The notes below the pieces were generated by a model. The model ran no database searches. It was given only the letters and a program-made list of their open reading frames with translations, and was not told the DNA's origin. Positions 1 to 64,000 of a DNA stretch of 64,000 nucleotides are shown in pieces (position 1 is the stretch's first letter; every line of letters begins with the position of its first letter). The DNA comes from an uncultured bacterium (GTDB lineage Bacteria; Fidelibacterota; Marinisomatia; Marinisomatales; CAZVFT01). Position numbers and translations under genes: made by a program. The DNA lies in contig CAZVFT010000002.1 in the NCBI GenBank assembly GCA_964626495.1, forward strand, positions 97 to 64,096. The letters are read 5' to 3'.

Positions 1-187
1 TTTATTCTATCCATTGAACTACGGGCGCATATTTTTAAAGCCTGTAGTGAAATGCCCGTCCGCCTACCGGCGGAAACTACGGGCGCATTTATTGGTTATT
101 GGTAACTGGTTATTGGTTATTGGTGATGTTTCTTCACCACCAGTTCCTACTCACCATATACCATTCCACCAGTTACAGCTCACCAGT

Positions 188-1084
188 TTACAACTCACCA
201 CTCACCAAATTCTCTGCTGCTTCCATGGTATTCTCTACCAGCATGGCGATGGTCATTGGTCCCACCCCCCCGGGTACGGGTGTAATCGCACCCGCAACAC
301 CAAGAACAGCGTCATAGTCCACATCACCTTCAAGGTGGTACCCCTTTTCACTATCGTCTTCAACTCGATTGATCCCCACATCGATGATCGTTGTTCCTTC
401 ATTGATCATTTTTCGGGTAATCATTTTTGGAACACCCACCGCCGCAATAATAATATCCGCTTGTCGGGTGAAAAATGGAATATCTGTCGTCCTTGAATGG
501 CAAACTGTAACTGTGGCATTCCCCGTTTCATTCTTCAATCCTAATAAAAGAGATAACGGTCTCCCAACAATATTACTTCTCCCCACAATTACCACATGCT
601 TCCCTTCTGTAGGGATCTCGTAAAACCGTAATATCTTCAAAATTCCCTTTGGAGTACAGGGTATAAATCTCGGTTTTCCCGAAGCTAACAGTCCAAGATT
701 TTCAGGATGGAAACCGTCAACATCTTTTTGCTGATCCACCTCGTATAGTATTTTTTCTGAATTCAACCGCTCGGGTAAAGGTAGTTGGACCAAAATCCCA
801 TGAAACTGAGGATCATCATTAAGACGATGGATCTCATCGATTAAATCCCTTTCATCAATATCTTCAGGTAACCAGATAGTTTCAGAATACAATCCTAATT
901 TATCGAACTGTTTTGTTTTCGACCGAACATATATTTTTGATGCAGGATCTTCACCCACCAGTACAGCAGCAAGTCCCGGTGTAATGTTCTTTGACTTTAG
1001 TGAGAGAATCCTCTCTTCTAAACCACCATAAGTGTGATGGGTTACTTCTTTACCAGAAAGAATATTTGTTTGAATATCTTTCAA
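188..1084 (-). CDS. folD: Bifunctional methylenetetrahydrofolate dehydrogenase/methenyl-THF cyclohydrolase
   Basis: 298-aa ORF with FolD hallmarks VGEDPASKIYVRSK, GRSNIVGRP, PVPGGVGPMTIAML. Confidence 0.93.
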   Translation of the reverse strand: MKDIQTNILSGKEVTHHTYGGLEERILSLKSKNITPGLAAVLVGEDPASKIYVRSKTKQFDKLGLYSETIWLPEDIDERDLIDEIHRLNDDPQFHGILVQLPLPERLNSEKILYEVDQQKDVDGFHPENLGLLASGKPRFIPCTPKGILKILRFYEIPTEGKHVVIVGRSNIVGRPLSLLLGLKNETGNATVTVCHSRTTDIPFFTRQADIIIAAVGVPKMITRKMINEGTTIIDVGINRVEDDSEKGYHLEGDVDYDAVLGVAGAITPVPGGVGPMTIAMLVENTMEAAENLVSGEL

Positions 1085-1171
1085 TATCTTTTCCTCACTA
1101 ATTCGACATGAAAAACCCCGACTACCAAAAACGATATGTCAGGGTGAAATTAATTCGTTGATGAAAAATGA

Positions 1172-1471
1172 TCACTCAGAGGAAATTTCTTCATCTATCA
1201 ATTTGATCAGTGTCGTTGCTTTGTCTTCAATATGATCGATGATACCGTCTTTATCCTTATTCGAATGAAAAAGTTCATCAGTAATACTCATAGCAGTCAG
1301 AATTGCTATTCTCATTCCCGATTGAACCGATGGTAAACTATCTTCGACCTCTCTCATTTTCTTGTCTACATACTCAGCAACACCTGCGATATAGGACGAA
1401 TCAGCTTTTGCCTTAACAGTATATTCCTGTCCAAAAATTGATACTCTCACGAGATTTTCTTGATCTTCCAT
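1172..1471 (-). CDS. zapA: Cell division protein ZapA
   Basis: 99-aa ORF; ZapA-like N-terminus (VSIFGQEYTVKA...YIAGVAEYVDKKM) and helical C-terminus. Confidence 0.75.
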   Translation of the reverse strand: MEDQENLVRVSIFGQEYTVKAKADSSYIAGVAEYVDKKMREVEDSLPSVQSGMRIAILTAMSITDELFHSNKDKDGIIDHIEDKATTLIKLIDEEISSE

Positions 1472-1497
1472 AATAAATCACCCTTGTTTATATTAGA

Positions 1498-1683
1498 TTA
1501 AAAGTCTCCAAGCAGATCCAAAAGGTTGCGGATCTTCTCCTCAATTAATTGTTTACTCTGTTCGGATAGTCCGGGGAACTCATCTTCACCAGATGAAGCT
1601 TGAATCCTGAGGGAACGAACAGTTTCTGTGAGTTCTTTTATTCGTTCTTCGAGCTTTTGAAAATTAGGTAATATTGTTTCCAT
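1498..1683 (-). CDS. Small coiled-coil protein, unknown function
   Basis: 61-aa ORF packed between pheT (1-nt gap) and zapA; heptad-like charged sequence; no family recognised. Confidence 0.4.
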   Translation of the reverse strand: METILPNFQKLEERIKELTETVRSLRIQASSGEDEFPGLSEQSKQLIEEKIRNLLDLLGDF

Positions 1684-1684
1684 T

Positions 1685-3721
1685 CTATCTTAATTTAGCA
1701 TTTAATTTATTAGAAGTCTCTAAAATTATTTTGTTTATGATTTCGTCTACTTCTTCATCCTTAAGAGTTCTTTCTTTCCGTTGAAAAAAGAAGTTGAATG
1801 TAAAACTTTTTTTACCTTTTCCAATCGCACCCCCTTCAAATATATCAAATAAAGATACAGAATCCAGTAAATCACCTGAAACTCCCTTAAAAATGGTCAT
1901 AAAATCCTTCACGAGAACAGATGAATTCACGACAAATGACAAATCTCTTGTAATACCGGGATACATTGAAACGGGTTGATATGATTTTTTCGTTTTAATG
2001 ATCTTTTTTATCAAGGGAACATTAAGAGAAAAGGCAAAAACTAATTCATCAATATCATAAGATTGAACAATCGATTGCTGAAGCATACCAAATTCAACCA
2101 CCACCTTGTCATCAGAAGTAACTAAACTCTGTCCCAACTCAAATAGGGAATTAGAATTTGATAAAAATTCGTGTTCCTCAAATTTCAAATGTCTCATTAG
2201 TAATTCCATATATCCTTTAAGAACGAAAAAGTCTGCTTCGCTTTCTTTGTGTCGCCACTGTTTCGGATATTGTTCCCCACAAATGATGCCTGCAAACTCT
2301 TCCCTTTCATCAATACCGTGTGGTTGAGACAGATCAGTAATAAAAGTATTTCCAAATTCAAATAACTGAAGACTTTTCGCACCGCGATTTATATTGAAAG
2401 AAACTGCGGAGAGGAGTCCGGGAAACAGGGATGTCCGCATTGTGGACATTTCCATACTTTGCGGATTTTGTACCCTCACAGGAAGTCCATCAGCAAATTG
2501 AGAAGCTCTGTTTTCCCTGATGAGACTGTTTGAAAATATTTCCTGAAATCCTATACCAGCAAAAATTTGTTTTAACCAATCAATATAATATTTTGGATCT
2601 TGTTGAGCTTGACTTAAAAGTCCCTGGTAACTTATTTCCGGCTGAATTTGATCATATCCATAGACTCTGGCAAGTTCTTCGATCAAGTCAATTTCACGTA
2701 CAAGATCGGGGCGATATGTGGGAGGAACACAACAATAAAGATCGCTTTTCTTATGACTAATCGTTATACCCAAATTATTGAATGTTTTATCAAGAAAATC
2801 CGGGGAGAAATTTAATCCAGTGATGGATGCTGCCCTTGAAGGACGAAAATCAATTGTCTCCTGTTTCAGCGGCTTGGGATACACATCTGCAATTCCTGAA
2901 CATATATCTCCATCGGCATATTTTGAGAGGAGTTCCGAAATCCGGTTGATGCCATGGAGAGCACCTTCGGGATCAGTACCTCTCTCAAATCGTTTTGACG
3001 ATTCTGTTGATAATCCCACAGCCTTTGAACCACGTCGGATGGTGATAGGATCAAAATAAGCCCCCTCAATCAGCACATCCTTTGTGGATTCCATAATTTC
3101 GGAATTTTTCCCTCCCATTATTCCTGCCAGTGCTACTCCCCTTTCACTATCGCAAATCAATAGGTGTCTCTTATTTAACTTCCTCTCAATTTCATCAAGA
3201 GTGGTAAATGATTCACCATCTTCGGCTGCTCGAACAATAATTCTCTGACCTTTAATTTCCTCAAGGTCAAACGTGTGTAATGGATGCCCCCATTCCATCA
3301 TGACATAATTGGAAATATCAACAATGTTATTGATACTTCGAATTCCTATACTCTCCAAACGTTCTACCATCCATTTGGGTGACGGCTTAAACTTGATATT
3401 CTTTACGATCCTACATGCGTACCGAGGACATTTTACCGGATCTAAAATTTCCACAGAGACATAATTCCCAACGGGATCGCCAACTTCGGTTAAATCTGAT
3501 ATCGGAATCTTTAGAGGTAACCCAGTAATAACAGAAATTTCTCTCGCCACCCCGATGTGCGACATACAATCGGGTCTGTTCGGAGTAAGGTCAATTTCAA
3601 TTGTCTTACCATCTTCCCTCACCTCTGATTCCAATCCAATATTTGTCAATATATCAGCCAGACCTTCTGGGGTGAGATCGAATTCAACATAATCTTTCAA
3701 CCAGTCAATATTGACGATCAT
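1685..3721 (-). CDS. pheT: Phenylalanine--tRNA ligase beta subunit (short form lacking the OB tRNA-binding domain)
   Basis: 678-aa ORF; N-terminal B1-like MIVNIDWLKDYV, TPNRPDC motif, B5 and C-terminal FDX-ACB-like region; start overlaps pheS stop. Confidence 0.92.
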   Translation of the reverse strand: MIVNIDWLKDYVEFDLTPEGLADILTNIGLESEVREDGKTIEIDLTPNRPDCMSHIGVAREISVITGLPLKIPISDLTEVGDPVGNYVSVEILDPVKCPRYACRIVKNIKFKPSPKWMVERLESIGIRSINNIVDISNYVMMEWGHPLHTFDLEEIKGQRIIVRAAEDGESFTTLDEIERKLNKRHLLICDSERGVALAGIMGGKNSEIMESTKDVLIEGAYFDPITIRRGSKAVGLSTESSKRFERGTDPEGALHGINRISELLSKYADGDICSGIADVYPKPLKQETIDFRPSRAASITGLNFSPDFLDKTFNNLGITISHKKSDLYCCVPPTYRPDLVREIDLIEELARVYGYDQIQPEISYQGLLSQAQQDPKYYIDWLKQIFAGIGFQEIFSNSLIRENRASQFADGLPVRVQNPQSMEMSTMRTSLFPGLLSAVSFNINRGAKSLQLFEFGNTFITDLSQPHGIDEREEFAGIICGEQYPKQWRHKESEADFFVLKGYMELLMRHLKFEEHEFLSNSNSLFELGQSLVTSDDKVVVEFGMLQQSIVQSYDIDELVFAFSLNVPLIKKIIKTKKSYQPVSMYPGITRDLSFVVNSSVLVKDFMTIFKGVSGDLLDSVSLFDIFEGGAIGKGKKSFTFNFFFQRKERTLKDEEVDEIINKIILETSNKLNAKLR

Positions 3722-4809
3722 CAGAACTGCCTTAAGAAGCGGATATCACCATTGTACAGAATTCTGATATCCTCAATTTTGTATTTGAGCATAGTTAATC
3801 GATCAACACCCATTCCAAATGCATATCCCATCCATACTTCTGGATCATAGCCAACCATTTCAAAAACTGCAGGATCTACCATACCACATCCCAATATTTC
3901 TAACCATCCACTATTTCCACAAGTAGGACATCCCTTTCCTCCACAGAATAGACAGGACATATCCACTTCTGCACTGGGTTCGGTGAACGGGAAAAAGCTC
4001 GGCCGAAATCTTGCCTTTTTCTCTTTCCCGAAGAATTGTGTAACAAAGTATTCAAGGACTCCCTTTAACTCGGCAAATGATACATTCCTATCAACGTAAA
4101 GTCCCTCAATCTGATGGAACAAATTATAACTTTTTCGACTGATAGCTTCATTCCGGTATACTCTGCCGGGAACGATATATCTGAGAGGTGGTTTTTGCTG
4201 TTCCATAAGATAAACTTGTGTATTGGATGTATGAGTTCGCAAGACGATATCATCGCTGATGTAATATGTGTCCTGCATATCTCTTGCAGGGTGATGCCTG
4301 GGAATATTCAACGCTTCAAAATTGTGATAGTCATCGTCAATTTCAGGTCCATAGGCAATGGAAAAACCAATACCGGCAAAAATTCTTTTAATCTCCTGTG
4401 TAGTTTGTTCCACCGGATGAATGCTTCCCACAGGAAAATAATCACCTGGGAGATACGGATCTGATATGGTGGGTACCTCTTTCTCAGTTAATGTTGAAAT
4501 CTGCGACTTCAGTTCGATGTATTTATCATTTACTTCCTGTTTGAGCTGATTAATAAGCTGACCGAACAGAGGACGATCTTCGGAAGAAACCTCTTTTATT
4601 GTCGAAAGAAGATGGGTGATTTTTCCCCTTCTGCCAAGAAATTCCACTCGAAACTCTTCAAGAGACGAATCAGTCAGTTTCAGAGATTCGATTCTTGCCT
4701 GGAAATCCTGTCGAATCTTATTTATTTTATCCTGATAAGGCATTATGAAAGGTCGGGGATATCGAGAATAGGTTGATTGTAAGTCATGCCCATATTTTTC
4801 ACTATACAA
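3721..4809 (-). CDS. pheS: Phenylalanine--tRNA ligase alpha subunit
   Basis: Class II aaRS motifs (RPSFFPFTEPSAEVD, AFGMGVDRL); true start may be the internal Met at 4743 (MPYQDKINKIR). Confidence 0.93.
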   Translation of the reverse strand: MYSEKYGHDLQSTYSRYPRPFIMPYQDKINKIRQDFQARIESLKLTDSSLEEFRVEFLGRRGKITHLLSTIKEVSSEDRPLFGQLINQLKQEVNDKYIELKSQISTLTEKEVPTISDPYLPGDYFPVGSIHPVEQTTQEIKRIFAGIGFSIAYGPEIDDDYHNFEALNIPRHHPARDMQDTYYISDDIVLRTHTSNTQVYLMEQQKPPLRYIVPGRVYRNEAISRKSYNLFHQIEGLYVDRNVSFAELKGVLEYFVTQFFGKEKKARFRPSFFPFTEPSAEVDMSCLFCGGKGCPTCGNSGWLEILGCGMVDPAVFEMVGYDPEVWMGYAFGMGVDRLTMLKYKIEDIRILYNGDIRFLRQF

Positions 4810-4814
4810 ATAAA

Positions 4815-5207
4815 CTATTCCGACAAATAATCTCCGATATTTTTATAGATTTCAGTTGCCATACTGAAAAACTTTTCGGCAATTTCTTTTGATGGTTTGC
4901 CGTCCGGAAGCAACCCAAGGTCAGTCGGATATCGGGAATCAATATAAAGCTCGTTTATCTGATCAAATATTTTCTGATCAACAGTTAGTTCGATATAATT
5001 TTCTATTTTTCCTCTTAAGGTTATAATACTATGGATTCTCGGTACATTATCCTCTTTTTCTTCCAATATAGCTTTGATGCTTTTCTCTATCGCTTGATGG
5101 AAATGAAAGGCTACCATATGGGTCAAATGCTCATTATGTATAATTTCTTCTATAAGAATCAGATCGTCTTCGGCTGTGTTCAGCCAATGTTCAGTCTGTC
5201 TTTTCAT
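4815..5207 (-). CDS. HEPN domain protein (HepT-like partner of the adjacent nucleotidyltransferase)
   Basis: 130-aa helical ORF (AFHFHQAIEKSIKAIL ... IDSRYP); 17-nt overlap with the upstream NTase ORF; canonical MNT-then-HEPN order. Confidence 0.75.
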   Translation of the reverse strand: MKRQTEHWLNTAEDDLILIEEIIHNEHLTHMVAFHFHQAIEKSIKAILEEKEDNVPRIHSIITLRGKIENYIELTVDQKIFDQINELYIDSRYPTDLGLLPDGKPSKEIAEKFFSMATEIYKNIGDYLSE

Positions 5208-5535
5208 ACAGCACTTTCCCCGTTTCTTTTATTTCGTTGTAAAATGAATTTTCACTTTCCGAAATAATGTCGTATTCCCCTTTTGTATAAACCACCAGAT
5301 CGATAGGAACTTTCCTACTCAGCTCGTAAATTTTTCTTCGGACCAGCAGTTTGTTCCTCATTTTTTCATCATAATTTTTTGTTATTTCCGTAGAATCTAA
5401 TACCACGATCAGTTCCAGATCACTGTCTTCTGAGAAAACTCCCCTCGCATAAGAACCAAACAAAATTATCTTATACGGATTTATCTGTCTGATATTTTTT
5501 ACTATTTCCGATAGATATTTTCTATTTTCTTCCAT
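5191..5535 (-). CDS. Minimal nucleotidyltransferase (MntA-like antitoxin candidate)
   Basis: 114-aa ORF with pol-beta-type NTase motif GSYARG-x8-SDLELIVV. Confidence 0.82.
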   Translation of the reverse strand: MEENRKYLSEIVKNIRQINPYKIILFGSYARGVFSEDSDLELIVVLDSTEITKNYDEKMRNKLLVRRKIYELSRKVPIDLVVYTKGEYDIISESENSFYNEIKETGKVLYEKTD

Positions 5536-5547
5536 TATTGTTGCAGT

Positions 5548-5925
5548 TTACTCATTCTTAGCATTTGCTAATGAATTATTTAAGTTAACCTTTTTCACTA
5601 TAGTAGAAAACACTTCGGGATTATTCACAGCTAACTCAGAAAGAATTTTCCGATCAATCTCAATATTGTTCTGTTTCAACATGGAGATAAACTGTGAATA
5701 GTTTAAACCGTATTGTCTGACTGCAGCATTAATCCTCGCAATCCATAGTGTACGGAAATTACTTTTACGTTTACGGCGATCACGATAACTGTACAGTTGA
5801 GCTTTTTCAACAGCATCTTTAGCAATTTTGTACGATCGATGACGAGCTCCGTAATACCCTTTTGCCTGCTTTAAGATCTTCTTATGCCGCTTTTTCCTCG
5901 GAATTGCGCTTGTTACCCGTGTCAT
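5548..5925 (-). CDS. rplT: 50S ribosomal protein L20
   Basis: [17 protein letters not shown] and [19 protein letters not shown] motifs; infC-rpmI-rplT synteny. Confidence 0.95.
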
Positions 5926-5938
5926 TGTGTCAACCCTC

Positions 5939-6133
5939 CTACGCTCCTATCATTTTCTTTACTCGTTTTTTATCTGCAGAACTTACCAGATTTGTCTGCC
6001 TGAGCTTTCTTTTCCTGGTCTTTCTTTTTTTCATCAAAAGATGACCTTTATTTGCTCTATTCTTTTTTACCTTCCCTCGCTTTGTGAGAGAAAACCTTTT
6101 CATTGATCCACGTCTCGTTTTCATTTTTGGCAT
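5939..6133 (-). CDS. rpmI: 50S ribosomal protein L35
   Basis: 64-aa basic ORF starting [14 protein letters not shown]; synteny. Confidence 0.93.
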
Positions 6134-6149
6134 AATGTTTAATCTCCCA

Positions 6150-6662
6150 TTATTTTGGAGTCATCAAAACTGAGAACCGTCTTCCCTCTAAACCAGTCCT
6201 TTTTTCAACCACAGCCATTTCTACCAATTCTTCCTCAATTCTTTTGGCTAACTCAGTTCCCAAATCCAAACGGGTAAGTTCTCTTCCCCTGAACATCAGG
6301 GTAATTTTTACCTTACACCCATTATTTAAAAATTTCTTCGCCTGTTTAATCTTAACATCAAAATCATTATCACTTATCTGAGGTCGAAATCTAACCTCTT
6401 TTATCTTCACGACATGCTGTTTTTTCTTACTTTCTTGCTGCTTTTTCTTTCTATCGTATTTGAGTTTCCCATAGTCCATTATTCGACATACAGGGGGTGT
6501 GGCATTCCGTGCCACTTCCACAAGATCCAATCCTGCATTTTCAGCCTCCACAAGTGCCTCCTCAAAACTAATAATACCAACCTGTTCTCCACTTTCATTG
6601 ATTAACCTAACTTCTTTTGCTCTAATTCTCCTGTTAACTCTTATTTTCTCTACTTTTACGAT
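6150..6662 (-). CDS. infC: Translation initiation factor IF-3, proposed ATC start
   Basis: The conserved IF-3 N-domain (RIRAKEVRLINESGEQVGIISFEEAL) lies upstream of the tracked GTG at 6551. The frame is closed by TGA two codons before ATC at 6662-6660. GGAGG lies 8 nt upstream. Confidence 0.85.
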   Translation of the reverse strand: MVKVEKIRVNRRIRAKEVRLINESGEQVGIISFEEALVEAENAGLDLVEVARNATPPVCRIMDYGKLKYDRKKKQQESKKKQHVVKIKEVRFRPQISDNDFDVKIKQAKKFLNNGCKVKITLMFRGRELTRLDLGTELAKRIEEELVEMAVVEKRTGLEGRRFSVLMTPK

Positions 6663-6902
6663 GTTTCAAACCTCCTTTTCTTAATTTAAATTGAAGAAGA
6701 ATACAAATATAAACAAATTCATAGTATGAATTATTCTCCACGAATCACATAAATTACACCAAGTAAAGTCATAAATGAAGTTAGAAAAAAAACAAAGCTT
6801 AATATTCTCAAATAATATTTTTGTTCTTTTATTTTTAACTTCAATAATATTCGTGTTTATTTGTGTCATTCGTGGACTTATGAATTAATGAGGATAGAAT
6901 GT

Positions 6903-8840
6903 TTAGCTTTTTTCTTCAATTTGTCCGGATAGATCCTCAATGACTTCTGCCAGAGAGCTTTGTCCAAGGTCTCCTACAAATCTCCGTCTAACAGAAACTT
7001 TTTCTTCTTGAACTTCCTTCTCTCCCACGATGAGCATGACATTGATCTTCTTCAACTCTGCTTTCCGAATCTTCGCACTAATTTTATCCGATCGATCATC
7101 CAGGGTAACCCGAAATCCTGCATCTAACATTCTTTGATACACTTGTCGGGCATATTCAAGAGATTTTTCTGAGATTGGAAGAATAATTACCTGAATAGGA
7201 GCCAACCACAGCGGAAAATCTCCCCCATAATGTTCAATTAAAAATCCGATGAATCGTTCGTGAGTACTCAGGGGTGCCCGATGGATACAAAGAGGAGCGG
7301 CTTCATTTCCCTTTTCATCAATGTAAGTTAGACCAAACCTCCCTGGAATGGCAAAATCAACCTGATTCGTCGCCAGTGTAAATTCTTTTCCAATGGCGCT
7401 CCATACTTGGACATCAATTTTTGGACCATAAAAGGCTGCCTCATCCGGCTCTTCTACATAATGGATTCCCCATTCGTCAAGTGCTTCACGAACATCCTGT
7501 TCAGTCTTTATCCACAGATCTGGCTCATTGATGTACTTACCTCCCAAACCGGTAGGATCGTGCAGACTGTATCTCATCTGGTACTTTTCTATTCCAAAAA
7601 TATCAAAGTAGTAAAGATACATTTTGCATACAGCAAGAAATTCCTCTTTAAATTGCTCCGGGGTGCAATAAATATGTGCATCATTCATCTGCATACTGCG
7701 AACTCGCATCAACCCAAATAACTGTCCAGATTTCTCGTAACGATAGCAGCTGCCGTATTCAGCAAGTCTGAGAGGAAGATCACGATAGCTCCTTGGTGAT
7801 GAAGCAAAAATCTTATGGTGATGAGGACAGTTCATTGGTTTGACATAATAATCAATACCATCCACATCCATAGCAGGATACATACTCTCTTTGTAATGTT
7901 TTAAATGTCCTGATTTTTCGTATAGAATTCCTTTGGAAAGATGGGGAGTTCTGACACGTAGATAACCTGCCTTATCTTCGGTTTCTTTGGCAAGTTTTTC
8001 CAATTCCTCGATGATGACTCCACCTTTTGGCAACCAGAGGGGCAGTCCAGGACCCACCTCATCATCAAACATAAAGATTTCTAACTCTTTCCCCAACTTT
8101 CGGTGATCACGCTTCTTCGCTTCTTCTAAAAATGTAAGATATTCATTCAACGCTTTCTTTGAACTGAATGCTGTTCCATAAATGCGTTGCAACATTTTAT
8201 TCCGTTCATCTCCCCGCCAATACGCCGCTGAAGAATTAAGAAGCTTAAAATATTTTATTCTCGAAGTGCTGGAAATGTGAGGACCGCGGCAGAGATCAAT
8301 AAAATCCCCCTGTTTGTACGCTGTAATAAGCTCATCCGTTTCTATCTCCTCAATAATTTCAATCTTATAAATTTCCTTTAACTTCGAGAAAATATCAATG
8401 GCTTCCATCTTCGTTAAAACTCGTTGTTGGATAGACAAATCCGCTTTCGAAAGCTCCCTCATTTTATCTTCAATCTTTTTAAGATCATCATCGGTGAATG
8501 GTGTATCCACATCAAAATCATAGTAAAATCGCTTCTCAATAGCAGGACCTATAGCCACTTTGGCTTTGGGGAATAGTTCCTTAACTGCTTGAGCCATAAG
8601 ATGTGCGGTACTGTGGAGCAGCACTTCCTGTCCTTTTTCACTATCGCCGGTATAAAGAATAAGTTCAGCATCGGATTGGATGGGGTTTGTAATATCTGTT
8701 AACTCGCCATTCACACGAGCAACAACCACATCTTTTGCTAATCTTGGTCCAATACTTTTAGCAATTTCTAACGGGGTAACTTCCGAAGGATATTTCTGTT
8801 TAGAATTATCAGGAAATGTTACGGTAATTTCATTCATCAT
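6903..8840 (-). CDS. thrS: Threonine--tRNA ligase
   Basis: 645-aa ORF; TGS N-terminus, class II core (HRAPLSTHERFIGFLIEHYGG), anticodon-binding C-terminus. Confidence 0.95.
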   Translation of the reverse strand: MMNEITVTFPDNSKQKYPSEVTPLEIAKSIGPRLAKDVVVARVNGELTDITNPIQSDAELILYTGDSEKGQEVLLHSTAHLMAQAVKELFPKAKVAIGPAIEKRFYYDFDVDTPFTDDDLKKIEDKMRELSKADLSIQQRVLTKMEAIDIFSKLKEIYKIEIIEEIETDELITAYKQGDFIDLCRGPHISSTSRIKYFKLLNSSAAYWRGDERNKMLQRIYGTAFSSKKALNEYLTFLEEAKKRDHRKLGKELEIFMFDDEVGPGLPLWLPKGGVIIEELEKLAKETEDKAGYLRVRTPHLSKGILYEKSGHLKHYKESMYPAMDVDGIDYYVKPMNCPHHHKIFASSPRSYRDLPLRLAEYGSCYRYEKSGQLFGLMRVRSMQMNDAHIYCTPEQFKEEFLAVCKMYLYYFDIFGIEKYQMRYSLHDPTGLGGKYINEPDLWIKTEQDVREALDEWGIHYVEEPDEAAFYGPKIDVQVWSAIGKEFTLATNQVDFAIPGRFGLTYIDEKGNEAAPLCIHRAPLSTHERFIGFLIEHYGGDFPLWLAPIQVIILPISEKSLEYARQVYQRMLDAGFRVTLDDRSDKISAKIRKAELKKINVMLIVGEKEVQEEKVSVRRRFVGDLGQSSLAEVIEDLSGQIEEKS

Positions 8841-8968
8841 TTTAAGTTGTGGTAGTACAAACTAAAATTTAACAAATGGGTGTACAAATTGGAAGGCTAC
8901 AAAAAAAATAGCTCGCAAATGGAAATAACTTTTTATTTTTATTCAATGAATACCTCATTTTAATAATG

Positions 8969-9042
8969 TGGGCGATACTGGACTTGAACCAGCGACCTCT
9001 TGCATGTCAAGCAAGCACTCTAACCAACTGAGCTAATCGCCC
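8969..9042 (-). tRNA. tRNA-Val (GAC)
   Basis: 74-nt cloverleaf read by hand: acceptor GGGCGAT/ATCGCCC, D-arm GCTC..GAGT, anticodon loop TTGACAT, T-loop TTCAAGT; no encoded CCA. Confidence 0.9.
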
Positions 9043-9138
9043 TTTTTTTAATACCCACTGATTTATAGAGGTGGAAATCGGTGGCAAATTTAGAATTTCC
9101 TCCTCGTAAAGTCAATATATTGTGTGAATTAGCGAGTG

Positions 9139-10785
9139 TCACAATTCTTCATGACTGAGAGTATTACGATACGTTAACTGATTATTTAATACTTCAATAG
9201 CTTTCAGTACTTGTTTGTCATCATCAAACGACGAAGAAATTCGAGCAGCCTGACCTCCAAGTACGGAGGAGAATTCACGCTCTAACCCAATGGTTAAAAA
9301 GTCAACCTCCTTATCAAATATGTTTTGCTTCTTAGTAGCAAAATGTTCGGATAACAGGTTTAGAGCATGTTGTACGGTTAAATTCTTTTTATCAAGAGAG
9401 TCCAATTCCGACTCAAGGGTAAGAAAATATTTTTCCCCTTTAACTTTTATTTCAATGTCCTTCGTTGATACATAACTCTTGAATGCAGACACAATTTTAT
9501 CATCTATAGTCACAGGTAAAGTCATGGAATAATTTTTCACGTGAGTGGAAGAAAATTTAAAAAATAGTCCTTTTCGCCAGCATTCTCTCGTGAGTGCGGG
9601 GACTTTTTCAAAATTAACCTCAATATCAGGAGTAATACCTCCCTTTGCATAAACCTCTCTTCCACTGGTGGTAAAAAACAGTGAGTCCTCTTCACCCTTA
9701 ACTATAAGAAGTTCATCTCTAATATATCCGGGTTTCTGAATTAATCTACCCGAAGGAATGTAATATTTGGCTGTAGTAATTTTTAACGAATGCTCTCGAT
9801 CCAGTGGAAAGACAGATTGTACTAACCCCTTTCCAAATGACTGAGTACCGACAATCACTCCCCTGTCAATATCCTGAATTGCTCCTGCAAGAATTTCACT
9901 TGCTGATGCACTTCCTCCGTCAATTAAAACAGCAATTTGCACAGAGGTGGAAATAATTGGATCATTCTGGGACGTATAACTCCTGTTTGATTCCTCAGAT
10001 TGTCCATGAGTATCCAATAACTGTGCTCCCTTCTCTGTCACCATATCTAAGATTTTTATGGCAGACTCCAACAATCCCCCCGGATTTCCTCTAACATCGA
10101 GAATTAACTTGGATAGACCCTGGTCCTTTAACCTCAACAGTGATTTTTTAAATTCGCCGGATAAATTTTTCGAGAATCGTGTAATTCGAATATAACCAAT
10201 TTCATCATCAATCATACCAGCATATGGAATATCCTGTATTTTGATTGATTCACGTGTAAGTTCAAAATCAATCAGGTCATCCTCACCTGAACGAAGAATC
10301 GTTAAAACAACAAGTGTTCCCTTCGTTCCTCTAATCATTTTAGCAGCTTCATCTAATTTCATATTTTCAGTTGATTCACCATCAATTTTCACAATTCTAT
10401 CACCTGTGAGAATCCCTGCTCGCTTGGCTGGAGTATCTTCCATTGGGGCAATTACGGTCAATGTATCATCTCTCATACCCAGTTGAATACCCACTCCTCC
10501 ATACTTCCCTTTCGTAAGCATATCAATACCTTCACGATCTTCTCGCTCAAGACTGATGGTATAGGGATCCAATTCCGACAGCATCCCATCAATACCGGCT
10601 TTTGCTAATTCAGCCGGGTCAATACGGTCTGAGTAATGGGTCAGAACTTTTTTATATACCTCATAAAGATATTTCCAGTTACGGCTCGCTTCCAAATATT
10701 GGTCAGAACCTGCCAAAATAAATGTGAGCAAGCACAATGTGGCAAAGGTAACGAAAATACCTTTCTTAAATGAAATCTTAGTCAT
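9139..10785 (-). CDS. ctp: Carboxy-terminal processing (S41 tail-specific) protease with PDZ domain
   Basis: 548-aa ORF; N-terminal signal anchor, PDZ-like GDRIVKIDG, S41 catalytic region GGSASASEILAGA. Confidence 0.88.
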   Translation of the reverse strand: MTKISFKKGIFVTFATLCLLTFILAGSDQYLEASRNWKYLYEVYKKVLTHYSDRIDPAELAKAGIDGMLSELDPYTISLEREDREGIDMLTKGKYGGVGIQLGMRDDTLTVIAPMEDTPAKRAGILTGDRIVKIDGESTENMKLDEAAKMIRGTKGTLVVLTILRSGEDDLIDFELTRESIKIQDIPYAGMIDDEIGYIRITRFSKNLSGEFKKSLLRLKDQGLSKLILDVRGNPGGLLESAIKILDMVTEKGAQLLDTHGQSEESNRSYTSQNDPIISTSVQIAVLIDGGSASASEILAGAIQDIDRGVIVGTQSFGKGLVQSVFPLDREHSLKITTAKYYIPSGRLIQKPGYIRDELLIVKGEEDSLFFTTSGREVYAKGGITPDIEVNFEKVPALTRECWRKGLFFKFSSTHVKNYSMTLPVTIDDKIVSAFKSYVSTKDIEIKVKGEKYFLTLESELDSLDKKNLTVQHALNLLSEHFATKKQNIFDKEVDFLTIGLEREFSSVLGGQAARISSSFDDDKQVLKAIEVLNNQLTYRNTLSHEEL

Positions 10786-11410
10786 GAATAAAACTCCTTA
10801 ATCTCTTTTGTGTTTTATCCCAAATGATATCTTCTATCTCAGCGATAGATTTATCTCCATCAACAACAATATATCTTCCGATTTCTTCTTTTGCAAGGGA
10901 AAGGTATCCCTCACGAATCTTTCTCAGGAAAATATCATCTTCCTGTTCCAACCTATCAAATTTTTTCCCATACATTCTTTCCCTGCACTTCTCAATAGAA
11001 AGATCAATCAGGAAAGTCATCTGAGGAACTAATTCATACGTAGCCACACGATTGAGTTCTCGAAGCCACGTTATATCCAGCCCCCGACCGTATCCCTGAT
11101 AGGCAATCGTTGAATCAAAATATCGGTCACATATAACAACTTTTCCTTCATCAAGTGCAGGGATTATGATTTCTTTCGTCAATTGAGAACGACTGGCAGC
11201 CAGTAAAATAGATTCTGTTACAGGATCCATTTCAACATTTTCCGCAGATAAAAGAATCTTCCGGATCATTTCAGATATTTTTGTTCCACCCGGTTCCCGA
11301 GCAAATATAACCTCGTGTCCATTAACCTCAAATCGCTTCTTAAGAACAACTGCCTGGGTCGTCTTCCCGCAACCATCTATTCCTTCAAATGTGATGAATA
11401 TTCCTCTCAT
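10778..11410 (-). CDS. tmk: Thymidylate kinase
   Basis: P-loop FEGIDGCGKTTQ, DRYFDSTIAYQG motif; 210 aa. Confidence 0.9.
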   Translation of the reverse strand: MRGIFITFEGIDGCGKTTQAVVLKKRFEVNGHEVIFAREPGGTKISEMIRKILLSAENVEMDPVTESILLAASRSQLTKEIIIPALDEGKVVICDRYFDSTIAYQGYGRGLDITWLRELNRVATYELVPQMTFLIDLSIEKCRERMYGKKFDRLEQEDDIFLRKIREGYLSLAKEEIGRYIVVDGDKSIAEIEDIIWDKTQKRLRSFIHD

Positions 11411-11529
11411 TTTATCAGTCCGCCTAAATTATTACTTGTCTATTGAAGAGTCCACTCTGAAAAGGTATTTTTACAAACGTATGAGATTATCAACCTCATA
11501 TATTGCGACGCATTGAGCTGGCGCTGTCC

Positions 11530-11639
11530 TGAGCTTGTTGAAGGGTCGAAATGTTGAAGATAACCTTTTTGCATTAGCGAGAATTAGCGTAAACCTGTCA
11601 GGCTTTTAACTGATTGGCGGTTTCTGGAGTACATTCATT
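11530..11639. repeat. Intergenic repeat family, copy 1 (rsmI-tmk spacer)
   Basis: Aligns by eye with 16368-16469 and 29011..29099; shared core ATTAGCGARAATTAGCGTWAACCTGTCAGGCTT...CTGATTRGCGGTTTCTGGAGTA.ATTCATT. Confidence 0.8.
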
Positions 11640-11643
11640 GAAT

Positions 11644-12327
11644 TTAAAAAAACACATTCGGGTTATCCTTCCCAATGACAATAACAATTTCCCCTCTTGC
11701 CTTGTGTTTTTGAAAATTTGTTACTGCTTCTTCTAAAGTACCGCGAAAAACATCTTCATACATCTTGGTTAACTCTCGACATATTGCTACAGGTCGATTC
11801 CCGACATAGTTTGCGCAATCTTTGAGCGTTTTCAAAAGCCGTTCCGGTGATTCAAAAATAATTATGGAACGATCTTCATTTGCTAATTGAGAAAGACGTG
11901 CCTTTCTTCCTTTCTTTCGCGGTAAAAACCCTTCAAATGCAAATCTATCTATTGGCAATCCCGACAACACTGCAGCTGTCGTTAACGCAGAGGCTCCAGG
12001 AATCACAAACATTTCAATCTTTTCTTTAAGTGATTCACGTATCAACCGATATCCTGGGTCACTAATTCCTGGTAAACCTGCATTAGTAACAAGAGCAACA
12101 TCAGAACCAGATTTCAATATTTGAATCACTTTAGGGATCCGTCTTATTTCATTCTGTTCGTAATAACTATACATTTTTACAGAGATATTGTAATGTTTCA
12201 ACAATTTCCCTGTTCGACGCGTATCCTCAGCAAGAATTACATCAACGTTTTTCAGTACATCCAGAGCCCTTAGGGTAATATCTTTAAGATTACCGATAGG
12301 TGTGGCAACAATATAAAGAGTAGAAAT
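11644..12327 (-). CDS. rsmI: 16S rRNA 2'-O-methyltransferase RsmI, proposed ATT start
   Basis: The conserved N-terminus LYIVATPIGNLKDITLRALDVL...AEDTRRT lies upstream of the tracked TTG at 12204. An in-frame TAA sits at 12333-12331. The only plausible start is ATT at 12327, 7 nt after AGGAG. Confidence 0.8.
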   Translation of the reverse strand: MSTLYIVATPIGNLKDITLRALDVLKNVDVILAEDTRRTGKLLKHYNISVKMYSYYEQNEIRRIPKVIQILKSGSDVALVTNAGLPGISDPGYRLIRESLKEKIEMFVIPGASALTTAAVLSGLPIDRFAFEGFLPRKKGRKARLSQLANEDRSIIIFESPERLLKTLKDCANYVGNRPVAICRELTKMYEDVFRGTLEEAVTNFQKHKARGEIVIVIGKDNPNVFF

Positions 12328-12337
12328 GAATTAACTC

Positions 12338-13660
12338 CTAATTATAAAGAGCATCAAGTGACTTGCGAATAGTTTCAATCCCAAAATCGATATCTTCAGA
12401 ACTGATATTCAAAGGAGGACGGAACCGAATGGAACAAGTGCCACTTCCCGACAATATTGTTCCATTTTTTAAGATCTTAGATTTTAGCTTATCTCTCAAT
12501 TCTTCTGAAGGTAAGTTAAAAGCACACATCAATCCAAGCCCCCTGACATTGTTGACTGTATCCGGATAGTCACTTTGTATTTCGTACAGCTCGTTTAATA
12601 AATATTTCCCTGTTTCACCAGCTTTTTCGATGAGATTCTCATTCTTTATTATTTCCAGATAAATGGTGAATCGAACCATATCCGCTAAACTGCCGCCCCA
12701 GGTAGAATTGAGACGATTGGATTCTTTAAAGACATTATCCTCGATTTCATCAATACGATCACTGGAAACAAATCCACAAACCTGAGATTTTTTCCCAAAA
12801 CACATCATATCCGGTTTTAAATCAAAATGTTCCCAAGCCCACCATTTCCCGGTGATTCCCAGCCCACTTTGAACCTCATCGAAAATTAGCATAATCTCAC
12901 TTTCGTCGCAAACATCACGAAGCTTCTGGAAAAACTCCTGTCGAAAGTGATTGTCCCCTCCCTCACCCTGGACGGGTTCTATAATCAGTGTGGAAATATC
13001 ATCTCCATATTTATGAATTGCGTCTTTGATTTGAGTCAGTGCTTGTGTTTCAGTTTTCAATATTTTCTCAAGGTTGTCATTTTCCAATGGAAAAGTAATT
13101 GTAGGATTAACGATTCGAGGCCAGTTGAATTTTGGGAAATAAGCTGTTTTCCGAAGGTCAGCTGAGTCAGTAAGAGAAAGGGTATACCCCGTTCGACCAT
13201 GAAAACATTGTTCAAAATGAATGACCTGAGATCCAATCTCCCCTTTCAAACCTTTTTTGAAATTCTTTTTCACTTTCCAGTCAAATGATGCCTTTAATGC
13301 ATTCTCAACAGCCAGTGCTCCACCCTCAATAAAAAATGCATATTTAAAATGATCAGGAACGGCAATCTCAAAAAAGGTATCAATAAATTCTGCCATTTGA
13401 ACGGAATAAAAGTCTGAGTTAGTGGGTTTATTGATAGAAGCTGTAGCGATTCTTTCCTTTGCCTCCAGCACTTTTGGATGGTTAAAACCAAGAGGAAGAG
13501 TAGCAAACATTGCAAAAAGATCAAGATATTCACGACCATCCCTACCGTCCACTAACCACGACCCATGACTTTTTTCCAGATCAACAATCTGTAAATAACC
13601 ATCTGTCAGTATATGCTCCGACAGAATATTTATTACTTCATTGGCGACAATTTTACCCAT
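12338..13660 (-). CDS. lat: L-lysine 6-(epsilon)-aminotransferase (class III PLP aminotransferase)
   Basis: 440 aa; close by-eye match to characterised bacterial LAT (NKPTNSDFYS, FIEGGALAVENALKASFDWK, RLNSTWGGSLADM). Confidence 0.85.
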   Translation of the reverse strand: MGKIVANEVINILSEHILTDGYLQIVDLEKSHGSWLVDGRDGREYLDLFAMFATLPLGFNHPKVLEAKERIATASINKPTNSDFYSVQMAEFIDTFFEIAVPDHFKYAFFIEGGALAVENALKASFDWKVKKNFKKGLKGEIGSQVIHFEQCFHGRTGYTLSLTDSADLRKTAYFPKFNWPRIVNPTITFPLENDNLEKILKTETQALTQIKDAIHKYGDDISTLIIEPVQGEGGDNHFRQEFFQKLRDVCDESEIMLIFDEVQSGLGITGKWWAWEHFDLKPDMMCFGKKSQVCGFVSSDRIDEIEDNVFKESNRLNSTWGGSLADMVRFTIYLEIIKNENLIEKAGETGKYLLNELYEIQSDYPDTVNNVRGLGLMCAFNLPSEELRDKLKSKILKNGTILSGSGTCSIRFRPPLNISSEDIDFGIETIRKSLDALYN

Positions 13661-13669
13661 TCTATTTTC

Positions 13670-14995
13670 CTACTTTATTCTGACTCGTTTTTCTATCATC
13701 TTTATATTTAGATTTTCCAATTCAGCTAATACAGGCTGGTAAATTTTCTTCACATTAGGAATATGTACACCCATCAGCGGAATTTTTCCTTCAGCCATTA
13801 ATTTAACTCCTATAGCCAATGGAAGACTAACAGTTCTTGCCATGGAAGTGTCTCCATAAGGAATACCGTAGTCAATCAAGGTAGATGTGATTATATCTCT
13901 GCTTTTATCACTGTTTTCAACCGCGAATTTGTGGCGAAGAATTATCATATCCTTTTCACCTTCCCGGTAAAATAGTTTCTCCTGCATTCGGTGGCATAAA
14001 ATATCAAGGTAATTATTCAAATCAGGCAGTCTATCATCACTGAAAAGACCCAGCCAATCCAATCTTCGAATGATATCAGAATTAGTACCGATTCCGAGTT
14101 TCTCTGCAGTAGCAGAAATTACATCATTTAGCTCTGTAACATTAGTAATCTCTGCCATCATTTCGATATAAGATTTTCCTGTGAGATTTTCCTGCAATGT
14201 ATCGTCCACCAATCCTATATCTACAATAGCTTTCAAAGTATCACACCAACCCGGATAACGATATGTTCCTCGCATAACAGTCAATGTATCTTTTAATCCG
14301 TACAATTCTTTATAAGGAACAGAGTCCCTGTTTGGATATACTTCAAACTCACCCAGTCCCTCGATTTCCTCAACTCGATAATTTGAAAAAAGCTCTTTCC
14401 CATCAATGTTGACAGTATCTCCATTTTCTAGGAATTGAGCGGAATTTCGGGACGCCAGTACTACTCCCTTCGGACTCCAGGAGAATTTATATCCAAATGG
14501 GTTATCGTTATCCTCTGGAGCTGGTAACCCCCCACAGTAAGAATAAAAATGCAGAACCTTCCCCCCTTCCCTATGAACCTCGTCAATAATTTTCATCGCT
14601 GACATATGATCAATACCGGGATCAACACCCATCTCATTTAAAAACAACAGCTTTTTCCCCTTTACTTCATTGTCAAGAGCTTGCATCTCATCATTAACAT
14701 AGGAAGTGGTTGCTATGTCTTTTCCCAATTCAAGACAGAGTTTTGCAACCTTCACATGATATATCCACGGAAGTAAACTGACCGTGATATCACTCTGTTT
14801 GATGAATTGAACTAATTTTTCCTCATCTTTCACATTGAGAGGAAATGCTGTGCCATTTTTGTAACCTTCAACTAGTTTTTCTGCTTTGCTCACAGTTCGG
14901 GAGGCAACAGTAACAGAAATGTTCGGTTGTTTTAATAAATAGCGAACACCTGGCCTGCTAACCAATCCTGCACCAAGAATTAATATGTTTTTCAT
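13670..14995 (-). CDS. Saccharopine dehydrogenase (glutamate-forming; SDH domain of eukaryotic AASS)
   Basis: 441 aa; Rossmann ILILGAGLVSRP, GVDPGIDHM, YCGGLPAPEDNDNPFGYKFSWSP, EVYPNRDS, colinear with the AASS C-terminal half. Confidence 0.85.
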   Translation of the reverse strand: MKNILILGAGLVSRPGVRYLLKQPNISVTVASRTVSKAEKLVEGYKNGTAFPLNVKDEEKLVQFIKQSDITVSLLPWIYHVKVAKLCLELGKDIATTSYVNDEMQALDNEVKGKKLLFLNEMGVDPGIDHMSAMKIIDEVHREGGKVLHFYSYCGGLPAPEDNDNPFGYKFSWSPKGVVLASRNSAQFLENGDTVNIDGKELFSNYRVEEIEGLGEFEVYPNRDSVPYKELYGLKDTLTVMRGTYRYPGWCDTLKAIVDIGLVDDTLQENLTGKSYIEMMAEITNVTELNDVISATAEKLGIGTNSDIIRRLDWLGLFSDDRLPDLNNYLDILCHRMQEKLFYREGEKDMIILRHKFAVENSDKSRDIITSTLIDYGIPYGDTSMARTVSLPLAIGVKLMAEGKIPLMGVHIPNVKKIYQPVLAELENLNIKMIEKRVRIK

Positions 14996-16299
14996 AATGT
15001 CTCCTGTTTTAAAAATTGTTCCATGTAACGATATTCAACAGTCAGAACTCCACGGTGGAGTATTAACGCTTTTTTAATTGGATATGATAATCCTAAATTT
15101 TCGAAATCAACATTGAAATCTACCATAACAATCTCGTTCACAAATTCTTTCAGAACTGAAGAAAATTCAATAGAGGCTTCCCTGGAAAAATCAGCAGGCA
15201 GATTATCAACAGCCATAACAGTAATTCCTTCGCTATATATGCCATCTTTGAATTGATCCTGGAGAGGAAAATACGTGAATGTGTCGTCATCTGGATTTGT
15301 GGTTTTGTACGTGATTTCAACAGCTCCATTTATATCACAACTTATATCCCCAATCACCGAAAGAGTAGTATCTTGCCGATTCTTTAAATAATTTTTAGTG
15401 ACAAGTCTGGGATAATCTTCCGACCAGAAAATGCAATTCATTAAAATAGTAAGATAGGGAAGATATGTATGGAAGTTTGGTACATATTTTCCCGGGTGAT
15501 CATAATAATCTTGTAACTCAAACTGACCGTCTTTGGGATTCACCATATGTTTCTCTTTGAATTCAACCTTATACAAATTAAAACAGTCAGATTGAATTTG
15601 GTCATATTTGTCCGCAAGTTCAGCAGGGTGAATTTCATAATAAGGCAGCAGGTCAAAAATTTCCTGAGCACCTTTCGAGACATTCCCATACCCTGTGAAT
15701 CCAACAATTAATGGGCAGATTTCAACGGGGAGTCCCCTTTCATTTATTTCATTTCCAATTTCTCTTACATGTTCCTTCGCATCTTCGACAGAAACATATT
15801 CTGATAGTCGTTTAATTTTCTCAAAAGGAGTAGACTGTCCCTGAGCTTTGATCTTTTTTCCATAAGCACGAAGGGTTCTTAGCATTCCTGCTAGACCAGC
15901 ATAACGTCCAAAAAATATCATACGCATATCTTGCTCATCCACAATCCGTTCAAAATCAATTAAATTACATTTTAAATCCATCAGTTTATTCAACATCATC
16001 ATATTGTGAGATTGACCTTTAATCGTGTGGGAAAAAAACACGTATGTTTTATTTTCCAGAAGAAACTCCACTGGAATTTCTTTTACAGCAAAAATTGTAC
16101 TGGCACTACTTAAATCTTCCGATACTTTAGCATCGGAATATTGATATTCCTCGTCAGAAAATATCCTGATATTTGATGGTTGGATGATGGTTCGGATATT
16201 GTATTTTTTCTTTAAATTTAAAATATCATCTGGAATCAGTGGAACCCGTCTTTCCCAAATATTTTTATCTTCCCGACGAATTCCAATTATCCCAGACAT
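14992..16299 (-). CDS. Lysine-ketoglutarate reductase (saccharopine-forming; LKR domain of AASS)
   Basis: 435 aa; GIRREDKNIWERRVPL, IIQPSN.RIF, YVFFSHTIKGQ, FTGYGNVSKGAQEIF, colinear with the AASS N-terminal half; 4-nt overlap with the SDH gene. Confidence 0.85.
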   Translation of the reverse strand: MSGIIGIRREDKNIWERRVPLIPDDILNLKKKYNIRTIIQPSNIRIFSDEEYQYSDAKVSEDLSSASTIFAVKEIPVEFLLENKTYVFFSHTIKGQSHNMMMLNKLMDLKCNLIDFERIVDEQDMRMIFFGRYAGLAGMLRTLRAYGKKIKAQGQSTPFEKIKRLSEYVSVEDAKEHVREIGNEINERGLPVEICPLIVGFTGYGNVSKGAQEIFDLLPYYEIHPAELADKYDQIQSDCFNLYKVEFKEKHMVNPKDGQFELQDYYDHPGKYVPNFHTYLPYLTILMNCIFWSEDYPRLVTKNYLKNRQDTTLSVIGDISCDINGAVEITYKTTNPDDDTFTYFPLQDQFKDGIYSEGITVMAVDNLPADFSREASIEFSSVLKEFVNEIVMVDFNVDFENLGLSYPIKKALILHRGVLTVEYRYMEQFLKQETL

Positions 16300-16367
16300 G
16301 TTTATCTATAATTCAGCATTGAGCCCTTCGGCTTCGCTCAGGACAGACCTGCCGAAATGTGATGCGT

Positions 16368-16469
16368 TGAGCTTGTCGAAATATTGAAGATAGCGTTTCG
16401 CCATTAGCGAAAATTAGCGTTAACCTGTCAGGCTTCCGACTGATTAGCGGTTTCTGGAGTAGATTCATT
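16368..16469. repeat. Intergenic repeat family, copy 2 (ALDH-LKR spacer)
   Basis: See copy 1; about 90% identity over the 65-nt core. Confidence 0.8.
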
Positions 16470-16485
16470 TTAAAAATCAGGAATA

Positions 16486-18012
16486 TCAGTCTGAGAAATC
16501 ACCGAATTTAATTCCCTGAGCCAGTGGCATTTCGTGACTCCAGTTAATCGTATTTGTCTGTCGTCGCATATACGCCTTCCAAGCATCTGAACCAGCTTCT
16601 CTCCCACCTCCTGTATCCTTTTCCCCGCCGAAAGCTCCACCAATCTCGGCTCCGGACGTACCAATATTGATGTTTGCAATCCCGCAGTCGCTACCCTTAT
16701 GTGAAAGAAATTTCTCAGCGTTGATGAGATCAGTCGTAAACATCGAACTGGAAAGTCCCTGAGGAACATCGTTGTGCATTCGGATGGCATCATCAATAGA
16801 TTCATACTCGATCAGGTAGAGAATAGGAGCAAAGGTTTCTTCCTGAACAAGAGGGAAATGATTTTCAGCTTTGGCGATGGTTGGTTCTACAAAATATCCC
16901 GAACGATCCAACACCTTGCCACCGTAAAGGATCTCACCGCCTTCCTCTTTCAGACGATCAAGTGCAACTAAATATGTCTCAACAGTTGCTTGATTCACAA
17001 GAGGTCCCATCAGTACCTCTTCATCCATCGGATTTCCAATGTTGACCTGCTGATACGCATCAATGAGCATTGACGTCACTTTATCAAACTGAGATTTATG
17101 AATAAATACTCTCCGGGTGGACGTACATCTCTGCCCGGCAGTGCCAACGGCCCCGAAAACGATAGCTGGTATAGTAAGTTTGAAATCCGCTGATTCATCC
17201 ACAATAATCGCATTATTTCCGCCAAGTTCAAGAATGGTGCTACCCAGTCGATCACCCACAACCCCACCAATCCGACGTCCTATGGCTGTCGAACCTGTGA
17301 AAGATACCAGTGGAATCCTGTTATCCTTGATTAACCTTTCCCCGATCGTTTTTCCGCTGCCAATTACAAGACTAAATATGTGGGGATAGCCATTCTTTTC
17401 CAGTACTTGATTACAAATATGCTGGATGGCAATGCCACAGAGAGGTGTGGAGGATGACGGTTTCCAGATGACCGTATCACCGCAGACTGCTGCAATGAAA
17501 GCATTCCATGACCAAACAGCCACGGGGAAATTGAAAGCTGTAATAACTCCTATCGGTCCTAAAGGATGCCATTGTTCGTACATCCGATGAAGATACCGCT
17601 CCGAATGCATTGTAAGTCCATATAACTGGCGCGAAAGTCCTACTGCAAAATCAGCAATATCAATCATTTCCTGAACTTCACCATCGCCTTCAGTTTTAAT
17701 TTTTCCCATCTCCAGAGAGACAAGACTGCCAAGATTATCTTTGTTCTTTCGTAATTCCTCAGCCATTAGTCGAACCATCTCTCCCCGTTTGGGTGCTGGA
17801 ATCATTCGCCATTCCTTGAATGCTTCAATGGATTTTTCCATCACATCTTCATAATCCGATTTGGATGCCTGATAGACAGAGGCAATAACCTCCTCAATAG
17901 CAGGATTAACTGAATCCAACTTCCCTGCTGTAACAGTAGTTGACCAACCTCCAGGACCTGAACAAGCCCCTGGATTTTCCTGTTCAATACCAAGTTGTCG
18001 TAAAATGTTCAT
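16486..18012 (-). CDS. Alpha-aminoadipic semialdehyde (piperideine-6-carboxylate) dehydrogenase, ALDH7/antiquitin type
   Basis: 508 aa; ALDH7-like [25 protein letters not shown], catalytic ELGGNNA and [12 protein letters not shown]. Confidence 0.85.
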
Positions 18013-18239
18013 TATTCATTTCCTTAACTATTTTAATTCGATTGATGAGTTGTTTATTGATGAAATATTTAGAAATATAACGAGGTAAATTTAGACCAGA
18101 TGAAAAATATTTTCAAAGGAATTTGGAGTGAAAATGTAATACCTTACAGGTGATATATTTGGAGTAATGGATTTTTGGAGTAATGATCTTAATACCCATA
18201 GGTGATCCCTTTTACCAATTGAACTCAAAAAAGAGTGTA

Positions 18240-19229
18240 TTAAACAATTTCGAGGGTCGGTGAAAGATACGGGCATCTAACTTTCTGATGTTCAGCTCCC
18301 TGGACAAACTCAGGCTCGTGGACACTGCAATCGTCAGTAACAATTGAGCACCTTGGATGAAACCGGCACCCGGCAGGTAACTGATTTGCTAGAGGAACAC
18401 TACCCGGAATAATGGGTAATTTTTCAACTGTCAATTCCAAATTGGGAATGCAGCCCATCAGGGCTTTTGTATATGGATGACTGGGATGAGAAAGGATGGT
18501 GTCTGTCGGACCTTCTTCAACAATTTGTCCTGCGTACATAACCATAATTCGATCGGAAATCTTTCCCACTAAATTGATATCGTGGCTGATAAATAAAACT
18601 GACATACGCAAGGTTGATTGAAGTTCTGATAGGAGATCTACAATCTCTTCCTGAATGGTGACATCCAAGGCAGTGCTGGGTTCATCAGCGATAAGAAGTT
18701 TCGGCTGGTTGGCAAGAGCCATCGCAATCATCACTCGCTGTCGCATTCCTCCACTCAGCTCGTGAGGATAACTTTTATATCGCTGTTTAGGATCAGGTAT
18801 CTTCACAATCTTCAATAATTCCTCAGCTTTCTCTCTTGCTTCTGATTTAGTCATTGACGTGTGTGTCAGGATGGCTTCTTCAATCTGTTTCCCGCACGAC
18901 ATCACCGGGTTTAGAGAAGTCATCGGTTCCTGAAAAATCATAGCAATTTCACTGCCACGAATGGTTTCAATTTCATCGGAAGAGGATGTCAAAAGATCCC
19001 TGCCCTTGAATGTAATAATTCCGTCAACAATCTTTCCCGGGGGCTCCACCAGACCGAGAATTGATAGCGCCATCATACTTTTCCCACAACCGGATTCGCC
19101 AACGAGTCCTACGGTCTCCCCCTGATAAATAACAAAAGAAACGCCATCTACTGCACGATAGACCTCTTCGTCCTTGAAAAAGTGCGTCTTCAAATTTTTA
19201 ATGTTCAACAATGTTTTTTCATTTTTCAT
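18240..19229 (-). CDS. ABC transporter ATP-binding protein, oligopeptide/dipeptide (DppD/OppD) type, no adjacent permease
   Basis: Walker A GESGCGKS, signature LSGGMRQR, Walker [13 protein letters not shown], Cys-rich oligopeptide-type C-terminal tail. Confidence 0.88.
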
Positions 19230-19441
19230 TTTGTCTTTTTTCGTTTTCCAATTTCAATTTACAACGTTCACAGGAAGGACTTTCTGACCGGTAAAAATGA
19301 CGGTCTATTAAACCGCAAAGTGTTTTACCGTCCCTTATTATGTGAGTTTTATATTTTAGTTTATCAGGTTTCATAAATGTTTAAATAAAAGCTTTTGAAA
19401 TACTAATAATATAATAAAAGGATGGTTCAAATGAAACCAAC

Positions 19442-19477
19442 AAAAAAAGCGACGATTCTCAGGTGAAAACCGCCGCT
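19442..19477 (-). terminator. Putative intrinsic terminator closing the 27.4-19.5 kb operon
   Basis: On the minus strand, AGCGGCG-16 nt loop-CGUCGCU followed by a U-run, 43 nt after the stop of the 312-aa membrane gene. Confidence 0.5.
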
Positions 19478-19519
19478 TGAATTACATCAATCTTACAATC
19501 AAGACTGAGGTTAGTTATG

Positions 19520-20458
19520 TTACATTCCAAACGTCCGTTTCAGCGCTGGATCAATCAGCCACAGCCAATCATCCATGAGGAACTCCATACGGATAGCAAG
19601 AAGGGCAATACGTCCCATAACGGTATAACCAAAGGCAGCGCCAAAAGTAATCATCAGGAACCAGATGCCTAATTTAGCAGTTTTGCCCACAACACCCTTA
19701 TGCTCAATGGAAAAGAAGAAATAGACAATGGCTGTCAGCACACCGATGACAAGAACCAACGACCGTAATGAACCCCAGAAGTCAAATGCACCAGTCAAAC
19801 CTGTCGCCCATACTGTGATGATTGTATTTCGAATCTGGCTTAAAAAATCTGCATGTAAGAATCCGATGAGTCGAATGCCAGCGGTAGTACCAATAATAAA
19901 AGCCAGGGGCCATCGGCTGATCCAGGCACCTTTTGGTGACAGACGCATCAGAAGCATAATCCCAAGAATCAGAGGAAAGATATACATCAATTCTCTGTTT
20001 GCTTCCAGACCCGGCATTGCCCAATTATTTATCCATACAGGAAAGAGTTTGCCAAGCAGATTGGGTATAATGGTTGTCCAGAACCCAACCACCATCCAGT
20101 AAGCGGCAGAAACACCAACAACTACTGATTCAGCTATTTTGTAAAATGGATTATCCCGATAGAGAAATGACAGAATAAACAGAGTGAAAAATGCCGCTAC
20201 CCAAATCCCGATTGTTCGGGAAATACTCAACTGAAATTCAGTTTGATTGGGATTCTCAGTTATCGCTTGTTTGTATTCTTTAGGATCAGCATTTTCATAT
20301 CGAATCCATCGGTGTTCAGGAACCGGGTCATCAGGGTTTATCTCAACAGCCTGAACGTATGCCTTCCCCATTCCCTGGTTAGTAAAAAACAGTCGACCCA
20401 TCAGGAATAAACCACCAATCACCAGCAAAGTAACCCAGATAACTGTCTCACGCTTCAT
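19520..20458 (-). CDS. Multi-pass membrane protein, family not recognised (last gene of the MutL-like operon)
   Basis: 312-aa ORF with many hydrophobic spans; 1-nt overlap with the upstream gene. Confidence 0.65.
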   Translation of the reverse strand: MKRETVIWVTLLVIGGLFLMGRLFFTNQGMGKAYVQAVEINPDDPVPEHRWIRYENADPKEYKQAITENPNQTEFQLSISRTIGIWVAAFFTLFILSFLYRDNPFYKIAESVVVGVSAAYWMVVGFWTTIIPNLLGKLFPVWINNWAMPGLEANRELMYIFPLILGIMLLMRLSPKGAWISRWPLAFIIGTTAGIRLIGFLHADFLSQIRNTIITVWATGLTGAFDFWGSLRSLVLVIGVLTAIVYFFFSIEHKGVVGKTAKLGIWFLMITFGAAFGYTVMGRIALLAIRMEFLMDDWLWLIDPALKRTFGM

Positions 20459-21330
20459 CAGCGAACCTCACGTCTTTTCTCGACAAAGTAAATGACATTA
20501 GCCAAAATTATAAGAAGAATGATCAACAGATGAGCCACAAGCTGGGGACCCATTCTCCGTCTTCCCTCCAGATACTTTGGATCCGGTGTTTCACCCGCAT
20601 ATTTATCCACAACCAGTTTTTCATACTCAGCCGCTCCTTTGATAGCGCCAAGAAGTCCGGGTAACTGATCGGGGATATACGGATAAAGCAGGGGCGCTTG
20701 AACACCCGTACAACCTGCTACCAGTTTAATCTTATCTGGATATGGGGTGACAGCATATTGGACCCACTCTTTTGTACCTGCATAACCAGCGCTGATATTC
20801 ATAACAAGTTCAAAATCCTGTACACTGTGGATGTCTGCCATCATCGGAATATGATCAATGTTTGTTCCTTTGTCATCAGTCGTATAAAGCTGACGCAAGT
20901 CAGTGACAATAACTTTGATGACGCCCTCATTTCCCGGTTTGAATCCAATATTCACATAATCAATACCGTACTCCAAATGAGGGAAATCCGGTTTGATGAC
21001 CTTTTCGATAACATCGTCAATCATTTGCGGTCCCACAGGCCAGAGAGCCATAAAATATAATTTTAACCCTTTCGAGGCACAGTGATAGGTAAAAGCTGTT
21101 GCCATAGGTCCAAGTTCACCTTCACTCGCTGGATCAAAGTCAAACGATAGCAGGACTGGATCCCCTTTATCGAGTTCTTCAATAGCTCGAAATGTTTCCT
21201 CTGAAAGAATCGTGGGTACTTCGGGGAATGTCTTCCCTGTCTTCCCAACAATATAGATCGGGATAGATACAGAGATGAACATGAGCAGGAAAATCCAACG
21301 CCGATCAAGATTTTTAAAGAATTCAAACAT
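20458..21330 (-). CDS. Protein with N- and C-terminal TM helices flanking a roughly 230-aa soluble domain, family not recognised
   Basis: 290-aa ORF; TM at WIFLLMFISVSIPIYIV and LVAHLLIILLIILANVIYFV; tightly packed in the operon. Confidence 0.65.
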   Translation of the reverse strand: MFEFFKNLDRRWIFLLMFISVSIPIYIVGKTGKTFPEVPTILSEETFRAIEELDKGDPVLLSFDFDPASEGELGPMATAFTYHCASKGLKLYFMALWPVGPQMIDDVIEKVIKPDFPHLEYGIDYVNIGFKPGNEGVIKVIVTDLRQLYTTDDKGTNIDHIPMMADIHSVQDFELVMNISAGYAGTKEWVQYAVTPYPDKIKLVAGCTGVQAPLLYPYIPDQLPGLLGAIKGAAEYEKLVVDKYAGETPDPKYLEGRRRMGPQLVAHLLIILLIILANVIYFVEKRREVR

Positions 21331-21333
21331 ACA

Positions 21334-22032
21334 TCACTCCTCTCCAGTTCCCAGATAGGATCTGTCAACTCCAAGTAACACTTTTAGAGAAGTGGATGCT
21401 ATTCCTAAGGCAATGCCGATCATGATTGCTCTATTTCCTGCGGTATTAAATACACTCATAATGTAAATGGTTAGATTTTCAATTCGCAGACCACTCAAGA
21501 AATCGGGCATCCAGGAAGTAAGAAAAACACCGGCAAAAGTCCTGCCTAACAGGATAATGAATGCTGTACCGAGAAGGAGTATTGCTTCAATATTTTTTGC
21601 CCTGAAAGCACGAAAAGCGGCTGAGGCTATGTAGAATGCCAGCATAGCAAACATTGTCGCTGTGAGTGGTTTGAACGCATACTCATAGAGCCACCAGAAA
21701 GGACTCCCCAGCTCTCTGTATTCCCCCGAAAGAGGAAAATTCGGGTATAACGCACTTGGATGAACTCCAATCTTCCCCAATCCCACAATTAGTGTTCCAA
21801 TAAAAGCAACAATAGTGATGATCGAGTATCCCCATCCAGTAGCTTTGCTAGAAACCTTCTTTAAATGAATTCTAAGGAGATTACCACCCCCGAGTACGAA
21901 AGCAATGGATGCAAGGATATCAAACCAGATTGCTGCAACTTCACCCCAGTTCTGTGTTGCAGGGATGAAATAGGCAACAATAAGGACAAATCCCCCAAGT
22001 GCAGTAATAATAAGTGGAACAGTCCGTTTCAT
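21334..22032 (-). CDS. Multi-pass membrane protein, family not recognised
   Basis: 232-aa ORF with about 6 hydrophobic spans; 3-nt gap to the next gene. Confidence 0.65.
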   Translation of the reverse strand: MKRTVPLIITALGGFVLIVAYFIPATQNWGEVAAIWFDILASIAFVLGGGNLLRIHLKKVSSKATGWGYSIITIVAFIGTLIVGLGKIGVHPSALYPNFPLSGEYRELGSPFWWLYEYAFKPLTATMFAMLAFYIASAAFRAFRAKNIEAILLLGTAFIILLGRTFAGVFLTSWMPDFLSGLRIENLTIYIMSVFNTAGNRAIMIGIALGIASTSLKVLLGVDRSYLGTGEE

Positions 22033-22045
22033 TTAGATAACTTTC

Positions 22046-23239
22046 CTAGGTTAGTATAACACTTCGTAAAAATCGTACAGCATCATTTAACCAGCTGCCA
22101 AACGGTGTATCAATGCCTGCAATCATACCTACCGTTAACATCGTAACTCCAATAATGATGCCAGCCATAACGATAACTTTTCCTACATCCTGCCCCTTAA
22201 GGCTGCCAAGCTGATCAGGTTCTCCAGAAAGATAAGCCGATGCTGCAAAAAATTCCTCACCAATCAATGTGTAATCGCAGGCAGCCACAAAGAATGGGAG
22301 CTGAGCAGGCATAGCCGTTCCAGCCACCTGAATAGCACCAATGGAATTCCCCGTCTCAGCTAAAATCAGAGATTCTGCAAAAAATGCGCCCATATAAAAG
22401 CAAGCTGCTGGCTTTTCCCTGACCATCATCCCCTGAACATAAGCCACATATCCAAATTGCTCATCCGTGACGTAGTAAATATTATCCTGATTATAAGCCT
22501 CTGGTCTCCCCGCCGCAAGATAGGATGCTTGCACGGTCTCCCTTGCCGCCGTCATCACAAGCGAACGGCTGGTAGGAACTTCCACCTTTGCATCGAACTC
22601 AGCAGCAGTCTTAGCCACTCTCGATAAAACCGTAATACCAGCGATGGTCTGTATCTCATTCATATCCTGAATGCCGGCGATAAAGAGACACGAACGCCCC
22701 ATCTCTGTGGCACGACCCACCGCTTCATCCACCGCTTCTAATCCTGCTATCTTTCGAATTTTCAGCGGTCGACCTTTTCGAGCGTGATTAATCCAGTAGA
22801 AAACAGACCCACAGAAAACCAGTGTGATAATTGCCATAGAAAATCGGTTACCATCGAACCACTGCCTTGTGGGTTTAACTGCAATTTCTGTTCTGGCAGG
22901 AGTTGATTCCTGACCATCTAACCCCACTGCGGTCACCTGGAAATAGTATTCCTGGTTTCGTTTCAGCTTCTCAACAATAAACGAATTATCACCGGGAGAT
23001 AAATCGGCAACGACTATAAAAGGAGCTTTAAGTGAAGTGGAATAGTAAATTCGATAAGATTCCACAAGTTTTGAATCATCAATAGATAAGTCCCAGGATA
23101 AATCAATTTTATCTCCGTGGTCCCAGGGATGATCTTCAGCTATCAGATTAGCTGGAGGGTCGAGAGAGATTATCTCTCCAAAAGCACTGGTAATAACAAT
23201 CAATCCAAAAACAAAAACAGATGTAATAAAACGTCTCAC
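22046..23239 (-). CDS. Signal peptide + fibronectin type III domain + TM + roughly 230-aa domain + C-terminal TM protein
   Basis: 397-aa ORF; FN3-like segment (LSWDLS...YRIYYS...YYFQVTAV); 4-nt overlap with the ATPase gene. Confidence 0.7.
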   Translation of the reverse strand: MRRFITSVFVFGLIVITSAFGEIISLDPPANLIAEDHPWDHGDKIDLSWDLSIDDSKLVESYRIYYSTSLKAPFIVVADLSPGDNSFIVEKLKRNQEYYFQVTAVGLDGQESTPARTEIAVKPTRQWFDGNRFSMAIITLVFCGSVFYWINHARKGRPLKIRKIAGLEAVDEAVGRATEMGRSCLFIAGIQDMNEIQTIAGITVLSRVAKTAAEFDAKVEVPTSRSLVMTAARETVQASYLAAGRPEAYNQDNIYYVTDEQFGYVAYVQGMMVREKPAACFYMGAFFAESLILAETGNSIGAIQVAGTAMPAQLPFFVAACDYTLIGEEFFAASAYLSGEPDQLGSLKGQDVGKVIVMAGIIIGVTMLTVGMIAGIDTPFGSWLNDAVRFLRSVILT

Positions 23240-26200
23240 AATTCGTTCTTTCCTTCTCCCTCAATGAGTTCTACGTTAGCTCTCGGAATCGTAATTGGCG
23301 AACCTGAGTCAACAGAAACTTCAAGTACACGCGCTTTTGAACCTGATTCAAGTACCTGTGGCTCAGGTGGTAAACTATGAACTTTTCCGATAATTCCAAA
23401 GAAAGGATCTCGAATAATTCGAACGGGATATCCAATTTCCAATTGTCCGGACATATGATCCTTTTCATCTACCGCAGGGGGAACGGTTTCATCAACGGGA
23501 ATAACGATAACAGGTCTTATGACACCAGCTCGAATCTGGGTTGCGCCATTTATGGAAGCCTTACCTCCTTCTCTGGATTTCAGAAGATTAAATGTTCGTT
23601 CAGCCATAGCAATATTACCAAAACCCTCAGTAATAATCAAAGTTATTCCAAGGTGCTCGGAACCAGTAATAGCCACTCCCAGGTCGTATCCCAAAAATGT
23701 CTTTAGATCCTGATCATCAATACCTCCCGAAACAATGCCAGCAGCTTCCACTTCCACAGCTTTGTTAATTGCTTTTGCAGTCATTCTGGCACCACCAATG
23801 ATTACACACCCTTTCATATCCAGTGTGATATGGTCCTCAGTTATTTGCTCATCAGGAGATTCACATGCCATCTTGATTTTACCAAAAGTCTCACCCCCTA
23901 TTCCGAAAATACCCTGAACATACGTTACCTCAGATTCGATGATTACACCTTGATTTTCAATCACTTCTACAATTATCCCCGGATAAAAAGCCAGAACATT
24001 AACGGGTTGCTCCGGACCGCGAAGTATCACCTGTCCCGTCACCTCCGAAATGGTTTCAACTTTGCCAGCATCTTTACTTCTGAATTCATGCTTAAAAAAT
24101 CCAAATATCCCTTTGGTTCTTGCAAGGATATCTCCCACTTCTACTTTGTCTCCTTCTCTAACTACCATACATTCGGGAACATCTCCCGGTGGCAGTGAGA
24201 GTAAATTGGCAAGGTTGATGGGAATGACGTCACCGGGCATAAACGTTTCCGACACCACTTGCTGAGCCTCAACCAGTTCTCCAACTTTTACAACAACTTT
24301 CCCGGGAATTGGAAGAACCCGTCTTCGCTGGATAGTTGTCCGATGAGTAACTTTTAACCCGGGAGTATAAGCATGAGCCTTTTTAGGTCCAATTTCATTT
24401 GCTGTTCCTGTTTTTTCCGTATCGATTGAAATTGAAGGAGGAACGCCACTTTCTACACCCTGTTGTGTGGGATACAGATCAATATCATCAACCCACCTGC
24501 CGACAGAGATTTTAGATTGCGACTGATCTTCCGAAAGATTCAGTGGACGACCGCGACCGTCGAGAATCAACCCTACCAAACCGCCACGTACCTGTTTCTT
24601 TAATCGTTTCCCAGAACCATTTCCCACATCAAAAGATTTAGCTGGTTCAATAATAATGTCAGCTGTTTCATCTAAACCGAGAGGAAATAATTTCATCTCT
24701 CCAAATGTGATTTCTCCAGATTTATTCAGTGTCTCACCACTAATTTTATAGGAAAAGCACAACTTACCGGCTTTTGTACGACCAGCTGGAGCAATAACTG
24801 TTCCAAGGTAGATTAAGCAATCCTTTTTGAAAACTTCCATAGCAGCCTGAGGATGTACCTGAGCCAGCACACCAAGATGTGGCATCATAAAAATACTATC
24901 CTTTGCCAATGTTGTCACTCCTTCAGGCTGGAAGGCATCTATGAGAAGCAATGCAGTCTGATGCATCCTTGGTGCGTGGGAAAGAACTCCCCCTGAAGCT
25001 ACAAGAAGATTCAGTTTCATATTATCAACAATCGTCAATCCACCCATCTCTTGACTGAAAGTATCCCCCACAGATCGCTGACGCTGGACACCCTTCAAGG
25101 TGGTAGCAAATTCTTTATGCTGTTCATAAGCCAACCGAAGTGCTTCACGGGCTACCGCCTGTTCAAAAATTAATGCTTCCAATGACTGTGGGATAGTTGT
25201 TGGGCGTATCATTTTGTTTTTCACACGATTCCGAACGCTCCGCTCTTCCATTTCCAGATGTACCCACCTGAGGATATTTGGCATAGTTGTTTCAGCACAG
25301 ACGTTCGAGATGGAATAGCTCATACCAAGATTTGCACTCACAGTCCGATTAAATGTACCATCGAAGATACTGAATATATCTGTTGTGGCTCCACCTATGT
25401 CAACTCCCACCACGTTAATACCCTGCTGTTCTGCGATAGTCTGGAGAATATTCCCAACAGCTCCTGGTGTGGGCATAATTGGAGCATCTGTCCAATCCAT
25501 CAATTTATTGTAACCGGGTGCGTGTGCCATAACGTGTTCGAGAAAGAGATCGTGAATGGCATCCCGGGCGGGACCAAGATTTTCCATTTCTAATACCGGT
25601 CGCAGATTATCAACGATTGACAGGTCAAATTCTTCATTTTGAAACAGTCCTTCGATATTTGGAATGGCATCTCTGTTTCCTGCATAAATAATAGGAAGCT
25701 GGTATTGTGCACCAAATCTCGGCTGCGGTTTTGCCGGCGCCACTAGTTCTGCTATTTTAACAACGTGAGTAGTCGTCCCGCCATCGGTACCCCCGGACAG
25801 CAACATCATATCCGGACGTAAGTCGCGAATTCGTTGAATCTGCTCGTGCGGTTTCCGCCTGTCATTGGAAGCAATAATATCCATAACGATGGCACCGGCA
25901 CCAAGAGCCGCTCGCTTTGCACTGGCAACCGTCATCTCTCGAATCACACCTGCCACCATCATCTGCAGTCCACCACCAGCACTGGATGTGGAAATATAGA
26001 GATCACATCCTTCATTCTCTGTAGCCGGTTGGATAATCTTACCATTGTCATCAATCAGCCTTCGTCCAGCTAACTCTGATACCTCAGTTACCGAGTTTAT
26101 CACACCAACCGTGACGTCAGCAAAGGGCTCCTCTACCGTGGATGGAGCTTCTCCCCGATGAGTCTGGCGGTAGTGACCATCTATTTTTTGTACTAATATC

Positions 26201-26271
26201 GCTTTTGTGGTTGTACTTCCACAATCAGTAGCGAGAATAATATTCATCTTTTCAGGATCGGCTATTTTCAT
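23236..26271 (-). CDS. MutL/GlmL-like ASKHA (actin-fold) ATPase fused to a large C-terminal beta-rich module
   Basis: 1011-aa ORF; phosphate-binding motifs ILATDCGSTTTKAIL and VGVDIGGATTDIFS; C-terminal barrel-sandwich-like motifs (PGKVVVKVGELVEAQQVV, VVREGDKVEVGDILAR). Confidence 0.75.
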   Translation of the reverse strand: MKIADPEKMNIILATDCGSTTTKAILVQKIDGHYRQTHRGEAPSTVEEPFADVTVGVINSVTEVSELAGRRLIDDNGKIIQPATENEGCDLYISTSSAGGGLQMMVAGVIREMTVASAKRAALGAGAIVMDIIASNDRRKPHEQIQRIRDLRPDMMLLSGGTDGGTTTHVVKIAELVAPAKPQPRFGAQYQLPIIYAGNRDAIPNIEGLFQNEEFDLSIVDNLRPVLEMENLGPARDAIHDLFLEHVMAHAPGYNKLMDWTDAPIMPTPGAVGNILQTIAEQQGINVVGVDIGGATTDIFSIFDGTFNRTVSANLGMSYSISNVCAETTMPNILRWVHLEMEERSVRNRVKNKMIRPTTIPQSLEALIFEQAVAREALRLAYEQHKEFATTLKGVQRQRSVGDTFSQEMGGLTIVDNMKLNLLVASGGVLSHAPRMHQTALLLIDAFQPEGVTTLAKDSIFMMPHLGVLAQVHPQAAMEVFKKDCLIYLGTVIAPAGRTKAGKLCFSYKISGETLNKSGEITFGEMKLFPLGLDETADIIIEPAKSFDVGNGSGKRLKKQVRGGLVGLILDGRGRPLNLSEDQSQSKISVGRWVDDIDLYPTQQGVESGVPPSISIDTEKTGTANEIGPKKAHAYTPGLKVTHRTTIQRRRVLPIPGKVVVKVGELVEAQQVVSETFMPGDVIPINLANLLSLPPGDVPECMVVREGDKVEVGDILARTKGIFGFFKHEFRSKDAGKVETISEVTGQVILRGPEQPVNVLAFYPGIIVEVIENQGVIIESEVTYVQGIFGIGGETFGKIKMACESPDEQITEDHITLDMKGCVIIGGARMTAKAINKAVEVEAAGIVSGGIDDQDLKTFLGYDLGVAITGSEHLGITLIITEGFGNIAMAERTFNLLKSREGGKASINGATQIRAGVIRPVIVIPVDETVPPAVDEKDHMSGQLEIGYPVRIIRDPFFGIIGKVHSLPPEPQVLESGSKARVLEVSVDSGSPITIPRANVELIEGEGKNEL

Positions 26272-26334
26272 ATCTATTTCATTTGACTCTGTTCTAATTA
26301 TTATAATTTTAATACACCATTCTCAGGAAATGAA

Positions 26335-26397
26335 ACTGTCTGGCTTTTGATGGAACTTGTCTGGCCTTCGATAGAACCTGTTCGGCTTTTGACAGAT
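26335..26397. repeat. Three imperfect 21-bp tandem repeats
   Basis: acTGTcTGGCtTTtGAtgGAa / ctTGTcTGGCcTTcGAtaGAa / ccTGTtCGGCtTTtGAcaGAt, head to tail. Confidence 0.85.
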
Positions 26398-26409
26398 TGA
26401 ATATATCTA

Positions 26410-26563
26410 TAGCCCCGTCCTTCAGGGCGGGGAATAAAATCGCAATAACAAGACAGGGCGTTCACGCCCTCTTTTATTAGGCAGGCTCCTTTGGAAATAA
26501 CGCCGTGAACGGCGTCATAATATATGTTCAAATTTCTCAACCCCGCCCTGAAGGACGGGGCTA
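26410..26563. repeat. 154-bp palindromic element: perfect 23-bp terminal inverted repeats, each arm with an internal GC hairpin
   Basis: TAGCCCCGTCCTTCAGGGCGGGG at 26410-26432 is the exact reverse complement of 26541-26563; internal hairpins AGGGCGTTCACGCCCT (26455-26470) and ACGCCGTGAACGGCGT (26500-26515). Confidence 0.85.
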
Positions 26564-26642
26564 CGAAGTAATTTACGTGTTTGTTCACTTGTTTCATGGA
26601 ACACAGCCATTCATATCTGAAGATTGGTTTTGTGGCTTTTTA

Positions 26643-26981
26643 TCACACTCCACCACTTGATTTCTGTTTAGAATATTGTTCTTCAAAGTATTCAATTCTT
26701 TCACAGAGATAATCAACACTTCCTCTTTTCTCAAGAAACTCCGCAAAATGCCTATAACCATCACCACTTAGAATAGCTGAAACAATCGGATGGAAAAAAT
26801 GCATCGCCTGTGCTCCAATAAAATTCAGGGGACGAAATGTCTCAAGAAAAAGAAGCGCAGGAGTTGTGAGATGTCTTCTCGCAATTTCTTGACATACTCG
26901 ATCAACAATAACTTTCTGCGTCTCAGTAGGTTGTACTGAACCAACTTCATCAACAGCAAATGCGTGTTTTAACCAGCTCAA
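26643..26981 (-). CDS. Hypothetical protein (112 aa) with a central hydrophobic segment
   Basis: ORF with 4-nt overlap to the upstream gene; no family recognised. Confidence 0.55.
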   Translation of the reverse strand: MSWLKHAFAVDEVGSVQPTETQKVIVDRVCQEIARRHLTTPALLFLETFRPLNFIGAQAMHFFHPIVSAILSGDGYRHFAEFLEKRGSVDYLCERIEYFEEQYSKQKSSGGV

Positions 26982-27412
26982 TGTCTGTTAGATTTATTTA
27001 TATAAGTTTGAATTTTAAATATGACATCATCGCGATGAGAACCAAATAAAATATGCATACCGCGAAACGCATCCAACCGTGATGATTGCTTTCTTCCAGA
27101 TAGATATCCGCCATATTTCGTGTAATTAAATCTACGGATATTTTTCCAGAGATATCGCTGTTTACGGAATAAATATTTAGCGACAATCCCTTGAGAATCG
27201 ATGATATACATACTTGGAAAGTAGAATTTGTTTAAAGAAAAAATTAGAATCATTATGGAAAAGACACTCCAGAAAAGACTTTGAAAGGATATGTAAAGTA
27301 AGATTGATATAGCAATAATCACGAGTGTTGTAGAAATAAATGCAAATTTACGCTCAAGGGCAGGATATGCCTTCCATGAAAATTTATTATCTTGATTATC
27401 AATCCTTCTCAT
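26978..27412 (-). CDS. Membrane-hairpin protein with C-terminal PH-like (bPH/YdbS-like) domain
   Basis: 144-aa ORF; two adjacent TM helices then a roughly 80-aa basic beta-rich domain; assignment is by architecture only. Confidence 0.5.
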   Translation of the reverse strand: MRRIDNQDNKFSWKAYPALERKFAFISTTLVIIAISILLYISFQSLFWSVFSIMILIFSLNKFYFPSMYIIDSQGIVAKYLFRKQRYLWKNIRRFNYTKYGGYLSGRKQSSRLDAFRGMHILFGSHRDDVIFKIQTYINKSNRH

Positions 27413-27653
27413 GAATGTAATGATACAACCAAAGTTGCAAAGGTCATGAATTTGTATGTATTCAATATGATGAGTCCACTCTTAATAGGTTATACAGTGA
27501 ATTTTTGAAAATAATAAAGGATAAGTTGAGGTGCTTGAAATTTACAACCACCCAACTCAGCCTTGCCATATATGTGTTTAAAACCCCAATTCACGCCTAA
27601 GATTTTCAAGGAACCTCCATCAGGGGTTATACCACCATTCAATCTCTTCATTT

Positions 27654-29051
27654 CTAGATTAAACATTTCTTAACTAATGAATCTTTATCCAGAGAGATTT
27701 TATAGAAATACAATCCAGAACTAATCCCATGAGCATACCAAGTAACAGAATGAGAGCCACTAACTTCATACTCATCAAATAATGTTTCTACCAACTTGCC
27801 ATTTATATCAAAAATTGAAATATTGACTATTCCTGATTCGAATAGAGTAAAAGGAAAAGTAGTTGATATATTAAACGGGTTTGGAAAATTCTGATTTAGT
27901 ATAAATGTAAATGGGAATTGTACCCTATCTGATTCATCTACAACTGATAATTCATCTATATATTTGTAAACACCATTCATAACTGTTCCAAAATAGAGAA
28001 CATCAAGGTTGTTTTCATATACGTAGATAAGATTTAAAGCACCTGAAAATTGCAATGAGTCATCAACAAGAGAGGTCCAAGTTGTACCACTATCTTCGCT
28101 TTTATATAGTGACGGAGGGATTCCACATCTACTTCCTACTGCATATATAATTGTTGGATTATTAGAGTTAACAGCAAGTCCAAAAAAGTAAGGGTAATTT
28201 GCTGGTATAAATATAGTATTCCAGTTTGTACCACCATCAATGGTTTTTATAATTCTACCTTCCATTCCGACATATACTTCATCGGAATTCAGCGGGTTTA
28301 TTGCAATGGAATAACAAGCATTATCACCTCCAACATCCAAAAAATTTTCCTGCCAGCTATTGCCGAAATCAGTAGACTTGTGGACGTATGGTTGAAAAAA
28401 CCCAGATTCGCCACCTGCCCAAACAATATTGGTAGCCTGAGGATCAATTTTAACAAAGTGAGTTCCCATACCCCCGTAATGCCAGTCCCCCCAAACAATA
28501 CTCCAGGTAATTCCCAAATCGGTTGACTTTGCAACTTGTGCATACCCCGTAGCAAAAATTGTATCGGGCTCATATGATAGACCATCCAAATCCAATATTT
28601 GATTGTTATATCCTGTCCCTCCACCAAATCCATTTTGTGATGGAAGCCATGTGGTTCCCCCGTCAATGGTTTTGAAAAGTGAAACGGTGTCAGACCCCAT
28701 TCCAGTAGTTATAACACTCACGATAATAGAGTCTGGGTTTAGAACTAACAGTGCTTTAGTTTCAAAACTTTGAAGTCCGATTGCTGTCCAATTTGTATCC
28801 GAAACCAAAATACTCTTCCGGTATATCCCATTATCTGACGCAGCATATAGATAATTACCATTCATTCTCAAGGATTCTATATGTTTACCCCCGAGACCAA
28901 CAAACTGAAATTGTCCAAACAAATGAGATAGCAAACACAAAACGACTATAATTCTATGAACATAGTTTTTTTTGTTTTCAATCCCTTTTGAATGGCGGCA
29001 TACTCCATTTATTAGTGAAGATAGCATACGACTATTAGCGAAAATTAACAT
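27654..29051 (-). CDS. Secreted BNR/Asp-box beta-propeller protein with T9SS C-terminal sorting domain
   Basis: Five SxDxGxTW boxes (TIDGGTTW, STDLGITW, STDFGNSW, TIDGGTNW, SEDSGTTW); C-terminus NFPNPFN...GLYFYKI; start uncertain (29051 or 29027), both inside repeat copy 3. Confidence 0.85.
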   Translation of the reverse strand: MLIFANSRMLSSLINGVCRHSKGIENKKNYVHRIIVVLCLLSHLFGQFQFVGLGGKHIESLRMNGNYLYAASDNGIYRKSILVSDTNWTAIGLQSFETKALLVLNPDSIIVSVITTGMGSDTVSLFKTIDGGTTWLPSQNGFGGGTGYNNQILDLDGLSYEPDTIFATGYAQVAKSTDLGITWSIVWGDWHYGGMGTHFVKIDPQATNIVWAGGESGFFQPYVHKSTDFGNSWQENFLDVGGDNACYSIAINPLNSDEVYVGMEGRIIKTIDGGTNWNTIFIPANYPYFFGLAVNSNNPTIIYAVGSRCGIPPSLYKSEDSGTTWTSLVDDSLQFSGALNLIYVYENNLDVLYFGTVMNGVYKYIDELSVVDESDRVQFPFTFILNQNFPNPFNISTTFPFTLFESGIVNISIFDINGKLVETLFDEYEVSGSHSVTWYAHGISSGLYFYKISLDKDSLVKKCLI

Positions 29052-29099
29052 TAACCTGTCAGGTTTCTGACTGATTAGCAGTTTTCAGAGTTCACTCAT
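29011..29099. repeat. Intergenic repeat family, copy 3 (overlaps the 5' end of the T9SS protein ORF)
   Basis: ATTAGCGAAAATTAACATTAACCTGTCAGGTTTCTGACTGATTAGCAGTTTTCAGAGTTCACTCAT aligns with copies 1 and 2. Confidence 0.75.
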
Positions 29100-29261
29100 A
29101 TGATTATTTTTTAAAATTCAATAATATAATAAACGCTGAATATTATCAATTCTTTCGCCTATAATCCAATGTAAATATTTGTCAGTAATGATTTGATTAA
29201 TGTAAAATGCACTTTGGTAGTGTGTCACAGGTGTCACATGTGTGGGAACTAAAAACCAATT

Positions 29262-30086
29262 CTACAAAACAAAAAGCTGGAGATAAATATAGGTCAGTGG
29301 TGCTGCAAAAAACAGGGAATCGAAACGATCAAAAACACCACCATGTCCCAATAAAAACTTCCCAGAATCTTTCACTTCCATATCTCGCTTTATCAAAGAT
29401 TGCACAAAATCACCTATTTGTCCAAATATTCCAGATATAACTGCGAAAACAATTATATCACCCCAGTCAAAGAGGTTACCTAAAAATCCGGATGTGTACA
29501 TTATTACATACGTTATTGCAGCCCCAAACACACCTGCTATACATCCCACAACGGTTTTGTTAGGACTCACTCTCTCCATCATCTTTTTCTTACCCCACTT
29601 TTTCCCTGCGAGATATGCAGCGGTATCACATATCCAGACAGATATAAAAACACCCCATGTCAGGTGGAATCCTGTCATATCGTCCCAGTTACGTAATGCA
29701 ATTAACGAACCTAAAAAGAGAGAAATGTACACAATACCAAAAATGGTGATAGAAATATTCCACGTTGGATTGGGTTTGTTACGAAAAAGTTCTATTGTCA
29801 AAATAAATCCAACAATAAAAATATTATAAAAGATCAAGGAGTTACCCGGTGGTACTCCACCATAATACATCCAAGCAATAAGAAGCGTAATAACCCACCC
29901 AACCCACAAAAGTGGAGATGCACCTTTTTTAGCACTAATCAGGTAAAATTCACGGAGGGCAAGAAGCATCGCAAGAGTAATAAGAGCAGCAAACCAGAGA
30001 CCACCCACCCACAAAAGGAGAATAATCCCAGGAACTCCCAGAAGGATAACAACTATTCTTTTTGCGATATCACTCTTCATTGGCAT
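29262..30086 (-). CDS. cdsA: Phosphatidate cytidylyltransferase
   Basis: 274-aa multi-TM ORF with CDS signature SLIKRDMEVKDSGKFLLGHGGVFDRFDS. Confidence 0.9.
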   Translation of the reverse strand: MPMKSDIAKRIVVILLGVPGIILLLWVGGLWFAALITLAMLLALREFYLISAKKGASPLLWVGWVITLLIAWMYYGGVPPGNSLIFYNIFIVGFILTIELFRNKPNPTWNISITIFGIVYISLFLGSLIALRNWDDMTGFHLTWGVFISVWICDTAAYLAGKKWGKKKMMERVSPNKTVVGCIAGVFGAAITYVIMYTSGFLGNLFDWGDIIVFAVISGIFGQIGDFVQSLIKRDMEVKDSGKFLLGHGGVFDRFDSLFFAAPLTYIYLQLFVL

Positions 30087-30227
30087 TAAATAATTCCTTC
30101 ACAAAAGTACAATTTCCGTTTTAACTATACAATATGAAACAGTTATTTATAATACTTCCTCAGTTTGAGAAGTAATTTAATTTGTGTCTGATTACACAAC
30201 CGGACATAAGCCAGAATCTTGTAAGAG

Positions 30228-31391
30228 TTATTGGTTTATATCAGTAACAACAGGAGTAAAAAAATCGAGATTATTTTTGTGGGAATCATAGGAAAAAACC
30301 GATATCCCAGAAAAACCTGTAACTTTTGTATATCTCACTTTATCTCGAGCATCAAAAGCATCTTGATTATAAGTGGCAATTCCCATAACAATTCCGGGTA
30401 AGTACTTAGAGGGAATATTATCATGAATGATATCAATGTTATGGGCAAACTTCCGCAATGAGGAATCATAGTTCATCGGTACCACATAATCAACCAACCC
30501 TTCAGCGAGCCATCGGTCCCATTCCTGATAATATCGCTTTTTTGCCTCCTCAAGATCAGGCTTAACAGCTACTGACAATATGCATGATGGTTTGATAGAC
30601 AATACTAAATCACCACACCGCCTTATAAGATCAGTCACAGCATCTCTACGGTATTGGTTCCATAAGTTTCGAAAATGATCAAGTCTTGTCCCAGATAACG
30701 TTCCCTTTCCCTTTGTGAATAATTCAAGAGGATCAACACCATACTCATACTCAAAATTTTCGCATCCTATCAAGTTATAACCATATTCTATATCGCAAAA
30801 TCGCACGTAATCAAGATGGAGACCATCGCAATCATAATTTTCTAAAACTTCCTGTAAAACTGACAATAGGTATGTCTGACTTTCAGGAATCAGGGGAGAC
30901 AGATATTTACCATCATTTCCATTATTAGGATACTCAGGATTTATTCCAGTTTTTAATTCTGATAACAGACTTTTATCTACCCATTCTGGATGTTGAATTA
31001 GAAGGTGCCTTTGTGAAATTGGGTTTTGAATTGATGACCAGATTAAATACACATTCATCCATGCGTGCACTTGAAGACCTAATTGGTGGCCCTTTTGAAT
31101 CGCATAGGAAAGTGGATCAAATAGTAGATTGCGAACTCTATTTGTTCGGGGAACTATACTACTGTTGTAAAAAGCATCTCCACGACCCCTTACCTGCACA
31201 AACACATGGTTAAATTGATTCTTTTTTGCAAATATCAAAGCTTTGTCAATTTCTTCTTCAGAAATCATTGATGAACGAACAATCCAGATAGATCGGAAGG
31301 AAAAGTGCTGGTCATTTTCCCCAGCAATAAGTCGCAGTTGAAGTATAATAAAAAAGGCAACAAAATATGCTGCCTTATTAATCTTATCCAT
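30228..31391 (-). CDS. Glycoside-hydrolase-like family 10 (GHL10/YngK-like) protein, secreted
   Basis: 387-aa ORF; signal peptide; FVQVRGRGDAFYNSSIVPR and HAWMNVY motifs typical of the GHL10 TIM-barrel family. Confidence 0.7.
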   Translation of the reverse strand: MDKINKAAYFVAFFIILQLRLIAGENDQHFSFRSIWIVRSSMISEEEIDKALIFAKKNQFNHVFVQVRGRGDAFYNSSIVPRTNRVRNLLFDPLSYAIQKGHQLGLQVHAWMNVYLIWSSIQNPISQRHLLIQHPEWVDKSLLSELKTGINPEYPNNGNDGKYLSPLIPESQTYLLSVLQEVLENYDCDGLHLDYVRFCDIEYGYNLIGCENFEYEYGVDPLELFTKGKGTLSGTRLDHFRNLWNQYRRDAVTDLIRRCGDLVLSIKPSCILSVAVKPDLEEAKKRYYQEWDRWLAEGLVDYVVPMNYDSSLRKFAHNIDIIHDNIPSKYLPGIVMGIATYNQDAFDARDKVRYTKVTGFSGISVFSYDSHKNNLDFFTPVVTDINQ

Positions 31392-31409
31392 ATACGTTTT
31401 TATTCCAGC

Positions 31410-31868
31410 TTAAGATTCGACTGTTTGAGTATCCTCGACAGATTCGGCTTTAGTTGCCTTTTTCTTTGATTTTTTAGTTTTCTTGGATTCTTCGCTCTTC
31501 TTGCTTTTAACTTCAAAATCTACAAGCTCGAGTAAGGAAACAGGAGCAGAATCGTTATCACGAAAGCCCAATTTCACAATTCTGGTATACCCCCCGGGTC
31601 TGTCGGTATATTTTGGACCAATTTCTTCAAAGAGGGTCTTAACTATATTCTTCCGGGGGATTTTCCTTAATACCATTCTTCGCGAGTGAACATCCCCTTT
31701 TTTTGCCTTAGTAATTATGGGCTCGATAAATTTACGTGTCTCTTTCGCTTTTGCATCGGTTGTCACAATTCGTTTATGTTCAATCAATGACGAAGCAAGA
31801 TTCGCCAGTAATGCCTTCCTGTGACTTGCTGTCCGACCGAGTTTTCTACCTCTTTTTTGATGTCGCAT
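31410..31868 (-). CDS. rplQ: 50S ribosomal protein L17 with Lys-rich C-terminal tail
   Basis: MRHQKRGRKLGRTASHRKALLANL; alpha-operon synteny; about 30 extra C-terminal residues. Confidence 0.95.
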   Translation of the reverse strand: MRHQKRGRKLGRTASHRKALLANLASSLIEHKRIVTTDAKAKETRKFIEPIITKAKKGDVHSRRMVLRKIPRKNIVKTLFEEIGPKYTDRPGGYTRIVKLGFRDNDSAPVSLLELVDFEVKSKKSEESKKTKKSKKKATKAESVEDTQTVES

Positions 31869-31879
31869 CTGTTTCTCTT

Positions 31880-32854
31880 TTACTTATCAGATTCCAATTT
31901 ATATTTATCAACATTTATCCCAAATGTAAGTCCCATCTCAGCCAATTTTTCTACCAACTCAGAAAGAGATTTTCTACCGAAATTTTTATACTTCAACATT
32001 TCACTTTCACTTTTTGACACTAAATCACTGATGACTTTGATCCCAGCAGCTTGAAGACAGTTGTGACTCCTCACAGAAAGTTCCATCTCCTCTATAGATT
32101 GACTGAGTATAGCCCTGATCCTGAGTACTTCATCATCCACCTTTTCTGTGATTTCAAGTACAGGTAATGCGTCAGGAATTAAAAAATGTTTAAAGTGGTC
32201 AATCAAAACCGATGCTCCATAATTAACCGAATCCATGGGTGTAGATGCACCATCAGTATTTATTTCAAGAATTAACTTCTCAAAACTATCCTTTGCGGAA
32301 GAACCGGGCACCACATCGTAAGATACTTTTAACACGGGATTGAAAATAGAATCAATATAGATAGTCCCGATGGTTTCATCAATTCTCTGATGATTGTTAG
32401 CATCAACATACCCCTTACCCACACCAATCTGAAGTTCCATAGTAAAATTGGCATCTTTATTCATTGTTGCAACGTATTGATCCCGATTCAAGACCTCAAA
32501 CTGTTCAGATGCTTCATCGATATCTTTAGCAGTAAAAGTACCCGGTCCTTTCAAAACTAATGCAACCTTATCCAGTGTTGATTCTGAGGTTTTGAACCTG
32601 ATCTTTTTCAGATTAAGAATAACATCCGCCATGTCTTCTTTTACCCCATCAATAGTGGCAAATTCGTGAAGAATTCCATCAATTTTAACTGAAATAATAG
32701 CCACGCCTGGCATACTAGTCAGAAGAACCCTTCTCAAAGCATTTCCAATGGTAATTCCATACCCCCTTTCAAGTGGTTCAAGGGTAAACAAACCATACGA
32801 GTCTGTTAACGATTTTTTATCTACCTTAAATTTAAAGACCTTATTTTTTTTCAT
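31880..32854 (-). CDS. rpoA: DNA-directed RNA polymerase subunit alpha
   Basis: 324 aa; NTD GNALRRVLL and CTD LELSVRSHNCL motifs. Confidence 0.95.
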   Translation of the reverse strand: MKKNKVFKFKVDKKSLTDSYGLFTLEPLERGYGITIGNALRRVLLTSMPGVAIISVKIDGILHEFATIDGVKEDMADVILNLKKIRFKTSESTLDKVALVLKGPGTFTAKDIDEASEQFEVLNRDQYVATMNKDANFTMELQIGVGKGYVDANNHQRIDETIGTIYIDSIFNPVLKVSYDVVPGSSAKDSFEKLILEINTDGASTPMDSVNYGASVLIDHFKHFLIPDALPVLEITEKVDDEVLRIRAILSQSIEEMELSVRSHNCLQAAGIKVISDLVSKSESEMLKYKNFGRKSLSELVEKLAEMGLTFGINVDKYKLESDK

Positions 32855-32875
32855 ATTATATTCACCCTTATGATT

Positions 32876-33493
32876 CTATTTTGAGTAAAGTTCAACAACT
32901 AACTGTTCTGTGAATTTTTCCTTAATTTGGTCACGCTCTGGAATCTGGAGAAAGGTTCCCGTCAAAGTTGCTTTATCCAGTTTTAACCAAGGCAAATCCA
33001 GATCTCCCTTGATCCGTTTCAGCGAATCATGAATTATTGTGAGCTTGCGACTTTTATCACGAACCTTGATCTCATCATTCGGTTTAACTATGTATGATGG
33101 AATATTTGCCGGCTTACCGTTTACCAAAAAATGCTTATGATTTACAAGCTGCCGAGCTGAGTTACGGGTGGGTGCAAATCCCAACCGAAATACCACATTA
33201 TCTAAACGTCTTTCTAATAACTGGACAAGATTAATACCAGTTTCTCCTTTCATCTTCTCTGCCTTTTTATAAAAACGTCTAAATTGTTTCTCTAACAGAC
33301 CATATGTATATTTCATTTTTTGCTTTTCCGTTAGCTGAAGTCCGTAGTTTGATGGACGCCTTCTTCGGGACTGCCCATGCTGTCCAGGACCATAATTCTT
33401 TCTTTCTAATATTCGATCAAACTTTGGATTTCCAAAAATATTTTCACCAAACCGTCGAACTATTTTTCCTCTTGTACCAGAATATTTAGCCAT
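32876..33493 (-). CDS. rpsD: 30S ribosomal protein S4
   Basis: MAKYSGTRGKIVRRFG..., S4 domain; synteny. Confidence 0.95.
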   Translation of the reverse strand: MAKYSGTRGKIVRRFGENIFGNPKFDRILERKNYGPGQHGQSRRRRPSNYGLQLTEKQKMKYTYGLLEKQFRRFYKKAEKMKGETGINLVQLLERRLDNVVFRLGFAPTRNSARQLVNHKHFLVNGKPANIPSYIVKPNDEIKVRDKSRKLTIIHDSLKRIKGDLDLPWLKLDKATLTGTFLQIPERDQIKEKFTEQLVVELYSK

Positions 33494-33509
33494 TCTTTAT
33501 AAACCTCCC

Positions 33510-33902
33510 TTATACCCTTCGTCGCTTTGGGGGCCTACATCCATTGTGTGGAATTGGGGTTACATCCTTGATAGTCAAGATATCAAGACCGGCTACAGCT
33601 AAGGAACGGATAGCTGATTCTCTACCAGAACCGGGACCTTTCACCCTGATGTTCACTTGTTGAAGTCCCAAATCTATTGCTTCCTTACTGGCTTTTTCAG
33701 CTGCTTGTTGAGCAGCAAAAGGGGTACTCTTCCGTGAACCTTTGAATCCTACTGTCCCGGAACTAGCCCAAGAAATTACATTTCCATGTAAATCTGTAAG
33801 AGTGATAATCGTGTTGTTAAAAGTTGCCTTGATATGGGCAACCCCTTCGGACTCCACTCGTGCCTTCTTTTTCTTCCTTTTCCTTTTTGTTTTTTCTGCC
33901 AT
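33510..33902 (-). CDS. rpsK: 30S ribosomal protein S11
   Basis: [18 protein letters not shown] ... [16 protein letters not shown]. Confidence 0.95.
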
Positions 33903-33926
33903 AACACCCTTCCCAGATTGTGTGAA

Positions 33927-34313
33927 TTAAGCTTTCTTACTTACAACTTTTTTCTTACCCAAACCAACGGTCCGTTTTTTCCCTTTTCGTGTTCTAGCAT
34001 TGGTTTTTGTCCTCTGCCCGTGAACAGGTAACCCACGTCGATGACGCAGTCCACGGTAACAACCAATATCCAACAACCGCTTGAGGGACATAGTGTTTTC
34101 TGTCCTGAGTTCACCTTCTACCTTATTCTTACCAACCGCTTTTCGAATAGCTGCAATTTGTTTTTCGCTCAGGTCTTGAACTCGAATATTTAAATCGACT
34201 TTAACCTCTTTTAAAATCTGTTTTGAAGTTGTATGTCCAATACCGTAAATGTATCTCAAAGCATACTCTATATTTTTATCTCGAGGTAAATCTACACCTG
34301 CAATTCTTGCCAT
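33927..34313 (-). CDS. rpsM: 30S ribosomal protein S13
   Basis: [13 protein letters not shown] ... [23 protein letters not shown]. Confidence 0.95.
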
Positions 34314-34315
34314 AA

Positions 34316-34429
34316 TTAACCCTGTCTTTGCTTATGTTTAGGATTTTCACAAATCACCCGGACAACTCCCTTACGTCGGATGATTTTACATTTATTACAA
34401 ATTTTTCTGACTGAAGTCTTTACTTTCAT
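34316..34429 (-). CDS. rpmJ: 50S ribosomal protein L36 (zinc-ribbon form)
   Basis: Not in the ORF track (37 aa). Hand translation gives [37 protein letters not shown], between map and rpsM. Confidence 0.93.
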
Positions 34430-34483
34430 CTCATTTTTTCCCAATTGTTGGTAATAATAACGTTTTTAATAAATAAAATATTT

Positions 34484-35242
34484 TCATTTATCTATTGTTC
34501 CATCACTTAAAATTTTTCCACCATTATCCGACACGACAACCGTGTGTTCAAAATGAGCAGATGGTTTTCCATCACGAGTACATACTGTCCACCCATCCGA
34601 TCGAGTATATACTTCTTTTCCACCTAAATTAACCATCGGTTCTATTGCCAGACACATCCCAGATTTTAATAAAATTCCCTCACCGGGATCACCATAATTG
34701 GGAATTTGAGGGTCCTCGTGCAATTCTGTACCAATACCATGTCCCACTAATTCTCTGACTACATTGAATCCGTGACTTTCAACATACGATTGAATCACAT
34801 GACCAATATCCGATAACCGATTTCCTGATTTTGCCTGTTCAATTCCAATGTATAGTGCTTTCTCAGTTACGGTCATTAATTTCATCACATCCGCATCAAT
34901 CTGACCAACGGTATATGTCCATGCACTATCCCCGTAGTAACCATCTTTTAGAACTCCACAATCAATGGCAACAATATCTCCCTCATTCAACTTCCGACGG
35001 TTTGGAATCCCATGCACAACCTCTTCATTTATTGAAATACAGATAGATTTAGGATATTCCATATATCCTTTGAATGCTGGTGTTGCTCCGCGAGAATAGA
35101 TATATTTCTCAGCAATTTTATTCAGTTTCTCTCCGGTTACCCCCGGTTTTATATTCTCACCAAGTAATGTTAACGTTTCATACACAATCTGGCTACTCTC
35201 TCGAATCAGGTCTATTTCCCTTTTATTTCTAATGTTAACCAT
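34484..35242 (-). CDS. map: Methionine aminopeptidase type I
   Basis: MetAP-I core (IVAIDCG, GHGIGTELHE, LAIEPM); start placed at MVNIRNKREI (35242) to avoid overlap with secY. Confidence 0.9.
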   Translation of the reverse strand: MVNIRNKREIDLIRESSQIVYETLTLLGENIKPGVTGEKLNKIAEKYIYSRGATPAFKGYMEYPKSICISINEEVVHGIPNRRKLNEGDIVAIDCGVLKDGYYGDSAWTYTVGQIDADVMKLMTVTEKALYIGIEQAKSGNRLSDIGHVIQSYVESHGFNVVRELVGHGIGTELHEDPQIPNYGDPGEGILLKSGMCLAIEPMVNLGGKEVYTRSDGWTVCTRDGKPSAHFEHTVVVSDNGGKILSDGTIDK

Positions 35243-35246
35243 AATA

Positions 35247-36584
35247 TCAAAATCTCCGGCGACCCCTAATTTTTCCCTTTTGCAAAAAGCCATCATAATG
35301 ACGCATTAAGAGATGAGATTCCACCTGCTGGAGAGTATCCAATGCCACACCTACAATGATGAGTAAACTGGTACCCCCGAAGAAAGAAGCCAGATCATAC
35401 CCCACATCCATAATATTCATTAAGATGTAGGGAAAGATAGCAACAAATGCAAGAAAAAAGGATCCGGGCAAGGTCACTCGGGTTAGAATATTATCGATAA
35501 ATTCGGACGTTTTCTTTCCTGGTCGAACACCGGGAATAAATCCACCATGTTTTTTCATCTGGTCTGCCACTTCTACTGGATTAAAAGCAATAGCAGTATA
35601 GAAGTACGTAAAAAAGATTATCATAATACCGAAAACAGTCCAATAGAACCAGTGGTTAAAAGAAAATACTACCATAACTCCTTGCATAAATTCACTTTCC
35701 CTGAAAAAGGTAGCAATAGTATTGGGTAAAAACATAATAGACTGGGCAAAGATAATAGGCATAACTCCAGCCGTATTTACCCTTAGAGGGATATGTGTGG
35801 ACTGTCCACCATAAACTTTCCTACCAATAACACGTTTAGCATATTGTACAGGTATCTTTCGAGTTCCCTGAGTTATTAATACAACAAACCCAATAATAAT
35901 AAACATAAGACCCATTAACACAATTGCAGTGAGGGGACCACGCACTCCTTCAATTATTAACATAATTTCTGAGATGATAACATTGGGAAAACGAGAAATA
36001 ATTCCAATCATAATAATTAATGAAATACCATTCCCAATACCCCGCTCAGTGATCTGTTCACCAAGCCACATAAGAAAAATTACCCCAGTCACGAGTGATA
36101 CCATTGTGGTAAACCTGAAAGCAAAACCAGGATCCGGTACCACAGGAACAGCAGCACCACCTACATTTGCGGTCATAGTTTCAAGAAAAATTGCCAGTGG
36201 ATATGCTTGAAGTGTGGCAATCAATACTGTCCCATATCGAGTAAGTTGAGTAATTTTTTTCCTTCCTTCTTCTCCCTCTTTCTGTAATCTTTGAAAATAG
36301 GGAACTACCACACCCATCAATTGCATGATAATGGATGCAGAAATGTAGGGCATTATTCCCAGAGCAAACAGAGTCGCTTTTTTAAAAGCCCCACCGGCAA
36401 ATAGGTCATACAGTCCAAATAATGTGTTACTGAGATTTTCAATGGCAGCTCGAAGTGCTTCTCCATCAATACCGGGAATAGGAATATGAGTCCCCACACG
36501 ACAAATTATTAATAACGCCACGGTGAAGGTTATCCGCTTTCTAAGTTCCGGGATATTGATAATATTTCGAATTTTCTCAATCAC
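35247..36584 (-). CDS. secY: Preprotein translocase subunit SecY
   Basis: 445-aa 10-TM ORF; LFALGIMPYISASII motif; spc-operon position. Confidence 0.95.
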   Translation of the reverse strand: MIEKIRNIINIPELRKRITFTVALLIICRVGTHIPIPGIDGEALRAAIENLSNTLFGLYDLFAGGAFKKATLFALGIMPYISASIIMQLMGVVVPYFQRLQKEGEEGRKKITQLTRYGTVLIATLQAYPLAIFLETMTANVGGAAVPVVPDPGFAFRFTTMVSLVTGVIFLMWLGEQITERGIGNGISLIIMIGIISRFPNVIISEIMLIIEGVRGPLTAIVLMGLMFIIIGFVVLITQGTRKIPVQYAKRVIGRKVYGGQSTHIPLRVNTAGVMPIIFAQSIMFLPNTIATFFRESEFMQGVMVVFSFNHWFYWTVFGIMIIFFTYFYTAIAFNPVEVADQMKKHGGFIPGVRPGKKTSEFIDNILTRVTLPGSFFLAFVAIFPYILMNIMDVGYDLASFFGGTSLLIIVGVALDTLQQVESHLLMRHYDGFLQKGKIRGRRRF

Positions 36585-37021
36585 AATACTGTAACTATTC
36601 CGCCAGCTTTCTCAATTTTTTCAACTGCAGATTTACTGAACGCATGAGCGGTAACAGAGACTACCTTTGATAATTCCCCATTACCTAATACTTTCACAGG
36701 TTTAGAAGTCGAATTGATCAGACCACTTTTATACAAAGTGTCAATATTCACCTTTTCTGTGTCGAGATTTGCCATCTGAGAAAGATTAACGATTTGATAG
36801 GTCGTCCTGAACCGACTGTTTGAGAAACCGCGTTTGGGTATGCGCCGCTGGAGAGGCATCTGACCACCTTCATACCAAGCACGACGTTTACTACCGGAAC
36901 GTGAGTGATATCCCTTGTCACCTCTTCCTGACCTTTTCCCTTTTCCAGAACCAGGTCCTCTACCCACACGTTTCCTGTTTTTTGTGGAATTTGGAGTTGG
37001 TTTTAGTTTCCCTAATTTCAT
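36581..37021 (-). CDS. rplO: 50S ribosomal protein L15
   Basis: [18 protein letters not shown] motif; synteny. Confidence 0.95.
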
Positions 37022-37215
37022 GATACTTCTTCTACATTTACCAGATGATCAACAACAGTAATCATCCCTCGTATTACTGGTGTGTCAGGCTTGACGACAG
37101 TTTGATGCATCCGTCTTAATCCCAGAGCGGCAAGAGTTTTTTTTGCCTTTTGTTTGTAACCAATAGCACTTTTGACTTGTGTAATTTTTAGTAAATTTTG
37201 TTTTTTTTTCGCCAT
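37018..37215 (-). CDS. rpmD: 50S ribosomal protein L30
   Basis: 65-aa; [27 protein letters not shown]. Confidence 0.93.
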
Positions 37216-37224
37216 AGAAATATT

Positions 37225-37728
37225 CTACTTAAAAATTTCGGAGATAGTAATGCCCCGCTTATTAGCAATAGAGACAGGATCTTGTAATGATATCAATCCC
37301 TTTTCTGCTGCTCTGATAATACTGTTTGCATTGGATGATCCATATCTCTTCGTGAGAATATCCGTGATCCCACTTTGTTGTATCAGGGCTCTAATTGGTC
37401 CTCCAGCAATAATTCCTGTACCAGGAGAAGCAGGTTTCAGCAACACCTTAGAAGCGCCAAACTTTCCCATAATTTGATGAGGAATCGTCCCTTTGATAAT
37501 GGGAACACGAAAAAGATTTTTCTTCGCATCTTCCTTTGCTTTGGTGATGGAAGATAATACCTCGTTGGACTTCCCATGTCCAAGACCTACGTGACCGTTT
37601 CCGTCACCCACCACCACAGTAGCGCTAAATCGAAAACGACGTCCACCAGCCACGACCTTAGACACACGTCTGACCTTTACAACAGTTTCTTCATTAAGAT
37701 CTAATTCTGTTGGATCAATGTAACTCAA
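37225..37728 (-). CDS. rpsE: 30S ribosomal protein S5
   Basis: [32 protein letters not shown]. Confidence 0.95.
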
Positions 37729-38099
37729 AATTTTAATCCTCCTGATCTGGCTCCATCTGCCAATGCTTTTACCCTTCCGTGATAAAGAAATCCATTGCGG
37801 TCAAAAACTACTTCTGTAATTTTTTTCTTTTTCGCTCTTTTCGCAATTTCACGACCGACAATCTCGCTCTTTTCCACCTTTGATTTAGCCTTCCCCAATT
37901 CCACCTGAAGACCCTTTTCAAGAGATGAAGCTGATACAAGGGTCTTACCCTCCCAATCATTGATGATCTGACCGTAAATATGCTTCAGACTACGATACAC
38001 AACAAGCCTATATCGATCTCCATGACGAATAGCCGTCCCTTTGCTACGCCTTCTTCTGCGCTCACCTCTAATGGCTTTTTCTAACTTTTTCACCACCAA
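37725..38099 (-). CDS. rplR: 50S ribosomal protein L18
   Basis: [18 protein letters not shown] ... [20 protein letters not shown]. Confidence 0.95.
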
Positions 38100-38636
38100 C
38101 TAACCTCCCACCGTCTTCCCTTTCTTGATTTTGACATATTCATCCTTATACCGAATCCCTTTTCCCTTGTAAGACTCCGGTGGTCTAAACATCCTAATTT
38201 TCGCTGCTACTTGACCCACCAGATGTTTGTCAATACCTGAAATAGAAATCGCATTTCTCTTGGCTTTAATTTCAATTTCGTCAGGTGGTTCAAAATAGAT
38301 ATCGTGAGAAAAACCTAAGGCAAGTTTCAACATTTTGCCCTCAACATTTACAGAATAACCCATACCTCTAATTTCCAGTTCTTTGGTGAATCCCTCGGAT
38401 ACACCTTGTACCATATTTGCTAAAATGGCACGTGATGTCCCATGAAGTGATCTGTGCAATTTTGTATCAGAAGGTCTGGTAACAACAAGCTGATTATTTT
38501 CCTGAATAAAAGATATATCAGGATGAAATGAATATTGAAGTGTACCCTTTGGACCTGAACAGGTCACTTGATTACCATCAATTTTAACCTGCACTTTGTC
38601 AGGAATCGCAATGGGTTTTTTTCCTATTCTCGACAT
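38100..38636 (-). CDS. rplF: 50S ribosomal protein L6
   Basis: MSRIGKKPIAIPDKV ... YKGKGIRY. Confidence 0.95.
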   Translation of the reverse strand: MSRIGKKPIAIPDKVQVKIDGNQVTCSGPKGTLQYSFHPDISFIQENNQLVVTRPSDTKLHRSLHGTSRAILANMVQGVSEGFTKELEIRGMGYSVNVEGKMLKLALGFSHDIYFEPPDEIEIKAKRNAISISGIDKHLVGQVAAKIRMFRPPESYKGKGIRYKDEYVKIKKGKTVGG

Positions 38637-38642
38637 AACATA

Positions 38643-39041
38643 TTACCAAATATTACAAATAATTTCACCACCGACATTTAACTTCCGAGCTACTTTGTCT
38701 GAAATAACCCCTTTAGATGTTGTCAATATCGCAATTCCCATCCCGTTTAGAACTTTGGGGATATTTCCAGTTTTTGCATAAACTCGCCTTCCAGGTTTAC
38801 TTACCCTGTCAATCTGGGAAATAACAGGATCATCGTTATGGTCATATTTCAGAAATATCCTGATCATATCTTGGGGCATCCGTTTAATGATAATAAAATC
38901 CTTGATGTAATGCTCCTCTCGCAGAATATAAACAATTCGTTTCTTTACAGTCGATGCAGGAACATCAACCCACCGATTTCTCTCCTTTTGGGCGTTTCTG
39001 ATTCTTGTTAAAAGATCAGCAATTGGATCTGTCATTGTCAA
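38643..39041 (-). CDS. rpsH: 30S ribosomal protein S8
   Basis: DPIADLLTRIRNA ... GGEIICNIW. Confidence 0.95.
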   Translation of the reverse strand: MTMTDPIADLLTRIRNAQKERNRWVDVPASTVKKRIVYILREEHYIKDFIIIKRMPQDMIRIFLKYDHNDDPVISQIDRVSKPGRRVYAKTGNIPKVLNGMGIAILTTSKGVISDKVARKLNVGGEIICNIW

Positions 39042-39057
39042 AATTTAACCCTCCTGT

Positions 39058-39243
39058 TTACCAACTTGCCTTCGTAACACCTGGAATCTCTCCCCTAAGA
39101 GCAAGTTCACGAAAACATAATCTACAAAGACCAAATTTTCTCATATAACTTCTTGGACGCCCACATCTCGAACAACGATGATATCTTCTCGTATTAAACT
39201 TTGGTGAACGTTGTGCTTTTACAATCAGCGATTTTTTTGCCAT
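39058..39243 (-). CDS. rpsN: 30S ribosomal protein S14, short zinc-binding (type Z) form
   Basis: 61 aa; [20 protein letters not shown]. Confidence 0.95.
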
Positions 39244-40094
39244 CAGGAACCCTCTTCTAGTTGTTTCCCAATTCCCTTTTTCTTAAAACGATCTGTTTGT
39301 CTGAACGGAAAACCTAATGTACTTAACAATTCATAACCGATTTCATCATCGTCAGTGGAGGTTACTATGTTTATCTCTAATCCCCGGATTTTATCAATTT
39401 TATCGTAATCGATTTCGGTGAAAACGATCTGTTCTTCTAACCCAAAATTAAAGTTTCCCCTTCCATCAAACTTCTTTACTGATAGACCATTAAAGTCACG
39501 AACACGGGGAATAGCAATATTTATAAGTCTTTCAAGAAATTCATACATTTTCCATTGACGTAAAGTCACCCGGCAACCTACAGGATCACCTTTACGAATT
39601 TTAAAATTTGAAATTGCTTTCTTCGCATTAGTTACAACTGCTCGCTGTCCTGAGATCGTTGTCAGATCATCTAATGCATGTTCCAACGAGCTGGGTTCAT
39701 CCTTTGCCCGACCTAATCCAATATTCATTGATATTTTCTCGATTTGCGGTACTTGGAGAGCATTTTTGTATCCAAATTTTTCAATCATAAGAGGAATAAC
39801 CACCTCTTGATATCTTTTAAGTAAATTTGGTTTATATTTATCACCACCTGCTTTTTTTATAATGTCAGCCTTTGGGGCAGTTTTCTTCTTATCCGTTGGT
39901 TTAACCTTTGCAGGAGGTCTTTTCTTACTGGAAGATGTACTTTTCTTTACCGTCTTCTTAACAGCCGCCTTCTTTGTAGCAGAAGCTTTAGCTTTAGCTG
40001 TACTTTTCTTAGGAGTGGTAACTTCAGTTTTTTTACCAGAAGATTTTTTCACCTGCTCACCTTCAGCTTTTTTTTCTACCTTCTCTCCAGTCAA
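39243..40094 (-). CDS. rplE: 50S ribosomal protein L5 with roughly 95-aa Lys/Ala/Thr-rich N-terminal extension
   Basis: 283-aa ORF; canonical L5 begins near [15 protein letters not shown]; the extension fills the whole rplX-rplE spacer with no internal canonical start. Confidence 0.9.
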
Positions 40095-40105
40095 AATTCT
40101 TCTCC

Positions 40106-40414
40106 CTATGAATCGATGTCCTCACCTGTTTTTCGTGACACCCTAATCTTTCTTCCAGTACCGAGAAATCTATGCCCAATACGTGACCTCTTACCCCCAA
40201 AGGTTACCATAACATTGGATATATGAATGGGAGCTTCCTTTTCAATGATACCTCCCTGAGGGTTTTGTTGGCTTGGTCTCGAGTGTTTCTTAACAAAATT
40301 CACACCTTCCACAATCACACGGTTTGTTTTGGGAAAAACGTAAAGAATCTTCCCCGTTTTTCCTTGGTCATTTCCTGAAATAACTGTGACCGTATCGCCT
40401 TTTTTAATGTGCAT
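40106..40414 (-). CDS. rplX: 50S ribosomal protein L24
   Basis: [26 protein letters not shown] motif. Confidence 0.95.
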
Positions 40415-40415
40415 C

Positions 40416-40784
40416 TTAGATTACCTCCGGAGCCATAGAGACAATTTTCATATACCCTTTTTCACGAAGCTCCCTTGATACTGGTCCAAAAATTCGAGTT
40501 CCTATTGGTTCACCTGCATTTGAAAGAAGAACAGCAGCATTATCATCAAAGCGGACATAGGATCCATCTTTACGTCTGACTTCTTTCTTTGTCCGAACTA
40601 CCACAGCTCTTGATTTATCTCCTTTCTTTACCATACCTTCAGGAAGGGCTTTTTTAACGGTAACAACAATAACATCCCCCACGCTGGCGTACCGTCGGCG
40701 GGTCCCACCCAGTATTTTGAAACAGAGAACTTCTCGAGCCCCAGTATTATCGGCAACCTTTAATCTTGTCTCTGATTGAATCAT
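40416..40784 (-). CDS. rplN: 50S ribosomal protein L14
   Basis: [19 protein letters not shown]. Confidence 0.96.
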
Positions 40785-40809
40785 TATAACCTCTCAAACC
40801 TCTCTATCC

Positions 40810-41073
40810 TCAAATACCTTTTGACTTTTCAATAATTTTCGTTACCCGCCATCGTTTTAGCTTACTCAGCGGTCTAGAGGAAATAATTCTTACTTTGTCG
40901 CCTATTGAACACTCGTTCTTCTCGTCGTGAGCATAATACTTCTTTTTTCTAGTAATATATTTTTTGTAAATCGGATGTTGAACCCGCCGTTCAACCGAAA
41001 CAACAACGGTCTTATCCATTCTATCACTTACTACTGCACCCATCATCGTTTGTCTTTTACCTCGATTCTTCAT
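40810..41073 (-). CDS. rpsQ: 30S ribosomal protein S17
   Basis: [28 protein letters not shown]. Confidence 0.95.
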
Positions 41074-41076
41074 TGG

Positions 41077-41292
41077 TCATTCCTTAAATCGTTTCTCTCT
41101 GATTCCCAATTCATATTCTTTTAATAACGTTTTAACCTGTGCGATTTCCCGACGAAGATAACGAATTCTCAACGGATTCTCTAATTGTTGAAGTGCTTTT
41201 TGAAACCTCAAATTTTCGAGTTCTTCCAAATCGTCCTCGAGTCTTGTTTGAAGTTCAGCTACAGTTATTTCTTTTATTTCTTCTTTCTTCAT
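41077..41292 (-). CDS. rpmC: 50S ribosomal protein L29
   Basis: 71-aa helical ORF; LEELENLRFQKALQQLENP. Confidence 0.92.
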   Translation of the reverse strand: MKKEEIKEITVAELQTRLEDDLEELENLRFQKALQQLENPLRIRYLRREIAQVKTLLKEYELGIREKRFKE

Positions 41293-41322
41293 CAGCTATA
41301 ATCCTAGTCATAAAACAGTCAA

Positions 41323-41742
41323 CTAAACAGTAACTTCCCGTCGTTCTGTCAGTTTAGTTTTTATGGGTAATTTAAACCCAGCAATTCGAAAAGCTTCAGC
41401 TGCCAACTCACTGTCTACTCCTTCTATTTCAAAGAGAATACGACCGGGTTTAACCACGGCTACCCAGTATTCTGGAGCACCTTTACCCTTACCCATCCGA
41501 ACTTCTGCAGGTTTTTTTGATACCGGTTTATCCGGAAAAATCCTGATCCACATCCGACCATGTTTGCGAATCTTCCTTACAATTGCGATTCGAGCTGCCT
41601 CTATCTGGCGTGCTGTTATCCAACCCGGTTCCAATGCCTTAAGACCGTAGCTACCGAAAACCACATGGCTGCCACGAGAAGCTAAACCTCTCCTTCGACC
41701 CCGTTGTTGTTTACGCCATTTTATTTTCCTTGGTTCTAACAT
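41323..41742 (-). CDS. rplP: 50S ribosomal protein L16
   Basis: [16 protein letters not shown] ... [19 protein letters not shown]. Confidence 0.96.
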
Positions 41743-42368
41743 CAGGTGGGTATCTCCCCATTACAAATCCATACCTTCACTCCTATAATACCGTAGGTAG
41801 TCCGTGCTTCTGTTATGGCATAATCAATATCAGATCTTAAAGTTTGCAGTGGAACACTACCTTCGTGAAAATTTTCCGATCTTGCAATCTCAGCACCACC
41901 TAATCTACCAGCTACCCTAACTCGAATACCATCTGCTCCCATTCTCATTGTTGCTTGAATTGCCTTCTTCACTGCCCTTCGATAAGATATTTTCTTGATG
42001 ATCTGTTGAGCAATACTCACTCCAACCAGACGAGCATCTAATTCCGGTCTTTTAACCTCCGATATATTTACCTGTACGTCAGTGTTAGAAAGACGTTTAA
42101 ATTCCTCTCGCAGACGATCCACCTCTTCCCCACCTTTCCCGATGACGATACCTGGACGTGATGTGTTAATCGTTACAATGATTTTCTTAGACGTACGATT
42201 AATAACAACTTTTGAAATTCCCGCATTGGGTAAACGACGTTCAATATACTGTCTTAGAGTTATATCTCCAGCAATGTAGGTAGGAAAATCTTTTCCACCA
42301 TACCAGTTAGAAGACCAAGGTTTATTAATCCCTAATCTGAACCCTGTTGGATGTGTTTTTTGTCCCAC
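41742..42368 (-). CDS. rpsC: 30S ribosomal protein S3
   Basis: [13 protein letters not shown]; KH domain; 208 aa. Confidence 0.96.
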
Positions 42369-42377
42369 GTTAAATCC

Positions 42378-42722
42378 TTATTTTCTATCACTTAAAACTA
42401 TTGTTAAATGACTCATTCTTCTCCGAATTCTGGATGCTCTACCCATTGCAGCAGGTCGAAAACGTTTCATTGTAGGTCCCTCATTTACGAAAGCTTCTTT
42501 GATAATTAAACTTTCTGGATCGGCATTTTTCCCCTCATCAGTCTGAAGAAAATTAGCAATGGCTGATCGGATAGTCTTTTCAATAACGTCAGAGGCTTTC
42601 AATGGAGAAAAGTGTAAAAGATTCAAAGCTGTTCCAACATTTTTTTCTGAAACCATATCCAAAACTCTACGGATTTTCCGGACAGATTGACGGATATACT
42701 TAGTTTGTGCTCTGGATTCCAT
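42378..42722 (-). CDS. rplV: 50S ribosomal protein L22
   Basis: S10-operon position; RPAAMGRASRIRRRMSHLTIVL. Confidence 0.94.
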   Translation of the reverse strand: MESRAQTKYIRQSVRKIRRVLDMVSEKNVGTALNLLHFSPLKASDVIEKTIRSAIANFLQTDEGKNADPESLIIKEAFVNEGPTMKRFRPAAMGRASRIRRRMSHLTIVLSDRK

Positions 42723-42724
42723 CG

Positions 42725-43000
42725 TTATTTCTGCTTTTTTCTATCACCTGAATGGATTCGAAACGTTCTGGTAGGTGAAAATTCTCCAAGTCTATGTCCA
42801 ACCATATTCTCAGTTATAAACACTGGAATGAACTGCTTCCCATTATGAACTGCAAAGGTAAATCCCACAAAATCAGGAGTAATAATGCTTTGCCGTGACC
42901 AGGTTCTTATAACCTTTTTCTTTTTTTCCTTCTTCATTGCTTCAATTTTTTTCAACAGTTTGGGATCAATATACGGACCTTTTTTCACCGATCGAGACAT
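42725..43000 (-). CDS. rpsS: 30S ribosomal protein S19
   Basis: [12 protein letters not shown] ... [13 protein letters not shown]. Confidence 0.96.
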
Positions 43001-43003
43001 ACG

Positions 43004-43828
43004 TTATTTTCTCCTTTTCACAATGAATTTATCCGATTGCTTGTTCTTTTTGCGAGTCTTGTACCCTTTAGTCGGTTTTCCCCATGGGGTTGTCGGATGA
43101 CGACCTCCTGAGGATTTCCCTTCACCTCCGCCAAGTGGATGATCAACTGGATTCATAGCCACTCCACGTACTTTAGGTCTCCGACCTAACCAGCGACTTC
43201 GACCAGCTTTTCCGAGATTGAGAGCTTCATGACTTTTGTTACCAACATCTCCAATCGTAGCACGACAATCCTCATGGAACAACCGAATTTCACCAGATGG
43301 AAGTTTTAAACTCACCATACCGCCATCTTTTGCCATAACCTGTGCTCCCGTTCCTGCACTACGTATTAGCTGACCACCCTTCCCAACTGACAATTCAACA
43401 TTATGAACAGACAAACCAGAGGGAATATTTTTTAATGGTAAATTGTTTCCAATTTTTATTGGCACCTTTTTCCCTGATATAACTTTATCACCTACCTTTA
43501 ATCCGTATGGTGCAAGAATATAACGCTTCTCTCCATCAGCGTAAAAAAGTAATGCGATTCGAGCAGATCGGTTTGGATCATACTCAATGGCAGCTACTTT
43601 TGCCGGAATATCAAATTTGTCCCGCTTAAAATCTATGACACGATACTTCCTCTTATGACCTCCACCTCGATGACGAATGGTAATTCGACCCTGCTTATTC
43701 CTTCCACCTGTTTTCTTAAGAGAACGTAATAGACTCTTCTCTGGTTTTGTTCGAGTCACTTCCTCAAAAGTAGAGACGGACATAAACCTTTGCCCTGGGG
43801 TTGTCGGTTTTTTAATTTTTATTGGCAT
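43004..43828 (-). CDS. rplB: 50S ribosomal protein L2
   Basis: [19 protein letters not shown] ... [14 protein letters not shown]. Confidence 0.97.
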
Positions 43829-43831
43829 AAC

Positions 43832-44155
43832 TTAACTCGTCACCTCTGCTCCAAATAAATCAATGGAAAAACCTGGTTCTAATGTCACAATCGCTTTTTT
43901 CCAATCAGCTCTCTTTCCCACTGTCCGGATGGGACGTCCACCACTTCGGATGGTGAGTTCCTTTCTTTTACCTTTCATATTTATTGTGCTTACTTTCGTA
44001 ACCTTTACGTCAAACTTTCTCTCAACTGCTCCTTTAATCTCGATTTTATTCGCCTTTGGATCTACCTGAAATGCATATTTCCTCTGCGATTCCTCAAGAC
44101 GGTGCATTTTTTCCGTTGTAATTGGACGGACAAGAATAATTCTATCTTTTACCAT
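43832..44155 (-). CDS. rplW: 50S ribosomal protein L23
   Basis: S10-operon position; RPITTEKM...YAFQVDPKANKIEIK. Confidence 0.93.
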   Translation of the reverse strand: MVKDRIILVRPITTEKMHRLEESQRKYAFQVDPKANKIEIKGAVERKFDVKVTKVSTINMKGKRKELTIRSGGRPIRTVGKRADWKKAIVTLEPGFSIDLFGAEVTS

Positions 44156-44156
44156 T

Positions 44157-44789
44157 TCAGTTTATTACTAATTGTTTATTCAACTGCTTTATTCCCTCTT
44201 TATCAAAAAGTAGAATATCACAATCAATCATATTATAGGTCGATAAATGCACAGCAGGTATAACTGTTACATTAGGGAGATTTCGAGCTGAAAGACGCAG
44301 ATTCTTATTCAATTCTGCTGGACAAAATGTAACCTTTTTATCAGCAATATTGAGATTCCTCAAAACTTCTCTGAACAACTTTGTACTGACTTTGGTTAAT
44401 TCAAGTTTATCCATAACGTAAATTTCTTTATCCACTATCTTTTGAGAGAGAACACTCCGTCTGGCAAGTTGCTTCATTTTCTTTGGCAATTTATAGTGGT
44501 AATCATGCGGTTTCGGACCAAAAGTAACACCACCTCCCCTCCACAATGGTGAACGGATTGTTCCAGCTCTTGCTACTCCTCTTCCCTTTTGTCTCCACGG
44601 CTTCCGACCACCACCACGAACTTCTGAACGTGTCTTGGTGGAATGACTCCCCTGTCGTGAATTAACCCTTTCTGCAAGAATTGCCCTATGGACTACATCT
44701 TCATTAGGCTCAATCTTGAAGACCGAATTATCAACCTTTATTCTTGAGATTTCCTCTCCTTGTGTATTATGTACTTTTATTTGCATCAC
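44157..44789 (-). CDS. rplD: 50S ribosomal protein L4
   Basis: GGGRKPWRQKGRGVARAGTIRSPLWRGGG. Confidence 0.96.
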   Translation of the reverse strand: MMQIKVHNTQGEEISRIKVDNSVFKIEPNEDVVHRAILAERVNSRQGSHSTKTRSEVRGGGRKPWRQKGRGVARAGTIRSPLWRGGGVTFGPKPHDYHYKLPKKMKQLARRSVLSQKIVDKEIYVMDKLELTKVSTKLFREVLRNLNIADKKVTFCPAELNKNLRLSARNLPNVTVIPAVHLSTYNMIDCDILLFDKEGIKQLNKQLVIN

Positions 44790-44798
44790 AAAAGTGTT

Positions 44799-45419
44799 CT
44801 ATGATTTTGTTACAACAACAATTCCATTTCTTGGTCCAGGTATAGGACCCTTTATATAGAGGTGGTGTGTATCTTTATCCACACTAACGACTTTGAGATT
44901 TTTTATCAGGACTTTTTTATTCCCCATATGACCGGGCATTTTCATCCCAGGCCAAACACGAGATGGATCCGATGACTGACCAATGGATCCCCCTGCCCTT
45001 AACTGATCAGATTTACCATGGCTTTTAGGACCACCATGAAACCCGTATCGCTTAACCACTCCTGCAAATCCTTTACCCTTTGAATAACCACTAATATTAA
45101 CTACATCTCCTTCTTTGAATATGTCTACATCAATCACTTGTCCAATTTTGATTTTCTGATCTTTTCTCAATGGGAATTCCATTAAATAATTTTTTGGTTC
45201 AACCTTAGCTTTTTTGAAATGTCCCATCATTGGATTATTCGTTTTCTTTTGTTCCTTGTTACTATATCCAACTTGAATTGCTCTGTATCCGTCATTATTT
45301 TTTGTTTTAATCTGAACAACAACGCAAGGTCCAGCTTGAATAACAGAAACAGGAATGTTTTCACCATCGGAATCAAAGAGACGAGACATTCCTACCTTTT
45401 TACCGATTAATCCATTCAT
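44799..45419 (-). CDS. rplC: 50S ribosomal protein L3
   Basis: GLIGKKVGMSRLF ... KGFAGVVKRYGF.GGP.SHG. Confidence 0.96.
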   Translation of the reverse strand: MNGLIGKKVGMSRLFDSDGENIPVSVIQAGPCVVVQIKTKNNDGYRAIQVGYSNKEQKKTNNPMMGHFKKAKVEPKNYLMEFPLRKDQKIKIGQVIDVDIFKEGDVVNISGYSKGKGFAGVVKRYGFHGGPKSHGKSDQLRAGGSIGQSSDPSRVWPGMKMPGHMGNKKVLIKNLKVVSVDKDTHHLYIKGPIPGPRNGIVVVTKS

Positions 45420-45421
45420 AA

Positions 45422-45730
45422 TTATGCCTTTATCTCAATATCTACTCCAGCTGGAAGATCTACTTTCATCAGAGAATCAATGGTTTTAGGTGAAGCATTT
45501 AAAATGTCAATTAACCTTTTGTGAATTTTCGTTTGGAATTGTTCACGCGATTTTTTATTCACGTGAGGTGATCTAAGCACCGTGTACACTGTACGTTTAG
45601 TTGGTAATGGAATAGGACCTAAAATCACTGCTCCCGTAGATCGGACAGTTTTAACAATTTTGTCCATAGATTTGTCCAGAAGGTTATGATCATATGCCTT
45701 CATTTTAATCCTTATTGTTTGTCCAGCCAA
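45422..45730 (-). CDS. rpsJ: 30S ribosomal protein S10 (TTG start)
   Basis: [14 protein letters not shown]...; start TTG-GCT-GGA lies inside the tuf-flank duplicated segment. Confidence 0.95.
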
Positions 45731-46940
45731 TTTGATTCTCCTTACTCAAGAATACCCGTAACAACTCCAGCTCCAACAGTGTGACCACCCTCACGAATCG
45801 CAAACCTCAACTCCTGCTCCATCGCTATCGGGGTTATCAACTCTACTTTAACGTTTACATTATCCCCTGGCATCACCATCTCTACTCCCTCTGTCAAACT
45901 CACTACACCTGTCACATCCGTCGTTCGAAAATAAAACTGAGGCCGATATCCCTCAAAAAAGGGCGTGTGACGACCTCCCTCCTCCTTCTTCAATACATAT
46001 ACCTTCGCCTCAAACTTCGTGTGGGGCGTGATACTCCCTACTGCCGATATTACCTGACCTCGCTTTAAATCATCCTTATCAACTCCCCTCAACAATAAAC
46101 CAGCATTATCTCCTGCCTGTCCCTCATCCAATATCTTACGAAACATCTCTACTCCTGTCACTACCGTCTTACTCGTCTCTCCTAATCCAACTATCTCTAC
46201 CGAATCACCTACCTTTATTATTCCTCGCTCTATCCTACCCGTTCCTACCGTACCCCGGCCCGTAATACTGAATACATCCTCAACCGGCATCAAAAATGGC
46301 TTGTCTATATCTCGCTCCGGCTCCGGTATGTAACTGTCTATCGCTTCCAATAACTCCACTATACACCGTGTCAACTCCTCATCCTCCGGATTGCTCAAAG
46401 CCTCCAACGCACTACCCTGGATTATCGGTATCTCATCACCAGGAAAATTGTACTCATCCAATAACTCACGTAACTCCAACTCCACTAACTCCAGTAACTC
46501 CGGATCATCCACCTGATCCGTCTTGTTCATAAATACCACAATAGCCGGTACATTTACCTGACGGGCTAATAATACATGCTCTCGTGTCTGGGGCATTGGA
46601 CCATCTGCCGCCGATACTACCAATACAGACCCATCCATCTGTGCCGCTCCCGTTATCATATTCTTGATGTAATCTGCATGACCCGGACAATCTATATGTG
46701 CATAATGACGATTATCCGTCTCATACTCCACATGTGCCGTCTGTATCGTTAACCCTCGCTCACGCTCCTCAGGAGCACTATCAATACTATCAAACGTACG
46801 AGCCTCTGCTAAACCACGCTTGCTTAAAAATAACGTCATCGCTGCTGTCAATGTCGTCTTACCATGATCTACATGACCTATCGTCCCTATATTTAAGTGA
46901 GGTTTCGTCCTCGAAAATTTCTCCTTTGCCATTGTGCTAT
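45722..46940. repeat. 1219-bp duplicated segment (tuf plus both flanks), copy 1
   Basis: Offset of exactly 15502 nt to 61224-62442. Identical ORF translations in several frames on both strands and the spot-checked lines indicate nucleotide identity. Confidence 0.85.
45742..46932 (-). CDS. tuf: Elongation factor Tu, copy 1 (str-operon copy)
   Basis: 396 aa; [22 protein letters not shown]; protein identical to the copy at 61244-62434. Confidence 0.97.
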
Positions 46941-46963
46941 ACCTCCCTAATGTTGATCTTATC

Positions 46964-49054
46964 TTATACTGTTATTACCCCATGGGCTTTTTCTATAATC
47001 TTGGCTTCAATTCCAGCAGGAACATCTTGATATTCCTCAAATTCCATAGAAAACACTGCTCTTCCCTGTGTAATCGATCTCAAATCTGTAGCGTACCCAA
47101 ACATCTCGCTCAAAGGAACTTTTGAATGCAAAACAACTGCATCCTTCCGATACTCAGTTCCCCTAATCCTGCCTCGTCTGGAATTTAAATCAGCCATTAC
47201 ATCTCCAATGTACTGTTCTGATAATATCACTTCGAGCTTCATCACAGGTTCTGTCAAACTGGGCTTTGCTTTTTTACAAGCCTCCTGAATAGCCATTGAA
47301 CCAGCAAATTTAAAAGCAATTTCTGATGAATCTACTTCGTGATAGGACCCATCAATAAGCTCCACCCGAATATCCTCCAAGGGATATCCAGCTAAAACCC
47401 CGTTCTTAAGAGCTTCCTGGATTCCTTGATTAACAGCTGGAATGTAGTCCCGAGGTATAACTCCACCCACTATTTTTGACTCGAAATGATATCCTTTCCC
47501 GACCTCATTTGGTTCAATTTTTATCTTAACACATCCATATTGTCCACGTCCCCCCGATTGGCGAATAAACTTCCCTTCTGCTTCCGCAGACTTTTTTATG
47601 GTCTCCCGATAAGCAACTTGAGGTCTACCTACATTGGCTCGAATATGGAATTCCCGCATCAACCTATCCACTAAAATTTCTAAATGTAACTCCCCCATTC
47701 CAGAAATTATTGTTTGATCTGTTTCACTATCCCTTTCTACTTTAAAAGTAGGGTCCTCATCAGACAGCTTTACCAACGCTTCCGATAGAATATTCTGATC
47801 TGCCTTACTTGATGGCTCAATTGTCACAGAAATTACTGGTTTCTGAAACTCCATTGATTCGAGAATAATGGGATATTTGCGATCACACAGTGTATGCCCC
47901 GTTTTTGTATGTTTCAATCCAACAGCAGCAGCAATTTCACCAGCAGTCACTTTCTCTCTCTCCTCACGCTTGTTGGCGTGCATCAATAATATACGAGATA
48001 CTCTTTCTTTCCTACCAACCGTAGAATTGTAAATTGAATCCTTTATTTTGACTTCACCTGAATAAACACGGAAAAATGTCAATCTTCCAACATAGGGATC
48101 AGACATGATTTTAAAAGCTAAAGCACTGAAGGGTTCATCTATTGAAGATTTCCTGCTTAAAGTTATATCACTATCCTCAGGTGGAAAACCAATTATCTCT
48201 TGTTTATCCATTGGAGAGGGTAGATAATCAACTATTGCATCCAGTAATCTTTGAATACCTTTATTTTTATAAGCAGATCCACACAGTACTGGAATAAAGG
48301 CATTATCTAAACATCCTTTTCGAATAGCATTTTTAATTTCCTCTGCAGTCAAATCTTTCCCGGCGAGATATTTCTCAAAAAGCTGTTCATCGTATGCTGC
48401 AATTTCCTCCACCAACTTGTGGCGGGCTTCCTCAACTTCCTCTACCATATCATTAGGAATATCAATAAGTTCAAAATGAGAGCCGAGACTGGGTTCATAA
48501 TAAACAATTGCTTTCATAGAAATTAAATCCACAATACCCGTAAATAAATCACCTGCCCCAATAGGTAAAACAAGAAGCAAAGGTTTTGCATTCAAACGGT
48601 GTTTCATCATATGAATTACTTCATAAAAATCAGCTCCCATCCGATCCATTTTATTTACAAAAGCAACTCGTGGAACTTTATATCTGTCTGCTTGACGCCA
48701 GACTGTCTCACTTTGGGGCTCTACCCCTCCTACTGCACAAAATACTACAATCCCACCATCGAGAACTCTTAACGAGCGTTCGACTTCAGCAGTAAAGTCT
48801 ATGTGACCCGGTGTATCAATGATGTTAATCCGATGTTCATTCCAAAAAGTAGTGGTTGCTGCTGAAGTAATGGTAATACCACGTTCCCTTTCTTGATCCA
48901 TCCAATCCATTGCTGTAGAACCCTCGTGCACCTCACCCATACGATGTAAACGTCCTGTATAGAACAAAATCCGTTCTGTCGTTGTTGTCTTACCCGCATC
49001 AATATGAGCCATGATGCCAATGTTTCTTACTCTTTCTAAAGGTGACTTCTTCAT
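46964..49054 (-). CDS. fusA: Elongation factor G
   Basis: 696 aa; [25 protein letters not shown]. Confidence 0.97.
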
Positions 49055-49056
49055 GA

Positions 49057-49524
49057 TTATCTACCAAAGTGAGCAAATGCTTTATTTGCTTCAGCCATAC
49101 GATGTGTATCTTCCTTTTTCTTAATGGCTCCACCATCATTATTTGCAGCAGCTAATAATTCAGAAGCCAGCTTCTCAGCCATCGGTTTACCTTTTCGATT
49201 TTTTGCGTATGAAATAATCCATCGCGTCCCAAGAGCAAAAGCCCGGTGTTTTGCCACTTCAACTGGTATCTGATATGTGGCACCACCAATTCGCCTTGAT
49301 TTCACTTCTATAAGAGGTTTTACATTCTCCATAGCTTTATGAAACAATTCAAGAGGATCACTTTTCGTCTTGCCCTCAATAATTTTCATTGCACCATAGA
49401 AGATCCGTTCAGCAGTTCCCTTTTTACCCTTCTGTAATAAATTGTTTATAAATTTTTGGACCATTAAATCCCCATATACGGGATCTGGTGTAATTTGCCT
49501 TCTTTCTGCTCTACTTCTTCTCAT
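49057..49524 (-). CDS. rpsG: 30S ribosomal protein S7
   Basis: [19 protein letters not shown]. Confidence 0.96.
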
Positions 49525-49527
49525 AAC

Positions 49528-49899
49528 TTATCTCGGTCTTTTTGTGCCATAACGAGAACGGCTGGTTGTTCGATCAACAACTCCAGCAGTATCTAGGGTT
49601 CCACGCACGATGTGGTAACGAACTCCTGGAAGGTCTTTTACCCTTCCCCCCTCAATTAGTACGATAGAATGTTCCTGAAGGTTATGACCTTCTCCGGGGA
49701 TATAAGCAGTAACTTCCATTCCATTAGTTAGCCGAATCCTGGCTACCTTTCGTAAGGCAGAATTTGGTTTCTTCGGTGTTGTTGTGTACACCCGAGTACA
49801 TACACCCCGCTTTTGAGGATTTCCCATTAAAGCCGGGGCTGTCTTCTTCTTTATTACTTTTTTTCTTCCTTTTCGAACTAACTGATTAATAGTCGGCAT
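49528..49899 (-). CDS. rpsL: 30S ribosomal protein S12
   Basis: [12 protein letters not shown] ... [10 protein letters not shown]. Confidence 0.97.
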
Positions 49900-49926
49900 T
49901 CAACTACTCCACATAAATACTTTCAT

Positions 49927-52900
49927 CTAACTGGTAGATACTTCTTCTTTAATTTCCGCAGGAACCTCTTCCGCAACTAATTCCTCTTCAGGTATATGAA
50001 CTAAAGGATCTTTAAATTGATTAAAGCCAGTCCCAGCTGGAATAAGTTTACCCATAATGACATTCTCCTTCAATCCAATAAGGTGATCGAACTTACCTTC
50101 AGTAGAAGCATCAGTTAAAACACGGGTTGTCTCCTGAAAAGAAGCTGCAGAGATAAAACTTTCAGTATTTAACGATGCACGGGTAATCCCTAGTAACAGG
50201 GGTTGGAAAGATGCCTGTTTGGCTTTCCGGGTCTTTATCGAATCCTTCTTACCTTCTTTCAATTCCCTGTTAATAGTCCTTAACTCAGATTTGTCTATAA
50301 GGTCCCCCTCCTCGAATTCGGAATCGCCCGGATTCGTCACTACTGCCATATTTGAAACTCGAGAATTTTCCTGAAAAAGTTGAACTCTATTCACTCTATC
50401 ACCTGGGAGGAAAACTGTATCTCCATTATCTTCTACCTTTAACTTCTGCATCATCTGACGTACAATCACTTCAACATGTTTATCGTTTATTCGTACACCT
50501 TGCAAACGATACACTTCCTGGATCTCATTTACGAGGTATTCTTGAACACGCTCTGGACCGAGAATATTGAGAATATCTTTGGGGGATATAGCTCCTTCAC
50601 AAAGACGATCACCAGCACTGACCCAATCGCCTTCATGCACAATGACGTGTTTGCCATAAGGAATTTTATATTTACCCTTTTCGTCGTGAGTACCGTGAAC
50701 AATCAACTCACGGATGCCTCGTTTTGTTTTACCAAAACTTACAACACCATTTATTTCAGTAACTACTGCAGGTTCTTTTGGCTTTCTTACCTCAAATAAT
50801 TCAGCTACTCTGGGTAATCCTCCTGTAATATCCCGCGTCTTACCTATCCCCCTCGAAATTTTTACGAGAATAGTACCTGCCGATACTTTTTGTCCATCTG
50901 TTACCATTAAAATGGCTTCAACTGGTAGTATTGTCCCTCCTGATACAACATTTTTATTTTTATCTGTTATTTCAATATGTGGAGATAAGTTTCTATCTTT
51001 AGATTCAATTATTACCATTTGTATTTTTCCACTTTCTACCGCCTCCACATGGTAAGTCTCACCTTCTATCATATCAACAAACCGAACATATCCACTCTGA
51101 CGTGCGATAATTACATCTGTGTATGGATCCCATGTAAATAATACCTGTCCCACCTTTACTTTTTGACCATTTTTTACAAGAAGAATTGATCCATACGGAA
51201 CATTATAACTGGTTAGAACCTTGTCATTATCACCCATAACCTCGATCACTGCATTCCGAACAAGTACTCGATTGAGTTTACGTTTCTTCTCTGAAATATC
51301 CTCCTCATCTACAACTTTTGCACATTTTAAATTGGGTGAAAATCGAATTGTACCTTCTTTGCTGGTTACCATCTGGGATTTTTCAATAATTCTAGAAGCT
51401 GTCCCACCTATATGAAACGTCCTTAATGTAAGCTGAGTACCAGGTTCACCAATGCTTTGAGCGGCAACAATACCCACAGCAGTACCCATTGACACAAGTT
51501 TATTTGTATTCAAATCCAATCCATAACAACTACGACAAACGCCATGTTTTGCTTCACAGGTTAATACTGAACGAATAAATACTTTATCTAAACCAAGATT
51601 AGCAATTGTATCACTTACTTCATCGTCTATTGGCGTCCCCTCTTTAACCACAACTTTTCCTCGGTGAATGATATCCTCTTGTAAAACACGTCCACGAATA
51701 CGATCTCGAAGTGGTTCGATAATTTCTTCACCTTCCTTCAAATCGGAAATCCACACTCCGTTAATAGTTCTACAATCTTCGATTGTTACCACAACATCTT
51801 GAGCAACATCCACAAGACGACGCGTTAAATATCCAGCATCAGCTGTTTTCAAAGCAGTATCAGCAAGTCCTTTCCTGGCACCGTGTGTCGAAATGAAATA
51901 TTCCAATACCGATAACCCTTCTTTAAAATTTGAAGTAATAGGATTCTCGATAATTTCACCTCTTCCGCCAGTCATACTTTTTTTAGGTTTCGCCATTAAT
52001 CCACGCATAGCAGCCAGCTGTCTAATCTGATCTTGACTACCACGTGCACCTGAATCTGCCATCATAAAAACCGGATTGAACCCCTCTTGATCAGATTCTA
52101 AATGATACATCATATCAGCAGCTACCTTGTTTGTGGCATGAGTCCAAACATCGATAATCTTGTTATACCTCTCACCCTCAGTCAATATTCTTCTGTTATA
52201 CTTGGATTGAATTGATTTCACCTCTTTAGTAGCTAATTGAATACTATCCTGTTTCTCATCTGGTACCAACACATCTTCAATAGATATGGACGTCCCGCTT
52301 TTTGTAGCATAATCAAACCCAAACTTTTTAAGGTCATCTAAAAATTCAACTGTTCTGTGATTCCCAGCTTTTTCATAAGCTTCATGTATAATTTTCTCAA
52401 TTTTCTTCTTCGATATCAGCATATCAATATAATCCAGTTCATCAGGAAGAATTGAATTAAATATTGCACGTCCGACGCTGGTCTCTTTAAACCATCTATC
52501 ACCGATTTTCAGATTAATAATGGCGTGGAGACCGACGGTCCTATTTTCATATGCAAGAGCTACCTCATCAATACTGGAGAAATTCATCCCTTCCCCTTTT
52601 TCTCCTTTTTTCTTCTTGGTCAGGTAATAACAACCGAGAACCATATCTTGGGAGGGAATAGTGATCGGATTACCGTGAGCTGGATGGAGAATATTATGAG
52701 ATGAAAGCATTAACATTCTGGCTTCAAGTTGTGCTTCGGGAGAAAGAGGTACATGAATCGCCATCTGGTCTCCATCAAAATCAGCATTAAAAGCAGTACA
52801 GACTAATGGATGAATCTGGATAGCTTTTCCATCAACAAGAACTGGTTGGAATGCTTGAATACCCAAACGATGTAGAGTAGGAGCGCGATTTAACAATACT

Positions 52901-54204
52901 GGATGATCTCTCACTACGTATTCAAGAACATCATACACCTGAGGCGACTTTTGTTCAACTAACAGTTTCCCACCCCTTGGGGTTTTTGCATAACCCCTAA
53001 CTATCAACTCATGGATTAAATGAGGTTTGAAGAGTTCAATGGCAATATCTTTCGGAAGGCCACATTCATGCAATTTTAGGCGCGGACCCACCACAATAAC
53101 AGACCGCCCCGAATAATCCACTCGTTTACCCAAGAGGTTCTGACGGAATCGCCCCTGTTTACCTCTAAGCATATCGCTTAAGCTCTTCAGAGGTCTTCGG
53201 GTTCCGCTGCTAAGTGCAGTTCCACGACGGGTATTATCCAAAAGTGTATCTACAGCTTCTTGAAGCATACGTTTTTCATTCCTAAGAATGACATCCGGTG
53301 CCTGAATCCCCATCAACTGTTTCAACCGATTGTTTCTAATTATGACTCGCCGGTAAAGATCATTGAGATCACTGGCTGCAAATCGTCCACCTTCCAATGG
53401 TACAAGAGGTCTCAATTCTGGAGGTATTACCGGAAGTACACTAATAACCATCCATTCAGGACGATTAACTCGTCTTTCATCTGGACTGGGATAGAATGCT
53501 TTAACTACTTTTAAGCGTTTTAAAGCATCTGAACGTTTCTGGCGAGATCGCGAGGTCTTAATCGTATGCTCAAGCTCTTTTATTAGAGAATAAATATTAA
53601 GGGTTCTAAAAGCATCTATAATGGCTTCCCCACCCATCGCAGCATAAAAATAATTTTCTTCATCATGATCTTCCTCACTAACGGTATCTTTCCCAAATTG
53701 AGCTTCCAGTTCTAAAAATTCAAGTTCATTAATCAAGTCAAACTTCTTTTGCTTGGATGCACCAGGATTAATAACAATATAATCCTCATAATAAATTACC
53801 TTCTCGATTTCACGGGTAGGAATGCCCAAAAGATGACTTATTTTCCCGGGAATTGATCTCAAATACCAAATATGGACTACCGGTACAGCGAGGGTAATAT
53901 GTCCCACACGTTCTCTACGTACTCTCCGTCGTGTCACTTCAACACCACAACGGTCGCAGATAATGCTTCTGTAACGAATTCCTTTGTACTTCCCGCAATG
54001 ACACTCATAATCTTTCACAGGACCAAATATCTTCTCACAGAATAATCCGTCTTTCTCTGGCTTATATGATCGGTAATTAATAGTTTCTGGTTTCAACACT
54101 TCACCATAAGACCTATTCAGAATCTCCTCAGGAGAAGTGAGTCCAATAGATACAGCCGTGAAATCTCGGCTTGTATCAATTTTGGGCGGTTTTATGTATA
54201 CCAA
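49927..54204 (-). CDS. rpoC: DNA-directed RNA polymerase subunit beta'
   Basis: 1425 aa; zinc-ribbon CHCGKY...CDRCG, catalytic [10 protein letters not shown]. Confidence 0.97.
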
Positions 54205-54221
54205 TTATTTTCCTCCACCTA

Positions 54222-57200
54222 TTAATGTAATTCTACATTAACACCCAATCCTTGAAGTTCCTTCACTAATACGTTAAAAGATTCTGGAACCCCAAAGGTT
54301 GGTATATTTTCACCTCTTACTATGGCATTATAGACCTTCGAACGACCTTCAACATCGTCAGATTTTACTGTGAGTATTTCTCTTAAGGCATTTGACGCAC
54401 CATATGCTTCAAGTGCCCAAACTTCCATCTCACCAAAACGTTGTCCTCCGAATTGAGCTTTACCCCCCAATGGTTGTTGTGTGATGAGGGAGTAAGGACC
54501 TGTAGATCGAGCGTGCATTTTATCATCGACCATATGGTTTAATTTCATCATATATATCTTACCTACTGTCACAGGATAATCGAACTTTTCACCGGTTTTT
54601 CCATCATAAAGCTCAACCTTAGATCCTTGGGGAATATTAGCCTTTTTTAATTCCTCTTCAACCTGTATTGGGGTTGCTCCATCAAATGCTGGGGTCTCAT
54701 ATGAAACACCAAGTTTTTCTCCAGCCCAGCCAAGCATCGTTTCATATAATTGACCAAGATTCATACGGGAAGGTACTCCAAGAGGATTAAGAACGATATC
54801 CACTGGAGTTCCATTAGCCAAAAATGGCATATCTTCTTCAGGAATAACCACAGAAACAACCCCCTTATTTCCATGACGTCCAGCCATCTTGTCACCTACC
54901 TGGAGTTTCCGTTTACTCGCAATGTTTACTTTTGCTAGTTTTAGAACTCCTGGTTGAAGTTCATCACCTACTTGAAGTTTATAAATCTCCCGCTCAAGAT
55001 TATCTTCAACCCTCTTCCATTCTCTGTTGAAAGAATTCCATACCCCTTCAATTTGGACCCAAACATTTCTATCAACTACCCAAGGTTTCTCCCGTTTAAT
55101 TCTCTCATAATCGAGAGCTTTCAACCTTTTTTTCGTAAGATTTGTAGAAGCTTTAATAATAGTCTTGCTCGTAGCTTTATCTCTTAATCCAGCTGAAGTC
55201 TGATTCTCCATTAGCTGTTTTAATCGTTTGTCTCTCTTTCTCTTTAGCTGTTTTTTAGCTTTTTTGACATCTTCTTGAAGTTGTGCAATAATTTTACGTT
55301 CCTGTACACGTGATCCCTTTCTCTTTCTCTCAAAAAGTCTTGTCCTGGTCACCACACCATCAATACCGTGTTCAGCTTTTTTGGATGCATCCTTAACATC
55401 CCCAGCTTTTTCACCAAAAATAGCCCTTAATAGCTTCTCTTCAGGAGTGGGATCTGTCTCACCTTTTGGCGTTACCTTCCCAACAATAATATCACCTGGC
55501 TTTACCCTGGCTCCAACACGGATAACCCCATTTTCATCAAGATCTTTTGTGTTTTCTTCACTCACATTAGGGATTTCACTAGTAAGTTCCTCTTCACCCC
55601 GTTTTGTATCTCGAACCTCAAGCTCTATTTCTGAAACAGTCACCGAGGTGAATATATCGTCTTTTACCAACCGTTCATTGACGACAATAGCATCTTCAAA
55701 ATTATAACCCCACCACGGCATAAATGCGACAGTTAGATTCCTCCCCAGTGCCAGCTCCCCATTCTTAACAGCAGTTCCATCAGCTAAAAGATCGCCAATT
55801 TTTACCTTTTGTCCTTCACTAACAACTGGTCTTTGATCAATACAGGTATCCTGGTTGGAACGGCGGTATTTCTTTAAAGAAATGTAAATTAAATTTTCCT
55901 CATGTGTAGTTATATCATCAGGAATATTGTCAGATCGAATAACAATCTTCTGCGCATCCACAGATTGAACAACACCTTCTACTTGTGAATAGATCGTTCC
56001 CCTGGAATCATGTACTATTACTTTTTCCATACCCGTTCCAACTATGGGCGCTTCCGGATTCAGTAATGGTACAGCCTGACGTTGCATATTTGAGCCCATC
56101 AGGGCACGATTTGCATCATCATGTTCTAAAAACGGAATAAGGGAAGCAGCTACACTTAAAACCTGTTGAGGAACTACATCCATATACTGGATTTCCTCAG
56201 GATTAACAATTGGAAAATCACCCTTAATCCTTGCTCTTACTTGTGATTCTACAATTTTACCTTTTTCGTCAACGGCAATATTGGGCTGCGCTATAACTGA
56301 TCTATCCTCATCTTCAGCGGAAAGGTATTTTATTTCCCGGGTAACAAAAGCATCTTTGTCATTTTGATGTTTTATAACTCTATAAGGAGCCTCAATGAAT
56401 CCCAGATCATTCACATCTGCAAACATCGCAAGAGACGAGATTAGACCAATATTAGGACCTTCTGGTGTTTCAATTGGACAGAGACGACTATAATGTGTGT
56501 AATGAACATCACGCACTTCAAAACCAGCCCGCTCTCGAGTTAATCCCCCAGGACCGAGAGCAGAAACTCTCCGTTTGTGAGTGATCTCAGCCAAAGGATT
56601 TGTTTGGTCCATAAATTGGCTCAACTGGCTGGTACCAAAAAATGTGTTAATTACTGTCGTGACAACTCTTGAATTAATAAGATCTTGAGGCGTTAAACTC
56701 TCAACCTCCCTTAAATTCATCCTTTCCCGTACGTTTCGAATCATACGAGTCATAGCGATCATAAATTGATTGGTCAATTGCTCACAAACCGTTTTCATCC
56801 TGCGATTACCCAGATGGTCAATATCGTCAGGTCCTCGTTTACCCATTCGCATTTCAATAAGATATTGAATAATCATAGTAAGATCATCCGTGGTCAGAAT
56901 TGTGTTATCAAGAGGAACATTCAAATCAAACTGCTTATTAATACGATATCGTCCAACCTTACCAAGATCATAACGTTTGGGACTGAAAAACATTCTCTCA
57001 ATAAATTTCTGAGCTGTTTCCAGATTTGGAGGTTCACCAGAACGTATATGTTTATACATTAATCTAAGTGCCTCTTCCATATTTTTCGTGGGATCCTTCT
57101 TCATCGTATTAGCAAATATTTCCGCTGCTAATTCGTCATTAACTCGAGCTACCTCAATGGTCTTAGTTGAGGTTTTTTTAAGTTCCTCCAAGAGTTCTAC

Positions 57201-57998
57201 AGTAACTTCAGCCCCATCCTCACAAAAAATTTCTCCTGTTTCCACATCAATAACATCATTGGCTACTCTTGCACCTATAAATTTTTCAGCAGCTTTTGAT
57301 TTTATATTGACATTTTTAATCAAATTAAAAGCACGAAAAATATCTGCATTACTGGAAAATCCTAATGCTCTAAGGAGTGTGGTCACAGGAAATTTTCTTC
57401 TCCGATCAATAATGACAAAAATACAATCAGCAATATCGGTAGTAAAATCGACCCATGATCCACGCGATGGTATCACACGTGCTTGAAACAACTTTGTCCC
57501 ATTTGGATGAATATGCTCATCAAAAAACACACCAGGAGATCGCTGTAACTGATTAACTATAACCCTTTCAGCCCCATTTATAATGAATGTTCCTCTTTCA
57601 GTCATATGGGGTAGATTACCAAAATATACATCCTGTTCGATACTTTGAGCATATTTTGATTTATCATATTCATCGGTCAGATGGAGAATTAGCCGAACTT
57701 TTAATGGGACAGAATATGTAACCCCCCGTTCTATACACTCATCTGGACTATATTTAGGAAGCCCTAAATAGTAATTTTTATATTCAAGAATGTAATTTTT
57801 ATGATTATCCTCGATGGGAAATGCATTACGAAAAACCTGTTCCAGTCCGATAAGTTCGCGTTTATCTTCTTTTATATCTTCTTGGGTGAATTGTTTAAAA
57901 GATCTAACCTGTACATCAAGAAGATCCGGCATATCTATAATGCTCTTGATATTAGCAAACGATTGTCTTTTTAATTTATATTTTGAATTTGGTGTCAA
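54222..57998 (-). CDS. rpoB: DNA-directed RNA polymerase subunit beta
   Basis: 1258 aa; GDKMAGRHGNKGV, FGEMEVWALEAYGA. Confidence 0.97.
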   Translation of the reverse strand: MTPNSKYKLKRQSFANIKSIIDMPDLLDVQVRSFKQFTQEDIKEDKRELIGLEQVFRNAFPIEDNHKNYILEYKNYYLGLPKYSPDECIERGVTYSVPLKVRLILHLTDEYDKSKYAQSIEQDVYFGNLPHMTERGTFIINGAERVIVNQLQRSPGVFFDEHIHPNGTKLFQARVIPSRGSWVDFTTDIADCIFVIIDRRRKFPVTTLLRALGFSSNADIFRAFNLIKNVNIKSKAAEKFIGARVANDVIDVETGEIFCEDGAEVTVELLEELKKTSTKTIEVARVNDELAAEIFANTMKKDPTKNMEEALRLMYKHIRSGEPPNLETAQKFIERMFFSPKRYDLGKVGRYRINKQFDLNVPLDNTILTTDDLTMIIQYLIEMRMGKRGPDDIDHLGNRRMKTVCEQLTNQFMIAMTRMIRNVRERMNLREVESLTPQDLINSRVVTTVINTFFGTSQLSQFMDQTNPLAEITHKRRVSALGPGGLTRERAGFEVRDVHYTHYSRLCPIETPEGPNIGLISSLAMFADVNDLGFIEAPYRVIKHQNDKDAFVTREIKYLSAEDEDRSVIAQPNIAVDEKGKIVESQVRARIKGDFPIVNPEEIQYMDVVPQQVLSVAASLIPFLEHDDANRALMGSNMQRQAVPLLNPEAPIVGTGMEKVIVHDSRGTIYSQVEGVVQSVDAQKIVIRSDNIPDDITTHEENLIYISLKKYRRSNQDTCIDQRPVVSEGQKVKIGDLLADGTAVKNGELALGRNLTVAFMPWWGYNFEDAIVVNERLVKDDIFTSVTVSEIELEVRDTKRGEEELTSEIPNVSEENTKDLDENGVIRVGARVKPGDIIVGKVTPKGETDPTPEEKLLRAIFGEKAGDVKDASKKAEHGIDGVVTRTRLFERKRKGSRVQERKIIAQLQEDVKKAKKQLKRKRDKRLKQLMENQTSAGLRDKATSKTIIKASTNLTKKRLKALDYERIKREKPWVVDRNVWVQIEGVWNSFNREWKRVEDNLEREIYKLQVGDELQPGVLKLAKVNIASKRKLQVGDKMAGRHGNKGVVSVVIPEEDMPFLANGTPVDIVLNPLGVPSRMNLGQLYETMLGWAGEKLGVSYETPAFDGATPIQVEEELKKANIPQGSKVELYDGKTGEKFDYPVTVGKIYMMKLNHMVDDKMHARSTGPYSLITQQPLGGKAQFGGQRFGEMEVWALEAYGASNALREILTVKSDDVEGRSKVYNAIVRGENIPTFGVPESFNVLVKELQGLGVNVELH

Positions 57999-58095
57999 AC
58001 CAGATCCTCCAAATTGATTTTATCTCATTCTAGGAAAAGCATTCCTTAACTCATAAAGTTACCATTATGTAAGAAAAAGATACCTGATTCATTGC

Positions 58096-58494
58096 CTACT
58101 TCAGTTCGACGCTCGCTCCGACTTCTTCCAGCTTACTCTTAATTCCTTCAGCTTCTTCCTTCAACAAACCTTCCTTTACGGCTTTAGGTGCACTTTCAAC
58201 AAAGTCCTTAGCTTCCTTTAGTCCAAGGTCAGTAACTTCTCGTACCACCTTAATCACCTGAATCTTCTTATCTCCCACTGCCGATAGGATGACATCAAAG
58301 CTAACTTTCTCCTCACCAGCTTCTTCTTCGCCAGCAGTAGCGGAACCGGCAGCTGCAACAGCAATTGGGGCTGAAGCAGTAACTCCAAACTTCTCCTCAA
58401 TCTCGGAAATAAGTTCAGATATCTCAAGCATATTGGCTGTTTCCAAGTATTTAAGAACGTCATCACGTGACGTTTTTGTCGCTTTAGTCGCCAT
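58096..58494 (-). CDS. rplL: 50S ribosomal protein L7/L12
   Basis: Ala/Glu-rich hinge and C-terminal [19 protein letters not shown]. Confidence 0.95.
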
Positions 58495-58515
58495 TTTCAG
58501 TTTCCTCCTGATACT

Positions 58516-59034
58516 CTATGTTTGTTTCGTTTCTTTAATGCTGCTCAATACGTTTAACAGTTTCGATATAGGACTGCTAATCGTAGTTACAAACTTTGTT
58601 ATAGGTGAATTTAATCCACCAACCAGTTTTGACAGCAATACTTCTCTTGAAGGCAAATTGGAAATCTTCTCAAACAAAGATTTGTCCATAAATTCTCCTT
58701 CAAAAATAAGTGCTTTTAACTCTGGTAAATCGTGTTCTTTCTTAAATTCTTTTAAAACTCTAGCAGGTGTCGTTGGATCTTGATATGAAAATGCAATAGC
58801 TGTGGGACCTCTAAAAATATCTTCTAACTCTTTTATCTTGAAATCTTTAGAAGCAAGTTTCATCAATGTATTTTTTACAACAAGATATTCAACCCCTTCA
58901 CTGTAAAACTTCTTTCGAAGATCTGTAACCTCAGAAACATTTAATCCCATAAAATCAGTAAAATATACTCCAGTGGCATTCTCAAACTTCTCTTTCATAG
59001 CAGCTACAACTTCAATATTATATTCTGATGGCAT
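58516..59034 (-). CDS. rplJ: 50S ribosomal protein L10
   Basis: 172 aa; position between rplA and rplL; L10-like sequence. Confidence 0.92.
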   Translation of the reverse strand: MPSEYNIEVVAAMKEKFENATGVYFTDFMGLNVSEVTDLRKKFYSEGVEYLVVKNTLMKLASKDFKIKELEDIFRGPTAIAFSYQDPTTPARVLKEFKKEHDLPELKALIFEGEFMDKSLFEKISNLPSREVLLSKLVGGLNSPITKFVTTISSPISKLLNVLSSIKETKQT

Positions 59035-59044
59035 TGTTTACCTA

Positions 59045-59731
59045 TTAGACTGTTGTTTTATTTATCTTTACACCGGGTCCCATCGTTGATGAAATGGTTA
59101 ATTTTTTAAAATATGTTCCTTTCACAGCCGACGGCTTTATTCTCCTAAGCAGGCTAATCACTGTTTTTATATTTTCAATAAGTTGTTCATTTTCAAAGGA
59201 ACATTTCCCAACTGGAGCATGAATTACTCCATATTTATCTACCCGCAGTTCAATACGACCAGCTTTAATCTCTTTTACTGCATTACCCACCTGAGGTGTA
59301 ACCGTCCCACTTTTGGGATTTGGCATCAGTCCTTTAGGACCAAGAATTTTACCAAGTCTTCCTACTTTGGGCATCATATCCGGTGAGGCAATAATAACAT
59401 CTGCATCAGTCCATCCACCCTGTAGCATTTGAATAAAATCATCATCACCAACAAAATCAGCTCCGTTATCCTTTGCCTCTTTGGCTGCTGAACCTTTTGC
59501 CAAAACCAATACTTTCACCTCTTTACCAGTACCATAAGGTAATGAAGTGGTTACTCGAATGTTTTGGTCTGCATGCCGTGGATCCACACCAAGATTAACT
59601 GATATCTCCACGGTCTCATTAAATTTAGCAGAAGTGTTTTCCTTCACAAAGGTAACTGCATCTTCCAGTGAATATTGCCGACGCCTATCCAGTTTATTTA
59701 ATACTGTTCTATATTTTTTACCGTGCTTCAT
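59045..59731 (-). CDS. rplA: 50S ribosomal protein L1
   Basis: MKHGKKYR...; LGPKGLMPNPKSGTVT. Confidence 0.96.
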   Translation of the reverse strand: MKHGKKYRTVLNKLDRRRQYSLEDAVTFVKENTSAKFNETVEISVNLGVDPRHADQNIRVTTSLPYGTGKEVKVLVLAKGSAAKEAKDNGADFVGDDDFIQMLQGGWTDADVIIASPDMMPKVGRLGKILGPKGLMPNPKSGTVTPQVGNAVKEIKAGRIELRVDKYGVIHAPVGKCSFENEQLIENIKTVISLLRRIKPSAVKGTYFKKLTISSTMGPGVKINKTTV

Positions 59732-59746
59732 AAATTATTCAATTTC

Positions 59747-60169
59747 TTATTCGACCTCAACTCCCATACTCCTCGCTGTTCCTCGAATCATTTCTGTCGC
59801 TGTTTCAATGGAATTTGCATTTAGGTCTGGCATCTTCGTTTCAGCAATAGATCGAATATCCGCTTCCGATATCTTCCCAACTTTCTCTCGATTTGGCTCA
59901 CCAGAACCTTTACTAATTCCTGCAGCTTTCTTAATCAAGACAGCAGCAGGTGGGGTCTTGGTTACAAATGTAAAGGAACGATCCTGATATACTGTGATCA
60001 CTACAGGAATAATCGTCCCTCTGTTTTCCTTCGTTCGCTCATTAAATAATTTACAGAAATCCATAATATTCACACCATGTTGACCTAAAGCAGGACCTAC
60101 TGGTGGTGCAGGATTTGCTTGACCTGCAGGTATTTGAAGTTTCAGTGTTGTTCTAATCTTTTTTGCCAT
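59747..60169 (-). CDS. rplK: 50S ribosomal protein L11
   Basis: [32 protein letters not shown]. Confidence 0.97.
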
Positions 60170-60177
60170 TGCTATTC

Positions 60178-60705
60178 TTACTTTTCTTTTTCTACCTGGA
60201 GATAATCTAGCTCAACAGGAGTTGGACGCCCAAAAATTGAGACAGTCACCTTAACTTTCTGTTTTTCTTCATTCACATCATGAACAAATCCAGTAAAATC
60301 GATAAATGGTCCATCAATCACTTTTATAGCATCACCTGTTTTGAACTTAGTCCCAATTACTTCACGACCATCCAAACTTTCTACCTCGCCGAGTATACGT
60401 TTTACCTCCTCATCTCTTAACGGGTGAGGGTTGTCTTTGGAACCAATAAAATTGATAACACCAGCGATATTTTCAATATAATATTTTGTCTCATTCGTAA
60501 GTGTCATATTTATCAGTAAATAACCGGGGTAAAATAATTTTTCTTTCACTCTTTTTTTACCATCTCTCATCTCAATAACATTCTCAGAAGGAACAAGTAT
60601 ATCTCCAATAAAATCCGCTAGATTATTATGTTCTGCCTCGCGAAGTACTGCTTCCCTTATCTTTTTTTCCCTACCGGAAATAACTCTAACTGAATACCAA
60701 TCCAT
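60178..60705 (-). CDS. nusG: Transcription termination/antitermination factor NusG
   Basis: [16 protein letters not shown] domain, KOW ([14 protein letters not shown]); start placed at Met-6, 1 nt after the secE stop. Confidence 0.93.
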
Positions 60706-60706
60706 A

Positions 60707-60898
60707 TTACAAAACCACATTTACAATTTTTGAAAGAATTTGATCAATTATGAATAAAAATATACACAGCATAAGAGAAAGAGAAAGTACCACAAGTGTA
60801 GATCCTCTAAGTTCATCCCAGTTAGGCCAGGATACTTTCTTCAGCTCAAACTGAACACTGCTTAGAAACTGACTGATTTTTTTAAATATCTTAAACAT
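60707..60898 (-). CDS. secE: Preprotein translocase subunit SecE
   Basis: 63 aa from MFKIFKK...; ELKKVSWPNWDEL plus a single TM; the longer tracked ORF would overlap tRNA-Trp. Confidence 0.88.
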   Translation of the reverse strand: MFKIFKKISQFLSSVQFELKKVSWPNWDELRGSTLVVLSLSLMLCIFLFIIDQILSKIVNVVL

Positions 60899-60916
60899 CT
60901 TTCTTAAAACGATCTG

Positions 60917-60989
60917 CAGGTGAGGCAGGACTTGAACCCGCAACCACCGGTTTTGGAGACCGGGGCTCTACCAATTGAGCTACTCACCT
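60917..60989 (-). tRNA. tRNA-Trp (CCA)
   Basis: 73-nt cloverleaf: AGGTGAG/CTCACCT acceptor, anticodon loop CTCCAAA, T-loop TTCAAGT. Confidence 0.9.
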
Positions 60990-61067
60990 AATTCCTCCAA
61001 AAAAATGCGGGGATACCAACCTTCCACGAATTGAATTACTCATTCAAATACCACCAAAATTTCTATT

Positions 61068-61232
61068 TTACCGAGTTTCCTTAAAAATCACATGCTTTTT
61101 TGCAACAGGATCGTACTTTTTATATTCTACACGCTCAGGATGATTTTGCTTATTTTTTGTGGTAGTATATCTATATCCTGTACCTGCAGTACTTTGCAAT
61201 GTTATCGTTGTTCTTTTACTCCTTCCAGCCAA
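61068..61232 (-). CDS. rpmG: 50S ribosomal protein L33 (Cys-less form, TTG start)
   Basis: Not in the ORF track. Hand translation gives (M)[53 protein letters not shown]; SD GGAG lies upstream. Confidence 0.88.
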
Positions 61233-62442
61233 TTTGATTCTCCTTACTCAAGAATACCCGTAACAACTCCAGCTCCAACAGTGTGACCACCCTCACGAAT
61301 CGCAAACCTCAACTCCTGCTCCATCGCTATCGGGGTTATCAACTCTACTTTAACGTTTACATTATCCCCTGGCATCACCATCTCTACTCCCTCTGTCAAA
61401 CTCACTACACCTGTCACATCCGTCGTTCGAAAATAAAACTGAGGCCGATATCCCTCAAAAAAGGGCGTGTGACGACCTCCCTCCTCCTTCTTCAATACAT
61501 ATACCTTCGCCTCAAACTTCGTGTGGGGCGTGATACTCCCTACTGCCGATATTACCTGACCTCGCTTTAAATCATCCTTATCAACTCCCCTCAACAATAA
61601 ACCAGCATTATCTCCTGCCTGTCCCTCATCCAATATCTTACGAAACATCTCTACTCCTGTCACTACCGTCTTACTCGTCTCTCCTAATCCAACTATCTCT
61701 ACCGAATCACCTACCTTTATTATTCCTCGCTCTATCCTACCCGTTCCTACCGTACCCCGGCCCGTAATACTGAATACATCCTCAACCGGCATCAAAAATG
61801 GCTTGTCTATATCTCGCTCCGGCTCCGGTATGTAACTGTCTATCGCTTCCAATAACTCCACTATACACCGTGTCAACTCCTCATCCTCCGGATTGCTCAA
61901 AGCCTCCAACGCACTACCCTGGATTATCGGTATCTCATCACCAGGAAAATTGTACTCATCCAATAACTCACGTAACTCCAACTCCACTAACTCCAGTAAC
62001 TCCGGATCATCCACCTGATCCGTCTTGTTCATAAATACCACAATAGCCGGTACATTTACCTGACGGGCTAATAATACATGCTCTCGTGTCTGGGGCATTG
62101 GACCATCTGCCGCCGATACTACCAATACAGACCCATCCATCTGTGCCGCTCCCGTTATCATATTCTTGATGTAATCTGCATGACCCGGACAATCTATATG
62201 TGCATAATGACGATTATCCGTCTCATACTCCACATGTGCCGTCTGTATCGTTAACCCTCGCTCACGCTCCTCAGGAGCACTATCAATACTATCAAACGTA
62301 CGAGCCTCTGCTAAACCACGCTTGCTTAAAAATAACGTCATCGCTGCTGTCAATGTCGTCTTACCATGATCTACATGACCTATCGTCCCTATATTTAAGT
62401 GAGGTTTCGTCCTCGAAAATTTCTCCTTTGCCATTGTGCTAT
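61224..62442. repeat. 1219-bp duplicated segment (tuf plus both flanks), copy 2
   Basis: See copy 1 at 45722-46940. Confidence 0.85.
61244..62434 (-). CDS. tuf: Elongation factor Tu, copy 2 (tRNA-tuf-rpmG-secE copy)
   Basis: Protein 100% identical to the copy at 45742-46932. Confidence 0.97.
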
Positions 62443-62467
62443 TCCTCCTATTTATATCAGTTAACTG

Positions 62468-62540
62468 AGCCTACGACCGGACTTGAACCGGTGACCCCGT
62501 CCTTACCAAGGACGTGCTCTACCGACTGAGCTACGTAGGC
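62468..62540 (-). tRNA. tRNA-Thr (GGT)
   Basis: 73-nt cloverleaf: GCCTACG acceptor, anticodon loop CTTGGTAAG context, T-loop TTCAAGT. Confidence 0.9.
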
Positions 62541-62600
62541 ACAAGAATTAATGTGCCTGATAAATAAAGATTCGAGCGAGTAACCTGTCTGTCTGACAGG

Positions 62601-62622
62601 GAACTCTCGACCCTCAGCTTGA
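62601..62622 (-). pseudogene. tRNA-Gly-derived fragment (anticodon-stem 3' strand / variable / T-stem)
   Basis: GAACTCTCGACCCTCAGCTTGA versus GAACTCGCGACCCTCAGCTTGGA in the adjacent tRNA-Gly; the flanks do not fold into a cloverleaf. Confidence 0.4.
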
Positions 62623-62644
62623 CTGCCCGGTGATTTCCATTGTG

Positions 62645-62717
62645 AGCGGCGGACGAGGTTCGAACTCGCGACCCTCAGCTTGGAAGGCTGATGCTCTACC
62701 AACTGAGCTACCACCGC
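62645..62717 (-). tRNA. tRNA-Gly (TCC)
   Basis: 73-nt cloverleaf: GCGGTGG acceptor, anticodon loop CTTCCAA, T-loop TTCGAAC. Confidence 0.9.
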
Positions 62718-62843
62718 ATTTTCTTGATATGCGGATAAAACTGACGTTCTATTCCCTATTCCATTCATAAAGTTACACCTATACAGTTGTTATCATAACA
62801 GACATAAACCTTAAAAAAATATCGATATTTTTCCATTATTACG

Positions 62844-62926
62844 TGGGGAGAGATGGATTTGAACCACCGAAGGCTCTCGCCGCCAGATTTACAGTCTGGT
62901 GCATTTGACCGCTCTGCCACCTCCCC
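62844..62926 (-). tRNA. tRNA-Tyr (GTA)
   Basis: 83-nt class II tRNA: GGGGAGG acceptor, anticodon loop CTGTAAA, long variable arm, T-loop TTCAAAT. Confidence 0.9.
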
Positions 62927-63006
62927 AAATTTTCAGATCGATTCAAATTATCCCTCTATACCATTGAGCCACCGGAGAGACTCATATGATGGAGTTCCTG
63001 TGGAAG

Positions 63007-63026
63007 ACCCCTCAACCTGCTGATTA
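63007..63026 (-). pseudogene. tRNA-Thr(TGT)-derived fragment
   Basis: ACCCCTCAACCTGCTGATTA versus ACCCCCAACCTGCTGATTA of the adjacent tRNA-Thr (one indel); no cloverleaf. Confidence 0.4.
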
Positions 63027-63042
63027 TTTCGACATGCATCAG

Positions 63043-63115
63043 AGCCGATAGAGGGACTTGAACCCCCAACCTGCTGATTACAAATCAGCTGCTCTACCAG
63101 TTGAGCTATATCGGC
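63043..63115 (-). tRNA. tRNA-Thr (TGT)
   Basis: 73-nt cloverleaf: GCCGATA acceptor, anticodon loop ATTTGTAAT context, T-loop TTCAAGT. Confidence 0.9.
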
Positions 63116-63332
63116 ATGTCGGGACTTTATGGTAGTATCACGAGATTCCACCCAGTGACATTCACCTGTTAATAGAGACATACCATCCATTTTCAAATAA
63201 ATATTTTTCATCGACGTTAATGTGTATAAAATTAAATAAAGCGATATAGTTTCTAATTTTAAATAAAATAAATATAAATAACAAATTATTTTTTACCGTT
63301 TTTACCGAGTCTACTAGATTAAGAGTAAAACG

Positions 63333-63404
63333 TAGCGCGTACGGGAATCGAACCCGTGTTTCCGGCTTGAGAGGCCGACGTCCTAACCCCTAGACGAACG
63401 CGCC
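63333..63404 (-). tRNA. tRNA-Glu (CTC)
   Basis: 72-nt cloverleaf: GGCGCGT acceptor, Glu-type D-arm TCGTCTAGGGGTTAGGAC, anticodon loop CTCTCAA, T-loop TTCGATT. Confidence 0.85.
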
Positions 63405-63694
63405 ATAATCCAATATGTCAAAAAAACGTCTTTTCTCGATACAAGTGCTGGGACGCTCTATCTGGTGGATGAATGCGACCCACCTTGTACTGCCGGCGTT
63501 ACAGTGGATCGAGTATATTAATTACCAGTCTTTGCTTTATATGTATACCGCAAGTCATGCCATAATAGAGTTTATGGTATATTCTAAAATGTCTAAACAT
63601 CTTGTTCGTGGTTTTTGTTATTTCTGTGGCGTCGGATGTAGGAAATTATGGAAATCGAGATTATAGTAAATGGAGTGATAGGATTTTGTATTTG

Positions 63695-63738
63695 TTTTAC
63701 ATTAATTTTTTAATGGATTGAGTTTTTGGGATGGACAG
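63695..63738 (+). repeat. Diverged direct repeat, unit 1 (precedes a small plus-strand ORF)
   Basis: TTTTAC-ATTAATT..GGATT.AGTTTTTGG.A.GGACAG shared with 63931-63975 (about 80% identity, 236-nt period). Confidence 0.6.
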
Positions 63739-63930
63739 TAGATAAATCATATATTCTTCGCATTGTGAAAATGGTTTACCTCTCGCCAAGGATTCAAGAA
63801 ACGATTCTGCTTCTCCCCCGCTCTAACAAATTCCGGTCTTATACCTCCGCCAAGAATTTATTGAAGTTGGTTGAGATTGTGGGGTTTGGGGAGCAGGAAA
63901 GGGTGTTTGGTTTGTTGTAACGTAAACTGT

Positions 63931-63975
63931 TTTTACTCACATTAATTGTTTGGATTTAGTTTTTGGAAGGGACAG
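63931..63975 (+). repeat. Diverged direct repeat, unit 2 (runs toward the window edge)
   Basis: See unit 1. Confidence 0.6.
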
Positions 63976-64000
63976 CCTTAAACCTTTTTATCATTGCTTA

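Follow-up and report, generated by a model that had tools for sequence, protein, structure and literature searches.

EF-Tu is normally encoded by the most heavily translated mRNA of the bacterial cell, and its codons are therefore under the strongest synonymous selection. In enteric bacteria the preferred codons are ATC, ACC/ACT, GAA and AAA, and the E. coli tufB gene stands in the order thrU-tyrU-glyT-thrT-tufB; conversion between tufA and tufB was reportedly described by Abdulkarim and Hughes in 1996, and a xenologous second tuf of Enterococcus species is said to have been found by Ke et al. in 2000. A survey of optimal codons in bacteria (Satapathy et al. 2016, PMC5066170) found that AUA is generally not optimal, with exceptions in some Firmicutes, that selection does not favour a G ending in the codons of Thr, Val and Ala, and that NNY families always prefer C; according to the same survey, the optimal codons of Glu, Lys and Gln end in G in low-GC Spirochaetes, and GAG goes together with tRNA-Glu(C34) in Actinobacteria. 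In E. coli, the isoacceptors least sensitive to amino-acid starvation read ACG, UUG and AGC, GCA/GCG also have a low predicted sensitivity, and starvation-robust codons promote expression at very high levels (Welch et al. 2009, PMC2736378). We found nothing specific in the literature on Marinimicrobia codon usage, or on a preference for G-ending codons or ATA in tuf.

The window, by which we mean the whole stretch of 64,000 nucleotides that was analysed, comes from a Marinimicrobia (SAR406) bacterium; the EF-Tu of a close relative, L089, is listed at NCBI as that of a Candidatus Marinimicrobia bacterium. It holds two tuf genes, both on the minus strand. Copy 2 (61244..62434), which encodes an EF-Tu of 396 aa, has a tufB-like context (tRNA cluster - tuf - rpmG - tRNA-Trp - secE - nusG), and copy 1 (45742..46932), identical in its CDS and codon dialect, has a tufA-like context (rpsL - rpsG - fusA - tuf - rpsJ). 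Both copies are at canonical positions (the str operon and tRNA-tuf-rpmG-secE-nusG), with no mobile elements, and tuf is the only duplicated protein gene here. The preliminary description had suggested that the second copy was homogenised with the first, and this is clearly so: the two form a perfect 1219-bp repeat (45722..46940 and 61224..62442), a gene-conversion tract that extends beyond the CDS by 8 nt ahead of the ATG and by 20 nt past the stop, while the sequences on either side of it are unrelated, with identity at random level. The 100% identity of the copies is consistent with tufA/tufB gene conversion, and by keeping the copies identical such conversion accounts for the presence of the dialect in both. 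The tract includes the ribosome-binding site, TTG start and first two codons of rpmG, which are the same as those of rpsJ. The rpmG gene itself (61068..61232, minus strand; L33, 54 aa) lies downstream of copy 2, and there is an L33 Pfam match at the homologous position in a relative (L091).

A conserved cluster of four tRNA genes precedes copy 2 (62467..63115), all on the minus strand: tRNA-Thr(UGU) (63042..63115), tRNA-Tyr(GUA) (62843..62926), tRNA-Gly(UCC) (62644..62717) and tRNA-Thr(GGU) (62467..62540). Immediately upstream of this cluster is tRNA-Glu(CUC) (63332..63404, minus strand), a C34 isoacceptor reading only GAG, which is absent at the same position in the Marinimicrobia relatives L091-L094 and in the other phyla examined. 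We saw eight tRNA genes of this organism, seven in the window (Rfam, gathering threshold) and one, tRNA-Arg(CCG), just outside it (L098); two C34 tRNA genes, Glu(CUC) and Arg(CCG), are thus present in a low-GC genome. Rfam at the gathering threshold gave nothing else across the whole window, and a scan for promoters and terminators around tuf copy 2 gave nothing above shuffled expectation. Besides tRNA-Arg(CCG), the stretch beyond the left window end carries HlyIII, small ORFs, AbiEii-like genes and sugar-modifying enzymes, with no informative highly expressed gene among them.

Both tuf copies use a set of codons, ATA, ACG, GAG, AAG, CAG and TTG, that no other gene of the window shares. On a recount of the coding strand of 61244..62434, which upheld the earlier counts for Ile, Thr, Glu, Lys and Leu, ATA supplies 19 of 27 Ile codons (ATT 5, ATC 3), ACG 21 of 30 Thr codons (ACA 7, ACC 1, ACT 1) and AAG 15 of 18 Lys codons (AAA 3), while Leu is encoded by TTA (15), TTG (16) and CTN (2), the low-demand codons CTA and CTG being unused. 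GAG accounts for 39 of 40 Glu codons (GAA 1) and is the commonest codon of the gene (39/396), all ten Gln codons are CAG (CAA 0), and TTT and GAT make up 13/14 Phe and 24/26 Asp codons, respectively. The codons of the tRNA-Thr(GGU) encoded directly upstream of tuf, ACT and ACC, serve only 2/30 Thr. Of the three AAA codons, two fall at positions 5 and 10, which is compatible with a separate selection on the initiation region.

In composition, G3 is 0.39 in tuf, compared with 0.12-0.28 in all 60 other long ORFs of the window, T3 is 0.30 against 0.38 elsewhere, GC3 is 0.45 against ~0.31 in neighbours, and overall GC is 46.5% in a genome region of ~39-40%. Purines make up 61% of the coding strand, on which there is a strong G>C skew. 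The mRNA is C-poor, as had been claimed, although coding-strand C (equivalent to plus-strand G) amounts to 13.6% rather than the ~10% first estimated; at third codon positions it is 5.8%, against 11-13% elsewhere. The long stop-free shadow ORFs reported on the opposite strand are modest: the antisense frames carry 8-15 stops and their longest open stretch is 108 codons. A codon-distance statistic, which the preliminary description had proposed, placed tuf 10.5 SD away from all other window genes by log-likelihood score, making it the strongest compositional outlier in the window. We regard the codon anomaly of tuf as real, confirmed and very strong.

The shift concerns particular codons and isoacceptors and does not follow base composition. 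Families with several isoacceptors are shifted at p values of 1e-5 to 1e-18 (tuf against the rest: Glu, p=8e-18; Thr, p=4e-16; Ile, p=7e-9; Leu, p=1e-6; Lys, p=2e-5; Val, p=3e-5), and the single-tRNA families Asp, Phe, Asn, His, Tyr and Cys are unshifted. In the NNY two-fold families 12/71 tuf codons end in C, against 824/3501 in bulk (p=0.26), and neither in the window nor in two further Marinimicrobia lineages do these six families shift significantly in tuf. The preferred third base varies by family: the Thr box is 70% G-ending while the Gly box equals bulk, and Val and Ile move to A. Purine-ending codons rise to 77% in Ile, Thr, Val, Ala, Pro, Leu and Ser, against 43-46% elsewhere, and fall to 54% in Gly and Arg, against 63-65%; AGA, which supplies 27% of Arg codons elsewhere, is used for none of the 22 in tuf, being replaced by CGT/CGA. 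The gene thus breaks all three of the published rules quoted above, on AUA, on G-ending codons for Thr, Val and Ala, and on C-ending codons in NNY families (PMC5066170), in keeping with the earlier remark that such a dialect is unexpected in a highly expressed gene.

Other genes expected to be highly expressed do not show the profile. Pooled r-protein genes (4600 codons) use GAG, ATA, ACG and AAG at fractions of 0.32, 0.20, 0.14 and 0.36, almost equal to the 0.31, 0.20, 0.14 and 0.31 of the non-translation genes of the window, and their log odds ratios are 0.07 ± 0.15 for GAG, -0.01 for ATA and 0.0 for ACG, against 4.1, 2.2 and 2.6 for tuf. On the tuf axis, 27-28 r-protein genes, fusA and rpoBC cannot be told from bulk (r-protein score test, p=0.07). 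The fusA gene (46964..49054, minus strand), which ends 31 nt directly upstream of copy 1, has a G3 of 0.21 and essentially bulk-like codons, of which only GAG, TTG and GTA lean slightly toward tuf. Downstream of the same copy, rpsJ (45422..45730, minus strand) starts 14 nt after the tuf stop and is ordinary in its codons (G3 0.18), so the anomaly breaks off abruptly where the CDS ends. The by-eye comparison with neighbours in the preliminary description was thus representative, judging by the G3 of the 60 other long ORFs and the bulk-like r-protein pool, and as the r-protein genes, fusA and rpoBC of the window lack the profile, the status of tuf as an outlier stands. The expected order of tuf, r-protein genes and then ordinary genes is not seen; in codon usage, the r-protein genes are at bulk level.

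The relatives of this organism show the same habit. By EF-Tu identity the closest sequences are other Marinimicrobia, at 98% and then 84-86%, with outgroups at 79% or less among the matches listed; the outgroup panel comprised EF-Tu relatives from many phyla listed at 68-79% identity in a scan of genome contigs with EF-Tu. The ranking is that of fusA, rpsJ, rplC, rplB, rpoB, rplA, rplK and nusG (~90 loci, compared by identity ranks), and tuf and its neighbours keep the same proportion of amino-acid divergence at two depths. Across five Marinimicrobia lineages with genome GC of 39-48%, tuf uses GAG at 0.69-1.0, AAG at 0.77-1.0 and CAG at 1.0, with ACG, TTG and CGT raised and AGA reduced, and r-protein genes are close to bulk; the per-codon log-ratio vectors of tuf correlate at r=0.41-0.94 within the phylum. 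In a higher-GC relative (L092/L093), G3 and T3 are enriched and A3 and C3 depleted in tuf, and the r-protein genes of L092 have a small shift for AAG and hardly any for GAG.

Synonymous rates were compared in one pair, the window and the ~97%-identical relative L089 (NCBI MAG GCA_014381485.1). Synonymous codons of Glu, Lys, Gln, Ile and Leu differ at 3/125 positions in tuf, against 112/1733 in neighbours, and those of the NNY families at 1/70 against 53/849; taken together, tuf differs at 4/195, against ~6.4% in neighbours. This low divergence may reflect purifying selection in tuf where the bias is strong. At four-fold sites tuf differs at 36/147, against 155/1599 in neighbours, and is thus ~2.5 times faster (p=1e-6), which hints at raised mutation or codon turnover. 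Two further relatives, L094 and L095, proved to be one organism, each gene differing at 0-1 synonymous positions.

Since the related lineages inherit the same habit, selection tied to tRNAs is the most likely explanation, rather than foreign origin or artefact. We consider that the anomaly is probably a native, inherited feature of Marinimicrobia EF-Tu, kept by synonymous selection via the decoding tRNAs, and neither a base-composition effect nor foreign. High expression of tuf is here presumed, and in a slow-growing, AT-biased lineage selection apparently overcomes drift only in this gene. The favoured codons are those that bulk genes rarely carry, with a separate isoacceptor as their predicted reader: ATA would be read by tRNA-Ile2, ACG, GAG, AAG, CAG, CCG, TCG and TTG by C34 tRNAs, and GTA and TTA by U34 tRNAs, with AGT, and CGT/CGA instead of AGA, also favoured. 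As the sub-mechanism we prefer ‘selective charging’, in which the isoacceptors in low demand would be those with the most charged tRNA relative to demand, above all under chronic amino-acid limitation; an EF-Tu translated through them would be made fastest and with the least competition against the remaining proteome. Both the full tRNA set and the charging argument are predicted rather than observed.

Several results sit uneasily with the tRNA-linked explanation. Under a standard bacterial decoding table, which we assume, the low-demand rule holds for Ile, Thr, Pro, Glu, Lys and Gln, partly for Leu (TTG) and Ser and only weakly for Val and Ala, and it fails for Arg, Gly and CTR-Leu; the Arg codons read by the ICG anticodon are high-demand codons, Gly is unshifted, and CTA and CTG, although low in demand, are unused. 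The scarcity of ACT and ACC, the codons of tRNA-Thr(GGU), in a gene that directly follows this tRNA gene also counts against the explanation. The r-protein genes have no shift, where simple selection-mutation-drift predicts a visible one. From E. coli and Salmonella figures we estimate the ratio of EF-Tu to r-protein translation at about 3-10 per gene, whereas to match the observed contrast it would have to reach some 15-20 or higher, unless an extra tuf-specific factor is at work. Nor is the four-fold divergence of tuf expected under simple purifying selection.

That divergence is what would be expected of transcription-associated mutation, in which C-to-T and A-to-G deamination of the non-template strand, or a general rise in rate, would produce the anomaly without codon selection. 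The strong G>C skew of the tuf coding strand also suits it, as do the raised G3 and T3 and lowered A3 and C3 of the L092/L093 tuf, which are the expected keto skew. We nevertheless think it unlikely, because the NNY families, in which C-to-T is the only synonymous change, are unshifted in three lineages, and because T3 falls in the window tuf, where the main Ile and Val changes are from T to A (ATA, GTA). An unchanged Gly box beside a Thr box rich in G, and the replacement of AGA by CGT/CGA, are equally hard to reconcile with it; the anomaly stops at the ends of the CDS, with fusA and rpsJ, possibly co-transcribed with tuf, being normal, and the strongly biased families are slower than neighbours, not faster.

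Selection on the mRNA independent of tRNAs, through purine loading, C avoidance, less structure or avoidance of RNase or toxin motifs, would agree with the purine content of the coding strand, with the low C3 and with the excess of purine-ending codons in the seven families listed above, but seems to us quite unlikely. The strongest shifts (GAA to GAG, AAA to AAG, CAA to CAG and ACA to ACG) leave purine content equal, the all-purine codon AGA is lost to CGT/CGA, and purine-ending codons go down in Gly and Arg. The observed/expected ratio of UA is 1.08 in tuf, against 0.71 in other genes, and the higher-GC relative has the NAG shift without third-position purine enrichment. A role for mRNA structure was considered and rejected: the mean local folding energy of tuf is -23.8 kcal/mol per 120 nt, against -23.9 ± 1.1 for bulk-recoded tuf, and folding equals that of 60 bulk-recoded and 60 synonymous-shuffled versions (z=0.1 and 0.76, respectively). 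Shuffles of tuf's own synonymous codons, which test motif arrangement only, gave no reduction of SD-like or ACA motifs, and most of the motifs compared (SD-like, ACA as the MazF site, GATC and homopolymer runs) were unremarkable; GGAG is slightly above shuffle expectation (z=2.2), and among dinucleotides CG is clearly low (z=-4.1) and UA slightly low (z=-2.4). Taken together, the unshifted NNY and Gly families, the change of AGA to CGT/CGA and the unchanged folding argue against both transcription-linked mutation and the C avoidance or purine loading that the preliminary description had offered.

The preliminary description had also raised xenologous replacement, in which tuf would have come from a donor whose codon usage has not ameliorated, with conversion of the second copy. 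The high GC of tuf, its standing as a compositional outlier and the identity of the two copies are what such an event would leave behind. We judge it very unlikely, however, as the closest EF-Tu proteins are all from Marinimicrobia, the identity ranking is congruent with that of fusA, rpsJ, rplB, rpoB, rplK and nusG, the ratio of tuf to neighbour amino-acid divergence is the same at two depths, and the same bias, scaled to genome GC, occurs in five Marinimicrobia lineages. In addition, a GC-richer donor would not yield enrichment in ATA, GTA and TTA, and both copies occupy canonical str and tufB operon positions, free of mobile elements. An ancient transfer at the phylum root, or transfers within the phylum, are conceivable but would leave the persistence of the dialect unexplained.

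GC-biased gene conversion between the copies, pushing synonymous sites toward G/C, could draw on the perfect conversion tract and on the raised GC3 of tuf. It is strand-symmetric, yet C3 is down in tuf while G3 is up, and the NNY families make no move toward C; with C3 falling and the A-ending codons ATA, GTA and TTA rising, we reject it as highly improbable. An assembly artefact, chimeric contig or synthetic sequence is scarcely credible, for although the tuf repeat has led to wrong joins in some metagenome contigs (L083 and L084 as fusA-tuf-nusG, L092 as tRNAs-tuf-rpsJ), the identical EF-Tu protein occurs on at least 24 contigs whose samples and sources are independent (ENA, JGI and other assemblies), which rules out the chimera suspected earlier, both genomic contexts were recovered separately (L081, L082), and the dialect recurs in the relative with 98% EF-Tu identity, an NCBI MAG whose tuf differs at 52 nucleotides evenly spread along the gene.

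Returning to tRNA-linked selection, we put forward, as a speculation that we hold to be doubtful, that EF-Tu has a ‘private’ dialect, served by tRNA-Ile2 and C34 tRNAs, for which other proteins have little use, and which would decouple EF-Tu synthesis from bulk and r-protein synthesis when charged tRNA is scarce. It would be an adaptation to chronic amino-acid limitation, regulatory and economic in kind, rather than ordinary ‘optimal codon’ bias, and would occur in Marinimicrobia and, it seems, in a number of further uncultured lineages that are probably slow-growing, with tRNA-Glu(CUC) recruited next to the tRNA-tuf cluster. Such decoupling would explain why the r-protein genes do not share the dialect.

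The pattern bears on how codon usage is read in genomes of this kind. The CAI, the tAI and growth-rate predictors based on r-protein genes take it for granted that one set of preferred codons is common to the highly expressed genes of a genome, that this set favours NNC codons and that AUA is a poor codon. In the present genome tuf, which we take to be translated more than any other gene, has a different and unconventional set, and the r-protein genes use none of it. The same pattern apparently recurs in other uncultured lineages. If it is general, predictions of growth rate and expression from r-protein codon bias for oligotrophic MAGs would miss the only gene with visible selection, and tuf could serve as a readout of the effectively ‘best’ tRNAs in unculturable organisms; if selective charging is true, the gene would show in nature how codon choice can be fitted to the supply of charged tRNA when nutrients are limiting. 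A test for compositional outliers would mistake tuf for a horizontally transferred gene, and identical tuf copies lead to chimeric joins in metagenome assemblies.

Among the systems known to us, the second, xenologous tuf of Enterococcus resembles the present case in that there are two tuf genes per genome and a compositionally odd tuf, but here both copies are identical, stand in canonical contexts and group with their own phylum. The low-GC Spirochaetes and the Actinobacteria (PMC5066170) are similar in preferring GAG, AAG and CAG in a highly expressed gene despite low genomic GC, in that the trait follows phylogeny and in the presence of a tRNA-Glu(CUC) gene; unlike in those groups, the preference here is confined to one gene and does not extend across the highly expressed class. 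The starvation-robust codons of selective-charging theory (Elf et al. 2003; Dittmar et al. 2005; PMC2736378) include ACG, TTG, AGY, TCG and GCA/GCG, in which tuf is enriched, and families with one isoacceptor are unaffected, as the theory predicts. Arg, Gly and CTR-Leu do not fit, and the theory and its data concern the E. coli tRNA pool and biosynthetic or heterologous genes, not a native tuf. The closest parallel is the tufA/tufB pair of Salmonella and E. coli (Brandis & Hughes 2016, PMC4786093), where tuf is likewise under the strongest synonymous selection and the two copies, in str-operon and tRNA-tufB contexts, are (near-)identical over the coding region only; the order of the cluster before copy 2 is also that of thrU-tyrU-glyT-thrT-tufB in E. 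coli. The codons themselves are nearly opposite, however: enteric tuf prefers ATC, ACC/ACT, GAA, AAA, CTG and GTT, where the present gene has ATA, ACG, GAG, AAG, TTG/TTA and GTA, and, unlike its enteric counterparts, it has no preference for C in NNY families and stands beside r-protein genes that have none of its bias.

The EF-Tu gene (tuf) at 61244..62434 on the minus strand encodes 396 amino acids, and recounting its codons confirmed the figures of the preliminary description: ATA accounts for 19/27 Ile codons, ACG for 21/30 Thr, GAG for 39/40 Glu, AAG for 15/18 Lys, CAG for 10/10 Gln, and TTA plus TTG for 31/33 Leu. Third positions are G 0.39, C 0.058, A 0.25 and T 0.30. The message is indeed poor in C, at 13.6% of the coding strand rather than the 10% or so first estimated, while the antisense open frames ascribed to this composition are unremarkable, with 8–15 stops per frame and a longest open stretch of 108 codons. 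The contrast drawn with neighbouring genes also stands. The fraction of G at third positions (G3) lies between 0.12 and 0.28 in all 60 remaining long ORFs of the window, and the pooled ribosomal protein genes (4600 codons: GAG 0.32, ATA 0.20, ACG 0.14, AAG 0.36) are practically the same as 29 non-translation genes (GAG 0.31, ATA 0.20, ACG 0.14, AAG 0.31), with fusA and rpoBC similar to both. Family by family, tuf differs from the rest at Glu (p=8e-18), Thr (p=4e-16), Ile (p=7e-9), Leu (p=1e-6), Lys (p=2e-5) and Val (p=3e-5). A log-likelihood codon score places it 10.5 SD away from all other window genes; by the same score, ribosomal protein genes differ only marginally from the remaining genes (−0.443 against −0.478, p=0.07).

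Three other features of the window were observed. A block at about 16500..26300, comprising ORFs 16486..18012 and 18240..19229, several probable membrane proteins and a 1012-aa protein (23236..26271), has a GC of 0.43–0.45 and raised third-position C, against 0.35–0.40 listed for the rest. Ribosomal protein L5 (39243..40094, minus strand) is 283 aa long (about 100 of these residues form a Lys/Glu-rich extension at the N-terminus), compared with 240–242 aa in three other Marinimicrobia (L092, L095, L096) and 206 aa in a fourth (L097). A HEPN/nucleotidyltransferase (MNT-type) pair (4815..5207 and 5191..5535, minus strand), which resembles a toxin–antitoxin module, sits between rplT and pheS within the otherwise conserved thrS-infC-rpmI-rplT-pheST cluster; the Pfam matches are those of identical genes on L098, a contig of the same organism that extends past the window on the left.

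The shift in tuf is codon- and isoacceptor-specific. Family by family, three Marinimicrobia lineages show no significant shift in the six NNY two-fold families, for each of which one G34-type tRNA (G at anticodon position 34) does the decoding, and in the window their pooled C-ending codons number 12/71 in tuf against 824/3501 (p=0.26). Families with alternative isoacceptors shift strongly, in directions that differ by family: toward G in Thr, Pro, Ser4 and Ala, toward A in Ile and Val, from CTN to TTR in Leu, to AGT in Ser, and from AGA (0/22 against 27%) to CGT/CGA in Arg; Gly does not shift at all. Purine-ending codons make up 77% of Ile, Thr, Val, Ala, Pro, Leu and Ser codons in tuf, against 43–46%, but only 54% of Gly and Arg codons, against 63–65%. 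Codon usage is normal in fusA, which ends 31 nt upstream of tuf, and in rpsJ, which starts 14 nt downstream. This heterogeneity and the two normal genes argue against a uniform transcription-linked mutational bias, against the C avoidance or purine loading raised in the preliminary description, and, given the fall in third-position C, against GC-biased gene conversion. Predicted local mRNA folding is the same for tuf as for tuf recoded with bulk codons (z=0.1), SD-like and ACA motifs are no rarer than when its own codons are shuffled, and the observed/expected ratio of UA dinucleotides is 1.08, against 0.71 in other genes.

Replacement of tuf by a foreign gene, also proposed earlier, is unsupported. 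The closest EF-Tu, at 98%, is that of L089 (GCA_014381485.1), followed by a large group at 84–86%, and these nearest proteins, where the source gives a name, are from Candidatus Marinimicrobia or Neomarinimicrobiota; the best loci from outside the phylum reach at most 79% among the matches listed. The identity ranking over about 90 loci agrees with those of fusA, rpsJ, rplC, rplB, rpoB, rplA, rplK and nusG, and the ratio of amino-acid divergence between tuf and its neighbours is similar at two evolutionary depths. An engineered or chimeric origin is ruled out, since independent marine metagenomes have yielded at least 24 contigs that encode this same protein.

We compared synonymous sites in tuf with L089 (10001..11191), using 22 neighbouring genes as reference. 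Where the bias is strong (families E, K, Q, I and L), tuf has 3/125 synonymous differences against 112/1733 in the neighbours, and in NNY families 1/70 against 53/849, whereas four-fold families differ about 2.5 times more often in tuf (36/147 against 155/1599, p=1e-6; Gly 33%, Val 26%, Thr 28%). The differences are spaced evenly along the gene, and an imported older allele is unlikely because amino-acid divergence is not elevated. The four-fold excess could come from heavy transcription raising the mutation rate of the gene while strong purifying selection acts elsewhere, or from turnover among near-equivalent codons.

The window carries two tuf copies, one at 45742..46932 (minus strand), after rpsL-rpsG-fusA and before rpsJ, and the other at 61244..62434, after a tRNA cluster (Glu(CUC), Thr(UGU), Tyr, Gly(UCC), Thr(GGU)) and before rpmG, tRNA-Trp, secE and nusG. 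They are identical over 1219 bp (45722..46940 and 61224..62442) with unrelated flanks, which is classic tufA/tufB concerted evolution. Identity continues for 20 nt after the stop codon (45722..45741 and 61224..61243), so that the mutually unrelated rpsJ (45422..45730) and rpmG (61068..61232) have in common a ribosome-binding site (GGAG), a TTG start and the first two codons (GCT GGA). Because this repeat of about 1.2 kb is identical in both contexts, some public assemblies join them chimerically, and public metagenome contigs carry fusA-tuf-nusG (L083, L084) and tRNAs-tuf-rpsJ (L092) joins. Such a join would cost the assembly about 14 kb of essential genes, and mis-assembly of this kind is a recurrent hazard for these MAGs. 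The copies in the tufA and tufB contexts of another Marinimicrobia lineage (L094 and L095) are two amino acids apart, with no synonymous differences.

The same pattern is found in L089 (GAG 39/39, ATA 20/27, ACG 22/29). All of the more distant Marinimicrobia sampled (L091, L092/93, L094/95, L096; genome GC 39–48%) have high GAG (0.69–1.0), AAG (0.77–1.0) and CAG (1.0) in tuf, with ACG, TTG and CGT raised, AGA reduced, and ribosomal protein genes near bulk usage. The preference for ATA, GTA and TTA is strongest in the low-GC lineage of the window (ATA 0.70–0.74), weak in L091 (0.34) and absent from the GC-richer lineages. Vectors of per-codon log-ratios between tuf and the rest correlate within the phylum at r=0.41–0.94, and at about 0.7 with an unclassified MAG (L002) and a Glassbacteria MAG (L015; GAG 0.97, ACG 0.74, ATA 0.59), but negatively with Pedobacter, Bacillales and Helicobacter. 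The phenomenon is wider than this genome, because among the matches listed tuf exceeds the neighbouring genes in G3 by at least 0.11 at 16/45 outgroup loci, several with ribosomal protein genes not following; in this small sample the window genome shows the largest distance between tuf and bulk. Loci with tuf G3 raised by 0.11–0.26 over the neighbours and ACG the leading Thr codon (L015, L002, L028, L069, L044, L037, L046, L030 and others) are unrelated and mostly uncultured, including Glassbacteria, alpha-, beta- and gammaproteobacterial, acidobacterial and deltaproteobacterial MAGs; tuf of Bacteroidota, Bacillales, Helicobacter and Spirochaetes has the classical opposite preference. Two regimes of tuf codon preference appear to exist across lineages.

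We propose that synonymous codons are selected through tRNA decoding, effectively only in tuf, the favoured codons being those that are rare in bulk genes and would be read by a separate isoacceptor: ATA by tRNA-Ile2, and ACG, GAG, AAG, CAG, CCG, TCG and TTG by C34 tRNAs. Measured costs per tuf codon fit Bulmer's model, in which cost scales with protein abundance (PMC4786093). Genes for two C34 tRNAs can be seen in this low-GC genome. That for tRNA-Glu(CUC) (63332..63404, minus strand) lies directly upstream of the conserved Thr-Tyr-Gly-Thr-tuf cluster, as also in L082, and is missing from that position in L091–L094, L015, L012 and L019; tuf of the lineage bearing it ranks among the most extreme in GAG usage (39/40 in the window, 39/39 in L089). 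That for tRNA-Arg(CCG) (L098 11212..11284) lies just past the left end of the window, so C34 tRNAs are kept despite the low GC; a variable region with AbiEii-like, PDDEXK and DUF4325 genes follows it. According to PMC2736378, which cites Elf 2003 and Dittmar 2005, some E. coli isoacceptors are predicted to be best charged under amino-acid limitation, as measured for Thr and Leu, and their codons favour very high expression; the codons enriched in tuf (ACG, TTG, AGY, TCG, GCA/GCG) are those of these isoacceptors. The selected property may therefore be a high ratio of charged tRNA to demand, although Arg, Gly and the CTR codons of Leu in tuf do not follow a low-demand rule.

Ribosomal protein genes show no shift in GAG, ATA or ACG (log odds ratios 0.07 ± 0.15, −0.01 ± 0.15 and 0.00 ± 0.22, against 4.1, 2.2 and 2.6 in tuf) and small shifts in AAG (0.24), GTA (0.39) and CGT (0.30). 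Under simple selection–mutation–drift, tuf would have to be translated at least 15–20 times as much as the average ribosomal protein gene, per gene. The ratio expected from enteric bacteria is an estimated 3–10-fold, below that requirement. The tRNA-supply mechanism is plausible but unproven.

The signal itself is clean, strong and conserved, and carries a practical warning for the detection of horizontal transfer, for codon-based growth prediction and for MAG assembly. It belongs to a known kind, selected codon bias in tuf together with tufA/tufB gene conversion, but its content is unusual. According to a bacterial survey (PMC5066170), every genome has C-ending optimal codons in its NNY families, the optimal Lys and Gln codons of low-GC genomes other than Spirochaetes end in A, AUA is generally non-optimal outside some Firmicutes, and selection does not favour G-ending codons in Thr, Val or Ala; tuf of the window departs from each of these four rules.
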